34,925 bases of DNA, from the NCBI GenBank assembly GCA_016190305.1, contig JACPQU010000036.1, positions 1 through 34,925 of the forward strand. The letters run 5' to 3'. Position 1 is the stretch's first letter. Every line of letters starts with the position of its first letter. The position numbers and the translations under genes are program-made. The notes beneath the pieces are model-generated. The model was given only the letters and a program-made list of their open reading frames with translations, ran no database searches and was not told the DNA's origin. The DNA comes from Bacillota bacterium. Its GTDB lineage: Bacteria; Bacillota; JACPQU01. Shown here piece after piece: positions 1 to 34,925 of the stretch.

Positions 1-141
1 ATCGATCCCGGGCCGGTCGACGGGATCTATGGCCCCAAGACCGCCAACGGCGTCCGCGCCTACCAGCAGCGGGAGGGCCTCCCGGTGGACGGGATCTTCA
101 AGCTGGGCATGTACCCGATGCTGAATATCGTGTGCCCGTAG
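1..141 (+). CDS. 3' end of a gene for a peptidoglycan-binding (PG_binding_1-like) domain protein; the 5' part lies outside the window
   Basis: Frame 1 is open from base 1 to TAG at 139-141. It reads IDPGPVDGIYGPKTANGVRAYQQREGLPVDGIFKLG, the typical DG-x-(F/Y)G-x-x-T-x-x-AV-x-x-(F/Y)Q-x-x-x-GL-x-x-DG peptidoglycan-binding repeat. Confidence 0.6.
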   Translation: MDPGPVDGIYGPKTANGVRAYQQREGLPVDGIFKLGMYPMLNIVCP

Positions 142-188
142 AGGGCGGCAGGCCGAGAAGTAGGCCGTAAAACATGGAAATGATCTAG

Positions 189-197
189 TGCTATAAT
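189..197 (+). promoter_or_regulatory. Extended -10 promoter element (TGcTATAAT) upstream of the DUF2442 gene
   Basis: TG at 189-190, one spacer base, perfect TATAAT at 192-197. It lies 35 nt upstream of the GTG start at 232. No good -35 was seen, which extended -10 promoters tolerate. Confidence 0.4.
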
Positions 198-231
198 GGC
201 TTCAAGTAAGTGTCGTTGAGGAGGTGTAATT

Positions 232-444
232 GTGAAAAGGATCGTGGATGCCGGAGCCCGGGGTGGCTATAGGGTCTGGTTGAAATATAATGACGGAACC
301 GAAGGCGAGGTTAACCTTAGTGACCTTGCCGGACGAGGTGTTTTTAAAGTATGGGAGGACCGGCGTGTCTTCGAGACCGTACGTGTGACAGAGGGCGGAG
401 CTCTCATGTGGGAAGGCGGACTGGATTTATGCCCTGACGCGTGA
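232..444 (+). CDS. DUF2442-family small protein, possibly C-terminally truncated by an in-frame TGA
   Basis: GAGGAGG at 218-224, 7-nt spacer, GTG at 232. The product matches the DUF2442 pattern as I recall it (YRVWLKYNDGTEGEVNLSDL..GVFKVWED..VFETVRV.EGGALMWEGGLDLCPDA). The same frame stays open after the TGA at 442-444 as YLRLTGKQPEEIF... to TGA at 514-516, overlapping the next ATG. Confidence 0.7.
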   Translation: MKRIVDAGARGGYRVWLKYNDGTEGEVNLSDLAGRGVFKVWEDRRVFETVRVTEGGALMWEGGLDLCPDA

Positions 445-508
445 TACCTGCGGCTTACCGGCAAGCAGCCAGAAGAGATTTTCCCACCACTAAGACCTGC
501 GACAACCG

Positions 509-769
509 ATGCCTGAAATTAGCCGTTTTTATGGTATCGTCATCAGAATGTTCTTTGCCGATCATAACCCATCCCATTTCCACGCGGAGTATGGAGGACA
601 CGAAGCTCTGATCAGCATTGAGACCCTGGCGCTGATTTCCGGGAAGCTCCCGCCCGGGCTATGGGTCTTGTAGCGGAATGGGCTGTTCTTCACCAAAACC
701 GAACTCCGACAAGCCTGGGACCGGGCGACACAGCTTGAGTTGCCGGGTAAGATTGATCCTCTTCCATAG
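509..769 (+). pseudogene. DUF4160-family gene disrupted by two compensating frameshifts; the intact reading frame stops at 671-673 (54 aa)
   Basis: ATG at 509 gives MPEISRFYGIVIRMFFADHNPSHFHAEYGGHEALISIETLALISGKLPP, then stops at TAG 671. The family continuation RAMGLVAEWAVLHQN is readable only in the +2 frame (655-699). The C-terminus ELRQAWDRATQLELPGKIDPLP* is back in the original frame (701-769). Confidence 0.65.
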
Positions 770-833
770 CTGAGAGCGAGAGTAAATCGCTATTTCCAAA
801 ACGCCACCCAGGGCCGGTAACGGGGAGAAGCGA

Positions 834-1475
834 CTAGGAAATAAGGCTCGACAGGACGAGGGCGCTGCCCGGCGCCAGTGGAGCAAGGCGCGCAAATTCG
901 GATGACGGGCGGCCCTCGATGATCAGCCTGAGCGCGGCGAGAGAACCGCTGTGGGCGACAACGCAAATCGTTCCGCCGCTCGGATGTTCCTTTCGGATGA
1001 TCTCCCAGCCCAGACCCACCCTGTCCACCAGGGCCGCCAAGCTCTCCCCCTCAGGGGGGCTCACGGATAGGGGATCATTGACCCATTTGCCAGCCAACTC
1101 CGGCCACCCCGCCTCAATCTCGGCGAAGGTCATCCCCTCCCAGCTCCCGAAGTCCATCTCCCCCAGTTCGGGCAGGACGCGAAGGGGACAGCGCGCGGCT
1201 TCGGTGATGGAACGCGCGGTTTCCAGCGCCCGCCTGAGATCGCTGCAATAAACCGTTTCCAGCCCTTTCCCTGCCAATTGGGCCGCCAGCTCTCGAGCCT
1301 GTCCGCGGCCGATCTCCCCGAGAGGCTCGTCGGTGCGGCCCTGGAAGCGCCGGCTCTCGTTGAACTCCGTGGCCCCATGGCGGACCGCCCAAATGCTCAA
1401 CTCGTTGCGGCCGCCGTTTTCAACAGCCCGGACGGGATTCACCCCCGGAAGCTTTCGAGAAGTGCCTGCAACCAC
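834..1475 (-). CDS. cobC: Alpha-ribazole phosphatase (histidine phosphatase family)
   Basis: RHG catalytic motif (WAVRHGATEFNESRRFQGRTDEPL), SDLRRALETA and VVAHSG motifs of the phosphoglycerate-mutase-like family. It is the last gene of the cob array. The start is uncertain: GTG 1475 has a poor RBS, and TTG at 1400 would give the canonical MSIWAVRHG N-terminus. Confidence 0.8.
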   Translation of the reverse strand: MVAGTSRKLPGVNPVRAVENGGRNELSIWAVRHGATEFNESRRFQGRTDEPLGEIGRGQARELAAQLAGKGLETVYCSDLRRALETARSITEAARCPLRVLPELGEMDFGSWEGMTFAEIEAGWPELAGKWVNDPLSVSPPEGESLAALVDRVGLGWEIIRKEHPSGGTICVVAHSGSLAALRLIIEGRPSSEFARLAPLAPGSALVLSSLIS

Positions 1476-1561
1476 ATTCCAAATTGAGCTCGGATTCTCC
1501 GATCACCAAACCATGCTCCAGTCCTGCTCCAATCACGCCTCCCCCGGCCTGTTCACATTGG

Positions 1562-2710
1562 TCATACCTTTGCTCCCAGGGCCGCCTCCAGGGCCCTCAG
1601 CAGGCGGGCATTCTCTTCCCGGCCCTGGATCGAAACCCGGAAGTAGGCAGGTGTCAGGTTACGGAAATTGGCGCAATCCCGGATCAGGATCTTTTCCCGG
1701 AACAGGCGTGAGGAAAGGTCGGCCGCGCTGATGCCGGTCCCGCTCCCATCCACCAGCAGGAAGTTGACCTCCGAAGGCAGGGGTTGCAGGCCGCCCAGGA
1801 GGGAAAGCCCACGCGACAGTTCAGGCCTCCTGCGGGCGACGAAACGCCTCGTCCGCGTGACAAATTCCGGCCGGGCCAAGGCGGCCCTCCCGGCCTCGAC
1901 GGCGAGGACGTTCACCGACCAGGGATCTCTCGCCAGCTCAAGGGTACCCAAGAGGCCCGGATCCCCCACGGCGAAACCGATCCTCAAACCGGGAAGGGCG
2001 AAGATCTTGGTGAGCGAGCCCACAACGACCGTCCTTCGCAGCCCGGCTGCAATAATTTCAGGAGCAAGCGAGTCCCTCGCAAAGTCGATAAAGCTCTCGT
2101 CCAGCACCAGCCAGAAACCGATCCGCTCGGCCTCCCCGGCCAGGAAGAGGAGGTCTTCCCGGGCGATTCCGATGCCGGTCGGATTGTTCGGGTCGGCCAG
2201 AAAGAGGAGATCACCGGGCAGGATCGAGGCAGCCAGGGCCCGCGCGGATTCACTGTCCAGGGTGAATCCCTTGCCCGGATCCAGGGGAAAGGGTTGGAAA
2301 GAGAGGCCCGCAGCTCCCGCGGCGTCCTCATAAGAAGCGAAGGAGGGGACCGGGGCCACCACCCTGGCCGGCTTCAGGACCCGGGGCAGGAGGAAGAGGA
2401 GCTCGGCCGACCCGTTGCCTGCAATAACGTGATCGGGATCGACTCCCCGGAATGCCGCGACGGCTTCCCGGAAAGCCCTGGCGCCCGGCTCGGGGTAATA
2501 CCGGAGCCTTCGCATCGCCTCTTTGACCGCCTTCAGCACACCGGACGGCGGACCCAGGGGATTCAAGCTGGCGCTGAAATCCAGGATCTCTTCAGGGGGG
2601 CAACCCAGACGCGCAGCCGCTGCCCAAACGTTCCCGCCATGTCCGCGCACCTGTAAATCGACCCCCTTCAAGACCGGTAACCTTACGGAAACCATATACC
2701 GAATAAACAA
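1562..2710 (-). CDS. cobD: L-threonine-O-3-phosphate decarboxylase (class I/II aminotransferase fold)
   Basis: GHGGNVW...ILDFSASLNPLGPP N-terminal signature, the NPNNPTG motif and the SLTKIFALPGLRIG PLP-lysine motif. It is adjacent to the threonine kinase-like gene. The start is uncertain (TTG 2710, ATG 2695 or GTG 2650). Confidence 0.85.
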   Translation of the reverse strand: MFIRYMVSVRLPVLKGVDLQVRGHGGNVWAAAARLGCPPEEILDFSASLNPLGPPSGVLKAVKEAMRRLRYYPEPGARAFREAVAAFRGVDPDHVIAGNGSAELLFLLPRVLKPARVVAPVPSFASYEDAAGAAGLSFQPFPLDPGKGFTLDSESARALAASILPGDLLFLADPNNPTGIGIAREDLLFLAGEAERIGFWLVLDESFIDFARDSLAPEIIAAGLRRTVVVGSLTKIFALPGLRIGFAVGDPGLLGTLELARDPWSVNVLAVEAGRAALARPEFVTRTRRFVARRRPELSRGLSLLGGLQPLPSEVNFLLVDGSGTGISAADLSSRLFREKILIRDCANFRNLTPAYFRVSIQGREENARLLRALEAALGAKV

Positions 2711-2747
2711 ATGGGTAACCTTGCAACCGGCCGGTTATCTGTTCGGC

Positions 2748-3917
2748 TTATGTAACCTTGACCGGATTCCCCGGGAAAGCCCCCGGTGCGGGCGACTCCA
2801 AGGCTCTCAATCCCCCGCCGGTGAGGCGGGAAATCCCCAGGTAGGCGGCCCCCGGTCCGGAAGGCTGGATCATTCGGGGAACGAGAAAAGACTCCGCCTC
2901 CCTGGCCGATACGCGGTTCGGATCGAACAGGAGCCCCACCACCGTCCCGCTGTGGGCGACACAGATCCCCATCCCCCCGGCAGCCCGCGCGAGCTCCAGG
3001 GCCCGCTCCAGCCCGGCCTTGGGAAGGATCTCCTGGTGAACCAGGGCGCTCGTCGAAGCGGCCTCCCCGATCAGCCGGGGATCCTGCTCCCTCAGTCCGG
3101 CCCTCAGCAATTCCAGGGCATCCCGGATGGCCGGCTCCTTCCGGACGTTGAGCGGATGGAGATCGGCGCCGTTGAAAGCGATGGTATCGACCTCTCCCCC
3201 GAAGTCGAAAACAAGGATATCGATTGGGGGAGGATCCCCCAGGAGCTCAAAGCGGAGGCCCCGCCGGTGATCGAAGAGGGCGATCCCGGGTAACATCACC
3301 CCGTCACTGGGCTCCACGGCCAGGGCCCGCCTGGCCAGTTCCTCAGGGGATGGCACGCGCCCGGCCGCCAGGTTCCAGGCTCCCAGGGCGGCCGCAATGT
3401 CGGCGGTGCTGCTGGCCATGCCCTTGCCGACAGGCAACTGGCTCCAGAGGCGCACCTCGTGATCCAGGCCCGCTTTCGCTTCCGGAAGGGCAGCCAGCGC
3501 CGTCCTGACCTTGATCGTCGCCGGATGCCCGGCCGGTAGCCGTCCGGATCTCCAGGCCGCCCATCTTTCCCACACGAACGCTTCCGGAGATGGTGGAGCA
3601 TCCTCGCCTGTCATCGTCACCCAAGCCGGAGGGCTATGCTCGGGGCCGGAATAAGAGCCCAATTGTGCCCTTTGACCCTCATGTACGCCGTAAGTCCCAT
3701 AAGTCTTCGAACCTACAGGACCACCGGAGGATGGGGACGGAAGGCGAAGATGCTGCGAAAGGTCCACCACCGCCAGGGAAAAGCGGTCGATGGGGCAGGT
3801 GACCAGGAAATCGGTGCCCTCGGCGAAGCCCTGGATCAGCTCACCGCAGGTTCCGGGGACGGCGGAGGATCCTAGGCCGGTTTCCTTTTCCGGTTCGAAA
3901 TCCTTAATCACTTTCAC
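2748..3917 (-). CDS. pduX: PduX-like L-threonine kinase (GHMP kinase family) with a roughly 75-aa low-complexity insertion
   Basis: N-terminal PGTCGELIQG...LVTCPID resembles the PduX signature. GHMP motif II is present as PVGKGMASSTADIAA. It sits next to cobD. At 389 aa it exceeds the roughly 300 aa I recall for PduX because of the insert at about 3528-3755. Confidence 0.7.
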   Translation of the reverse strand: MKVIKDFEPEKETGLGSSAVPGTCGELIQGFAEGTDFLVTCPIDRFSLAVVDLSQHLRLPSPSSGGPVGSKTYGTYGVHEGQRAQLGSYSGPEHSPPAWVTMTGEDAPPSPEAFVWERWAAWRSGRLPAGHPATIKVRTALAALPEAKAGLDHEVRLWSQLPVGKGMASSTADIAAALGAWNLAAGRVPSPEELARRALAVEPSDGVMLPGIALFDHRRGLRFELLGDPPPIDILVFDFGGEVDTIAFNGADLHPLNVRKEPAIRDALELLRAGLREQDPRLIGEAASTSALVHQEILPKAGLERALELARAAGGMGICVAHSGTVVGLLFDPNRVSAREAESFLVPRMIQPSGPGAAYLGISRLTGGGLRALESPAPGAFPGNPVKVT

Positions 3918-4041
3918 AGTCGCTTAAAACCTTTCAAAGCCTAACCCTCCCATGGCCCTTGACGGCCCCGGCAGCACACTTTGGGGCCGTAACCTTGACC
4001 AAACCCGGCGCGTTAACCCGCGAAAGAGCATTAGAAACGCC

Positions 4042-4908
4042 CTACCAAGCCCCGATCATACCCGAGTGATAAAAGATCGCGGCGGCGGCCAGGAAGGCCA
4101 GTTGGGTCAGCTCGATGACGGTCCCGAGGAGATCCCCGGTCATCCCGCCGAAGCCCCGGGCCAGCCGGTGTCCGACACCGTACGCGACGATGCCGGCGGC
4201 CGCGAGAATGGCTGGCCCCGCTACCGGGACGGCCAGCCAGCTCAAGGCGAGAACGACGGCGGTGGCCCAAACCATCCGGCGGGGACTAACGGCCTTGATG
4301 AAATAGGACCCCAGCCCGCTTTCCTTCGCCGGACTATAGGATCCCGCGATCAGCACTGCGGCCCAGCGGCCGGCGCCCGCCGCCGCCGCCAGGGACCAAA
4401 ACCGGAAAGAGGACGGCAGAGATGCGAGGATCGACCAGTCCAGCCCGACCACGAAGACCAGGGCCGCGGCCCCGAGGGGGCCGATGCGGCTGTCCGACAG
4501 GATCCGCATGCGCTTCTCCCGGTCCGGGCCGGCCCCGAAGGCGTCCCAGGTATCCGCCAGACCGTCCAGGTGCAGGCCCCCTGTAATCATGAAGAGGACG
4601 AAGAGGGAGAACAGGGCAGCGGCGGCCGGGACCGGGAGCAGCAGTTCCAGAACCAGGCCCGCCACACCGGCGATCCCGCCCAGGATGAAGCCGGCGACCG
4701 GGAAATACGAAGCGGCCCTGCCGATCCCCATCCCGGAAGCGGCTCCCGCGGCCGGCAGGGGGATCACGCTCAAGAAGCGGACGGCCAGAAGCAGCGGGCC
4801 GAAGACCTTCCCGATCCAGCCTTCAGGAGGTGGTTGAAGTTGAGCTTCAGTTCTAGGTTGAGGACCTGGGTTTCGCCCAGTTGAACGGCTGCCCGCAGCC
4901 ATCACCAT
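4042..4908 (-). CDS. cobS: Adenosylcobinamide-GDP ribazoletransferase (cobalamin synthase), polytopic membrane protein
   Basis: LLLAVRFLSVIPLP, GGLHLDGLADTWDAFG and GGMTGDLLG motifs typical of CobS/CobV, with multiple hydrophobic segments. AAGGA RBS lies 5 nt before ATG 4908. Confidence 0.85.
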   Translation of the reverse strand: MVMAAGSRSTGRNPGPQPRTEAQLQPPPEGWIGKVFGPLLLAVRFLSVIPLPAAGAASGMGIGRAASYFPVAGFILGGIAGVAGLVLELLLPVPAAAALFSLFVLFMITGGLHLDGLADTWDAFGAGPDREKRMRILSDSRIGPLGAAALVFVVGLDWSILASLPSSFRFWSLAAAAGAGRWAAVLIAGSYSPAKESGLGSYFIKAVSPRRMVWATAVVLALSWLAVPVAGPAILAAAGIVAYGVGHRLARGFGGMTGDLLGTVIELTQLAFLAAAAIFYHSGMIGAW

Positions 4909-4975
4909 AGCCGTCCTTTCTTGGAAGACAAGTCTTCAGCCACGCCAAGTCTTCATCCGACCGAAACCGGGAGGA

Positions 4976-6499
4976 TCAGAAAGCGCGCCGGGCGGTGAAA
5001 GAGGCGCAGTGCTCCACGAAGCGTCGGGCGGCCGCCGGGATCCCCGCAAGATGGAGATGCAGGTAGGAAGCCACTGTTCCGAGCCGGGCGAAGCCGTCCT
5101 CCCGCTCGGTGCCCGTGGAGGGACGCCTCAGGCAGAAGGCCCGGAAGCAGTCGGGGCAGCTTTCGCCGCCCCCGCCGATCTCGCCGCCTCCAACCACAAC
5201 CAGCCTTGAATAGTGGAACAGGTGGCCCGCGATCGAATCCCCCCGCGCCGCCAGGGGATTGTCGGCCAGGGCTAAGGCCTCCACGTATCCCAGGCCCTGG
5301 AGGGTGGGGGTCATCTCGGCCCGGGCCGGGAGAACGCCCGCCATCGGGTGGCGGCGGCCCTCCCGGTCGAGGATGGAGTCGCAGAGGTACATCATCCCGC
5401 CGCACTCGGCGATCACCGGCCCCCCCGCCTCGGCGAAGGCCCGCACCTCTTCCCGCGTGCGCCCCGCCGCGGCCAGTTCAGCGGCGAAGACCTCCGGAAA
5501 CCCTCCGCCCAGGTAAAGTCCGCTCAGATCCCGCGGGAGTGGCTCGTCGGACAGGGGGCTGAAGGGGACCAGTTCCGCCCCCAGGGACTCCAGGTGTTCC
5601 AGTGCGTCTGCGTAGTAAAAGCTGAAAGCCTTGTCCCTGGCGATCCCGATCCGGACCGCGGGCCGGCCCGGGTGAGGAAGCTCCGCAGCGTCTTCGAGCG
5701 GGGTGCCTTCCTCTATGAATCCTTCCCCCACATCACGCTCCGCCGTTCTTGCCCCGGCGGCGTCAGCCAGTTGCAGGAGGCGCTCCAGGTCGATGGACTC
5801 CCGGATTTTTCCGGCCAGAGCCGAAAGGGTCCGCCGGAGTCCTTCCTGCTCGGCGGCCGGCACCAGGCCCAGGTGCCGGTGGGGGAGAGACAGGCCGTCG
5901 TCACGGCCGAGACTTCCTATAACGGGGATCCCCGCCGCGCCCTCCACGGCCTCGGTGATCAAGGCGGCGTGGCTCGGGCCGCTGACCCGGTTGAGGACCA
6001 CCCCGATCACCTTTAGGGCCGGTTCGAAACGGGCGTAGCCCGTCACCATGGCCGCCGCGCTTCTCCCCATCCCCGAAGCGTCGACCACCAGGACGACGGG
6101 AAGCCCCAGGATCCGGGCCAGGTGGGCGGAGCTTCCCCGCTCATCCGCCGCCCCCGCCCCGTCGAAGAGTCCCATGACCCCTTCCACGACGTTCACCTTC
6201 GCCCGCTCCGCCGCGCGCCGGTACAGGTTGCGGAGGATAGGGAGCGGAAGCAGCCGGGTGTCCAGGTTCCGGGACGGGCGCCCGGTGGCCAGGGTGTGGA
6301 AGCCGGGATCGATATAATCCGGGCCGGCCTTGAACCCCTGCACCGCCAGCCCGGCGCCGGCGAAGGCCGCCATGAGCCCGGTCGCCACCGTGGTCTTGCC
6401 GCATCCGCTATGCGTTCCCGCCACCATGAACGCGGGCTGGGCCAGGGTAATCCCCCCCTTTAAATCAGTCCCGGCGTGCGGGCTGTCACGCCGTTCCAC
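4976..6499 (-). CDS. cbiA: Cobyrinate a,c-diamide synthase
   Basis: FMVAGTHSGCGKTTVATGLMAAF P-loop, AVQGFKAGPDYIDP, and a C-terminal GATase1 region (GGGFPE, PVIAECGGMMYL). The GTG start directly abuts the cbiB stop. Confidence 0.9.
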   Translation of the reverse strand: MERRDSPHAGTDLKGGITLAQPAFMVAGTHSGCGKTTVATGLMAAFAGAGLAVQGFKAGPDYIDPGFHTLATGRPSRNLDTRLLPLPILRNLYRRAAERAKVNVVEGVMGLFDGAGAADERGSSAHLARILGLPVVLVVDASGMGRSAAAMVTGYARFEPALKVIGVVLNRVSGPSHAALITEAVEGAAGIPVIGSLGRDDGLSLPHRHLGLVPAAEQEGLRRTLSALAGKIRESIDLERLLQLADAAGARTAERDVGEGFIEEGTPLEDAAELPHPGRPAVRIGIARDKAFSFYYADALEHLESLGAELVPFSPLSDEPLPRDLSGLYLGGGFPEVFAAELAAAGRTREEVRAFAEAGGPVIAECGGMMYLCDSILDREGRRHPMAGVLPARAEMTPTLQGLGYVEALALADNPLAARGDSIAGHLFHYSRLVVVGGGEIGGGGESCPDCFRAFCLRRPSTGTEREDGFARLGTVASYLHLHLAGIPAAARRFVEHCASFTARRAF

Positions 6500-7495
6500 T
6501 TACCATGTTCTCAGAATGATCCAGCCGCCGAGGGAGGCCAGCGCGGCCAGGTTCCCCGTCCACCGTTCCAAGTTTACCGCCCGCCTGATGTCCGCCGGCC
6601 CCAACCTCGGGGTTTCAGCCGGCAAGGGCCGGGCAGACGAACCATCGAGATAAGGCCTGAACTCCAGCCGTCCCCCGTAGGAGGCCTCTCCGCCGAGCCT
6701 GATCCGCAGGGCACCAGCCGCCACCGCCTCGGGGATCCCCGCGTTGGGGCTGGGGTGCTTTCGGGCGTCCCTGCGCCAGGTCCGGATCCCGCCGCGCCAA
6801 TCCAGCCCGAGCAGGGCAGCGGCCCCCGCCATCAGGACGCCCGCCAGGCGGGCGGGGACGTAACCGGTCAGATCGTCCAGCCGGGCCGCGGCCCACCCGA
6901 ACCGCAGGTAGCGTTCGTTGCGGTACCCCCACATCGAATCGAGGGTGTTCACCGCCCGGTAGGCCATCGCCAGGGGCGCCCCCCCAATGGCCGCGTAGAA
7001 AAGAGGGGCCACCACCGCGTCCACCGTGTTTTCAGCCGCCGACTCCACGGACGCCCTGGCGGCGGCCGCCTCGTCCATCCGGTCGGTGTCCCGGCCGACC
7101 AGTCCCGCCACCGCCCGCCGTCCCGCCGGGAGATCCCCAGCCTCAAGAGCCCCGGCGACCGAGAGTGACGCCTCGGCGAGGCCCCGGGAGGCGATGGTGG
7201 TGGAGATCAGCCAGATCTCCAGGGCGGCGGCGAGGAAAGGATTCACCAGGGCCGCCAGCGCCAGGAGAAATCTCACTGCCAGGAACGTGCCCGCCACGAC
7301 GCCGGCCGTCAGGACAGCTCCGGCCGGACGCCGCCAAGCGGGGGCCGAGCGAAGCAGGCTTAACCCGAAGGCTGCTTTCTCCAACCTCCCCGCCAGGGTC
7401 CCGATGACGGCCACCGGGTGCCTCAGAAAGGGAGGATCCCCCGCGAAACGGTCGACCAGATATCCCAGGGCCGCGGGAAGAAGGCTCAAGGTCAA
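6500..7495 (-). CDS. cbiB: Adenosylcobinamide-phosphate synthase, membrane protein
   Basis: LGYLVDRFAGDPPFLRHPVAVIG N-terminus, ENTVDAVVAPLFY, and DSMWGYRNERYLRFGWAAARLDD motifs of CbiB/CobD. The TTG start overlaps the cobQ stop (TTGA). Confidence 0.9.
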   Translation of the reverse strand: MTLSLLPAALGYLVDRFAGDPPFLRHPVAVIGTLAGRLEKAAFGLSLLRSAPAWRRPAGAVLTAGVVAGTFLAVRFLLALAALVNPFLAAALEIWLISTTIASRGLAEASLSVAGALEAGDLPAGRRAVAGLVGRDTDRMDEAAAARASVESAAENTVDAVVAPLFYAAIGGAPLAMAYRAVNTLDSMWGYRNERYLRFGWAAARLDDLTGYVPARLAGVLMAGAAALLGLDWRGGIRTWRRDARKHPSPNAGIPEAVAAGALRIRLGGEASYGGRLEFRPYLDGSSARPLPAETPRLGPADIRRAVNLERWTGNLAALASLGGWIILRTW

Positions 7496-9423
7496 GGCGA
7501 AGGCGCCCCCACCGTTCCCACGGGCCGCTTCAGGCCGGCCCGCGTGAGGATCGTCTCCAGGTCGAGGTGGTTGCGGACCTCGATGGCCAAGCGATCAAGG
7601 GCTTCCTCCCGGGCGCGATCGGAGCGTGACACCCGAGGCTCTTGCGGCTCCCGCGATTCCGTCAGTTGCCCCGGTTCCCCTGTCTCCCGCGGCCCCCGCT
7701 CCGGGTGCGGCGAGTTCGCCTCGCGCGCCGCCCACGCCATCCGCGCCGCCCGTCTCTGCCGGCTAAGCCGGGACAGGTTCGCCAGCCAGCCCCAGCGGAA
7801 CTCGTCGGAGTCGAAGAGCCCGTGCAGGTAGGTCCCCATGACCATTCCGCCCAGGGCCATGGCCCCATCCGGATGATCGGAACCAGCGCCTGCCACTGCA
7901 ACTCCGGCCGTCTCCCCTCCTGACCGGCCGGCTCCCGATCGGCCGGGCCGTTCCGAACGCAAGCGCAGCGCCGGCAGGCAAGTGGGGCCGAGGGTGGTTA
8001 GCCCGGCATGAATCTCGTAACCATGCACCGGGACCCCGGCCATTCCGGCCAGCAGGCCGGATCCGGCAACGGTAACAGCAGCCCCAGCAACAGCCTCGTC
8101 CACCCGACCCTGCGCCCTGACGGTGATCTTTTCGGGGGCGAAGACGGTGACGAGGTCGAGCAGCCCCAGCCCGGGAAGCTCCCGCCGGTCGGACTCCACC
8201 CCGTCCGGATCGAGAAGCGCCCGGCCGAGGATCTGGTAACCTCCGCAGATCCCCAGGACGGGTACTCCCTCCGCGGCCCGGCGGAGGATCGCCTGGTCAA
8301 GACCTTTCTCACGCAGGAAAAGGAGATCCGCCGAGGTATTCTTGGTGCCCGGGATGATCACGACGTCCGGATCCCCCAACTCTTCGGGCCGGCCTACGTA
8401 GCGGATCGACAGGCCCTCCCGCTCCAAGGCGTCGAAGTCGGTGAAGTTGGAGATCCGGGGAAGCGCCAGCACCGCCGCCGAAAGGGATGAGCAGGCGGAG
8501 TTGGCGGCCACGGTTTTCCCGGGATAAGGGGAAATGTCCCCTACTTCAGCCGGATCCAGGATTGCGTTCCCAGTCTCAGAAACGGCTCCTGCCCCAGGTG
8601 AGGAGGGGCGCCGCTGTCCGGATGCTGTTCGCGCGGACGCCGTTCGTCCGCCCGGCGTCCGCCCGGCGGCCATTCCCCCGGCGGCCGCTCGATCCCCCAG
8701 GGCCACCGAGTCCTCCTCCTCCAGCCCCAGTTCCCGGAGATAAGGAAGGACACCGAGGACGGGGAGCCCGGTGCGTTCCTCGATGAAGGCGAGGCCGGGC
8801 TCCAGCAGCGCCGGATCCCCGCGGAACTTGTTGATCACCAGGCCGGCCAGAAGGGCCCGCTCCTCCGGCGGGAGAAGATCCACCGTCCCGATCAGGGAGG
8901 CGAAGATCCCTCCCCGCTCGATATCCCCCACCAGGATGACGGGGGCCTGGAGCTCCCGGGCCAGCCGCATGTTGACGATGTCCCGGCTGCGCAGGTTGAC
9001 CTCGGCGGGGCTGCCGGCCCCCTCGATGACGATGATCTGAAAGCTTTCCCGGAGCACGGCGAGGGATTCCAGCACCGCCGCCCAGGCCTCGGGCAAGAAA
9101 CGCTCCCGGTAATCGACGGCGCCGAGTACCCCCCTGGCCCGCCCGTGGACGATCACCTGCGAAGTAGCCTCCCCGGTGGGCTTCAGGAGCACGGGGTTCA
9201 TGTGGATCGACGGTTCCACTCCCGCGGCGGCCGCCTGGAGAGCCTGGGCCCTTCCAATCTCGCCCCCTTCGGGGGTGACCGCGGAGTTAAGGGCCATGTT
9301 CTGCGCCTTGAAGGGCGACACGCGCCAGCCGTCCTGCTTCAGGATTCGGCAGAGGGCGGCGCAGAGGACGCTCTTCCCCACATGGGACCCGGTACCTTGC
9401 ACCATGATGTATCGCGTCGTCAT
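7492..9423 (-). CDS. cobQ: Cobyric acid synthase with low-complexity insertions
   Basis: YIMVQGTGSHVGKSVLCAALCRIL..FKAQNMALNS N-terminal ATPase domain and a GATase region (VLGICGGYQILG, GYEIHAG). I chose ATG at 9423, which forms an ATGA overlap with the cobU stop, over the track start at 9483. Confidence 0.9.
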   Translation of the reverse strand: MTTRYIMVQGTGSHVGKSVLCAALCRILKQDGWRVSPFKAQNMALNSAVTPEGGEIGRAQALQAAAAGVEPSIHMNPVLLKPTGEATSQVIVHGRARGVLGAVDYRERFLPEAWAAVLESLAVLRESFQIIVIEGAGSPAEVNLRSRDIVNMRLARELQAPVILVGDIERGGIFASLIGTVDLLPPEERALLAGLVINKFRGDPALLEPGLAFIEERTGLPVLGVLPYLRELGLEEEDSVALGDRAAAGGMAAGRTPGGRTASARTASGQRRPSSPGAGAVSETGNAILDPAEVGDISPYPGKTVAANSACSSLSAAVLALPRISNFTDFDALEREGLSIRYVGRPEELGDPDVVIIPGTKNTSADLLFLREKGLDQAILRRAAEGVPVLGICGGYQILGRALLDPDGVESDRRELPGLGLLDLVTVFAPEKITVRAQGRVDEAVAGAAVTVAGSGLLAGMAGVPVHGYEIHAGLTTLGPTCLPALRLRSERPGRSGAGRSGGETAGVAVAGAGSDHPDGAMALGGMVMGTYLHGLFDSDEFRWGWLANLSRLSRQRRAARMAWAAREANSPHPERGPRETGEPGQLTESREPQEPRVSRSDRAREEALDRLAIEVRNHLDLETILTRAGLKRPVGTVGAPSP

Positions 9424-10238
9424 CGCTCCGGCCTCCTCGCCGGCCCTTTCGCCTGCCCCCCGCCCGGCCGCCTTGCCGACCACTGGAGAGCCCTCCCCCC
9501 AGCCTTCAGGGGGACCGGAATCCCGGCGATCACCGCGTAAACCTCTTCCGCCGCCTCCGCCACGCGCTGGTTGGCGGTGCCCAGGAGATCCCGGAAGAGG
9601 CGGCCGCTGGGATAAGTGGGCACCAGCCCCCAGCCGACCTCATCGGTCACCACGATCACCCCTGCGGGAACTTCAAGAGCCGCCGCCACGAGCAGGTCGA
9701 CCGCCTGGACCAGGGCCTCGCCGGGGAATACCCCGAGGGATTCCTCGCGGGATTTTCCGGGGGACTCCCCGGCGGGTTTCCCTCTCGGCCTTCCGGCGGA
9801 TTCTCCGAGTGCCCCGTCGTCGGGATCCTCCCCAGATTCCCCCCCGAACTCCCCTGCCGAAGGATCGATCCCGTTCATCCAGCGGGCCACCAGGGTGCCG
9901 AGGGAGTCCATGAGCACCAGATCCTCGGCCTCGCCCAGCCTCGCGGCGGCCTCCTCGAAGATCCCAACGGGGCCGCCCGGCCCGACCCCGACCTCCGTGC
10001 CCATCCGTGCATCCCGGCCAGCCCCGATCTCCACAGTGCGCCAGCCCAAAGGACGCCGGCGGCGATGAGCCTCGATCCGCTTGTGCATCTCCCTGTCCTC
10101 GGCCCACCCCGTCGCGAGGTAGACCACCCCGCAACCCCGTTCGTCGCTCAGCCGGGCCGCCAGCCTTTCGGCGAAAAGGCTTTTCCCGCTGGCGCTGCCG
10201 CCGGTGATCAGGAAAAGGCCGCCGCCTCTCATGGTCAT
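9420..10238 (-). CDS. cobU: Adenosylcobinamide kinase / adenosylcobinamide-phosphate guanylyltransferase with a roughly 50-aa acidic Gly/Ser/Glu insert
   Basis: LFLITGGSASGKSLFAE P-loop, HRRRRP..W.T.E, VTDEVGWGLVP and RLFRDLLG..NQ motifs. ATGA overlap with the upstream cbiH-cbiC stop. Confidence 0.85.
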   Translation of the reverse strand: MTMRGGGLFLITGGSASGKSLFAERLAARLSDERGCGVVYLATGWAEDREMHKRIEAHRRRRPLGWRTVEIGAGRDARMGTEVGVGPGGPVGIFEEAAARLGEAEDLVLMDSLGTLVARWMNGIDPSAGEFGGESGEDPDDGALGESAGRPRGKPAGESPGKSREESLGVFPGEALVQAVDLLVAAALEVPAGVIVVTDEVGWGLVPTYPSGRLFRDLLGTANQRVAEAAEEVYAVIAGIPVPLKAGGRALQWSARRPGGGQAKGPARRPER

Positions 10239-11872
10239 TGGCTCTCCCCCGCCGCTACCAGGAGCAGGGCGTTAAGAGCGGCGGCGACCAGGGGGCTGCC
10301 GCCGCGCTCCCCCCTGATGGTGATGTAGGGAAGTCCGGAGGCAGCCAGGCGATCCTTGGACTCCCTGGCCCCCACGAACCCCACCGGGATCCCGATCACC
10401 AGGGCGGGCGGCTTCGCCGTGCCTTCCTCAACCAGGTCGATAAGCTCCTCCAGGGCCGTGGGAGCATTTCCGACCAGGACGATGCCCCCGCCGATTTCCC
10501 CCGCCAGCTTCCGCACGGCCATGGCGCTCCGGGTGCGCCCGGTCCGCTCGGCTTCCCCGGCCACCGCCGGGTCAGCCACGAGGCAAAGAGGCCGGCAGCC
10601 GAAGCGATCCATGAGCCTCCCATTCAGGGCCACCCGGACCATGTTCACGTCGGTCACCACCGCGCACCCCGCCCGGAGGGCCGCCACACCTCTATCCGCG
10701 GCGTCCGGCTGGAACTCCACCGCCCGTGCCAGCCCCAAGTCTCCGCTGGTGTGCACGATCCGCTCCACCACCGCCCGCTCGGCTTCCGAGAGGGGAAGGA
10801 TCCCCAGGTGCCCGCGGATGATCTCGAAGCTGCGACGGGAGATCCCCGCGGGATCCCGGATGGGTTCGTAGGTGGCGGGGCCGCCGTCGGGAGTTTGGGG
10901 CGGGGCGGCGGAGCCTTCGGATGATCCTGACCGGACGGCGGAGCCGCCGTCGGGAGACCCGGACCCGGCGGAAAGATCCGCGGCGGACGCCCGGGACCCG
11001 GAACCATCCGGCCCGGAACCACCCAGCCGGTATTTCCGGTCATATCCTCGCGGGGTGACCATCGCCTCTCCCACCCGGAAGGTGGTGGAGTTCCCGATGA
11101 TGATCGTGGTCTGCATGTCCACCGGAATCTCCGCCAGGCCGGCGAGATCGGCCGTTTCCACCTGCTGCCCCTCGCGGTAGGCACGCCTGACCACCCCGAC
11201 CGGCGTGGCAGGGTCAAGGTGCCGGAGGAGGATCCGCCGAGCCTCCTCCAGGGGCCCTTTTCTCTTACTGCTGGCCGGGTTGTAGAGGGCGATGACCAGA
11301 TCGGCCTTCGCCGCCAGTTCCAGGCGCTTGGCGATGGTTTCCCAAGGCGTCAGGAGGTCGCTCAGGCTGATCACCGCCATGTCGTTCATCAACGGCGCTC
11401 CCAGAAGGGCTCCCGCGGCAGCCGCGGCGGTGATCCCGGGGATCACCTCAATGGGCGGCGCCGGGACATCGGCGCCATCCGCAGCCAGGATCTCGTAAAC
11501 CAGGCCGGCCATCCCGTAAATGCCGGCATCGCCGCTGGAAACGAGGGCGACGGCCTGCCCCTCACGGGCCAGGGTCAAGGCCTTCCGCGCCCTTTCAACC
11601 TCGTCGCCCATCCTCCCGGAGTGGATCTCCTTGCCTTCAATGATCCCCGCAAGAAGGCGCAAGTAGGTGGTGTACCCCACAACCGCCTCGGCGCGGCGAA
11701 GGGCCTCCGCCGCTGCCGGGGTGATCTGAGCGGGCTCCCCGGGCCCGATTCCTACTATAAGAAGGCGTCCACCAGGATGGCTCCCACTCGGAAGACCCCC
11801 GTTATTTCCATTAGAAACGTCATTCCCGTCAAGACCACTATGTTCGCGATTCCCGCCAGGATCATCCCGCAT
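10235..11872 (-). CDS. cbiH-cbiC: Fusion of cobalt-factor III / precorrin-3B C17-methyltransferase (CbiH) and cobalt-precorrin-8 methylmutase (CbiC)
   Basis: The N-terminal half has the tetrapyrrole methylase signature (LLIVGIGPGEPAQITPAA...VSSGDAGIYGMAG...VIPGITAA). A Gly/Ser linker follows at about 10868-11026. The C-terminal half is CbiC/CobH-like (SFEIIRGHLG, HTSGDL, LVGNAPTAL, VIGIPVGFVGA.ESK). I chose ATG 11872, which has a GGAGGAGGAG RBS and overlaps the cbiFG stop by 11 nt. Confidence 0.85.
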   Translation of the reverse strand: MRDDPGGNREHSGLDGNDVSNGNNGGLPSGSHPGGRLLIVGIGPGEPAQITPAAAEALRRAEAVVGYTTYLRLLAGIIEGKEIHSGRMGDEVERARKALTLAREGQAVALVSSGDAGIYGMAGLVYEILAADGADVPAPPIEVIPGITAAAAAGALLGAPLMNDMAVISLSDLLTPWETIAKRLELAAKADLVIALYNPASSKRKGPLEEARRILLRHLDPATPVGVVRRAYREGQQVETADLAGLAEIPVDMQTTIIIGNSTTFRVGEAMVTPRGYDRKYRLGGSGPDGSGSRASAADLSAGSGSPDGGSAVRSGSSEGSAAPPQTPDGGPATYEPIRDPAGISRRSFEIIRGHLGILPLSEAERAVVERIVHTSGDLGLARAVEFQPDAADRGVAALRAGCAVVTDVNMVRVALNGRLMDRFGCRPLCLVADPAVAGEAERTGRTRSAMAVRKLAGEIGGGIVLVGNAPTALEELIDLVEEGTAKPPALVIGIPVGFVGARESKDRLAASGLPYITIRGERGGSPLVAAALNALLLVAAGESQ

Positions 11873-14180
11873 TGCTCTCCTCCTCCGGTTCACCAACCCG
11901 TCCCGGGGACACCGCCGCAGCAATGGCGCCATCCCCGCGCACGTCCGCGCCGGTGCCTCCCGCCGTTCGGGCCACCGCGACGGTGACCGGGCCCAGCTTC
12001 CGCTTGGGGACGATCAACTCGGGGCGCGCTTTCCCGGTGGGGATGGGGGGGACTTGCCGCTCCGGGACCGAATAATGGCCGCTTCCGAAACCGTCCAGGT
12101 GCAGACCGGCCAGAAACGCCGCGGGTTCGCACACCCCGGCGACCCCCATGTAACGCACCGGGGGTGAGGACGGATCCGGGCTCTCCCGCCCCAGTTCGTC
12201 TTCCCAGGCCCGGTTCAAGGCCTCTCCTTCAAAGCAAAGGAGGGGAACCCCCATCCCCCGGCAGAAAGCGGTGAGCCCCGCTTCCCCTTCCTTTTCCTTC
12301 AAGGTGCCGACGGCGCCTATCGAAAGGCGGCTCAAACCGGCTCCGGCCAGGGTTTCGGCGACGGCAGTCCTGATGCTCCCCTCGCCGGTCTCCTTCCGGC
12401 ACCCGATCCCCACGGCCAGGGTCGGGGGGCGGAACACCACCAAGTGCCTGGGAAGGCCTCCGGGTAGACCGGCACGGAGGGAAAGTCCCTCATTCCCCCC
12501 ATTTCCGGTGAGTCCCCCGTCTCCCGGGATCTCCCGGTCGCTGATGATCACCGCCGCCGGGCATTCCTCACCGGCCAGGCCCTTCAATCCCGCCGGACCC
12601 ACCATGTCCGCCTGAACCGCACCGCCCGGAAGGCCGGAGAGGCGGATTATATTGGGAGGAAGCGGGATTCCTTCGGGCCAGCGGCAGCCGGCCCCCTCTT
12701 CCACCAGCGCCACCCGTTCGCCGTTCACCAGGGCGGCCGTCACTCCCGTCAGGTCGCTCCCCGGCTCCAGCTTCCACCCCAGCTTCCGCGGCCATGTATC
12801 CAGGGCGGGAAGACCGGCCAGGTCGGAAGCGGTGGTGATCACCGGCCGCGCTCCCAAGATGCCAGCCACTTTATGGGCCAGTTCGTTGGCCCCTCCCAGG
12901 TGCCCGGACAAGAGGCTGACGGCGTGGAGACCCTCGTCATCCACGGCCACAACCCCCGGGTCGCGGCGCTTGTCCGATAAAGAAGGGGCGATGAGCCTGA
13001 CCGCCGCCCCCACGGCCATGCAGAGGACGATCCGATCCGCCTGCCGGAAGAGTTCCGTCACCAAGTCCCGGCAGGGCTGCTCGTAGTAGATCACGGCGGG
13101 GTCGGGGTTCCGCCCATGGTCAACGTCAGCCCGGGCTGTCTCATCCCGGTACCGCTCGGGAAGATAAACGGCGGCAGTCGATCCCAGGCCCGTGGCGATC
13201 CGGAGCGCCAGCCCGGCCCCCTTCCGGCTGACCGCCACCACGGCCTGGCGTGAAACGACGGCGGTGCTCCCGGTCCACGTGCCGGGCCCCGGTTCCGCTC
13301 CAGCCGCCCCACCGTCTCCAGTTATCCCGCCGGCCCCGGAGGTTCCAATCGCTCCAGCGGCTCCTTCGGGCCGGGTCGCGCAGGTTCCCGTCCCGCCCTC
13401 GCCGCTCGCACCGCCGTCACCGCGCTCCGACTGCCAGTCGCCGTAAAGGTGCGATCTGGGCGCTGTTCCATCCCTTTCCTTGACGGCCTCCCCGACCAGG
13501 ATCAGGGCGTGCCTGGCGATCCCTTCGGAGCGGATCCTGGAGGCCAGTTCTCCCAGGGGGCAGCGCAGCACCTGCTCGTCCTCCCAGGTGGCCCGGTAGA
13601 CGACAGCCGCGGGGGTATCCGGCAGATAGCCGCCGGCCAGCAGCTCCTCTTGAACTGCTTCCGCCAGGGAAGCGCTGAGGAAGACGGCCATCGTCGCCCC
13701 GTGGGCCGCGAGCCCGGCCAGGGATTCCCGATCCGGAACCGGGGTACGCCCCCGGCCCCTGGTCACGATCACGGTCTGGGCCCCTCCGGGGACGGTCAAC
13801 TCGCTCCGGACGGCGGCGGCCGACGCCGAAAGGGAGGTCACCCCAGGGACGATCCGGTAGGGGATCCCCTCGGCCTCCAGGATCGCCAGTTGCTCGGCCA
13901 GCGCACCATAGAGAGAGGGATCGCCGGTATGCAGCCGCGCTACCTTCCTGCCGGCCGCCACGGCCTCCTTGATCAGGCCGGTGATCTCCTCCAGGCGCAT
14001 GTCCGAACTCCCGCGGACCTCGGCTCCTTCACGGGCATGCCCGAGGATGGCCGGGTTGATCAGGGAATCGGCCCAGATCACCAGGTCGGCCTCTCCCAAA
14101 AACCGCCTCCCCTTGATGGTGAGAAGCTCCGGATCCCCCGGGCCCGCCCCGATGAAGTGAACCGGCGGCCGGGCGGTCAC
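11862..14180 (-). CDS. cbiF-cbiG: Fusion of cobalt-precorrin-4 C11-methyltransferase (CbiF) and cobalt-precorrin-5A hydrolase (CbiG)
   Basis: The N-terminal part reads VHFIGAGPGDPELLTIKG...RLHTGDPSLYGA...IVPGVTS (CbiF). A Gly-rich linker lies at about 13248-13439. The C-terminal part has CbiG features (VVAVSRKGAGLA, VITTASD, LAVGIGCRK). The GTG start overlaps the cbiETL stop (GTGA). Confidence 0.85.
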   Translation of the reverse strand: MTARPPVHFIGAGPGDPELLTIKGRRFLGEADLVIWADSLINPAILGHAREGAEVRGSSDMRLEEITGLIKEAVAAGRKVARLHTGDPSLYGALAEQLAILEAEGIPYRIVPGVTSLSASAAAVRSELTVPGGAQTVIVTRGRGRTPVPDRESLAGLAAHGATMAVFLSASLAEAVQEELLAGGYLPDTPAAVVYRATWEDEQVLRCPLGELASRIRSEGIARHALILVGEAVKERDGTAPRSHLYGDWQSERGDGGASGEGGTGTCATRPEGAAGAIGTSGAGGITGDGGAAGAEPGPGTWTGSTAVVSRQAVVAVSRKGAGLALRIATGLGSTAAVYLPERYRDETARADVDHGRNPDPAVIYYEQPCRDLVTELFRQADRIVLCMAVGAAVRLIAPSLSDKRRDPGVVAVDDEGLHAVSLLSGHLGGANELAHKVAGILGARPVITTASDLAGLPALDTWPRKLGWKLEPGSDLTGVTAALVNGERVALVEEGAGCRWPEGIPLPPNIIRLSGLPGGAVQADMVGPAGLKGLAGEECPAAVIISDREIPGDGGLTGNGGNEGLSLRAGLPGGLPRHLVVFRPPTLAVGIGCRKETGEGSIRTAVAETLAGAGLSRLSIGAVGTLKEKEGEAGLTAFCRGMGVPLLCFEGEALNRAWEDELGRESPDPSSPPVRYMGVAGVCEPAAFLAGLHLDGFGSGHYSVPERQVPPIPTGKARPELIVPKRKLGPVTVAVARTAGGTGADVRGDGAIAAAVSPGRVGEPEEESNAG

Positions 14181-16738
14181 GACTCATGCTCCCGTTCTTC
14201 ATCTTCTCGCCGGTTTCCCAATTGACCGTGTTCCACCTGCCGGCTTTCTTCCCGCCGGCGAACCTGTGCCCGGGACGCACCCGTAACCACCAGCAGCGAG
14301 AAGTATTCGGGTTTCTTCCCCCGCAGAGCGCCGACATCCCTGGTCAGGTATTCCCATGGCGTGCCGCACCGCTCCACGTAGACCGCCCCATCGGCCAGAC
14401 CCTCGCGGTCGAGGAGATCGATCAGCGTATCCAGATGCTCCCCGAGCTTCATGATTACCACCGTCTCGAAGGCTTTCAGGGCCGCCTCGATCCTGGCCGG
14501 CCCGGCGCTCGCCGGCAGCACCGCCACCCCTTCGTCCTCCACGGCAAGCGGCAGGAGGGCCGCCGCCGAAGCAGCGGAGATGGAGGAGATCCCGGGGATC
14601 ACGCTGATCGGGGAGCCCGGGGAGAGCTGCTTGACCTCCTCGGCCAAGTAAGTCCAGGTGCTATACCAAGCGGGATCCCCTTCAGTCAAAAAGGCGCAAT
14701 GGTGGCCGCGGAGAAGCCGTTCGGCCACGCAGCGGGCCGCCTCCCGCCATGCCTCGGTCAGGGCGGCGCGGTCCCTGGTCATCGGGAAATCGAGGGGAAT
14801 CAACTCCTGCACGCCCGGGTGGAGGAGATCCTCCACCACCGACAAGGCGTAGCTCCGGTGAGCGCTCGACTTACGGGGAAAGCAGACGACCGGAACGTGG
14901 CTCAGGACCTCACGGGCCCCGACCGTCAGAAGGAACGGGTCCCCGGGCCCCACCCCGATCCCGATGAGGGACCCAGGCCCGACTGCCGGTTCTCCCTTCG
15001 CAACCTTTGCAGCATCCGAAACCTTTGTACCGTTTGCATCGTTCGCACCTATCGCACCCATTGCTTCCATCGCGTCCTGTTCTACCTCGTTCCCGGGATT
15101 GTCGATTCCGCATGTTCCGACCGGTCCCGTTCCCGTCGGCGTACCGAGGGTTCCCAGTGTTCCTGCTTCGCCTTGACCCGGGTTTCCCCTGGCGGCGACT
15201 TCGACGGTAGCGACTTCCCCGATGGCGGCTCCTTGCCCCTTTTCGGCCGTGATGATCCAGACCGGATCCAGGGCTTCGAACCGCGTCAGTCCCTGGAGGT
15301 CGCGCCCCCGGGAAACCTGCACCTGGATGACCTCCGGGGCGAAACCCGCTTCTTTGAGGGCTGCCAGGGTCTGATGCAGGGTCTCCACCGTTGCGGCGTT
15401 GACCGTCAGCCGGCCGCCGGGAGTCAAACGCGCAGCCGCTGTCCGCAGGATCTCCCGGAGACGCCCTCCCGAGCCGCCCACGAAGACGGCGTCCGGCGGC
15501 GGGGCTCCCTCGAAGGTCTCCGGCGCTTCCCCCTGCCTGATTTCCAGGTTGACGGCTCCGAAACGAGCCGCGTTGGCCCGGATGTGCTCCACCGCCTCCG
15601 GGTTCCGCTCAAAGGCGACCGCCCGGCCGCGCGGCGCGGCCAGGGCCGCTTCCACGGCCACCGACCCGGATCCGGCCCCCACGTCCCACACCACGCTGTC
15701 CTCGCGGAGACCCAGAGAGGCCAGACAGAGAATCCTCACCTCACGCTTGGTAATCATCCCCCGGCGCGGAGCGCGGAATTGAAACTCTTCATCACGGATC
15801 CCGGTGACTAGTCGGGCTGCGTTTTCGTTCGGACGGGCTGAGTTTCCGGGTCCGGCCCCGACGGGCCGGGCGGATAATTTCAACGCGGTGAGGTCGTCTT
15901 CGGCTTCGGACAACAGGCTGCCGGGAGCCGGCTTGAGGATCACGATGTTGGGATAATCGAAGCTTTCTTGGGCCATTATGCGCAAGGTCCCCTCCCAGAT
16001 CCGCTCTCTTTCTTCACTCCCGAGGCGCTCACACACGAAGGCAGGGCAGTCGGGCACCCCCCGGGAAAGGAGAAAAGAAGCCACGGCGGCCGGATTGTGC
16101 TTGTGATCGGTCAGGATGGCGAGTTTCCGGATGGCTGCGTTCCGGCCCGGCCCCTCGCCCGGTCCCCCGGTGGTTTCGCGAGTCAGTCCCGGATTCAGTC
16201 CCTGGGCCAGCCCCGCCAGTTCGTCCAGGGACCGCCCGTGGACGCTGAAGAAAGCCGCGTCTTCCCAGGTTTCCCCGATCCGCGCGAAGGCGAGCTGCAC
16301 CCAGCTCACCGCCGGAACGATCTCCACCTGTTCCCTTCCGAACTCGCGGAGCAGAAAGGAAGCGACCCCAAAGAAACCCGGATCCCCCGACGCCAGGACG
16401 ACGATCCTTCCATTCCCGGGGTCAGCCGGGCAGGTTTCAGCGTCGATTTCCGCGCGGGTTCCCATTCGGGTTTCGGCGCGGGTTTCCCGGATGGCCGCGG
16501 CCAGGCTGCCGAGGCCTGCGCGGATGGGCAGGCGGCGTCCCCCCGCATCGGGAAACATGTCCAGCAGGTACTGTCCTCCCGCCAGCAGCGAGGCCGAGAG
16601 CACCGCCTTCCGCCACCGGTCCCCCAGGGCAGACGGCCCGTCGGGGCCCACTCCAATGACCAGGATCTTTTCCGGAATCTTCTCCGGATCGCAGCTCCCT
16701 ATTTCTTCTTGACCGCCCGGCGCCTGATCAAAGCTCAA
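14177..16738 (-). CDS. cbiE-cbiT-cbiL: Triple fusion: cobalt-precorrin-7 C5-methyltransferase (CbiE), cobalt-precorrin-6B C15-methyltransferase/decarboxylase (CbiT) and cobalt-factor II C20-methyltransferase (CbiL)
   Basis: CbiE-like, about 15929-16669 (ILVIGVGPDG, VVLASGDPGFFG, IVPAVSW). CbiT-like SAM methylase, about 15239-15802 (ITKREVR, VWDVGAGSGSVAVEAA). Linker at about 14975-15238. CbiL-like, 14180-14974 (LIGIGVGPGDPFLLT, FLTEGDPAWYST, VIPGISS). GGGAGG RBS lies 7 nt before TTG 16738. Confidence 0.85.
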   Translation of the reverse strand: MSFDQAPGGQEEIGSCDPEKIPEKILVIGVGPDGPSALGDRWRKAVLSASLLAGGQYLLDMFPDAGGRRLPIRAGLGSLAAAIRETRAETRMGTRAEIDAETCPADPGNGRIVVLASGDPGFFGVASFLLREFGREQVEIVPAVSWVQLAFARIGETWEDAAFFSVHGRSLDELAGLAQGLNPGLTRETTGGPGEGPGRNAAIRKLAILTDHKHNPAAVASFLLSRGVPDCPAFVCERLGSEERERIWEGTLRIMAQESFDYPNIVILKPAPGSLLSEAEDDLTALKLSARPVGAGPGNSARPNENAARLVTGIRDEEFQFRAPRRGMITKREVRILCLASLGLREDSVVWDVGAGSGSVAVEAALAAPRGRAVAFERNPEAVEHIRANAARFGAVNLEIRQGEAPETFEGAPPPDAVFVGGSGGRLREILRTAAARLTPGGRLTVNAATVETLHQTLAALKEAGFAPEVIQVQVSRGRDLQGLTRFEALDPVWIITAEKGQGAAIGEVATVEVAARGNPGQGEAGTLGTLGTPTGTGPVGTCGIDNPGNEVEQDAMEAMGAIGANDANGTKVSDAAKVAKGEPAVGPGSLIGIGVGPGDPFLLTVGAREVLSHVPVVCFPRKSSAHRSYALSVVEDLLHPGVQELIPLDFPMTRDRAALTEAWREAARCVAERLLRGHHCAFLTEGDPAWYSTWTYLAEEVKQLSPGSPISVIPGISSISAASAAALLPLAVEDEGVAVLPASAGPARIEAALKAFETVVIMKLGEHLDTLIDLLDREGLADGAVYVERCGTPWEYLTRDVGALRGKKPEYFSLLVVTGASRAQVRRREESRQVEHGQLGNRREDEEREHES

Positions 16739-17882
16739 CAGTAGACCTCCCCAGGCCGGCGGATCCCGCCAGGATCGAACCGTCGAAACCGACGATCACC
16801 ACTTCCACCTCGACGGCCTCTCCCGCGTGTCCCGCCAGTCGCATGGCCGCCTGCCCGGCCAGCCGCCGGAAGGCGTCGCCCGCCCCCGCGGCGGCGATCA
16901 GTTCGGACGCCAGGCGGGCGGTTCCGGACTCCTCGATCAGGCGGGTCGTCTCCAGGCCGGCCCCGGCGGCGGAGGCCACATCGGCCAGCAGGCGGAAGGG
17001 CACCCGTCCTGCGTAGGCGTGGGTCTGAAAAATGCCGGCGGCCAGCTTGGAGATCTTACCGATCATCCCCCATACCGATACCCGGTCGAAACCCTTCCGG
17101 GCCGCTGCCTTTACCGCGTAGCCTGTGAAATCCCCGGCCACGACGAAGGCTTCCTCCGGAAGATCGATTCCAAACTCCTCCTGCGCCGCCCTGTCGCTGC
17201 GGCTCCCGGTGGTCAGCACCACCTTGCGGCAGCCCGATGCCCTGGCGACATCCAGGGCCCGGCTGACCGAGGCCCGGTAGGCGCCGGTGGAGTAGGGCAC
17301 CACGATCCCGGTCGTCCCCAGGATCGAGATCCCGCCCACGACCCCGAGCCGCGGGTTCATGGTCTTCTCGGCCAACCGCAGCCCTTCCGGCACCGAGACG
17401 ACCACCCTGGCTCCGGGCAGCAGGTCCTCCAGGGCCCGGGTGATCATCCGGCGCGGAACCGCGGTCACGGCCGGTTCGCCCACCGGGATCCCTAATCCCG
17501 GCTTGGTAACGGTTCCGACTCCCTCACCGGCCTCGATGGCGATCCCGGGGCCTTGCCCGGGAAATACCTCCGCCCTAATCTCGGCACCATGGGTCACGTC
17601 CGGATCATCCCCCGCGTCCTTGATCACCGAGGCCCAAGCCGACGCAGGAAAAGCAGCCTGTGCATCCACCCCCGGGAGGCCCACAGAGCCCAAGCCGCCG
17701 TCCCGGATCGGGATCACCGCCGAGTCCCCGCCCGGCAGAGTCACCTCCACCTCCGCGGGGGCCGCCCCGTCCCGGAGACAAATGGCCGCAGCCCTCGCGG
17801 CGGCGGCGGCGCAGGTGCCGGTGCTGTAACCGTAGCGGAGCTTTCTCCCCGCCGTCTCACCGGGCCTGGCTTTACGGGGCAT
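16728..17882 (-). CDS. cbiD: Cobalt-precorrin-5B C1-methyltransferase
   Basis: LRYGYSTGTCAAAAARAA N-terminal signature and GDDPDVTHG, ILGTTGIVVPYS motifs. I chose ATG 17882, 15 aa before LRYGYSTG and overlapping the hemA stop by 11 nt. ATG 17906 or 17900 are also possible. The track start at 18086 reads the hemA tail out of frame. Confidence 0.85.
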   Translation of the reverse strand: MPRKARPGETAGRKLRYGYSTGTCAAAAARAAAICLRDGAAPAEVEVTLPGGDSAVIPIRDGGLGSVGLPGVDAQAAFPASAWASVIKDAGDDPDVTHGAEIRAEVFPGQGPGIAIEAGEGVGTVTKPGLGIPVGEPAVTAVPRRMITRALEDLLPGARVVVSVPEGLRLAEKTMNPRLGVVGGISILGTTGIVVPYSTGAYRASVSRALDVARASGCRKVVLTTGSRSDRAAQEEFGIDLPEEAFVVAGDFTGYAVKAAARKGFDRVSVWGMIGKISKLAAGIFQTHAYAGRVPFRLLADVASAAGAGLETTRLIEESGTARLASELIAAAGAGDAFRRLAGQAAMRLAGHAGEAVEVEVVIVGFDGSILAGSAGLGRSTVEL

Positions 17883-19368
17883 CCCGCTCACCGCCTTCAT
17901 CCGCATCGCGGACCATACCCGAATCCGCGGGGCCCGTGTTTGTATCCAAACCCGTGCCCGGACCGGTGACGGTGCTCGATCCCGCGCCTGAACCGGTGCC
18001 TGGGTCCTGGCCTGGGTACGTGTCTGGGTCCTGGCCTGGGTACGTGTCTGGGCTCGTATCCGTGCCCATATCCTTGTCCAGCTCAAAGAGGCGGGAGACC
18101 ATCTCCAGACCCGCCGGGTACTCCCCCCCGGCAGAGGCCAGCTCTTTAAGAGCCTCCAGGGGGCCGCGGATGAACCCCTTCATCAGGGAGCGTGTGAACT
18201 GTTCGATCTTGGCCTGTTCCCGGGGGGAGAGGGCGGCCAGGTCCCGCTCGAAACGGCCGGTGGTGCGAAGCCGGAGTTCCTCCGCCCTCTCCCGGAGAGC
18301 CTTCAGGTAGGGGGCCACCTCGCGCTCGCGCCACCATTTCACGAAGGCCTCCGTTTCGGCCTCAACCAAGGCCTCCGCTTTCTCCGCCTCCGCCAACCGC
18401 TCCCGGTTGGAGTCCTCGACCACCCGGTGGAGGTCGTCGATATCGAACAGCCGGATTTGGCATTTCCCGTTCGGATCCAGTTCAGCCTCAACATCACGCT
18501 CCACGTCACGCGGAACCGCGATATCGATGAGGCAAAGGGGGGAGCGCCGTTCGCCGGCGACGCTGCGGAGCATGTCCCCGGTCACGACGTACCCCTGGGC
18601 GTTGGTGCAGCAGATCACAATGTCCGCCTCCGACAGGGCTTCCCGGAGAGAATCCCAGGATACGGGCGTCCCGCCCAGTTCCCCGGCCAGTTCCTCGGCC
18701 CTTTTCAGGTTCCGGTTCGCCACCAAGATCCTGCCGGCGCCGCGGTCGCGCATGAGACCGGCAGCCAGCCTGCCCATGGCCCCCGCACCCACCACCAGCA
18801 CCGTCCGGTCCGCCAGGTCACGGCCCCCTCCGCCTGTCACGGACCGGGCCAAGGCGACCGCCGCTCCCGGGATCGACGCCCGGCCGTTGTTGATCCCGGT
18901 CAGGGTCCGCACCCGTTTTCCCAGGGATAGGGCCCTCTGGAAGAGCCCGTTGAGCACCGCATCGGTGGCCCCGGCGCGGCCGGCCGCCATGTAAGCAGCC
19001 CGCACCTGTCCCAGGATCTCATCCTCCCCGAGCACCAGGGAGTCCAGGCCGGAAACGACCCTCAGCAAGTGCTCCACCGCCCGGGCGTTGGATAGGAGGG
19101 TCAGGTGAGTACGAAAAGAAGAATAGTCCAAACCCGACCGCCTGGAGAGATAACTGATCAACACCCGGAACCCCGCGTGGACCCGGGTCGCCAGGGCGTA
19201 GACCTCCACCCGGTTGCACGTGGAGAGGATGACGGCGGAACGTAGCTCCGGAGCCGCCTCGAGCAGGCGCCGCAACTCCGGCTCCATCTCTCCGGCCGGG
19301 ACCGAGAACTTCTCCCGCACCTCCACCGGCACCCGGTGGTGGCTCAAGCCCACCAGAACCAGGTCCAA
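17872..19368 (-). CDS. hemA: Glutamyl-tRNA reductase with a roughly 68-aa Gly/Thr/Pro/Asp-rich C-terminal tail
   Basis: MDLVLVGLSHHRVPVEVREKF...ILSTCNRVEVYA (catalytic Cys motif) and an NADPH-binding VLVVGAGAMG. TTG start with a GGAGGGGG RBS. Confidence 0.9.
   Translation of the reverse strand: MDLVLVGLSHHRVPVEVREKFSVPAGEMEPELRRLLEAAPELRSAVILSTCNRVEVYALATRVHAGFRVLISYLSRRSGLDYSSFRTHLTLLSNARAVEHLLRVVSGLDSLVLGEDEILGQVRAAYMAAGRAGATDAVLNGLFQRALSLGKRVRTLTGINNGRASIPGAAVALARSVTGGGGRDLADRTVLVVGAGAMGRLAAGLMRDRGAGRILVANRNLKRAEELAGELGGTPVSWDSLREALSEADIVICCTNAQGYVVTGDMLRSVAGERRSPLCLIDIAVPRDVERDVEAELDPNGKCQIRLFDIDDLHRVVEDSNRERLAEAEKAEALVEAETEAFVKWWREREVAPYLKALRERAEELRLRTTGRFERDLAALSPREQAKIEQFTRSLMKGFIRGPLEALKELASAGGEYPAGLEMVSRLFELDKDMGTDTSPDTYPGQDPDTYPGQDPGTGSGAGSSTVTGPGTGLDTNTGPADSGMVRDADEGGERDAP
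18001..18048. repeat. Perfect 24-bp x 2 tandem duplication (TGGGTCCTGGCCTGGGTACGTGTC), in frame inside the hemA tail (PDTYPGQD x 2)
   Basis: Read directly: 18001-18024 is identical to 18025-18048. A partial third start (TGGGCT) follows. Confidence 0.95.
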
Positions 19369-19463
19369 CCTTCCCTACCCCCTCCTGAACAAACCTCTTT
19401 CCGGGCGGATGCCCGGTTCCGGCGGCCGGACCGCCGCACCGCGAGCGTCCGACCTGCCAGTTG

Positions 19464-19901
19464 TCAGCGGCCGGCCTTCAGCGACGCAATCTCCTCGCGC
19501 TCCTCGCTCTCCCTTTCGCTCTCCCGCTCGCTCTCTTGAACCCGCTCCACGACGATCTCCACCAGCTTGGGGTGAAACCCGATATGGTGGCCAAGGGTGA
19601 TCTCCACCCCCGGATACCTGCCTCGCAAGGTATCCACGACGCTGGGAAGATCCTCCTGGACATGGAGGCCGAAGTGGAGGAAGTAGGGGAGCATCAGCAC
19701 CGAGGTCGCACCCTGGGAGACACAGGTTGCCATCCCCTCTTCAATTGACGGGGGCGATAACTGGAGAAAAGCCACCTCCACAATGGGGTACTCCTCTCGC
19801 AAGCGGAGGTGCTCGGCCACCTTCCTGATGGCCACGTTGGCCTTGGGAGCCCTGCTGCCATGGCCGAGAAGGAGGATCGCTCTTACGGATTCAGTTTGCA
19901 T
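19464..19901 (-). CDS. cbiX: Short-form sirohydrochlorin cobaltochelatase (CbiX/SirB family) with an acidic ESERESERESEEREE tail
   Basis: ILLLGHGSRAPKAN...LMLPYFLHFGLHVQEDLP matches the CbiX(S) His-containing motifs. GGAGG RBS lies 9 nt before ATG 19901; the track start at 19994 lacks support. Cobalt versus iron specificity cannot be read from the sequence; cobalt is inferred from context. Confidence 0.8.
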   Translation of the reverse strand: MQTESVRAILLLGHGSRAPKANVAIRKVAEHLRLREEYPIVEVAFLQLSPPSIEEGMATCVSQGATSVLMLPYFLHFGLHVQEDLPSVVDTLRGRYPGVEITLGHHIGFHPKLVEIVVERVQESERESERESEEREEIASLKAGR

Positions 19902-19918
19902 TATCGCATTCCTCCAAA

Positions 19919-19962
19919 CCCAATTCCTGGGACTCCTATGCCCAATTCCTGGGACTTCTATG
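19919..19962. repeat. 22-bp x 2 tandem repeat (CCCAATTCCTGGGACTYCTATG) in the cobT-cbiX intergenic region, 18-61 nt upstream of the cbiX start
   Basis: 19919-19940 and 19941-19962 differ at one position. A weak third copy (about half the positions) follows at 19963-19984. Confidence 0.9.
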
Positions 19963-20079
19963 CCGGTTCCCGGGCTTGTCCCTGCCCCTCTCACCCCTGC
20001 GGCCTTCGGCCGGCCTGCCCGACCACGGTTCCCGGCCGCACATCCATCCCCTATACTCTACCGCATGCCCTGCCGCCGG

Positions 20080-21147
20080 CTACCCCTCGATGGCCGTGGA
20101 AACCCCCGCCTCGCCGAAGGTGGCCATCTCCCTGATGATCCTGGCGGAGGCCTCCACCAGGTTCATGGCCAGGACGGCGCCTGTCCCCTCCCCGAGTCTC
20201 ATCCGCAACCGGAGCACCGGTTCCAGTCCCAGCAGTTCCAGGCAGATGCGGTGCCCGGGCTCCTCGGAGAGGTGAGAGGCGATCATGAAAGAGGTCGCTT
20301 CCCGCTTGATCCTGGCGGCGACCAGGGCGGCCGCCCCAGCGATGAAACCGTCGATGATGATCGGCACCCGCCGGGCCGCAGCCCCGAGGATCAATCCGGC
20401 CAGTCCCCCGATTTCGAAGCCGCCGAGGGCGGCCAGGACCGCGATCCCGTCCCTGGGATCCGGGCTGTTGGCGGCCAAAGCCCGTTCGACCACCGCAACT
20501 TTGTCCCGGCGGCGTTCCCCGTCGATCCCCGTGCCGGATCCGACCAGCGTCTGCACAGGCATCCCGGCGAAAGCGGCCGTGATAGCGCTGCTGGGGGTGG
20601 TGTTCCCGATCCCCATGTCCCCGGTGGCCAAAAGCGCGGCTCCTTTCTCGACCTCTGCCGAAGCCACCGCGATCCCGGCCTCCAGGGCGGCAACGGCGTC
20701 CTCCCTGTCCATCGCCGGGCCCGCGGCGATGTTCCGCGTACCAGGCCGGATCTTGCGCGACAAGACCGCGGGGTCGGCCACTTCCCCGGCCACTCCCATG
20801 TCCACCACGACCACCCGCGCTCCGGCCTGCCGGGCGAGGACGTTGATCCCTGCGCCGCCCCGGACGAAGTTGGCGATCATCTGGACGGTGACCTCCTGCG
20901 GGTAGGCCGATACGCCCTCGGCCGTCACCCCGTGGTCCCCGGCCATGACCACCACGGCCTTGTCCACCGGCCAGCCGGCAGGGGGAACGGTCTTCCCGCT
21001 GATCCCCGCCAGCTTCGCCGCCAGATCCTCTAGGACGCCCAGGCTCCCAAGGGGCTTGGTCAGGTTGTCGAGCCGTTTGCGCGCAGCCGCTATGGCCGAC
21101 CCATCCGGTTTGCCAATCTCCGCCAGCGTTCTTTCGAGCAATCTCAT
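20080..21147 (-). CDS. cobT: Nicotinate-nucleotide--dimethylbenzimidazole phosphoribosyltransferase
   Basis: LDNLTKPLGSLGVLEDLA, MAGDHGV, GDMGIGNTT and a glutamate-containing LRMRLGEGTGA motif typical of CobT. The ATG lies 4 nt after the upstream stop, with GGGAG inside the upstream gene. Confidence 0.9.
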   Translation of the reverse strand: MRLLERTLAEIGKPDGSAIAAARKRLDNLTKPLGSLGVLEDLAAKLAGISGKTVPPAGWPVDKAVVVMAGDHGVTAEGVSAYPQEVTVQMIANFVRGGAGINVLARQAGARVVVVDMGVAGEVADPAVLSRKIRPGTRNIAAGPAMDREDAVAALEAGIAVASAEVEKGAALLATGDMGIGNTTPSSAITAAFAGMPVQTLVGSGTGIDGERRRDKVAVVERALAANSPDPRDGIAVLAALGGFEIGGLAGLILGAAARRVPIIIDGFIAGAAALVAARIKREATSFMIASHLSEEPGHRICLELLGLEPVLRLRMRLGEGTGAVLAMNLVEASARIIREMATFGEAGVSTAIEG

Positions 21148-21151
21148 CCCG

Positions 21152-22543
21152 TCAGCTCCCTTGATTGGTTGTTTTCGATTCCGAGAGGCGGCGCTCCATA
21201 CTGCGGATCGCCGCCAGGGCCTTTAGCACATGGCGGCTTTCGACAAGGGGTGATCCTTCCTCCGCGGCCAGGTCACCCGCGGCCCTCACCAGCCCCCCCA
21301 GATCCCGCAAGCGCAAGGTGAGCCCGCCTTGGCTACCCGCCATCCGCCGCGCCTCCCCGATGATCTCTTCGAGCCCGCTCCGGTGAAAGGGCGGGATCCT
21401 CCCGTCTTTACCCACTTCCTGGGCCACGAAGATCGCCAGCTTGTACCTGTTGGCCGGCGAATCGGGCATAGTCTCCCGCAGCAAGACCTCGTATCCATAG
21501 CCCCTGATCCTGGACCTGAGCGCGGGATGGAGCCCGGCCACCGTTTCCTTGTTCCCGGCGGCGACCAGGAGGAACCGGCAGGGGACGGGCGCGGTCCGGA
21601 CCATGGCCCCTGCCGAGGTCTCGCTCTGCCCGGTGATGGCGAATTCCCCATCCTGGATGGCCGTGAGGAGCTGCTGCTGGGTGTGGCGTTCCAGGGTGCC
21701 GATCTCGTCGACGTAAAGAACCCCCAGGTGCGCCTTATGGATCAGGCCGGCTACCACCCGGATGTGGGGCGGGGTCCCCAGGCCTCCTGACTGGTAAGGG
21801 TCGTGGAGGACATCCCCCAGAAGCGCCCCGGCGTGGGCTCCGGATCCATCCCAGAAGGGCGCTCCTTCCCACCCTCCGTTGTCCACGATCAGGGCGGGCT
21901 GGGAGAGATCCGTGCGGTGCCCCCCTCCCGGACGCCCCTGCGCAAGGAGGAAGGCGAGCAGTCCAAAACCGGCTACGCCGCTCACGGCAAAAGAGAGGAA
22001 CATGATGGCTCCCACGGTGGGGGAGTAGGACGCGTTCCAGCGGGCGAAGGCCCACCACGGAGCCAGCGCCGCCAGGAGAAAGGCAAAGCCCAGGAAAAAC
22101 CAGCGGGCAGCTTTCCGTCGCCTCCGGATCCCTGGATCCGGGCCCCAAGGGAAGTCCGACACCGGATCGCCGCCGCCCCTGGCCTGGAACCGCCCGGTGT
22201 GGCGGCGTCCTTCCCCCGCCGGGACGACCCGAACCAGGGGCTGGAAGGGATCGTAAGGGTTCTGTTCTGCCAGAACGTCCACCAGGGGCTCCCGGGAGAG
22301 GAGATCCGAGAGGGCCTTCCCGAGCATGCTTTTGCCGGTGCCTGGCTCGCCGATCAGGAAGAGATGGCGTCGCTGCCGGGCGGCCCGCCTGAGAATCTCG
22401 ACCGCTTCCTCCTGTCCGATCACCTGCTCGACCAAGGCCGAAGGAATCCTGATGGAATCGGTCGTTTCCGGCAGGACGTACCCCGATGCCTCTTCCCCGC
22501 TATTCAGATCCGGCCCGTTCGCCGCCTTTTCCGTGTGCCCCAC
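21152..22543 (-). CDS. LonB-type AAA+ ATPase with an inserted transmembrane hairpin but no Lon protease domain
   Basis: Walker [11 protein letters not shown], Walker B VLYVDEIG, plus [63 protein letters not shown] and [17 protein letters not shown], all as in archaeal-type LonB. Two hydrophobic helices lie at about 21941-22105. The ORF ends right after the AAA lid helices, and cobT starts 4 nt later. Confidence 0.75.
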
Positions 22544-22615
22544 CCTTCCTGCCCCTTAACGCCCGTTCCGTTCGCCTTACACCTTCCTCCAGCGGATTAA
22601 TGTTTAACGTCAGCT

Positions 22616-23386
22616 TCACGCCTGTTCTTCCTTGCCGCCCTTCCATTCCCGGAGCCCGAAGCCCGGGTTAAGGAGGTAGTAACGGTTCGAGGGGTGGAAG
22701 ATGCCATCCGGCCCCGCCGAAGCCAGGGTCTCCCGCGTGAGAAGAGTCCTTCGATCCCACCAACCCTTTACCAAGGCTGAGGCCGCCGGCAACTCCTCCG
22801 GCCGGCCGGCCAGGCGCCCAATGGAGGAAAGGATCACGTAGAGCGAGAGGCCGACCGCCAGGGAGCGGATGGTCGAAGTTGTTGCAGCCCGCCCTGGCAA
22901 GATCTGATCCAGCTCTTTCCCTTGGGACTCCACCCGTTCCCCCACCAACAGCGCCTCGCGGCGAACCCCGTCAAGGTGCCGGTACCAGGATTCTAATACG
23001 CGGCGCTCCCGGTCCCGGAACGCGAGGGGGATCTCCCTGCCCCCGACCTTGGCCCTGAGTTCCGAAGCGGCCAGGTCCCGCAGTTGGCGGGTACAGCCCC
23101 CCAGCCCTCTCACCAGGGACAGGGCCCCCTTGACCGAGCCCCGATGGGGATCGCCGGGGGTGAACCAGATCGCCAGGCGGCGGAAGTAGAGGCTGGTCAT
23201 ATTAGCTCCCAGGCTTCGCTCCAGGCGGGAAAGGAAGCGAATTGCATCCTTTGTTGCTTGATCATCGCCGGCCGCCACAGTCCTTCCGAAGGGCGCGCTC
23301 CTTCGGAGCACAAGCCGCTCCCAGGTAACCCTGAAAGCCCGGGTACCCTTGTCCAAACCAGCCAGCCAGCGCTCCAGTTCCTCCAT
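22616..23386 (-). CDS. Hypothetical protein (256 aa), no family recognised
   Basis: The ORF is open from 23557, but that upstream part overlaps cbtB. ATG 23386 lies 19 nt after the cbtB stop. The region looks coding, with G/C-rich third positions. It has one weakly hydrophobic segment (IRSLAVGLSLYVILSSIG) and no motif I can name. Confidence 0.5.
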   Translation of the reverse strand: MEELERWLAGLDKGTRAFRVTWERLVLRRSAPFGRTVAAGDDQATKDAIRFLSRLERSLGANMTSLYFRRLAIWFTPGDPHRGSVKGALSLVRGLGGCTRQLRDLAASELRAKVGGREIPLAFRDRERRVLESWYRHLDGVRREALLVGERVESQGKELDQILPGRAATTSTIRSLAVGLSLYVILSSIGRLAGRPEELPAASALVKGWWDRRTLLTRETLASAGPDGIFHPSNRYYLLNPGFGLREWKGGKEEQA

Positions 23387-23405
23387 CCCGGCCCTGTCCC
23401 GCGAC

Positions 23406-23612
23406 TCAGTGGCAGCCGATGAATCCGGTGGCGTGCCTGAGTTCGTGGAAAAAGTCATGCGTGGCCGGGTACGCGGAAAAGAAGACGGCGTACAGGGCGG
23501 CGGCGAGGAAGACGGTGATGGCCACAACCTGGAACCTGGCCGAGAAAACGAAACCAAAGATGTTGACCTCCCTGAGCCTGGTCCTGGTGGCCTCCCTGAC
23601 AGCGTGAAACAC
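23406..23612 (-). CDS. cbtB: CbtB-like small membrane protein (putative cobalt transporter subunit)
   Basis: 68 aa with a basic N-terminus and one TM helix (IFGFVFSARFQVVAITVFLAAALYAVFF). The C-terminal THDFFHELRHATGFIGCH matches the H-D-x-x-H-(D/E)-x-R-H-x-x-G-F-x-C-H end of the CbtB family as I recall it. GGGGGGAG RBS lies 7 nt before the GTG. Confidence 0.75.
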   Translation of the reverse strand: MFHAVREATRTRLREVNIFGFVFSARFQVVAITVFLAAALYAVFFSAYPATHDFFHELRHATGFIGCH

Positions 23613-23796
23613 TGAACTGCTCCCCCCTATTTCGGTAGACTCTATTTCACCAGGCTATAATTTGGGCCGATCCGGTCAGCCGGCCCACCCATAAAAGCAA
23701 TATGTCGGTCAGGCATCGGATTACACATACCGGTTACGCCCACGCATACCGGGCACTATTTCTCCTACCAGGCCCGCTTCACGCATATGGGGACTG

Positions 23797-25041
23797 TCAC
23801 GCATATCGAGCAATGAATCGGCGCCGCTGGATCAGGGCCGCTGCAACGAACCCAAGAAGGAACGTCCCCATCAGCAAGGCCAAGTCCTTCAGGCGCCTCG
23901 CCAAGGTGGGCTGCACCGGGGCGATTCCCAGCTCCACCTGGCCCTCAAAGGGTTCAAAGGAGGTCGGATCCTCAGGTTCAGCGGGCCGAACCGAGATCCC
24001 CGCCGTGAACTCCTCTCCCTCGGGAAAGTGATAAAGAAACGTGGTTTGGCCCTGAGGGGCCAGGAGGCTGAGCTTGAACATTTTCTCCACCTGGCCATGT
24101 TCTTCCATAACCATCTCGACCTCGAGGAGGGCGCCGGAAAGCGGTTGCCCGTCGTCCCCGAAGACCTCCAGGTTCACCATTGCCGGGGCATCCATCCTGG
24201 GATCCGCGGGGGAAGTTTGCAGCCGGATCCGGCCCCCGGCCGTCTCGTGAAGTCCCAGTCCGGCTGGGTGCGGCTCGCCGTGGGCATGGACCACACCGGA
24301 GACCCCGCCGGCCGCCGACAGGAGTAAACCCTGGAGCAGGAGCAGGGTAAGGGCACCCCGTACGGCTCCGGGATTTGGGCCCGCAGAACTTCCCCTTTTC
24401 CAGCCCAGGAATTCCGGGCCATAGAGCCAGCCGACCACCAAACCGAAAAGCAGCAAACCGCCGAGAAGGAGGCCGCTCCACAGGAACTTCTGGGGATCTT
24501 CCCTGACGGCCACCTTGAATTCGTCCTGGCCAATGGGGGCAACCCCGGCTTGGCCTGGTTGACCCTCATCCGGTCCGGAACCATATGCCCTCACGTACAA
24601 GCCGTAGGTTCCACGGATGGGGAAGCGGAAATCCTCCAGCACCCACCTGCCCGCGGACACGGCGGTTGTGACCGACAGGATCCTGGAGCCCTCCAGGTAC
24701 GGAAGATCGGTCCCGATGATCCGCCGGCGGCTCCCGAGATGCCTGATCTCGACCTCCAGGGAAGCGTCCGGAGCCGGCGCACCGGTCCCCGCCTCCATAA
24801 CTTCGAAGACGAGGTCCCTGGTCTCCCCCGCGATTATGGGCAGGGTGGAATCATCGCCCGAACTGAACTTGACAACGTACTCTCCAGGGGCCGCAGCCAC
24901 CTCGGCCGAGACCGGCCTCGCAGCGTGGGATCCGGGGAGGCTGGTCGGAACGGCTTGCAGGAACAGGGCCAGGAAGACACCGGCGGCGATCAAAACCAGC
25001 TTGGACTGGGCGAAGCGAAACCAGGAGCAAACTCGAAACAC
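23797..25041 (-). CDS. Unknown 4-TM membrane protein with two extracytoplasmic beta-rich domains and an HAHGEPH-x7-H motif
   Basis: It is the first ORF after the riboswitch terminator. AAGGGGGAG RBS lies 7 nt before GTG 25041; the track start at 25089 sits in the terminator U-tract. Hydrophobic helices begin at aa 31, 203, 244 and 403 (track numbering). Internal repeat: LVFEVMEAGTGAPAPDASLEVEIRH versus VNLEVFGDDGQPLSGALLEVEMVMEEH. The His cluster is at 24247-24288. Confidence 0.6.
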   Translation of the reverse strand: MFRVCSWFRFAQSKLVLIAAGVFLALFLQAVPTSLPGSHAARPVSAEVAAAPGEYVVKFSSGDDSTLPIIAGETRDLVFEVMEAGTGAPAPDASLEVEIRHLGSRRRIIGTDLPYLEGSRILSVTTAVSAGRWVLEDFRFPIRGTYGLYVRAYGSGPDEGQPGQAGVAPIGQDEFKVAVREDPQKFLWSGLLLGGLLLFGLVVGWLYGPEFLGWKRGSSAGPNPGAVRGALTLLLLQGLLLSAAGGVSGVVHAHGEPHPAGLGLHETAGGRIRLQTSPADPRMDAPAMVNLEVFGDDGQPLSGALLEVEMVMEEHGQVEKMFKLSLLAPQGQTTFLYHFPEGEEFTAGISVRPAEPEDPTSFEPFEGQVELGIAPVQPTLARRLKDLALLMGTFLLGFVAAALIQRRRFIARYA

Positions 25042-25086
25042 GGTCAAACTCCCCCTTTTTTCCCGGTACCAAGAAGTCCACCGCGT

Positions 25087-25121
25087 CACGAAGAAAGCCC
25101 CCGACCATTTCGGTCGGGGGC
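25087..25121 (-). terminator. Intrinsic terminator forming the expression platform of the cobalamin riboswitch
   Basis: The minus strand reads GCCCCCGACC-gaaat-GGTCGGGGGC, a perfect 10-bp stem (25097-25121), followed by TTTCTTCGT. Confidence 0.7.
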
Positions 25122-25159
25122 CTGGTGTACGCGTAAGGAGTACCGGACCCTTCCTTCGA

Positions 25160-25352
25160 AGGTCGCGCTGGTACGTATGGGCGGGTAGGTCTCCTGGCTC
25201 CCGGATCCTCGCCTGCCGCCACGCCTTCCCGTTTCCGATCCGGAAACAGTGGCTCTATGGTCTTACGGCAGACAGGCTCCCCGGTTACAGTGGCGGGACC
25301 GCGCCGGACTCTCACCGGCTTCCCTTATTCACCCTCGAGGGGCACCCGACCA
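25160..25352 (-). promoter_or_regulatory. Cobalamin (B12) riboswitch aptamer
   Basis: The minus strand reads GAATAAGGGAAGCCGGTGAGAGTCCGGCGCGGTCCCGCCACTGTAACCGG (core at 25287-25324). A B12-box-like GAGCCAGGAGACCTACCC lies at 25183-25200. Both match the conserved cobalamin riboswitch elements. Confidence 0.88.
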
Positions 25353-25537
25353 ACTAGTTTTTTCAGTGAAGCTTGTACTTTTGGGTCTATCAGGCTCCTT
25401 TGTGCAATCTTTCGTCCCAAACCCAATTCTACCTCCGGATCCAAAAAGGATCAAGGGATCGGGTAGTTACATAAAATCCCATCCGGCTTCCTGCGAGTCT
25501 TGCGAATCAAGGAGACAAGATTCGAGTTGAAAAATCG

Positions 25538-26023
25538 TCAAATTTTATCTATAGCCCGCCAGGCCTTGTAACCAAAAGCAGCGGCCGCCAGATCAAGCAT
25601 GCCGATAAAAGGCGTTCCCCTGATGATCACCAGAACCAAGAGGCCGATGGTCGCTGCAGCGAATGTACAGCCGATGACGACATTGCCTGCGTTGCCCTTG
25701 CTGCCGGATAGCAGCGTTTTATAGGCTCCGAAATGGAGTAAAGCAATCATCCCGCCGCTAAGTATGAGGCCCAAAATATCGCCCATCGTCAGGGCCAAAC
25801 CAAACAGAGCGGCCAGGGCGATTTGAAAGTGCAGCACTTGTTTGGCTGCAGTTTGCATATTCTCTGCTGGTTTTGATGCGGGAGATGCCGAAAGATTGAT
25901 TTGGGGATAAGGCCCCCCTAACTGGGACTGAGATGCCGACCCGTTCGTAACTCTCGTTCCGCAGGAAGAGCAGAAAGAATCGCCTTCCTCCACCTGGTTA
26001 CCGCATTTTCCGCAGTAAGCCAA
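25538..26023 (-). CDS. Zinc-ribbon domain membrane protein
   Basis: N-terminal CGKCGNQVEEGDSFCSSCG (CxxC-x11-CxxC), a Ser/Gln/Pro linker, then 3-4 hydrophobic helices. GGAGG lies 8 nt before TTG 26023. The track start GTG 26032 overlaps the RBS itself. Confidence 0.6.
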   Translation of the reverse strand: MAYCGKCGNQVEEGDSFCSSCGTRVTNGSASQSQLGGPYPQINLSASPASKPAENMQTAAKQVLHFQIALAALFGLALTMGDILGLILSGGMIALLHFGAYKTLLSGSKGNAGNVVIGCTFAAATIGLLVLVIIRGTPFIGMLDLAAAAFGYKAWRAIDKI

Positions 26024-26201
26024 ACCAATCACCTCCGTATATTTTCGGCAGTCGGTCTAGACATCCAGGGCAGGGCTTGACGTTTTCCCGCAATTTCCGC
26101 AATGGCGACACACTTAAAGATACGTTTTTTTCAAAAGGATCCCTTGCCGGATGGGTGTAAGTTCCAAAGATGATGACAAATTTCAAGGGGGGTCAACGAA
26201 C

Positions 26202-26588
26202 ATGGAGAGGATCAACCCGGAAGGAATCCATAAGCCTGGTACAGCCTACTCCCATATCGTCAAGGCAGGAAAGACCCTGTACATCGCGGGCCAGATCGCC
26301 CTCGACCCTGCGGGAAATATCGTCGGGGTGGGAAATGCTGCCGCCCAAGCGAGGCAGGTCTACGAGAATCTCAAAGCGTGCCTCGCCTCACAAGGCCTCG
26401 GAATGGACCGGGTGGTCAAGATCACCACCTATGTCACGTCGCGGGATTATCTTGACGCCGTCCGGGACCAGCGGAGTTCTTACTTCCCGCTGGGCTCCGC
26501 GCCGGCCAGCACCCTGCTGGTCGTCGCCGGCCTGGCCCGGCCGGAATTGCTCATCGAGATCGATGCCATTGCCGTTCTTCCCGGGTAA
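26202..26588 (+). CDS. ridA: RidA/YjgF/UK114-family reactive-intermediate deaminase
   Basis: YSHIVKAGKTLYIAGQIALDPAGNIVG...QARQVYENLKACL...VVKITTYV...PASTLLVVAGLARPELLIEIDAIA is a typical RidA pattern. AAGGGGGG RBS lies 9 nt before ATG 26202. Confidence 0.85.
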   Translation: MERINPEGIHKPGTAYSHIVKAGKTLYIAGQIALDPAGNIVGVGNAAAQARQVYENLKACLASQGLGMDRVVKITTYVTSRDYLDAVRDQRSSYFPLGSAPASTLLVVAGLARPELLIEIDAIAVLPG

Positions 26589-26684
26589 CCGTTCCGTTAT
26601 AACCTGAAGAGTTGTTGCCGTAACGATGAACATTCGTCAAGAAACGTTCATTTCATTACCGGCGTGGTCCAGAGCCCCAATGCT

Positions 26685-27326
26685 TCACGGACGATCCGGG
26701 CCTTCGCCTGCCCCGGCAACGTGTACCTTGCCTCGTATAGACTTACGCCCGCTCCGCACCAGGATGAGGATATCAACAATTCCCTTTTTATTCGTGGGAT
26801 CGTTAAGCCCCTCGGCAGCTTGAACGGCCATGACATCCACCCACCCGTGCTGGACGAAGCGGGAATAGATCCGGGTTTGCTCGCCGGTCGGTTCTTCGAT
26901 ATAAACCTGCCAGGGCTGCCCGTCATCCCAGATAAAGTCGTCCTGATTCAAACCTTTCAAATGGGGGTCTAACTTGCTTACCTCCGCGACCAGGTGCAGG
27001 GTTTCGATGACCCCATCCCTGTCCAGGTCCATCTCTGACGTCCGGTGATAGTCCCCTTTCAACGGGCGGTCGTGTCGAGGTTCCACAAGGTCCGCGGTCC
27101 AAGGATGATCCGGCAATTTCGGTTCATTCAATTGTATCGGCTCCTCCGGTTCCTTGGGTTCCTCCGGTTCCTTCAGTTCCTTTGGTTTTTCCCGGTTTTC
27201 AGGCAAGGTTTCCGGATTTTTAAGCACGGGTGAACCCGGTTCAATAGTGGTGACTAACCACCAGACTCCGATGATTGCGACCAAAAATCCGATTACAATC
27301 CCTATGGCTAAAACACGGCCGCTCAT
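26685..27326 (-). CDS. Hypothetical membrane-anchored protein with an acidic Lys/Glu/Pro repeat linker
   Basis: GGGGGA lies 7 nt before ATG 27326. It has an N-terminal TM helix (VLAIGIVIGFLVAIIGVWWLV), then KPKELKEPEEPKEPEEP, then a globular part containing DLDRDGVIE. No family recognised. Confidence 0.5.
   Translation of the reverse strand: MSGRVLAIGIVIGFLVAIIGVWWLVTTIEPGSPVLKNPETLPENREKPKELKEPEEPKEPEEPIQLNEPKLPDHPWTADLVEPRHDRPLKGDYHRTSEMDLDRDGVIETLHLVAEVSKLDPHLKGLNQDDFIWDDGQPWQVYIEEPTGEQTRIYSRFVQHGWVDVMAVQAAEGLNDPTNKKGIVDILILVRSGRKSIRGKVHVAGAGEGPDRP
27142..27195. repeat. Imperfect 18-bp tandem repeat (about 2.5-3 units) encoding the (E/K)PEEPK linker
   Basis: TCCTCCGGTTCCTT occurs at 27142-27155 and 27160-27173. 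A degenerate third unit lies at 27178-27195. Confidence 0.7.
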
Positions 27327-27629
27327 CCAAAATTCCCCCAGTTTACCCCATACCAAACAGAAAAGAGAAAGGTGCGATATTCGGCCTGCAGTATTGCCAC
27401 AGAAATTCTTCAGATGGAATTGTTGAAATGAATAGGCTGGTTTTAGGAGTTCGGGTAAAAAGACTTGTCGCCTACGGAAACTGCATGGTAAATTCAGGCA
27501 ACTCTAAACAGAGGAAGGCAACTGGCATTGAGATTCTTTACCGGTATTGCAGGACGGGTACAGCGAATGCAAATGGAAGACAGGCCATAGAGTTATCGAC
27601 AAGCAAGATATTCAGAGGGGGTCAAGAGA

Positions 27630-28208
27630 ATGGCCAGGACGTGGCAAGGCGCGATCATCCACCATTCGGCTTCTCCAGCCTCTACGACCACTATGGCCGA
27701 TATCGACCGCTGGCACCGGGAGCGCGGTTGGCGGGGGATCGGATACCACTGGGGGATCTACCCCACCGGCCAGGTGGAGCGCGGGCGCCCGGATGATCAA
27801 GACGGAGCCCATGCGGGGCAACCGTGGAACCGGACGCACCTGGGGATCGTGCTTATCGGAAACTTCGAACATCAGCCGCCGACCTCAGAACAGTACCAAG
27901 CCCTTCGGGATTTGTTGGACCGCCTTGAATTCGGCCGGGAAAAGGTCAAGCTCCACCGAGGCGTGTCGGCCACCTCCTGCCCTGGTAGACTCTTTGAGTT
28001 TGAACAAGTCTGGAGAGAGGCCGGCGTTCAGCCGGGACCCGCCAGGATTCGCGTCTTCGTCGCCGACCAGGAACTTAACACTCAGGCCGTAAGGGTCGAA
28101 GGCAAGATTTACCTGCCTATCCGAGACGTGGGCGAGGCCTTGGGCGCCCGGGTGCACTGGGAGCGCGTCGGCGGGGAGGAGATTGTCCGAATCGAGCCCG
28201 GGCTCTAA
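27630..28208 (+). CDS. N-acetylmuramoyl-L-alanine amidase (Amidase_2/PGRP fold) with a C-terminal copper-amine-oxidase-N-like stalk domain
   Basis: GAIIHHSAS...IDRWHRERGWRGIGYHW..GAHAG..WNRTHLGIVLIGNF...HRGVSATSCPG are Amidase_2 Zn-site motifs. The C-terminal VRVEGKIYLPIRDVGEALGARVHWE is typical of the Cu_amine_oxidN1 domain. AGAGGGGG RBS precedes the ATG. Confidence 0.8.
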   Translation: MARTWQGAIIHHSASPASTTTMADIDRWHRERGWRGIGYHWGIYPTGQVERGRPDDQDGAHAGQPWNRTHLGIVLIGNFEHQPPTSEQYQALRDLLDRLEFGREKVKLHRGVSATSCPGRLFEFEQVWREAGVQPGPARIRVFVADQELNTQAVRVEGKIYLPIRDVGEALGARVHWERVGGEEIVRIEPGL

Positions 28209-28754
28209 CCGGAGCGGGTTGCTCCCAGAATGGTTAGTCTTGTCCCGAGTTCACACACCATTCACACACCAAACACCTGTTTGGATTTGGATGGCAGGTT
28301 ATGTACTTGTACAGGTGGTAAAAGATCCGCTGCTCTCGCGAGACCCCTCTTAGTCCTTGCTGCGTCTGGGTCGTGGCTCATGGATAATATCCCAAGTTGG
28401 TTGAGTTTGGCCTAATCTTGGCAGGTTGCACGATTAGGGACAAGGAGCGCATTGCAGTGCCGGAAATGGATAGGACATTGGAAAGCATTTTTAGACTTCA
28501 CCACCCAATCTTGGAGACTGAATTGGGAGGGGAGTCCGGGGTGGGAGAAGAACTCTGCGGCATAACGGGTCGATCATCAGCCTTTGAGCCGATCCGGCAG
28601 GCCATATCGTCCGGGGCCTGAAGTTCCGTCACACCGGCTGGGTATTGAATCGCCCCCGGCCTTTATGGGGGAGCCAAAGGGCAACGGGTCACCTAGTCTT
28701 CGTCTTAGGTATAGCGTAGTACGACATCTACATGACTGTATGCGGAGGTCAGTC

Positions 28755-31700
28755 ATGGTAACCCAAAAAGGATCATCTGACGATCAAACAAACTGGAAAT
28801 CACCGCAGAATTCTAAGGAACTGGAGAACGAGTTTGAAGAGGCTGCTCTCTTTCCGGTGGTCGGCATCGGCGCTTCCGCGGGCGGCCTGGGTGCTGTCAA
28901 GAAACTACTGGAGCACTTACCCTCCGACACCGGGCTGGCGTTCCTGTTCGTTCAACACCTCGACCCACAACAGCCCAGCTATCTGGCCAGCATCCTAGCC
29001 AAGGTCACGCCAATGCCGGTCATCGAAGCCTCCACCGGTCTGGCGGTGCGCCCTAATCACCTCTATGTGATCCCGCCCGGCAGCAACTTGACTCTCGCAC
29101 AGGGCATCCTGTACGTGACACCGCGCGGCGTTGGACCCGGCCCATACTATACAATCGATCACCTGTTCCAAACTCTGGCTATAGATCAATCGGCGTTGGC
29201 GATTGGGGTTGTGCTCTCCGGTGGGGGTTTTGATGGCACTGTTGGGCTACGTGCGATCAAGGAGGCAGGGGGGATCACCTTTGCGCAGGACGAGATGTCC
29301 GCCGAGCACCCCGACATGCCGCGCAACGCCATCGATAACGGTTACGTGGATTACGTCCTGGCACCCGAGGCGATCGCGCAGCGCCTGGCGGAGATCAGAA
29401 CCCACCTTCACCTGATGTCCGAATCCCGAGTCGAGGTCTCCGAGGCGGACGACCAGGTATTCAGGGCGATCCTCAGGATGGTGCGTTCGTTCGCCGGCGT
29501 CGATTTCAGTCTTTATCGGGATACCACCATCCGACGGAGGATCATGCGCCGTATGGCTATCCGTTCGAGACGCTCGCTATCTGACTATTACCAGTTGCTC
29601 AAGGCGGAGCGGACGGAAGTCGAGGCGCTGTACCACGACTCGCTGATCAACGTGACCTCCTTCTTTCGCGAGCCCGATATGGGCGATGCTCTCAAGACTA
29701 TTGTCTTCCCCAGACTGGTAGAAGGTAAATCCTCCTCGATGCCCTTGCGCATCTGGGTTCCGGGGTGTTCCACCGGCCAAGAGCCCTACTCACTGGCCAT
29801 AGCTCTTTTGGAGTTTTACGATGATAGGCACGGACGGCCACCAGTTCTGATCTTCGCCACCGACGTCAATGAGAGCGTACTGCAGAAGGCCCGTGCCGGC
29901 GTCTATCCCGAGAGCATCGAGGCTGAGGTGTCTCCGGGTCGGTTGCGCCGATTTTTTCATAAAGAGGATCACTTATATCGAATCGACCAGTCGGTCCGTG
30001 ACCTATGTATTTTCGGGCGGCAGAACATAACGGCTGATCCGCCCTTCTCCCATCTCGATCTGATCAGTTGTCGCAATTTGTTTATTTACCTCGCGACTCC
30101 GGTGCAGAAGCGGGTCGTACCCTTGTTTCATTACGCCCTGAATGTCCCGGGCTTTCTTGTGCTCGGGTCAGCCGAGTCGGTAGGTGAGCACACAGATTTG
30201 TTTGAGGTGATAGATCGAAAGTACAAGATCTATGCCAAGAAGACTACAGGGGCCTCGCGAATTTTGGACCTCGCTGTCGGCGATAAGCAATCCGGGTTAG
30301 CCATAGCCACCCGGTGGCCAGACTCGACCGGGTCCAGCCCACCGGGTTTCCAAAGAGAGGCCGACCGCATTCTGCTGCGCCGCTTCACCCCACCGGGCGT
30401 GCTTGTCAACGAAAATCTTGACATTGTGCGGTTTCATGGACAAACCAGCCCATACCTCGGGCCTCCACCCGGTGAGCCGACGATGAACCTGCTCAAGATG
30501 GTTCGCACAGACTTGTTCACGGCGCTTCGCAGAGCCCTTGCCGAGTCCAAGGAACATAAGCGGCCCGCCCGCCACGACGGCATACGCCTGCGTGCCAACG
30601 GAGGGAAGCGCGTAATCAGCGTGGAGACCATACCCATCACATCCGCAGGAGCAGAGGTGGCGGACCGGTGCTTTCTGGTCCTGTTCCATGAAGTCGAGTC
30701 GAGCCACCCTGGGTCTCTTCCCCCCGACCAGGACGCAAGAGCCCAAGCCGCAGCTGCCGTGGAAGAAAGCGTCAAGAAAGAGGGCGAGCATCCAGCCTTC
30801 GAGGAAGGGTCCGAGGTGGCCGTCCTACGGCAAGAGCTTGCGACTGCTAAAGAGTATTTGCAGGCGATGATGGAACAGCAGGACGCGGTCAATGAGGAGT
30901 TGCGTTCGGCTAACGAGGAGATCCTCTCGAGCAACGAAGAACTCCAGAGCACCAACGAGGAGCTGGAAACTTCCAAAGAAGAACTGCAGTCTACCAACGA
31001 AGAGCTAATAACGGTGAATGAACGACTCCAGTATATTAACGGGGAGTTGGACAAGACCAACAATGATTTGATCAACCTCTTGGCGAGCACCCAGATCCCG
31101 GTCATCATGATCGGGCGCGACCTGCGTATCCGACGGTTCACGGAATCAGCCAAGGAAACCTTTAACCTGGTGTCCAAGGATGTCGGCCGGTCTATCCGCT
31201 ACTTAAATGAAGCGGTGCCAATGACCGATTTCGAGGAGTTGGTGAGCAAGGTTGTCGCCGAGGTGCAGCCTTTGGAGCAAGAGGTCCGGGCTAGAAACGA
31301 TCATTGGTATGTCCTGCGCATCTACCCCTATTTGACCACGGATCACAAGATCGACGGGGCTGTCGTCGTACTCCTGGATATCGACGCCCTAAAGCGAACC
31401 GAGAATGAACTACGAGCTGCTGAGGAGCGCCTGCGCTCTGTTATGGACAAGGTTGTGAACGGGATCATCACCACGGACAAAGGCGGGCACATTCAGTCGT
31501 TCAACCCTGCTGCGGAAAGACTCTTCGGTTACAGTCGCTCCGAAGCCATCGGTCAGAACGCCAAGGTTCTTCTGTACGAATTCGACCAGAGTGAGGATGA
31601 GGGTGTCCGCAGCAATAACGGAGAAAACTGGCAGACGACGATCCTTGGTGGCTGGCATGAGGTCACCGGCAAGCGCAAAGACGGGTCCACCTTTCCAATG

Positions 31701-32927
31701 GAGTTGGCCGTGAGCGAATTCCACGTCGGGTCGCAGCTGTTCACGTGGATTGTGCGGGACATCACCGAGCGCAAGCGTGCCGCGCAGGAAGGACGTCGGC
31801 ACCTGGATGAATTGGCTGAGGCTGACAGCCGAAAGGACGACTTCCTGGCGACCTTGGCCCACGAGCTGCGGAACCCCCTCACCTCCATCTACACTAGCGT
31901 GCAACTCTTGCGACGGCTCAAGGCCCCTGAACCTAAATCCGAACAGGTCTACGAGGTGCTGCAGCGGCAGGTGGCCCACCTGGCCCGGTTGGTCGAGGAT
32001 CTTTTGGATGTATCGCGCATCACACGGGGCACCATCGAGCTACGCAAGGAGCGGGTCCTGCTGGGTAACGTTATTGAGAGCGCCATCGAATTGAGTAAAT
32101 CGCCCATCGAGAGTTCAGGGCACCAGTTGAGTGTTTCCCTTCCTCCGCAACCAATTATTCTTGAGGCAGACCCTGTCCGCCTGGCGCAGGTGTTCGCCAA
32201 TCTCCTTAATAACGCCAGTAAGTTCACGGACGAGGGAGGGCAAATCTCGCTGACCGCGCGGCAGGAAACCGAAAGTGTGGTGGTATCTGTTTGCGATACC
32301 GGTGTCGGTATCCCGGAAGACCTGCTGCCCGAAATCTTCGGTATGTTCAAGCAGGGGGAAAGTCCGGTAGCTCGGACTCAAAGTGGGTTAGGAATCGGTC
32401 TGACCCTGGTACGCAGTCTCGTCGAACTCCACGGCGGTCACGTTGAAGCCCATAGCGAGGGACCTGGAAAAGGGAGCGAGTTCGTTGTCCGCCTGCCATT
32501 GGTGGAAGGAAGAGCCCGCCAGAAAGCATCGTCCAAGAATCGGCGAATCACGGTTGCTTCCAGGCACTGTGTCCTGCTCATCGACGACAACCGGGACCTC
32601 GCCAATACCTTCGGTATGCTTCTCAAGGAAACCGGGATAGAAGTCCGAGTTGTCTACGACGGTCCCACCGCACTGGAGATGCTCGAAACCTTCAAACCCA
32701 GCGTGGTATTGTTGGACATTGGTATGTCGGGCATGGATGGTTACGAAGTAGCCCGACGGATTCGAAAGCGTCCGGGATTTCAGAACGTGCCGCTCATCGC
32801 TCTAACCGGTTGGGGCACTGAGGAGGACGTGCGTCGCTCTCAGGCAGCGGGATTCAATCACCACCTGATCAAACCCGTCCTCATTGAGAACTTACTGGCT
32901 CTGCTGGATTCGTTGAGCAAGAACTAA
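28755..32927 (+). CDS. CheB methylesterase - CheR methyltransferase - PAS - coiled coil - PAS - PAS - HisKA/HATPase_c - receiver hybrid sensor kinase (1390 aa)
   Basis: GGAGG lies 6 nt before ATG 28755. CheB-like, about 28854-29403 (VVGIGASAGGL, VLSGGGFDG). CheR-like, about 29451-30204 (TSFFRE, IWVPGCSTGQEPYSLA, ISCRNLFIY). HisKA box LAHELRNPL. HATPase N/G boxes (NLLNNASKFT, DTGVGI, GLGIGL). Receiver domain (LLIDDN...LLDIGMSGMDG...LTGW...KP). Confidence 0.9.
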   Translation: MVTQKGSSDDQTNWKSPQNSKELENEFEEAALFPVVGIGASAGGLGAVKKLLEHLPSDTGLAFLFVQHLDPQQPSYLASILAKVTPMPVIEASTGLAVRPNHLYVIPPGSNLTLAQGILYVTPRGVGPGPYYTIDHLFQTLAIDQSALAIGVVLSGGGFDGTVGLRAIKEAGGITFAQDEMSAEHPDMPRNAIDNGYVDYVLAPEAIAQRLAEIRTHLHLMSESRVEVSEADDQVFRAILRMVRSFAGVDFSLYRDTTIRRRIMRRMAIRSRRSLSDYYQLLKAERTEVEALYHDSLINVTSFFREPDMGDALKTIVFPRLVEGKSSSMPLRIWVPGCSTGQEPYSLAIALLEFYDDRHGRPPVLIFATDVNESVLQKARAGVYPESIEAEVSPGRLRRFFHKEDHLYRIDQSVRDLCIFGRQNITADPPFSHLDLISCRNLFIYLATPVQKRVVPLFHYALNVPGFLVLGSAESVGEHTDLFEVIDRKYKIYAKKTTGASRILDLAVGDKQSGLAIATRWPDSTGSSPPGFQREADRILLRRFTPPGVLVNENLDIVRFHGQTSPYLGPPPGEPTMNLLKMVRTDLFTALRRALAESKEHKRPARHDGIRLRANGGKRVISVETIPITSAGAEVADRCFLVLFHEVESSHPGSLPPDQDARAQAAAAVEESVKKEGEHPAFEEGSEVAVLRQELATAKEYLQAMMEQQDAVNEELRSANEEILSSNEELQSTNEELETSKEELQSTNEELITVNERLQYINGELDKTNNDLINLLASTQIPVIMIGRDLRIRRFTESAKETFNLVSKDVGRSIRYLNEAVPMTDFEELVSKVVAEVQPLEQEVRARNDHWYVLRIYPYLTTDHKIDGAVVVLLDIDALKRTENELRAAEERLRSVMDKVVNGIITTDKGGHIQSFNPAAERLFGYSRSEAIGQNAKVLLYEFDQSEDEGVRSNNGENWQTTILGGWHEVTGKRKDGSTFPMELAVSEFHVGSQLFTWIVRDITERKRAAQEGRRHLDELAEADSRKDDFLATLAHELRNPLTSIYTSVQLLRRLKAPEPKSEQVYEVLQRQVAHLARLVEDLLDVSRITRGTIELRKERVLLGNVIESAIELSKSPIESSGHQLSVSLPPQPIILEADPVRLAQVFANLLNNASKFTDEGGQISLTARQETESVVVSVCDTGVGIPEDLLPEIFGMFKQGESPVARTQSGLGIGLTLVRSLVELHGGHVEAHSEGPGKGSEFVVRLPLVEGRARQKASSKNRRITVASRHCVLLIDDNRDLANTFGMLLKETGIEVRVVYDGPTALEMLETFKPSVVLLDIGMSGMDGYEVARRIRKRPGFQNVPLIALTGWGTEEDVRRSQAAGFNHHLIKPVLIENLLALLDSLSKN
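30912..31079 (+). repeat. Eight consecutive 21-nt (heptad) units within the kinase gene, each beginning with an Asn/Lys codon (NEEIxSS/NEELQST...)
   Basis: Read directly: AACGAGGAGATCCTCTCGAGC / AACGAAGAACTCCAGAGCACC / AACGAGGAGCTGGAAACTTCC / AAAGAAGAACTGCAGTCTACC / AACGAAGAGCTAATAACGGTG / AATGAACGACTCCAGTATATT / AACGGGGAGTTGGACAAGACC / AACAATGATTTGATCAACCTC. Confidence 0.85.
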
Positions 32928-32962
32928 AAAACCCGCCAACCCTTGCGGCTGGCGGGTTTATG
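32926..32962. terminator. Bidirectional intrinsic terminator shared by the kinase gene (+) and tRNA-Val (-)
   Basis: ACCCGCCA (32931-32938) pairs with TGGCGGGT (32950-32957). The stem is flanked by AAAAA on the left, which reads TTTTT on the minus strand, and by TTTATGCTT on the right. Confidence 0.75.
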
Positions 32963-32964
32963 CT

Positions 32965-33039
32965 TGGTGGGCGAAACAGGATTTGAACCTGTGACCCCCT
33001 GCTTGTAAGGCAGGTGCTCTCCCGCTGAGCTATTCGCCC
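32965..33039 (-). tRNA. tRNA-Val, anticodon TAC, with encoded CCA
   Basis: The reverse complement is GGGCGAATAGCTCAGCGGGAGAGCACCTGCCTTACAAGCAGGGGGTCACAGGTTCAAATCCTGTTTCGCCCACCA. It folds as a cloverleaf: 7-bp acceptor GGGCGAA/TTCGCCC, D stem GCTC/GAGC, anticodon stem CCTGC/GCAGG with loop CTTACAA, and T stem ACAGG/CCTGT with loop TTCAAAT. Confidence 0.93.
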
Positions 33040-33111
33040 AAACTATTTTAAATGGCCAAACTCTTTTTAATTATCCTGGTCAACTCGTAGCAGGTCTCAG
33101 TTGCAAACTCA

Positions 33112-33140
33112 AGTATAGCCAAGCCCATCCATAACGTCAA
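33112..33140 (-). promoter_or_regulatory. Sigma-A/sigma-70-type promoter (TTGACG - 17 nt - TATACT) about 72 nt upstream of tRNA-Val
   Basis: On the minus strand TTGACG is at 33140-33135 and TATACT at 33117-33112, with an exact 17-nt spacer. Confidence 0.55.
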
Positions 33141-33158
33141 TCAAAGCTCATCTTCAGC

Positions 33159-33491
33159 TTACTCGCTGGCAAACAACGTGAAAAAAGGCGGGAAGGTTCC
33201 CAAGAGGCCCAAGCCTACGGTGATCAACGTGGCAATGAAAGCTTTACCGAAATCAACCTGCTTGTTCTTCCAGAACATGTTCAGGACCCCCCAAACAATG
33301 ATCCATGCAACCACTGCTAAAGTGGTTTTACCGCTCAGGGGGCCGACCACCTGGTAAAAAGTCAAAAAATTCTTGATCGCTTCGCTTACCTCGGCAAGGA
33401 TCGTGATGAGTCCCAAGGCCAAGCTACCGATACCCGCAGCCAGGAGAGCTGCGGCAGCAGGCCCATTTGGAAGCGATTCCTTTTTTACCAT
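33159..33491 (-). CDS. Small hydrophobic membrane protein (110 aa, about 3 TM), no family recognised
   Basis: ATG-initiated ORF with three long hydrophobic stretches (AAALLAAGIGSLALGLITILA, TTLAVVAWIIVWGVL, FIATLITVGLGLLGTF). Same strand as, and 78 nt downstream of, the next membrane protein gene. Confidence 0.5.
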   Translation of the reverse strand: MVKKESLPNGPAAAALLAAGIGSLALGLITILAEVSEAIKNFLTFYQVVGPLSGKTTLAVVAWIIVWGVLNMFWKNKQVDFGKAFIATLITVGLGLLGTFPPFFTLFASE

Positions 33492-33569
33492 TATTAGATC
33501 CTCTCCTTGACTGGATTTTGAGGATCTTGGATTTTGACGTCAATTTTAATTTCGTATAGTTTTTTAACG

Positions 33570-34112
33570 TTAGCGCAGGGGTGCCACCTTGTTGAGAAAG
33601 GCTCCAAACAAACCTGCGACCGCTGCGGTTCCAAAGGCAATCGAGAAAATTACGATCAAGGCCCTTCGGAGTTTTGGATCATTACTGATCCTGGCACCGT
33701 ACCGAAAGACAATATATGCTACCGCTGTAGCAAGGATGGGTGCCAGCCATGCCACGTGTTCCTTCCATTCCATCCCAAACTTGTGCCAAAAAGCAGTATT
33801 GGGGTTCGCTAAGAGAAAAGACCTGGGATAGTGGAGCAAGTCGGCCCCGGCTGGAGGCTTGGCCCGGTACCATGGATAAACAATATACGTACCGGTGATT
33901 ACGGTCAGCCAAGCCATAGCGGCCATTACCCAAGTTCCTGCTCTCAGCCGGCGAAGCCGCTCATCCAAACCGGAAACCGTCAGCCACTCAGGGCGTAGAC
34001 TGTACAAACCGGCCAGACCGCCCGCAAAGGCTAAAAGAAACAAGGTGCCCACGCCTATTCCGTGAATCACCGTCCATAACTCGCGCGATGAAATCATAGG
34101 TATCCCTGCCAT
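33570..34112 (-). CDS. Membrane protein (about 175-180 aa, 4 TM) with conserved-looking His residues, no family recognised
   Basis: Four hydrophobic helices. His residues sit near helix ends (VIHGIG, EWKEHVAW). The start is ATG 34112, or ATG 34097 preceded by AGGGA. Confidence 0.55.
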   Translation of the reverse strand: MAGIPMISSRELWTVIHGIGVGTLFLLAFAGGLAGLYSLRPEWLTVSGLDERLRRLRAGTWVMAAMAWLTVITGTYIVYPWYRAKPPAGADLLHYPRSFLLANPNTAFWHKFGMEWKEHVAWLAPILATAVAYIVFRYGARISNDPKLRRALIVIFSIAFGTAAVAGLFGAFLNKVAPLR

Positions 34113-34236
34113 TAAGAGTTATTTAGCTGAGGACAATAATCTAAAAACCTAAAAATGTTCCTGTGATCGTGAAAAGAGTATGTGGGACTATGGATAAAAT
34201 TAGTCCGGTAAAAGGTGGAAAGAGGTATCCAACGGC

Positions 34237-34268
34237 GGAAAAACAGAGGCAGGCGGCGCTTCGCCGCC
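34237..34268 (-). terminator. Intrinsic terminator downstream of the carboxypeptidase gene
   Basis: The minus strand reads GGCGGCG-aag-CGCCGCC (34252-34268), followed by TGCCTCTGTTTTTCC. Confidence 0.65.
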
Positions 34269-34301
34269 CAACCCCAAAGACATCAAAACACGTCCTGCAG
34301 G

Positions 34302-34925
34302 CTATTCCGTAACCCTGCGGATCAGGCTGACGAAGAAACGGGATACCGCCCTCACCAACCTGGCCAGCAAACTCGCCCGTTCGACCGCTGCGGCCGTCAG
34401 GACCGGGCTTTTTCCGATCTCCTGGGCGTCAAGTACCAGCGAAACGGTTCCGACCTTGGCCCCCTTCTCCACCGGGGCCTCCAATGATTTGGAAGCATCG
34501 AGCTTTCTCTCAATGTCCTTGGCCTTGCCCCGGGGAATCGTCGCGACCAGGGTTTCCTCCGCGACCAGGCCGACCGTTTCTTCCTTTCCTGACCTTACCT
34601 GCACCTCGCCCAGGTCGTCACCCTTGGACAGAACCTTGACCGTCTCGAAGTTGCGGAAGCCGTAATTGAGGAGCTTGGTGGCTTCGGCCTCCCTCACCGC
34701 GGCGCTTTCGGCCTTGAGGATCACGGCGACCAGGCGCATCCCCTCCCGCCCGGCGGAGGCCACCAGGGAGTAGCCGGCCTGGCTGGTCATCCCCGTCTTG
34801 ACCCCATCGGCCCCGGGATAGGCGGCGAGAAGACCGTTGCGGTTGGGCTGGGTGATCTTGTTGAACGTCATCTCCCGCATCGCGTGCAGTTCGACGAAAA
34901 GGGGGAACGTGCGATCCGCGTAGGC
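34302..34925 (-). CDS. D-alanyl-D-alanine carboxypeptidase (PBP5/DacF-like), 3' part; the 5' end lies outside the window
   Basis: The frame is open to the window edge (AYADRTFPLFVELHAMREMTFNKITQPNRNGLL). It carries the KTG motif in GADGVKTGMTSQAGYSLV, then the PBP5 C-terminal beta-domain pattern and an amphipathic tail. Confidence 0.85.
   Translation of the reverse strand, partial: AYADRTFPLFVELHAMREMTFNKITQPNRNGLLAAYPGADGVKTGMTSQAGYSLVASAGREGMRLVAVILKAESAAVREAEATKLLNYGFRNFETVKVLSKGDDLGEVQVRSGKEETVGLVAEETLVATIPRGKAKDIERKLDASKSLEAPVEKGAKVGTVSLVLDAQEIGKSPVLTAAAVERASLLARLVRAVSRFFVSLIRRVTE

Follow-up and report, generated by a model that had tools for sequence, protein, structure and literature searches.

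The window, by which we mean the whole 34,925-nt stretch of DNA analyzed, contains a full-length cobalamin riboswitch aptamer on the minus strand (25167-25364; RF00174 model positions 1-189 of 189, 108.6 bits against a gathering score of 31.5, E = 1.6e-26). Folding placed a terminator-like expression platform behind it on the same strand (25090-25123), consisting of a 12-bp GC-rich hairpin and then UUCUU. The hairpin proper (25095-25123; dG -35.2 kcal/mol, z = -6.25) was equaled in none of 200 shuffles; its U-tract is weak, and it was absent from the list of a simple terminator scan. With this qualification, the canonical riboswitch and terminator that an earlier note had placed ahead of the genes were confirmed. 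About 60 nt 5' of the riboswitch lies a sigma-70-like promoter on the minus strand (25426-25454; TTGATC, 17-nt spacer, TAGAAT), a consensus match only, with 1 site found versus 0.6 expected in shuffles. Within 22500-25500, an Rfam search found no RNA family besides RF00174. It also gave no match for the stretch at 23722-23810, in and adjoining the P1-cbtB spacer, where a 13-nt motif (CACGCATACCGGG-like) occurs four times.

The riboswitch is followed on the minus strand by four open reading frames, encoding P1 (23797-25041, 414 aa), a CbtB-like protein (23406-23612, 68 aa), P3 (22616-23386, 256 aa) and P4 (21152-22543, 463 aa). The positions given in the earlier note and the unbroken run into cobT were reproduced, the stop codon of P4 lying 4 nt ahead of that gene. 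P1 starts with GTG and has an AAAAAAGGGGGAG ribosome-binding site directly 5'. All four frames show the coding pattern of the window: GC by codon position is ∼0.67-0.70/0.48-0.53/0.75-0.80 in the three long ones, and codon log-odds are positive in the given frame alone, including both halves of P3. The cobT gene (20080-21147, minus strand; nicotinate-nucleotide--DMB phosphoribosyltransferase, TIGR03160, 443 bits) is the first of a B12 array that continues with cbiX, hemA, cbiD and further genes to cobC, down to position 834, and comprises a complete anaerobic-pathway set by NCBIfam/Pfam. None of the window's 24 long frames scanned with NCBIfam and/or Pfam encodes CbtA, CbiMNQO, NiCoT or HupE, in agreement with the earlier statement that the window has no recognized cobalt importer; the scan covered the window alone, and a canonical importer may exist elsewhere in the genome. 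The sole long frame in the remaining gap (27591-28205, plus strand) looks cell-wall amidase-like in its translation as read by eye, not by family match.

CbtB and its membrane partner

CbtAB (PF09489, PF09490) is a candidate cobalt transporter predicted by comparative genomics of B12 regulons. It is also listed as a predicted Co transporter in the literature (PMC2667541). The 68-aa protein proved CbtB-like, as had been proposed, matching PF09489 slightly under the gathering score (E = 1.6e-5, 25.4 versus 27 bits) and TIGR02459 at E = 1.2e-3, while a profile built from the locus homologues described below recovered it at E = 1.6e-20. By hydropathy it has a positively charged N terminus, one membrane helix and a C-terminal HDFFHELRHATGFIGCH motif, which is predicted to face outward. 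The locus thus resembles CbtAB in its ∼60- to 70-aa CbtB with a single helix and a C-terminal His/Cys motif, in its cobalamin riboswitch control and in the adjoining cob genes, and in both cases the function is a predicted one. The partner is different, however: PF09490 was matched neither by P1 nor by the 32 family members searched, and P1 combines four helices with two beta-sandwich domains, whereas CbtA is a five-helix polytopic protein. Moreover, the gene order varies, and an ATPase often joins as a third component. We infer the cobalt assignment of CbtB, CbtA and the P1 family from genomic context only.

P1 belongs, as a divergent member, to a family without a name, for which an exhaustive phmmer search yielded 75 representatives at E <= 1e-3, and in the alignment it is equidistant from every subgroup. 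Its AF2 model (pLDDT 82.9, pTM 0.80; hydropathy was also examined) has helices at residues 2-30, 183-211, 225-246 and 380-413 and beta domains at 55-180 and 263-371, so that P1 is modeled as four membrane helices with two extracytoplasmic beta-sandwich domains. The His, Cys and acidic residues in the family motifs form short conserved clusters of the metal-site type. HAHGEPH follows helix 3 (nt 24268-24288), and domain 1 holds the conserved TD-P--EG and FPIRGTY motifs; the C-domain signature of the family, D-G-A-x-H, is lost in the window P1, where EGEEF stands. No Pfam (2025 copy) or NCBIfam (2026) model matched P1, one homologue is labeled "hypothetical protein" in GenBank and the family has no entry in the cobalt surveys checked, so that the description of the system as undescribed holds as far as we checked. 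With the model as query, Foldseek retrieved nothing beyond generic hits of the tandem Ig and arrestin-like kinds (TM-scores near 0.2).

P1 also recalls metal-handling beta-sandwich proteins outside the cytoplasm, such as YtkA-like/FixH-type domains and CopC/PCuAC-type chaperones, in its membrane-tethered, outward Ig-like beta-sandwich domains and in the His-rich stretch right behind a signal-peptide-like helix, the half-size family members having a signal peptide and then A-H-x-H. In contrast, the two-domain, four-helix architecture and the linkage to cbtB are specific to the family, and PF13115 (YtkA-like) gave only weak matches, in just part of the family (6 of 32 members). This domain is copper-associated, and those matches would favor a module that serves copper, nickel or some other metal, or metal resistance, instead of cobalt supply. 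YtkA and multicopper-oxidase genes close to one related locus (L166), on the opposite strand, point the same way, and nickel can be carried by CbiMNQO-type systems. We nevertheless regard such a role as very unlikely: a B12-sensing riboswitch directly 5' of most loci with the ATPase and the placement in cob operons fit a B12-specific need, and since the riboswitch silences the genes at high B12, uptake fits but efflux does not.

A LonB-type ATPase without protease domain

P4 is a LonB-type AAA+ ATPase (TIGR00764, 454.8 bits against a cutoff of 516.6) that aligns with PDB 3K1J, the Thermococcus onnurineus enzyme, at E = 1e-121 up to query residue 455. Like archaeal LonB it carries a two-helix membrane hairpin (149-167 and 182-200) between Walker A (65-72) and Walker B (275-282), and it retains AAGN (328-331), RSRIRGYG (343-350), the arginine-finger region and the LonB AAA lid PF20436. 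A search for Lon_C found none in P4, which terminates after the lid; with the whole of this domain missing, P4 alone cannot be a protease. The earlier reading as a protease-less LonB ATPase was therefore correct. Unlike archaeal LonB, P4 has its gene in the B12 operon of a bacterium, and related loci have an N-terminal HEAT domain fusion. The CobS/CobT subunits of the CobNST cobaltochelatase, ChlI/ChlD and the MoxR-type NorQ/CbbQ proteins are AAA+ ATPases assisting metal-cofactor insertion, and P4 is likewise encoded among metal-cofactor biosynthesis genes and may act by ATP-driven remodeling of a metal-handling partner. However, it is of Lon lineage (Mg_chelatase and Sigma54 Pfam matches cover generic P-loop parts only), membrane anchored and without a vWA partner, and its operon has the ATP-independent CbiX.

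Protease-less LonB proteins form a bacterial clade of >100 sequence clusters, some with a HEAT domain fusion, under inconsistent names in public annotation. PF05362 was absent from roughly the first hundred members, no locus searched had a Lon protease domain match, and in 17/17 loci whose LonAAA frame (the LonB ATPase) reaches a stop codon it ends <=26 residues from the lid alignment. The top matches of the window P4, by contrast, are full-length LonB proteins of DPANN archaea (53 to 57% identity), with which it clusters apart from the cbtB-linked bacterial clade; P4 and that clade may not be orthologous. Against a cobalt reading, P4 lies outside this clade, the window P1 lacks D-G-A-x-H and the window CbtB scores below the gathering threshold.

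P3 is a lineage-specific frame with a coding signal. It occupies the slot where other loci have a HEAT-repeat domain, although profile comparison with that domain gave an hhalign probability of 0.1%. Searches of Pfam, NCBIfam and PDB gave no match, tblastn found no relative in the loci fetched up to that search and the single-sequence AF2 model, mostly helical, is unreliable (pLDDT 45). Its proposed membership in the module was consequently not upheld, position being its sole basis. The closeness of P4 to DPANN archaeal LonB, the absence of P3 relatives and the source's own gene calls, which cover only 283 aa of P4, might suggest a functionless, decaying remnant of a horizontally acquired archaeal gene beside a spurious frame. 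We consider this extremely unlikely, since the 463-codon frame is intact with every AAA+ motif kept, codon usage is normal in P3 and P4, P4 is cut precisely where the domains meet, like the >100 other protease-less clusters, and the association of LonB with cbtB and P1 recurs elsewhere.

Conservation of the gene set

An adjacent, same-strand cbtB lies beside the P1 homologue in 77/80 genome loci, mostly cyanobacterial, and 71/80 metagenome loci (148/160 combined). The pairing of cbtB with the P1 family is thus conserved in cyanobacteria, Tectomicrobia, Chloroflexota and the lineage of the window. LonAAA lies directly downstream in 31/80 metagenome loci and 2/80 genome loci, named relatives being Tectomicrobia/Entotheonella and Chloroflexota; outside the cyanobacteria, the membrane-anchored, protease-less LonB is the conserved third member of the set, whether or not a HEAT domain accompanies it. 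RF00174 was found directly 5' of cbtB in 19 of the 20 cbtB-P1-LonAAA metagenome loci scanned, the remaining one being incomplete, and also in L037, L031, L039, L051, L070, L074, L112, L115, L118 and L127; it was not found in seven Nostocales loci or in the non-cyanobacterial loci without LonAAA that were scanned. The usual order is cbtB-P1; P1-cbtB occurs in the window, L001 and L112, the latter two sharing the window's order of P1, cbtB, HEAT and LonAAA. In L037, Entotheonella (L165) and Chloroflexi (L170), the complete set stands at the head of B12 operons.

These data bear on the earlier proposal that P1, and possibly P3 and the ATPase, form a noncanonical partner set for CbtB, linked to riboswitches and cob genes. 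Gene linkage clearly sustains it for P1 and for the LonB ATPase but not for the orphan P3. The ATPase is not always tied to the cobalt genes: cbtB and P1 are absent from 3/12 protease-less LonB contexts, of which two (L164 and L168) adjoin HSP20 and TatA, and L163 stands alone with split HEAT frames. LonB is the membrane quality-control protease of archaea, and P1 and CbtB alone could be the functional unit, with the ATPase a general chaperone for stress or the quality control of membrane proteins that takes no part in metal movement, merely traveling with them or regulating their turnover. The 3 contexts above and the 78/80 genome loci, mainly cyanobacterial, with cbtB-P1 but no LonAAA agree with this. 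We find it fairly unlikely, as the genes abut or overlap in many loci, one riboswitch covers the set in 19 loci and the packing is kept across Tectomicrobia, Chloroflexota and the window lineage, apparently with two LonB lineages; such conserved tight packing argues for a dedicated role of the ATPase.

Some neighbors of the module are corrinoid-salvage genes, which speaks against a cobalt reading: CbiZ, a cobinamide amidohydrolase, follows it in L116 and L118, and a BtuF-like protein (read by eye) in L115. Corrinoid uptake is frequently under cobalamin riboswitches, many surface and periplasmic proteins so controlled serve salvage and the cobalt role of CbtB is itself a prediction. The outward beta-sandwich domains might bind cobinamide or cobamides for salvage rather than free metal. 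We judge this, too, rather improbable, because the conserved motifs consist of small groups of His, Cys and acidic residues, as is typical of metal sites, the module heads de novo biosynthesis operons, which require cobalt, and a BtuCD-type permease is not consistently linked. Furthermore, the module lies beside Fur and CbiMNQO in L167 (in the order Fur, cbtB, split P1 halves, HEAT-LonAAA, Fur, CbiMNQO), and cyanobacterial neighbors resemble NRAMP-type and heavy-metal P-type ATPase transporters, as read by eye from N-terminal sequences; GenBank names one of them "manganese transport protein."

Discussion

Context and motifs suggest a cobalt role for the module rather than one in quality control or the handling of corrinoids. 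Since the same gene set recurs in many bacteria, it is probably a cobalt-supply system for B12 synthesis, and we put at roughly 0.6 the probability that the window holds a B12-repressed cobalt-acquisition module heading an anaerobic-pathway cobalamin operon. When adenosylcobalamin is scarce, the riboswitch would permit transcription to continue. CbtB, with one helix, and P1, with four, would then form a small membrane complex in which P1 replaces the canonical CbtA. Its outward His, Cys and acidic sites (the C-terminal H-x3-H-x3-H...C-H of CbtB, the HxH after helix 3 of P1 and the acidic/His motifs of the beta-sandwiches) might take up Co(II) and deliver it to or through the membrane. On the cytoplasmic face, a LonB-derived hexamer that does not degrade substrates could draw on ATP for building, remodeling or gating the complex, or for relaying cobalt toward CbiX, with P3 as a possible adaptor of the ATPase, as the HEAT domain may be elsewhere. 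We know of no precedent for a cytoplasmic unfoldase aiding the passage of a metal through the membrane. If this reading is true, the locus would represent a riboswitch-governed CbtB cobalt system with new partners, uncharacterized so far.

A cobalamin riboswitch heads four genes that run into the B12 operon

The cluster is headed by a cobalamin riboswitch (RF00174; 25167-25364, minus strand), which matches the model over its full length (positions 1 to 189 of 189) at 108.6 bits versus a gathering score of 31.5. As the earlier note had claimed, four open reading frames (ORFs) follow on the same strand: P1, a 414-aa membrane protein (23797-25041) with a GTG start and the ribosome-binding site AAAAAAGGGGGAG ahead of it; the 68-aa CbtB-like protein (23406-23612); P3, of 256 aa (22616-23386); and P4, a 463-aa LonB-type ATPase (21152-22543). 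The module genes are under the control of the B12 riboswitch. The terminator proposed behind it was recovered as a GC-rich 12-bp hairpin followed by UUCUU (25095-25123, minus strand; dG -35.2 kcal/mol, z = -6.25), though its 3' U-tract is weak and a simple terminator scan missed it. The same simple scan placed a sigma-70-like promoter at 25454-25426 on the minus strand. Codon-position G+C of all four ORFs matches the pattern of the window, which has 64% G+C, and codon log-odds are positive solely in the frame given for each. A 13-nt motif (CACGCATACCGGG-like) occurs four times at 23722-23810, with spacings of 18 to 39 nt, in and beside the spacer between P1 and cbtB. This stretch has no Rfam match; the copies might bind a protein or simply form a small repeat.

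The run into the cob genes is unbroken, with the stop of P4 only 4 nt from the start of cobT. The downstream array, consisting of cobT, a small cbiX, hemA, cbiD, cbiET-cbiL, cbiF-cbiG, cbiH-cbiC, cobU, cobQ, cbiB, cbiA, cobS, a GHMP kinase, cobD and cobC, is an anaerobic-type B12 pathway. CbtA, CbiMNQO, NiCoT and HupE had no match among the 24 long ORFs of the window that were scanned, in agreement with the claim that the window carries no recognized cobalt importer; the single long ORF in the remaining gap resembles a cell-wall amidase, judged by eye from its translation rather than by a family scan.

Several other genes of the window have features of their own. The GHMP-family kinase (389 aa; 2748-3917, minus strand) matches PF00288 and PF08544 but no NCBIfam model. 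Its place between cobS and cobD suggests that it may supply CobD as a PduX-type L-threonine kinase. The stretch 10235-16738 (minus strand) encodes the fusions CbiE-CbiT-CbiL (853 aa), CbiF-CbiG (772 aa) and CbiH-CbiC (565 aa), together with CobQ (663 aa) and CobU (272 aa), whose profile matches are each split into two stretches, which suggests insertions. The last 60 or so residues encoded by the HemA ORF (17872-19368, minus strand) are of low complexity and D/P/G/T-rich (DTSPDTYPGQDPDTYPGQDPGTGSGAGSS...), and this tail runs into the beginning of cbiD. A D-Ala-D-Ala carboxypeptidase, which like the riboswitch is consistent with a bacterial source, is also encoded, as is a 1447-aa protein unrelated to the module (28584-32927, plus strand) with a CheB-like methylesterase region, PAS domains and a hybrid histidine kinase/receiver.

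P1 belongs to a family of CbtB partners

The 68-aa protein is CbtB-like in its features. Its match to PF09489 (E = 1.6e-5, 25.4 bits) is significant yet below the gathering score of 27, and it reaches 19.3 bits against TIGR02459, where the cut-off is 64.4; the CbtB homologues of related loci have precomputed PF09489 matches. Proteins of the CbtB type have about 60 to 70 aa, one helix, a C-terminal His/Cys-rich motif and a B12-regulated locus, and the window protein has all of these: 68 aa, a single membrane helix (residues 29-47), the C-terminal motif HDFFHELRHATGFIGCH and a position downstream of RF00174. From the charge distribution, the motif probably faces outward. The gene lies 184 nt downstream of P1. 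Our literature search found no experiments on any CbtB system.

P1 itself has no match in Pfam, NCBIfam or the PDB, where sequence searches with P1 and P3 gave nothing meaningful, and a word-index search with P1 recovered only P1. Exhaustive phmmer searching, by contrast, returned 75 representatives at E <= 1e-3 (best E 1e-12), mostly proteins of 370 to 420 aa aligning end to end, with some half-size proteins matching one or the other half. P1 is thus a member of a real family that has no database model, none being present in Pfam (2025 copy) or NCBIfam (2026). The alignment reveals a duplicated layout of helix, beta domain, helix, helix, beta domain and helix, in which the first helix is a signal or anchor helix and a short basic loop separates helices 2 and 3. 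Domain 1 carries the signature (S)TDFPxVEG...FPIRGxY, an A-H-x-H cluster follows helix 3, and domain 2 carries H-[IV]-E-D-D and QFFDGAxH. In the window, the N-terminal domain keeps the signature (GTDLPYLEG...FPIRGTY) and the His cluster is present as HAHGEPH (residues 252-258), while HFPEGEEF replaces QFFDGAxH, with the Asp conservatively changed and the His lost. The family profile matches P1 of the window at E = 1.7e-83, a circular value because P1 itself is inside the profile. Both an alignment of family members (A1) and an AF2 model built with the family alignment (pLDDT 82.9, pTM 0.80) confirm the layout, with four long helices and a pair of beta-sandwich domains, each about 110 to 125 residues long; the charge distribution suggests that both beta domains face outward. 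Foldseek searches of the PDB with this model gave only generic matches (tandem Ig, arrestin and Vps26-like) at TM-scores near 0.2, on which we base no functional reading. In Pfam and NCBIfam, members of the family had only scattered Ig-like or YtkA-like matches. Assignment of domain 2 to the YtkA-like family PF13115 was rejected for the window protein (E = 0.23, 12.6 bits versus a cut-off of 25.9); among 32 family members, 6 match PF13115 at E <= 0.01 (best E 6.5e-7). In GenBank, a Scytonema homologue is a "hypothetical protein" and the cbtB beside it is unannotated.

The cbtB-P1 pair is conserved and is often followed by a LonB-type ATPase

Scanning genomes with the P1-family alignment gave 237 matching stretches, and the best 80 loci, nearly all cyanobacterial with two uncultured-bacterium metagenome-assembled genomes (MAGs) among them, were examined; a scan of metagenomes matched 246 stretches, and 80 loci from it were retained. 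Both scans used narrow, pattern-based searches ranked by similarity, and cbtB and LonB genes were counted by profile searches of all ORFs in the loci. In these samples, which the fractions describe rather than all genomes, a same-strand cbtB lies within 600 bp of the P1 homologue at 77/80 genome and 71/80 metagenome loci. A gene for a LonB-type AAA+ ATPase without protease domain (LonAAA) stands just downstream of the P1 homologue at 2/80 genome loci and at 31/80 metagenome loci, where many contigs end before any downstream gene. No fetched locus has a match to the Lon protease domain, and each of the 17 LonAAA ORFs that reach a stop ends at most 26 residues past the lid alignment. cbtB and P1 form a conserved pair, to which the ATPase is added as a conserved third component in several phyla. 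The earlier note had P1, as a transmembrane/beta-domain protein, for a noncanonical partner of CbtB; the partnership is upheld by this pairing, and the role in cobalt handling is the part that we infer. Linkage of the unassigned genes to cbtB likewise held for the families of P1 and of the ATPase, P3 being the one for which no relative was found among the loci fetched.

Rfam placed RF00174 directly upstream of cbtB at 19 of 20 cbtB-P1-LonAAA loci scanned, the twentieth being cut short. The riboswitch also precedes cbtB in the MAG L037, in the cyanobacterial loci L031, L039, L051, L070 and L074, and in loci L112, L115, L118 and L127. It was absent at the gathering threshold from seven Nostocales loci (L002, L003, L010, L015, L020, L025 and L041) and from a group of noncyanobacterial loci without LonAAA. 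These Nostocales pairs contrast with those of Leptolyngbya, Synechococcales, Altericista and Chroococcopsis, and their regulation may differ. Other RNA elements near the module are a divergent TPP riboswitch (L108, 7198-7313), a fluoride riboswitch (L118, 993-1072) and three IsrR antisense-RNA matches (L039, 1924-5710).

The triplet stands at the head of a B12 operon, with cbiX, cbiC, cbiD and methyltransferase genes, in L037, in Candidatus Entotheonella palauensis (L165) and in a Chloroflexi MAG (L170). Two further loci, L001 and L112, have the order P1, cbtB, HEAT and LonAAA, which we equate with that of the window. CbiZ and a BtuF-like neighbor occur at some loci and favor a rival explanation, namely that the module handles corrinoid salvage; on the other side stand the de novo B12 operons that it heads. 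The clearest metal-uptake context of the module is that of locus L167 (5497-13460), where Fur, cbtB, P1 as separate N-terminal (183 aa) and C-terminal (203 aa) halves, and a HEAT-LonAAA protein (697 aa) are followed by a 114-aa protein that carries AHGD and a signal peptide, and then by another Fur, CbiM, CbiN, CbiQ and CbiO. Four things point to cobalt: the riboswitch, the placement in de novo B12 operons, the Fur and CbiMNQO genes around the module in L167, and the metal-type motifs. A role with another metal is a further rival explanation, and a much less likely one.

P4 is a LonB-type ATPase without its protease domain

P4 matches TIGR00764 at 454.8 bits (cut-off 516.6), the match stopping at model position 400 of 608, and Thermococcus onnurineus LonB (3K1J) at E = 1e-121. 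Both Walker motifs are intact, as are the arginine-finger region and the LonB-type lid (PF20436, E = 1.2e-9), and a two-helix membrane hairpin (residues 149-167 and 182-200) lies between Walker A and Walker B. PF05362, the Lon protease domain with its Ser-Lys dyad, has no match, and the ORF ends 8 residues past the lid alignment. By its sequence P4 is unmistakably a LonB AAA+ module ending right after the lid, and the earlier description of it as a protease-less LonB ATPase stands. Assignment as a Mg-chelatase or sigma-54 activator was rejected, the corresponding Pfam matches spanning short P-loop stretches while LonB explains the full length. Gene decay, another rival explanation and an improbable one, has the intact motifs and the codon signal against it. 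The source gene call for P4 (P0002; 283 aa, 61% of the query) begins inside the membrane hairpin. It lacks the first 180 residues, a stretch that includes Walker A and has a good match to LonB.

A profile of ten protease-less LonB ATPases matched more than 100 clusters, which fall into size classes of 400 to 430 aa and 615 to 650 aa, the latter with about 230 extra N-terminal residues that form a HEAT-repeat domain (PF13646); PF05362 was absent from roughly the first hundred of these matches. Their source names range over "sigma 54-interacting transcriptional regulator," "LonB, partial," "AAA family ATPase," "MoxR-like ATPase" and "hypothetical." Seen from the ATPase side, 9 of 12 contexts include cbtB and a P1 homologue (L001, L037, L125, L162, L165, L166, L167, L169 and L170). 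Of the three without them, L163 has split HEAT ORFs only, and in L164 (6001-7870) and L168 (3036-5286) a protease-less LonB of about 430 aa lies beside an HSP20 small heat-shock gene, TatA and a GGDEF gene, which suggests a stress-related role for that subgroup. A stand-alone quality-control role of the ATPase is the rival explanation that these three contexts favor. Literature searches for LonB with a cobalamin riboswitch, or for protease-less Lon, found nothing relevant. In L163 (5277-7245), the HEAT domain is split over two separate ORFs of 148 and 98 aa that immediately precede LonAAA; it can therefore exist apart from the ATPase, like P3 in the window. In L170 (4446-6368), an in-frame HEAT domain (E = 4.6e-23 with the HEAT profile) extends from the deposited LonAAA start at 5001 to 4446, and the deposited gene call is therefore too short.

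Over trimmed alignment columns, P4 is 52 to 58% identical to full-length LonB of DPANN archaea and 42 to 49% identical to the bacterial protease-less proteins, and a neighbor-joining tree (midpoint-rooted, simple distance) groups it with the archaeal sequences. Either the bacterial clade evolved fast, or LonB was independently recruited and truncated in the lineage of the window; in the latter case the association would be convergent and hence more telling.

P3 had been suggested as a possible member of the CbtB partner set, a suggestion that the comparisons do not support. It has a good coding signal and no match in Pfam, NCBIfam or the PDB, and tblastn found none among the loci fetched up to that point. 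Against the HEAT domain (PF13646) at the equivalent position elsewhere, hmmsearch gave no match and hhalign a probability of 0.1%. Its single-sequence AF2 model is mostly helical and unreliable (pLDDT 45). A decayed CbtA was rejected as its origin given the clean codon signal, at most one borderline hydrophobic segment and no family match. We treat P3 as a lineage-specific gene linked to the module by position only; an adaptor role for it is speculative.

Comparison with known systems and proposed function

Among described systems, the predicted CbtAB transporter comes closest, and the module has CbtB and its regulation in common with it. CbtA is polytopic, with five membrane helices and no large soluble domain. 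P1 was rejected as a CbtA both by profile (no PF09490 or TIGR02458 match at E <= 1, and no CbtA profile match at E <= 0.01 among 32 family members) and by topology, having four helices and two beta-sandwich domains versus five helices. P4 descends from LonB and would work like it, but it lacks the protease that defines LonB. The cobalt-uptake table of a 2021 review comprises CbtJKL, CbiMNQO, NiCoT (NhlF), HupE and CorA (PMC7689651), and a 2009 transporter survey has no "other predicted" cobalt transporters in cyanobacteria (PMC2667541); the P1 family and the cbtB-P1-LonAAA arrangement are absent from both, as from Pfam (2025 copy) and NCBIfam (2026).

We infer that the module supplies cobalt under B12 regulation, its new elements being the partner family and the unexpected ATPase. 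CbtB and P1 would capture Co(II) at His, Cys and acidic sites that face outward, P1 would stand in for CbtA, and the ATPase would assemble, remodel or gate the complex, or pass cobalt toward CbiX. A bolder version, to which we give a probability of only about 0.15, makes the LonB-derived hexamer the energy-coupling subunit of a new metal importer or delivery machine: with HEAT or P3 as adaptor, the hexamer would hold CbtB and P1 by their cytoplasmic tails, and ATP-driven pulling would move Co(II) from the outward-facing His/Cys sites across the membrane or directly to the CbiX chelatase. Under that version, such a machine would have arisen two or more times, each from a different LonB lineage; if true, it would be the first AAA+ unfoldase in metal transport and a missing cobalt-supply route of the anaerobic B12 pathway.

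To our knowledge, the route by which cobalt enters the B12 pathway is not known for many producers. The P1 family, with 237 genome and 246 metagenome stretches, is a regular partner of CbtB, often under a B12 riboswitch, and offers a testable candidate in genetically manipulable organisms such as Nostoc, Anabaena and Leptolyngbya. The ATPases make up a sizeable Lon clade that has lost its protease and is tied to metal-cofactor operons under public names such as "sigma-54-interacting regulator," "LonB, partial" and "MoxR-like." The module thus has a bearing on B12 production strains, on the prediction of environmental B12 makers and on the reuse of AAA+ machines.

Follow-up and report, generated by a model that had tools for sequence, protein, structure and literature searches.

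Analysis of a stretch of 34,925 nucleotides of bacterial DNA (here called the window) identified a LonB-type AAA+ ATPase that retains the membrane hairpin and LID domain of its family, ends where canonical LonB continues into a protease domain, and is encoded within a cobalamin-riboswitch operon. This protein is probably a functional, membrane-anchored derivative of LonB that is protease-less by design and acts as the motor of a conserved four- to five-gene module for cobalt acquisition. Such a module comprises a CbtB-like peptide, a pair of paralogous membrane-anchored proteins with putative beta-sandwich ectodomains (A and B), often a HEAT adaptor, and then the ATPase. It recurs in bacteria and archaea, and its composition and setting point to a previously undescribed ATP-driven system for supplying cobalt to B12 synthesis. 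No description of it was found in the literature on LonB, AAA+ proteins, CbtB, cobalt and riboswitches, and a protease-less Lon ATPase in a B12 operon is still without a known function in the literature searched, as a sequence-only reading of this DNA had noted. The features of the operon and of the ATPase are collected in Table 1.

Table 1. Features of the operon and of the LonB-type ATPase, with positions in the window
Feature	Position	Strand	Basis or remark
Sigma-70-like promoter candidate TTGATC-17-TAGAAT, just 5' of the riboswitch	25426..25454	(-)	Consensus match
Cobalamin riboswitch at operon head	25167..25364	(-)	Rfam RF00174, 108.6 bits, E 1.6e-26, full model 1-189
AB430, 430-aa membrane protein, A and B proteins fused	23797..25089	(-)	Matches to L012 A and L012 B
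CbtB-like 68-aa peptide with basic N-terminus, one TM helix and C-terminal THDFFHELRHATGFIGCH metal-ligand motif	23406..23612	(-)	PF09489
orf256, orphan 256-aa ORF, mostly helical, one hydrophobic segment	22616..23386	(-)	No homologue; composition
LonB-type AAA+ ATPase, 463 aa, membrane hairpin and LID, without protease domain	21152..22543	(-)	
Walker A GEPGTGKS	22328..22351	(-)	Translation check; conserved in all module ATPases
Two-helix membrane hairpin between Walker A and B, residues 149-167 and 182-200	21944..22099	(-)	Hydropathy scan, translation
Pore-loop-1 region, aromatic Y250 kept	21770..21814	(-)	Translation, alignment
Walker B GVLYVDEIG (D279, E280)	21698..21724	(-)	Translation, alignment
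Sensor-1 LVAAGN (N331) and arginine-finger region	21491..21568	(-)	Translation, alignment
LonB LID domain including sensor-2	21209..21391	(-)	PF20436, residues 385-445
18-aa tail and stop codon, where canonical LonB runs on into the protease domain	21152..21208	(-)	
cobT, nicotinate-nucleotide:DMB phosphoribosyltransferase	20080..21147	(-)	TIGR03160, E 6.9e-133
Small CbiX-type cobaltochelatase	19464..19994	(-)	PF01903, E 4.9e-28

The ATPase ORF begins with a GTG codon, with a Shine-Dalgarno-like site (AAGGGG) located 8 nt upstream. Its match to the NCBIfam LonB family TIGR00764 (E 4.8e-136, 454.8 bits) falls below the curated cut-off of 516.6 bits because only model positions 1 to approximately 400 of 608 are aligned, and its best matches among solved structures are to LonB of Thermococcus onnurineus (3K1J and 4ZPX, E approximately 1e-121). 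The similarity is limited to the AAA+ module, the membrane hairpin and the LID, the last of which matches Pfam PF20436 (E 1.2e-9, 38.5 bits; cut-off 22.4 bits). All of the LonB hallmark motifs quoted in the earlier reading were found on translation; the Walker A and B motifs, sensor 1 and sensor 2 are present, as are the pore-loop aromatic and the arginine finger, which had been singled out for a conservation check. Pore loop 1 was assigned by alignment to LonA and TonLonB, for which the position of this loop is established. The membrane hairpin was also borne out as a pair of hydrophobic helices, the peaks of which coincide in alignments with the hairpin of DPANN LonBs; hydropathy scans revealed two such helices in seven of eight module ATPases and one above threshold in the eighth (L027). 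The public gene call for this ORF (P0001) is only 283 aa, starts from M181, and would lose Walker A; the 463-aa reading is preferred because homology runs from residue 26 onward.

The ORF extends 18 aa past the LID, close to the approximately 20 aa given by the sequence-only reading, which was also correct that cobT starts 4 nt downstream. The ATPase stop codon occupies 21152-21154, the cobT ATG is at 21147, and the ribosome-binding site of cobT (AAGGGAG) lies inside the 3' end of the ATPase ORF; cobT itself is full length (DBI_PRT profile positions 1-329 of 329, E 7.7e-133). The claim that no protease remnant adjoins the ATPase held for the entire 35-kb window by both tblastn and HMM searches. 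Two LonB protease domains used as tblastn queries against the whole window gave a best E value of 0.23, a Lon protease-domain HMM matched none of its ORFs, and a Pfam scan of the ATPase did not detect Lon_C (PF05362), the C-terminal Ser-Lys protease domain.

Loss of the protease domain at this position is a recurrent feature. Of 74 cluster representatives that span the whole AAA module in an exhaustive search, 33 were without a protease domain, and these ended at most approximately 70 residues past the last aligned position (query approximately 442-461), many of them within 3-8 residues. Nine protease-less module ATPases that were aligned have their stops approximately 3-45 residues from the R(S/T)(L/M)E.Q linker. 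Elsewhere in the module a C-terminal domain is present: that of L032 is strongly diverged (20.9 bits versus more than 166 for canonical LonB), that of L036 has its catalytic serine changed to proline, and a protease-like domain in the module member P0132 retains both Ser and Lys. Divergence in L032, the Ser-to-Pro change in L036 and absence of the domain elsewhere suggest that proteolysis is dispensable to the module. The window ATPase is 53-57% identical to DPANN LonB and 46% identical to the bacterial module ATPase of locus L012, and neighbor-joining trees disagree on its position, grouping it with canonical LonB (bootstrap 36%) or with module members (54%). Because of its closer likeness to canonical DPANN LonB and this split placement, the window ATPase may represent an independent recruitment. 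A related bacterial LonB-like protein, P0139 (locus L035), falls outside of the module.

The sequence-only reading had asked whether truncated LonB homologues recur beside cbtB or cob genes, and a survey of genomic neighborhoods found the CbtB/A/B arrangement at 11 independent loci. In the window and at ten other loci (L012, L023, L025/26, L027, L029, L030, L031, L032, L034 and L036), the genes directly upstream of that for the ATPase encode the CbtB-like peptide together with A and B, the latter two either separate or fused. With the Micrarchaeota-type representative left aside, nine of the ten representatives that were looked up possess the module, and it is also present in one Chloroflexota genome. 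HMMs for A, B and the CbtB-like peptide that were trained without L032 and L034 detected all three genes at both of these loci (E 1e-29 to 1e-50) and had no match in 17 canonical or Micrarchaeota-type LonB loci. The set in the window (AB430, the CbtB-like peptide and the ATPase) is co-directional and closely spaced on the minus strand. Protein B usually carries an N-terminal His-rich stretch along with H-x-E-D / D-G-x-x-H motifs. The window ATPase has no N-terminal HEAT extension and orf256 has no HEAT-profile similarity; because L023 and L027 also have no HEAT adaptor, this component is not universal. CbtA (PF09490) was matched by none of the scanned ORFs of the window operon, and precomputed Pfam annotation of the remaining module loci does not list it. 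A metagenome scan with the CbtB-like alignment returned only two relatives of L012.

The cobalt-related genes that the earlier reading had placed next to the ATPase are represented in the window by the CbtB-like ORF and, at the head of the operon, by a cobalamin riboswitch (Table 1). The promoter candidate that precedes the riboswitch is the sole consensus match in the region and is only suggestive, because 0.6 matches are expected by chance. The CbtB-like peptide approaches the Pfam threshold for CbtB (PF09489, E 1.6e-5, 25.4 bits; cut-off 27), scores weakly against TIGR02459 (19.3 bits; cut-off 64.4), and is 42% identical to the small ORF of L012; across 10 module loci its motif HD..H..RH.....(P/G)CH shows no variation. 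The N-terminal half of AB430 contains a signal or TM helix, a putative beta-sandwich ectodomain A (with TDLPYLEG and PIRGTY motifs) and two TM helices, and its C-terminal half contains the His-rich stretch VHAHGEPHPAGLGLHE, a putative beta-sandwich ectodomain B and a C-terminal TM helix, with four hydrophobic segments apparent by hydropathy. AB430 is colinear with the L012 genes, the N-terminal half resembling A (E 4e-7) and the C-terminal half resembling B (E 1e-6), and it is scored at 5.7e-57 by the A HMM and 9.9e-60 by the B HMM, both of which included the window in their training set. This relationship emerged only from the L012 neighborhood; a word-based search for AB430 homologues returned the query itself, and no Pfam or NCBIfam family matched. 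The FFDGAxH motif that is otherwise conserved in B is missing from the window B domain. A beta-sandwich fold for A and B is weakly suggested by Pfam hints (Big_1, YtkA) and by a low-confidence, single-sequence AF2 model of AB430 (poor, pLDDT 51), which places two beta-sandwiches between helices. Foldseek matches of AB430 were to generic tandem beta-sandwiches (TM-scores 0.1-0.2, with PmoB at the top) and were dismissed as a topological echo.

Between the CbtB-like gene and the ATPase gene lies orf256, which fills the slot taken at other loci by a HEAT-repeat protein or by the N-terminal HEAT extension of the ATPase. A search of 5.8e9 proteins for orf256 homologues returned only the query. Its codon composition (GC3 0.76, with GC3>GC1>GC2) fits a real gene, and a poor single-sequence AF2 model is helical. 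As judged by position, orf256 may be the equivalent of the HEAT component; direct descent as a diverged HEAT adaptor was rejected, since hhalign against the HEAT extensions gave a probability of 0.07%. Downstream of cobT, the CbiX-type cobaltochelatase is the presumed consumer of the cobalt provided by the module.

Cobalamin riboswitches were found at three of the loci (the window, L023 and L027), and cob genes adjoin the module at the same three. At other loci the neighbors are NikR and CbiMNQO (L025/26), a Fur-family regulator (L030), NicO (L031), and a nitrile hydratase with the cobalt-type VCTLCSCY motif (L029). Near the modules of L012, L032, L034 and L036, two of which (L032 and L036) are on short contigs, no cobalt gene or riboswitch was found, the riboswitch scan having covered loci other than L034, L035 and L036; upstream of the L012 module there was no riboswitch match even at E<=1. 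Since the neighbors of the module also include CbiMNQO/NikR, the Fur-family regulator, NicO and the cobalt-type nitrile hydratase, its link is to cobalt rather than to corrinoids. The earlier suggestion of an unfoldase or translocase acting on corrinoid or cobalt-handling proteins is supported for its cobalt half, and made more specific, by the CbtB/A/B neighborhood conserved at 11 loci.

The architecture of the ATPase, its intact motifs, the gene association at multiple loci and the cobalt or B12 regulatory setting are observations, and a mechanism can be proposed from them in which ATPase activity, formation of a hexamer, the direction of transport, the threaded partner and the metal-binding proteins are all predicted from sequence and gene context. 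Being at the head of a B12-riboswitch cob operon, the module would be made when B12 is low and would supply Co2+ to CbiX. The His/Cys/Asp-rich C-terminus of the CbtB-like peptide is predicted to face outward, and A and B, which are fused in the window, would present beta-sandwich ectodomains tethered by their transmembrane helices. Co2+ might then be captured outside of the membrane by the A/B ectodomains together with the CbtB tail. Beneath the membrane, a hexameric ATPase ring would be held by twelve hairpin helices with its pore toward the bilayer, as in the TonLonB structure, and would use ATP and its pore loops to grip a partner by its cytoplasmic tail, for which the most plausible candidates are the basic N-terminus of CbtB and the C-terminal tails of A or B. 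Pulling or remodelling of the partner could move or release the metal to the cytoplasmic side, a process for which no proteolysis would be needed. A more specific version, which we regard as doubtful, is that the module constitutes a new class of metal importer in which A/B ectodomains load CbtB, the LonB-derived AAA+ unfoldase ring threads metal-loaded CbtB out of the membrane, and Co2+ is brought into the cytoplasm, or released there, by this threading. If so, the ancestral protease may once have degraded the shuttle peptide and been lost repeatedly. We know of no metal transporter that has an AAA+ translocase as its engine. The energy requirement of the module is also not obvious, because canonical CbtAB, according to prediction, needs no ATPase.

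Other explanations must be weighed against the proposal of a cobalt-acquisition motor. The sequence-only reading had raised the possibility of a decayed gene kept for operon continuity. An archaeal lonB that was gained by horizontal transfer and is now in decay, or an artefact of assembly, held in place by operon position would fit the facts that the nearest relatives of full length are LonBs of DPANN archaea, that no orthologue above 57% identity was found among 5.8e9 proteins, and that the public gene call is shortened to 283 aa. This explanation is effectively refuted already. The 463-aa frame is continuous and contains all of the catalytic residues; of the 55 columns with conservation of 90% or more in protease-bearing representatives it retains 51, the four changes being conservative, and its GC3 of 0.80 is fully in line with that of the operon (0.73-0.85). 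The 17-18 deviations from close DPANN LonBs are at sites that vary across the wider family, and the representative alignment revealed no residues that convincingly separate protease-less from protease-bearing forms. Furthermore, the truncation falls exactly at a domain boundary, with a proper stop codon and a coupled cobT start, and the same boundary recurs in dozens of independent representatives, among many independent lineages, and at nine other module loci. A very unlikely alternative is that of a split Lon, in which a protease domain encoded elsewhere assembles in trans and the complex is still an ATP-dependent protease. Stand-alone Lon protease-domain proteins do exist in prokaryotes, and the search of the source genome covers 35 kb; against this, no stand-alone Lon protease-domain ORF was present in the window or within the 5-6 kb flanks of any module locus, including the ten others, and the diverged domain of L032 and the serine substitution of L036 argue against selection for proteolysis.

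Two further alternatives accept a working ATPase and assign to it a different task. It might be a cytoplasmic metal-insertion motor resembling ChlI/BchI/CobS or MoxR proteins that drives ATP-dependent loading of cobalt into CbiX, nitrile hydratase or other clients without any transmembrane transport, an idea that draws on the known role of AAA+ motors as the energy source for Co/Mg chelatases (review PMC7689651). The ATPase gene lies directly before CbiX in L027 and one gene from CbiX in the window, and the ATPase gives weak local matches to the Mg_chelatase and ChlI profiles. These matches are to generic P-loop stretches (BchI-ChlI, E 1.6e-7 over approximately 80 residues, as opposed to 4.8e-136 for LonB), no CobN/ChlH or vWA partner is encoded in the window, and CbiX-type chelatases are ATP-independent. 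Every invariant partner is a membrane or extracytoplasmic protein, seven of the eight module ATPases scanned have two hairpin helices, and the potential clients vary by locus (CbiX, nitrile hydratase or none) while CbtB/A/B remain constant, all of which make this role unlikely. Equally improbable is a regulatory or quality-control extractase, a ring that removes, resets or disassembles CbtB/A/B, for example at cobalt excess, and hands the proteins to other proteases. Intact pore loops and a membrane anchor would suit extraction of membrane proteins, LonB, the ancestor, is a membrane protein-quality-control protease, and a protease-like domain persists at the C-terminus of some module members, that of P0132 retaining Ser and Lys. 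Nevertheless, it would be wasteful for a shut-off device to share the B12-low riboswitch of the transporter, because riboswitch, NikR and Fur control already provide shut-off, and occurrence of the module in nine of the ten representatives looked up (the Micrarchaeota type set aside) with tight operon spacing points more to a stoichiometric subunit than to an occasional regulator.

Comparison with known systems helps to define what is distinctive about a cobalt-acquisition module built on a LonB ring. The window ATPase belongs to the AAA+ subfamily of archaeal LonB (TIGR00764; MEROPS S16; 3K1J, 4ZPX), as its identity to DPANN LonBs indicates, and shares with it the hairpin between Walker A and B, the PF20436 LID, and the ATPase and pore-loop motifs. 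Archaeal LonB, however, has a Ser-Lys protease domain where the window ATPase stops, and while canonical LonB is a stand-alone housekeeping protease that does not carry the N-terminal HEAT extension found on many module relatives, the window ATPase is part of a bacterial B12-riboswitch operon with predicted cobalt-handling partners. CbtAB (PF09489, PF09490) has reportedly been predicted as a cobalt transporter from B12-riboswitch regulons, in work attributed to Rodionov et al. of 2003. The module has a candidate counterpart of CbtB, a small single-span peptide with an HD..H..RH....PCH tail, and shares with CbtAB, in the window, a cobalamin riboswitch and placement among cob genes. In contrast, CbtAB has the five-TM CbtA beside CbtB, whereas in the module, where CbtA was not detected, the CbtB-like peptide is always paired with A, B and a LonB-type ATPase; against the Pfam and NCBIfam CbtB models, the scores of these peptides are weak or fall a little short of the cut-off. 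The membrane-tethered hexameric rings of Msp1/ATAD1 and FtsH, which thread the tails of membrane proteins, offer only a putative functional analogy, and Msp1, like the window ATPase, has no protease; these proteins belong to another AAA+ clade, are anchored by an N-terminal TM segment rather than an inserted hairpin, and have no link to metals. ChlI/BchI, CobS and MoxR-type maturases are AAA+ proteins for tetrapyrrole or metalloenzyme metal handling that are sometimes encoded in cob clusters, but they belong to a different clade and are soluble proteins that act together with vWA and CobN/ChlH partners, which are absent from the window. Meiothermus LonC (PDB 4FW9), which kept its protease and lost ATPase function (PMC3391209), provides a precedent for retention of a Lon module after loss of one activity. 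The situation is reversed here, with the ATPase kept and the protease lost or degenerate.

To our knowledge, the place of the CbtB family in a transporter has so far been a matter of prediction alone. How cobalt is supplied for B12 biosynthesis is poorly understood, and a CbtB subfamily can now be tied to fixed partners and a putative ATP motor. Neither CbtA nor CbtB is mentioned in a major review of cobalt supply for B12 (PMC7689651). The defined four- to five-gene unit could be tested for uptake in a heterologous host. The module also offers a clear case in which, within a single functional context, a Lon-type unfoldase appears to have been retained and its protease to have decayed or vanished, so that what a Lon ring does apart from proteolysis can be tested directly. 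Automated annotation poses a risk, as protease-less members may be labelled 'ATP-dependent protease LonB' and other members may be shortened by gene callers, as occurred in the window; one protease-less member passes the TIGR00764 cut-off.

The predicted product of the ATPase gene is a LonB-derived AAA+ ATPase that lacks the protease domain. Its unbroken frame of 463 codons begins at a GTG, with AAGGGG at -14 to -9, and matches the NCBIfam LonB model TIGR00764 at an E value of 4.8e-136 and 454.8 bits, below the cut-off of 516.6 because the match takes in no more than roughly 400 of the 608 model positions, counted from the first. Pfam placed the LonB-specific LID domain at residues 385-445, and the top solved structures (E about 1e-121) were 3K1J and 4ZPX, which are Thermococcus onnurineus LonB and the AAA+ fragment of the same protein. 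All LonB motifs quoted in the sequence-only reading are present at coordinates checked by translation, and the two-helix membrane insertion that it described between Walker A and Walker B corresponds to hydrophobic helices at residues 149-167 and 182-200. Its claim of a stop soon after the lid was likewise borne out: 18 residues separate the LID from the stop, full-length cobT starts 4 nt farther on with its ribosome-binding site within the end of the ATPase gene, and protease-domain queries found no match in the whole 35-kb window. In full-length LonBs, by contrast, the alignment runs on past this point into the protease domain. The observation stands overall, the sole correction being that the public gene call (P0001, 283 aa) is too short: it starts from M181, inside the second membrane helix, so that Walker A would be missing, and homology already begins at residue 26, in favour of the 463-aa product.

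Features of the window, with the genes of the riboswitch-headed operon in order
Feature	Position	Strand	Remarks
Cobalamin riboswitch	25167-25364	-	108.6 bits; heads the long operon
430-aa membrane protein		-	operon gene 1
CbtB-like peptide, 68 aa		-	operon gene 2
Orphan ORF, 256 aa (orf256)		-	operon gene 3
ATPase	21152-22543	-	operon gene 4
cobT, cbiX, hemA, cbiD		-	after the ATPase, in this order
Fused corrin methyltransferase, cbiG and cbiC genes		-	after cbiD
cobU, cobQ, cbiB, cbiA, cobS, GHMP-family kinase, aminotransferase, phosphatase		-	last part, in this order
Small CbiX-type chelatase	19464-19994	-	archaeal-style, in a bacterial riboswitch operon
Overlap of listed cbiD ORF with hemA end	17872-18086		215 nt
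Tandem repeats in the overlap	17986-18052		12/24 nt
Large fused corrin-pathway proteins	10235-16738		several, unusually large
Hybrid protein, 1447 aa	28584-32927	+	CheB methylesterase, CheR methyltransferase, PAS, histidine kinase, receiver

A promoter-like site lies directly upstream of the riboswitch. The cob operon (window 1500-25400) has a GC content of 64-71% and a GC3 of 0.73-0.85, against 50-58% and 0.56-0.71 in the flanks (25500-34925) and their genes, which suggests that the whole operon, cobalt module included, was acquired as one unit by horizontal transfer. Translated in the two frames, the repeats within the hemA/cbiD overlap yield low-complexity peptides (RTQARTQ... and PDTYPGQD...). 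Because the CbiD Pfam match begins only at residue 83 of the listed ORF, the real cbiD start is probably downstream. The fused proteins comprise TP_methylase-CbiC (565 aa), TP_methylase-CbiG (772 aa) and an 853-aa protein in which two TP_methylase stretches accompany a region resembling class I methyltransferases. Among NCBIfam models the small chelatase comes closest to the F430 nickel chelatase CfbA, with 78.9 bits against a cut-off of 120 bits. The window also encodes a PBP5-type carboxypeptidase and an amidase with a Cu_amine_oxidN1 domain; these two and the 1447-aa hybrid show the host to be a bacterium, perhaps of Firmicutes-like origin.

A word-indexed search with the window ATPase returned only full-length archaeal LonBs, at 53-57% identity. 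When 1.84e9 cluster representatives were searched exhaustively, 958 matched, 188 of them at E<=1e-30, and among the representatives listed with a whole AAA module, 33 of 74 had no protease domain. These 33 end no more than about 70 residues past the last aligned position (query ~442-461), many of them only 3-8 residues past it; contigs broken at random would not give ends grouped in this way around a single domain boundary. They comprise short forms of 399-469 aa, forms with an N-terminal HEAT-like extension of 190-320 aa, and a Micrarchaeota type without the membrane hairpin. Proteins of the last type (L013 5812-7416, L015, L033 1199-2689) have 416-534 aa, and the one from L013 carries a zinc-ribbon-like CxxC...CxxC insert at the hairpin position. 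None of these three loci showed an association with the CbtB-like, A or B genes described below, and the Micrarchaeota type appears to form another protease-less LonB lineage, distinct from the first.

In L012, a locus from a Chloroflexota genome, a 649-aa HEAT-LonB(AAA) protein ends just where the window ATPase does. Directly upstream lie a CbtB-like ORF, 42% identical to that of the window, and two small proteins, A and B, in each of which a beta-rich domain lies between a signal or TM helix and a C-terminal TM helix; the two align colinearly with the N- and C-terminal halves of the 430-aa window protein (E 4e-7 and 1e-6). When the contigs of eleven further representatives were inspected, nine carried the same set (L023/24, L025/26, L027/28, L029, L030, L031, L032, L034 and L036). 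Of the other two, L033 encodes a Micrarchaeota-type protein and L035 a bacterial LonB-like protein whose protease is dead. HMMs of A, B and the CbtB-like peptide found all three in L032 and L034, which lay outside the training set (E 1e-29 to 1e-50), and had no match in 17 loci whose LonB is canonical or of the Micrarchaeota type. The A and B HMMs cross-match weakly, so that the two are paralogues; weak hints suggest a beta-sandwich fold. The genes stand in the order CbtB-A-B or A-B-CbtB, and five loci, the window among them, have a fused A and B. In L012, L029, L030, L032 and L034 the ATPase carries a HEAT-repeat unit as a fusion; in L031 and L036 a separate gene immediately upstream encodes this unit. 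The corresponding slot in the window is occupied by orf256, which is mostly helical according to a poor model and showed no detectable similarity to the HEAT profile. In motif detail the window ATPase is more canonical than the other bacterial module ATPases, and it may represent an independent recruitment of the LonB AAA module into the same neighbourhood. L022 (10131-10640), closely related to L012, has a broken module that lacks B and the ATPase and in which the A gene is cut off after about 100 codons and joined to an ABC-ATPase fragment; this reflects a deletion variant or else a contig that is chimeric.

In three loci (the window, L023 and L027) the module has a cobalamin riboswitch ahead of it and cob genes beside it. 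Elsewhere the module is flanked by a NikR-type regulator and cbiMNQO (L025/26), followed by a Fur-family regulator (L030) or faced by a NicO-family gene (L031). Immediately downstream of the module in L029, at 4270-5935, the beta, alpha and accessory genes of a nitrile hydratase form an operon; the alpha subunit has the active-site motif VCTLCSCY, the signature of the cobalt type. No cobalt gene is visible nearby in four module loci. Together, regulators and neighbours point to metal acquisition under metal or B12 scarcity; efflux and corrinoid handling are not indicated by them. The earlier idea of a client that handles cobalt or corrinoids is therefore retained for cobalt, given the riboswitches, cbiMNQO, NikR and NicO, and not for corrinoids. 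The conserved residues fit metal acquisition: HD..H..RH.....(P/G)CH is invariant in the CbtB-like tail, and B proteins have a His-rich stretch past the signal sequence with H-x-E-D and D-G-x-x-H motifs, although in the window's B the D-G-x-x-H is lost and VHAHGEPHPAGLGLHE is present. After the riboswitch of L023 (3039-7832, low GC) comes a 469-aa protein, whose signal peptide and C-terminal Phe suggest an outer-membrane beta-barrel, and then the module; a Cu/Zn-SOD-like (Sod_Cu) protein comes directly after the ATPase.

Where relatives in the same distance-tree branches retain the C-terminal domain, it is decaying. P0132, a confirmed module member from L032, keeps Ser and Lys in a domain scoring 20.9 bits, against >166 for canonical LonB; in P0146, confirmed in L036, the catalytic Ser is Pro; and P0154, P0136 and P0139 (the last outside the module) have lost Ser, with Lys replaced by Arg or Leu. 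ATPase motifs are retained across the module except in L031 (sensor-1 Asn to Leu, pore-loop aromatic to His). The protease is apparently dispensable in the module context. A split Lon, its protease encoded separately, is rated lower; no stand-alone Lon protease ORF was found near any module locus. Also rated lower is a relic gene, as the sequence-only reading had allowed. Relative to 119 close DPANN LonBs, the window ATPase has some 17-18 changes at highly conserved AAA-module columns, but these columns vary across the wider LonB family. With 40 diverse protease-bearing cluster representatives as reference, it matches 51 of the 55 columns that are >=90% conserved, the other four being A to G, T to S, I to V and A to G. 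Walker A, Walker B, sensor 1, sensor 2 and the two elements singled out earlier for scrutiny, the arginine finger and the pore-loop aromatic, are intact. Its GC3 of 0.80 lies within the range of the surrounding cob genes (0.73-0.85), and so it is not a recent arrival from a low-GC archaeon. Intact motifs, conserved columns and matching GC3 all speak against decay, and on this sequence evidence the gene is not decaying.

In the TonLonB structure, the ring lies beneath the membrane with its entry pore toward the bilayer. Because a ring without a protease chamber would be open to the cytoplasm and the pore loops are intact, its most plausible role is that of a translocase or extractase, anchored in the membrane, that works on the cytoplasmic tail of a partner. 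The partners that stay constant are CbtB, predicted to have its basic N-terminus inside and its metal-binding tail outside, and A and B, predicted to have ectodomains outside and short basic C-tails inside; one of these is therefore proposed to be pulled or remodelled. Such ATP-driven action would move or release captured Co2+ to the cytoplasm, where it could reach CbiX in the window and other cobalt enzymes in other loci. Two other readings of this cobalt setting, in which the ring would serve as a chelatase-like metallation motor or as a regulatory extractase, are rated below the translocase.

Neither Pfam nor NCBIfam has a model for the protease-less ATPase, for the HEAT unit or for A and B, and in the full-text literature searched no LonB-type or other unfoldase-type AAA+ ATPase was found described with CbtB or cobalt uptake. 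The whole module may represent a kind of metal-uptake system that is new. In these databases the protease-less ATPase matches only the LonB protease model, and one member exceeds its cut-off: the 716-aa HEAT-LonB(AAA) protein of L030 (4661-6811), at 524.3 bits on TIGR00764 against 516.6, which would receive the automated name 'ATP-dependent protease LonB' despite its absent protease domain.

Follow-up and report, generated by a model that had tools for sequence, protein, structure and literature searches.

Genomic locus

The window, by which we mean the whole stretch of DNA analyzed (34,925 nt), carries on its minus strand a cobalamin operon that begins with a gene for a 414-aa membrane protein. 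We refer to this protein, and to the unnamed family of CbtB partners to which it belongs, as X; further representatives of the family are numbered P0002–P0084. In the direction of transcription, the features of the locus are:

25426..25454, minus strand: TTGATC-17-TAGAAT, similar to a sigma-70 promoter and located upstream of the riboswitch; identified by consensus alone, with one match where 0.4 would be expected
25167..25364, minus strand: cobalamin riboswitch aptamer RF00174, covering the whole model (1–189) with a score of 108.6 bits, the gathering threshold being 31.5
25095..25123, minus strand: 12-bp GC-rich hairpin followed by UUUCUU, −30.9 kcal/mol, z −2.8
23797..25041, minus strand: X gene, 414 aa, with signal peptide/TM1, Ig-like domain 1, TM2, loop, TM3, His linker, YtkA-like domain 2 and TM4
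23406..23612, minus strand: CbtB, 68 aa, one TM helix, C-terminal motif HDFFHELRHATGFIGCH, 185 nt downstream of X
22616..23386, minus strand: ORF of 256 aa with no assigned function, separating CbtB from the AAA+ gene; probable start ATG 23386
21152..22543, minus strand: membrane-anchored LonB-type AAA+ ATPase without a Lon protease domain
834..21147, minus strand: operon remainder, first part, with CobT, a small CbiX/CfbA-type chelatase, HemA, CbiD, CbiE/T-CbiL, CbiF-CbiG, CbiH-CbiC and CobU
834..21147, minus strand: operon remainder, second part, with CobQ, CbiB, CbiA, CobS, a GHMP kinase, an aminotransferase and a histidine phosphatase

The ORF containing X spans 23797..25089 (minus strand). 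Translation from the GTG at 25041, which AAGGGGGAG precedes, gives a product identical to P0001, as called in the public protein collection; a second possible start, at 25089, falls within the U-tract of the hairpin. This hairpin was not flagged by a simple terminator scan and is probably the terminator-type expression platform of the riboswitch, with X following the two elements as the first gene.

Architecture and topology of X

Kyte–Doolittle hydropathy places four hydrophobic segments in X, at about residues 13–33, 184–207, 226–250 and 384–406. An AlphaFold2 model built on a 36-sequence alignment (mean pLDDT 83.4, pTM 0.81; the single-sequence model was poor, with pLDDT 52.5) has helices at residues 2–30, 183–211, 224–246 and 380–413 and, between them, two beta domains of 7 and 8 strands; most of residues 270–350 have a pLDDT above 90. 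The alternation of membrane helices and beta domains proposed in the preliminary description is thus confirmed, and the strings quoted there are all present: HAHGEPHPAGLGLHE at residues 252–266, EMVMEEH at 309–315 and QRRRFIARYA at the C-terminus. The parts of the protein are:

24943..25005, minus strand: TM1 or signal-anchor, residues 13–33, from hydropathy; helix 2–30 in the model
24493..24942, minus strand: ectodomain 1, residues 34–183, modeled as a 7-strand beta sandwich
24421..24492, minus strand: TM2, residues 184–207, glycine-zipper-like (G200, G204, G208)
24367..24420, minus strand: short basic cytoplasmic loop, residues 208–225, family net charge +1.5
24292..24366, minus strand: TM3, residues 226–250, from hydropathy and model
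24247..24288, minus strand: His-rich flexible linker HAHGEPHPAGLGLH, residues 252–265, following TM3, pLDDT about 58
23893..24258, minus strand: ectodomain 2, residues 262–383, an 8-strand beta sandwich, weakly YtkA-like
23800..23892, minus strand: TM4 (residues 384–406, with positions G397/G401) and basic C-terminal tail RRRFIARYA

After TM1, SHA/ARP is a possible signal peptidase I site. Across 58 non-redundant X members, net charge is positive at the N-terminus (+2.0), the TM2–TM3 loop (+1.5) and the C-terminal tail (+2.5), and negative in ectodomain 1 (−4.4), the His linker (−2.1) and ectodomain 2 (−4.7). Because this pattern follows the positive-inside rule, both beta domains and the linker are expected outside, where the CbtB tail also lies, in agreement with the orientation initially suggested. 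The TM helices of the family contain no conserved charged or His residue, and X alone therefore does not resemble an ion pathway.

The linker is enriched in His (9.3 % against 2.15 % overall in the family), with at least two His residues in 41 of the 58 members. The His cluster noted in the initial description is present in the window protein and its H254 is conserved in 76 % of the family, but its other His residues are not conserved. Points against reading X as a metal-capturing protein are a His-free linker in 10 of the 58 members (about 17 %), the absence of H254 in 24 %, and the lack of H345 in the window protein. A further point against it is that Foldseek with the whole, confident model returned only generic two-sandwich matches such as arrestin, VPS26 and complement MG domains (TM about 0.19). 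A PDB sequence search found no match.

An unannotated family with an internal duplication

No Pfam or NCBIfam model matches the window protein, and our literature search found no paper describing its relatives. Exhaustive phmmer searching nevertheless yielded 75 cluster representatives at 25–30 % identity. The window protein matches the 74 others at E 1e-12 to 1e-3, mostly end to end, and scores 290 bits against the family profile. A scan of one-genome-per-species contigs, which used a narrower alignment than the full divergent family, gave at least 219 relatives, mostly from cyanobacteria, and those that bear a name are all called 'hypothetical protein'. In a word-indexed protein search, the single X sequence recovered only itself, and the family profile only 11 proteins.

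Motifs shared across the family are DFPxVEG, PIRGxY, ENP, GxxxGxxxG in TM2, xEDx, FFDGAPH, and PP before TM4. Those of ectodomain 1, (T)D(F)PxVEG, PIRGxY and ENP, read DLPYLEG, PIRGTY and EDP in the window protein, and conservation in this domain reaches 83 % for D112, 95 % for E117, and 97 % for R143, G144, Y146 and E181. Ectodomain 2 contributes xEDx (E314) and FFDGAPH (E341; F345 replaces the His in the window protein). The EMVMEEH string, previously taken for a Met/His motif, does not hold up as one: its Met residues are not conserved, the motif is specific to the window protein, and only E314 (95 % D/E) is a family feature. The window protein, the most divergent member, deviates at F113L, N188W, H345F and P379T, and retains E117, P141, R143, G144, Y146, E181, G200, G204, H254, E314, E341 (D in most members), G342 and P378.

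The two halves of X are not significantly similar by pairwise BLASTP (E 0.78). Profile–profile comparison with hhalign aligns them at 98.3 % probability (E 2.6e-14), and ectodomain 1 with ectodomain 2 at 97.5 % (E 5.1e-12), pairing LVFEVMEAGTGAPAPDASLEVEI with VNLEVFGDDGQPLSGALLEVEM and so reproducing at the profile level the repeat that had been seen by eye. Judged from these alignments, the halves are an ancient duplication. Split, two-gene versions also exist, for example in the isolate locus L095.

Pairing with CbtB in the place of CbtA

The small protein downstream of X had been named CbtB in the preliminary description, and the assignment stands: the Pfam CbtB score lies slightly below threshold (25.4 bits against a cut-off of 27; E 1.6e-5), and the protein has H52, H56, R59, H60, C67 and H68, the invariant residues common to seven annotated CbtB sequences. 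Of 85 loci, 84 have a CbtB homologue adjoining X on the same strand, and the remaining one lies at a contig edge. The tail HxxxHxxRH...CH is invariant in all 84 X-linked CbtB proteins, which share it with canonical CbtB. A CbtA-like ORF was found neither in the 85 loci nor in the window. The X–CbtB spacer has no unusual structure and no significant repeat, and tblastn of an X-type CbtB against plasmids gave no match. A CbtB-like query did match annotated CbtB–CbtA pairs.

Reportedly, Rodionov predicted CbtA/CbtB to be a cobalt transporter in 2003. The pair (PF09490/PF09489; TIGR02458/TIGR02459) is listed as a predicted cobalt transporter (Zhang 2009, PMC2667541), and knock-down of cbtB relieves cobalt toxicity in Methylococcus (PMC13108547). 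The X module resembles CbtAB in its small subunit, with the same invariant C-terminal His/Cys motif, in an equally tight gene pair, and in its linkage to cobalamin riboswitches, cob genes and CobW. Its large subunit differs: X has 4 TM helices in about 370–420 aa (414 in the window) and two Ig-like ectodomains that arose by duplication, whereas CbtA has 5 TM helices in about 240 aa and no beta domain; nor does X have conserved polar TM residues. In several lineages, X has an additional LonB-type AAA+ partner.

One could still take X for a highly divergent CbtA, given the same genomic position and partner and the His-rich extracytoplasmic stretch that follows a TM helix in both. The family profile, however, aligns with seven canonical CbtA sequences at an hhalign probability of only 0.7 % (E 0.078). 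At E ≤ 1, the window protein matches CbtA in neither Pfam nor TIGR02458, and Pfam CbtA matches none of 36 X members. Together with the difference in TM number and beta domains, this makes common descent with CbtA extremely unlikely, and the view that X occupies the CbtA position without being CbtA is upheld by the HMM–HMM comparison.

Cobalamin context

The cobalamin pathway encoded by the window operon is complete, of the anaerobic, early-cobalt-insertion type, and equipped with a CbiX-type chelatase; the operon contains no other cobalt transporter of the CbiMNQO, NiCoT, HupE or CbtA type. The linkage recurs elsewhere. Counting only Rfam matches and first-round nhmmer matches, 18 of the 38 X-family loci scanned, belonging to several phyla, have a cobalamin riboswitch immediately upstream, and one is also present at the split-gene locus L095. 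The gene order in L006 is riboswitch-CbtB-X-AAA-CbiX-methylases-CbiC, and DUF1636 and CobW adjoin the X–CbtB pair in cyanobacterial loci. Iterated nhmmer matches in L021, L025, L028 and L073 were discarded as conserved-leader drift that Rfam did not confirm.

The same context could suit a protein that binds corrinoids rather than Co2+ at the cell surface, for B12 salvage. Cobalamin riboswitches also control B12 uptake genes, and beta-sandwich proteins at the cell surface are capable of binding large ligands. Against this, the window and L006 operons serve de novo synthesis with a cobalt chelatase, which needs the free ion; no BtuFCD genes lie nearby; and His/Asp/Glu-rich linkers together with a His/Cys tail are typical ion ligands. 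In L086, moreover, a canonical CbtB–CbtA pair adjoins nitrile hydratase genes and their accessory protein, outside any cobalamin cluster. If this nitrile hydratase is of the cobalt type, as we assume, CbtB there serves a non-corrin cobalt enzyme. We regard corrinoid binding by X as very unlikely.

Relation to YtkA-type domains and metal specificity

Ectodomain 2 is an 8-strand sandwich in the model and extracytoplasmic by charge bias, as expected of a YtkA-type domain. YtkA-like matches (PF13115) occur in 14 of 36 X members, always in ectodomain 2 and mostly weak; the cut-off of 25.9 bits is passed only by P0010 (30.4), with P0007 at 25.4 and the window protein at 12.6. FixH (PF05751) matches two of the 36 weakly (best E 0.045), and CopC none. 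Of the YtkA/FixH/CopC resemblance suggested earlier, the YtkA component persists in this limited form, while FixH is marginal and CopC drops out.

In the copper importer YcnJ and in CtaK, YtkA domains serve extracytoplasmic metal trafficking (PMC12362106, PMC13344008). Like YcnJ (CopC-CopD-YtkA) and CtaK of Bacillus subtilis, X has beta-sandwich ectodomains tethered to or fused with membrane helices, and the logic of capture outside followed by hand-over to a membrane component would be shared. X differs from YcnJ in lacking CopC and CopD domains, and from both in its B12 riboswitch and CbtB partner, its metal presumably being cobalt. A further comparison is offered by CbiN and NikK/NikL of the CbiMNQO/NikMNQO ECF transporters, small membrane-anchored proteins whose extracytoplasmic part aids Co/Ni capture. 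To these, X has no sequence relation; it is much larger and internally duplicated, and the window contains no ECF components CbiM/Q/O.

The copper connection bears on whether the role of X–CbtB is cobalt-specific at all. Besides the YtkA-like matches, some cyanobacterial members have His/Met-rich linkers, and a large Nostocales subgroup (subgroup 6; 36 loci) has no riboswitch and adjoins FTR1, multicopper oxidase and ferritin genes. This setting and the linkers indicate that the family may not be cobalt-specific throughout. On the other hand, the FTR1 cluster lies on the opposite strand, and L040, L044 and L078 combine His/Met linkers with cobalamin riboswitches. In the window, no CopC, Sco or oxidase genes are found, and cobalt is the metal indicated by riboswitch, cob operon and CbtB alike. 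A role that is not cobalt-specific is, in our estimate, unlikely.

A LonB-type AAA+ partner

The AAA+ gene comes right after X/CbtB in L001–L007, L009, L094, L095 and the window, and in lineages other than cyanobacteria the module retains this ATPase as a conserved partner. This partnership and the large conserved family around X both go beyond the preliminary description. Archaeal membrane-bound LonB (TIGR00764) is 52–57 % identical over 93 % of the window AAA+ protein, which shares its TM insertion and LonB AAA-LID domain. Unlike archaeal LonB, the window protein has a bacterial host and a cob operon context, and the Lon_C protease domain is missing in it and in most module partners, although L094 retains it. 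The homologue search with the window AAA+ protein was dominated by archaeal LonB proteases and is uninformative on the distribution of the module. The intervening 256-aa ORF has no Pfam match; a HEAT-like protein without sequence similarity to it holds the same slot in L094.

Such a partner invites the view that X is a sensor or substrate-adaptor that acts with CbtB to inform the AAA+ protein of cobalt status outside the cytoplasm or in the membrane. The module would then regulate, for example through controlled turnover, and not transport. The conserved gene order, the protease domain kept in L094, and the conserved basic cytoplasmic tail of X with no polar TM residues would all fit. Most members (cyanobacteria, Binatia), however, have no AAA+ neighbor, and the X–CbtB core must therefore work without it. 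The window and most other AAA+ partners lack the protease domain, and the window operon offers no other importer to regulate. We consider a sensor or adaptor role quite unlikely.

Proposed role of X

We favor, with a probability of roughly 0.6, the reading that X acts as the large subunit of a cobalt-acquisition module dependent on CbtB and captures the metal, replacing CbtA beside CbtB in a module switched on when cobalamin is scarce. Because it stands beside CbtB in the place of CbtA, often behind a B12 riboswitch, X probably belongs to a route, not described before, that supplies cobalt for B12 synthesis. The analysis establishes how the protein is built, its charge-based topology bias, internal duplication and family membership, its obligate linkage to CbtB, its ties to riboswitch and cob operon, and its lack of homology to CbtA. 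That it binds metal, and cobalt in particular, is inferred from context, namely the riboswitch, CbtB and the cob operon, and the route of translocation and the part played by the AAA+ protein are proposals.

In this cobalt-acquisition module, X would sit in the cytoplasmic membrane with both Ig-like beta sandwiches and the flexible His/Asp/Glu-rich linker outside. These parts may collect Co2+ through the linker and the conserved positions D112, E117 and E181 as well as H254, E314, D/E341 and H345, and would pass it to the invariant HxxxHxxRH...CH tail of CbtB on the same membrane face. Entry could proceed through a helix bundle, probably oligomeric, formed by the glycine-zipper-like TM2–TM4 and the CbtB helix, or by way of a separate permease. 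In the lineage of the window, the co-transcribed, membrane-anchored AAA+ protein, probably on the cytoplasmic side, might serve in energizing, hand-over or turnover.

A bolder proposal, which we rate as something of a long shot, is that X, CbtB and the AAA+ protein, together with the intervening ORF, form a new metal importer in which an AAA+ ring drives or gates Co2+ translocation, or its release into the cytoplasm, towards the CbiX chelatase. A pair of tethered Ig-like domains, along with the His linker, would then feed Co2+ to the glycine-zipper helix bundle. If true, the importer would couple energy in a way without known precedent among metal uptake systems.

Implications

Of the steps in B12 production, cobalt entry is understood least, and CbtAB itself is only a predicted transporter. 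X provides a second large subunit, not homologous to CbtA, that is paired with CbtB in at least 219 species-level genomes, which points to CbtB as a constant core with an interchangeable large subunit. Among these genomes are many of Nostoc, Anabaena and other cyanobacteria, for which a census from 2009 listed no 'other predicted cobalt transporter' (PMC2667541). Why a LonB-type AAA+ machine should be wired to a metal-supply module is a question that the locus raises. The family is something that annotation pipelines can model, and the module could help to engineer cobalt supply in B12 producers. Tractable carriers for study are found among the Nostocales and in a cultured type strain with a split X.

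X heads a cobalamin operon together with CbtB

The gene under study, X, lies in a minus-strand open reading frame at 23797..25089. GTG 25041 is the start that fits the evidence, because AAGGGGGAG directly precedes it, its 414-aa product is the same as the public collection entry for the contig (P0001), and a 12-bp GC-rich hairpin (25095..25123; -30.9 kcal/mol, z -2.8) has the upstream alternative within its U-tract. All strings quoted in the preliminary description occur in X and hydropathy yields four segments (about 13-33, 184-207, 226-250 and 384-406); its coordinates and anatomy are therefore correct. A promoter-like site precedes the riboswitch aptamer, and the same hairpin with its U-tract separates the aptamer from X. 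The leading features are as follows.

25167..25364, same strand as X: cobalamin riboswitch aptamer (RF00174, 108.6 bits)
23797..25041, (-): X
23406..23612, (-): CbtB, 68 aa (Pfam 25.4 bits, cut-off 27)
22616-23386, (-): 256-aa ORF, no Pfam or other family match
21152-22543, (-): LonB-type AAA+ ATPase, 463 aa, with a two-helix membrane insertion and without the Lon protease domain

The cob genes come next (CobT, a small CbiX/CfbA-type chelatase, HemA, CbiD, CbiE/T-CbiL, CbiF-CbiG, CbiH-CbiC, CobU, CobQ, CbiB, CbiA, CobS, GHMP kinase, aminotransferase and histidine phosphatase), and together these genes make up a complete cobalamin operon of the early-cobalt-insertion type. CbiMNQO, NiCoT, HupE and CbtA are all absent from it; its only cobalt-supply candidates are the first genes after the riboswitch.

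Several minor features accompany the operon. Three biosynthetic genes are fusions (10235-16738, (-): CbiE/CbiT-CbiL, 853 aa; CbiF-CbiG, 772 aa; CbiH-CbiC, 565 aa). The 185-nt spacer between X and CbtB (23613-23804, (-)) carries ATGCGTG three times within 64 nt; the window-wide count is not significant (4 vs 2.6 expected), nor does the spacer show unusual structure (z 0.32). G+C content is 0.62-0.71 over the cob operon (1-25000) and 0.50-0.58 to the right of the riboswitch (25000-34925), a sharp compositional boundary at the promoter end. Just upstream of the riboswitch promoter lies a zinc-ribbon protein of 164 aa (25538-26032, (-)) whose membrane helices are C-terminal and which has no evident link to the operon; farther on, a 1447-aa hybrid (28584-32927, (+)) joins CheB methylesterase, CheR methyltransferase, PAS, histidine kinase and receiver domains.

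An unannotated family that pairs with CbtB

Pfam and NCBIfam searches with X gave nothing significant (YtkA, E 0.26; DUF7055, E 0.06), and a word-indexed protein search recovered only X itself. Exhaustive phmmer against 1.84 billion cluster representatives returned 75 proteins at E<=1e-3, with 25-30 % identity and mostly 350-420 aa aligned end to end, along with half-size proteins covering only the N or the C half. X is thus a member of a large unannotated family rather than an orphan. Sources that name these proteins call them 'hypothetical protein' every time, and no description of the family was found in the literature searched; in a 2009 Ni/Co transporter census, cyanobacteria have no entry under 'other predicted Co transporter' (PMC2667541). 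A single architecture is conserved in the alignment of 36 full-length members (A1) and in a non-redundant set of 58 sequences.

Conserved motifs (A1 and the 58-sequence set) and conservation of candidate ligand positions (58 members, window numbering)
Ectodomain 1: (T)DFPxVEG(T)xLL, FPIRGxY, ENPxKxRN; D112 83 %, E117 95 %, E181 97 %
TM2: LxxxLxxxGxxxGxxxG
TM3 exit: H254 76 %
After TM3: variable His-rich stretch
Ectodomain 2: xEDx, (Q)FFDGAPH; E314 95 % D/E, D/E341 100 %, H345 86 % H / 12 % Y
Around TM4: PP and GxxxG

Pairing with CbtB is obligate. Among 85 related loci (5 metagenomic, 80 from one-genome-per-species contigs), a CbtB homologue adjoins X on the same strand in 84, and the one exception begins at a contig edge. 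All 84 of these CbtBs keep the C-terminal H-x3-H-x2-R-H-x6-C-H motif, which the window CbtB shares with seven annotated canonical CbtB proteins. Plasmids, rhizobial ones among them, supplied canonical CbtB-CbtA pairs for comparison; one pair adjoins nitrile hydratase genes, which we take to be of the cobalt type, and their accessory protein (L086). Canonical CbtA, about 240 aa long, has five TM segments, the first of them followed by a His-rich loop, whereas X has four TM helices and two beta domains. A divergent CbtA was considered and rejected: profile-profile comparison finds the two families unrelated (probability 0.7 %, E 0.078), and neither the 85 loci nor the window has a CbtA-like ORF. 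The preliminary description had already noted that the architecture differs from that of CbtA. The X family is therefore an alternative CbtB partner. We consider it probable, at roughly 60 %, that X acts as the large subunit in a cobalt-acquisition module that depends on CbtB; what is new is a CbtB-type system whose large subunit is non-homologous and architecturally different.

A duplicated membrane protein with Ig-like domains predicted to face outward

X is a membrane protein with four TM helices and two Ig-like domains. AlphaFold2 with A1 gave a confident model (mean pLDDT 83.4, pTM 0.81) with four long helices (2-30, 183-211, 224-246, 380-413) and beta domains of seven strands (55-180) and eight strands (262-372). 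The low confidence of the His linker (about 247-261) suggests that it is flexible. Of the structure prediction and fold search that the preliminary description had called for, the former makes the predicted fold class clear, but Foldseek with the whole model against the PDB retrieved only generic tandem beta-sandwich proteins (TM about 0.19) and no specific relative.

The two halves are homologous and X is internally duplicated, a repeat first seen by eye that pairwise BLASTP could not show (E 0.78) and that hhalign reproduces, both between ectodomains (probability 97.5 %, E 5.1e-12) and between halves with their following TM (98.3 %, E 2.6e-14). Nature also splits the protein into an N-half and a C-half gene, in L094 (223-1374; 181 aa abutting 201 aa) and in the isolate assembly GCA_014641195.1 (L095, 4197-5588), where the pair follows a 103-bit cobalamin riboswitch and two frames are needed to read the N half, owing to either a frameshift or a sequencing error. 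In L094 a riboswitch lies downstream of the module (4283-4474). A Nostocaceae MAG has a single in-frame stop between the halves (L043, 5893-7041), which may mark a pseudogene or an incipient split, or else be a sequencing error.

Net charges over the 58 members (N-terminus +2.0, TM2-TM3 loop +1.5, C tail +2.5; ectodomain 1 -4.4, His linker -2.1, ectodomain 2 -4.7) obey the positive-inside rule. This predicts an outside location for the linker and both beta domains, and the charge bias and model bear out the orientation first proposed. CbtB has a basic N-terminus, and by our reading of the sequences its C-terminal tail is predicted to be outside as well.

Candidate metal ligands

His is enriched 4.3-fold in the linker after TM3 (9.3 % vs 2.15 %), and 41 of the 58 members carry two or more His in it. 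Window X keeps every conserved acidic or His position except H345, which is Phe in this sequence alone of the 58; position 338 is His in window X and Gln in most members, making a cross-strand ligand swap possible. The EMVMEEH motif that had drawn attention is mostly specific to the window sequence, with E314 as its one conserved residue. The TM helices of the 58 members contain no conserved charged or His residue; their conserved features are small-residue zippers (G200/G204/G208, G397/G401).

The suspected YtkA likeness holds in part for the family. Pfam YtkA-like matches occur in 14 of the 36 members, all in ectodomain 2, with P0010 over the cut-off (30.4 vs 25.9 bits) and P0007 at 25.4 bits (model positions 8-85 of 85); ectodomain 1 matches generic Ig-like models (Big_1, Filamin, CarboxypepD_reg). 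Window X itself is not a YtkA member, because it scores only 12.6 bits. Proteins with YtkA domains as extracytoplasmic parts include the copper importer YcnJ of Bacillus (CopC-CopD-YtkA) and the lipoprotein CtaK, needed for CuA assembly (PMC12362106, PMC13344008). Together with the matches, these locations support the idea that the X family may work like a tethered extracytoplasmic metal-handling domain. The likeness does not imply copper for X. In the cobalt module, Co2+ would be captured by the His linker and the conserved acidic/His sites, handed to the CbtB tail, and admitted via the X/CbtB helix bundle or another permease.

Cobalamin links and metal specificity in other genomes

Of 38 loci scanned, 18 have a gathering-level Rfam cobalamin riboswitch immediately upstream of the CbtB/X pair, a fraction biased upward since the third batch was picked by nhmmer hits; a first-round nhmmer model, trained on confirmed aptamers alone, gave 23 of 85.

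Riboswitch-bearing loci (Rfam)
L001-L006, L010, L014, L015, L023, L029, L037, L040, L044, L056, L064, L066, L078

Cobalamin riboswitches number only a few per genome, so the association with X/CbtB is very strong. The Entotheonella locus (L006) runs riboswitch, CbtB, X, AAA+, CbiX, three tetrapyrrole methylases and CbiC, an arrangement that follows the logic of the window. X is frequently under cobalamin riboswitch control and placed in cob operons. Corrinoid binding by X would also suit this setting and is a minor alternative.

The LonB-type AAA+ gene follows X/CbtB in the window, L001-L007, L009, L094 and L095; the cyanobacterial and Binatia loci have no such gene in this place. The window AAA+ has no Lon_C and shares 52-57 % identity with archaeal (DPANN) LonB across 93 % of its own length. 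In L007 and L009 the AAA+ protein carries an N-terminal HEAT_2 extension. In L094 the LonB still has Lon_C and a HEAT-like gene stands separately; its 249-aa product fills the slot of the window 256-aa ORF, with no detectable similarity between the two. The AAA+ partner may serve to energise the module, to hand over to the chelatase or to control turnover. That X serves as its sensor or adaptor is a minor reading, compatible with the adjacency in these loci and less so with the cyanobacterial and Binatia pairs.

In cyanobacterial loci DUF1636 often comes next (23 loci), and in some a CobW GTPase does. One Nostocales subgroup of 36 loci has neither riboswitch nor DUF1636, a hint of another metal or of other regulation; its back-to-back neighbours are genes for an FTR1 permease, a multicopper oxidase and a ferritin-like protein. 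Some X linkers are His/Met-rich; given this and the Nostocales context, metal specificity may therefore differ between subfamilies. Copper or iron chaperoning by X, for which the YtkA relatives and the FTR1 neighbourhood would speak and the cobalamin riboswitches would not, is a minor possibility. The FTR1 iron permease cluster, which also includes an HHH_3 protein, lies 1-5.5 kb upstream of the match in L011, L031, L062 and about 30 other Nostocales loci. Several genomes have two X copies (for example L016/L020 and L024/L050), and in L055 a second cobalamin riboswitch (4423-4565, (-)), oriented opposite to the CbtB-X pair and about 1 kb upstream of it, presumably controls a divergent gene.
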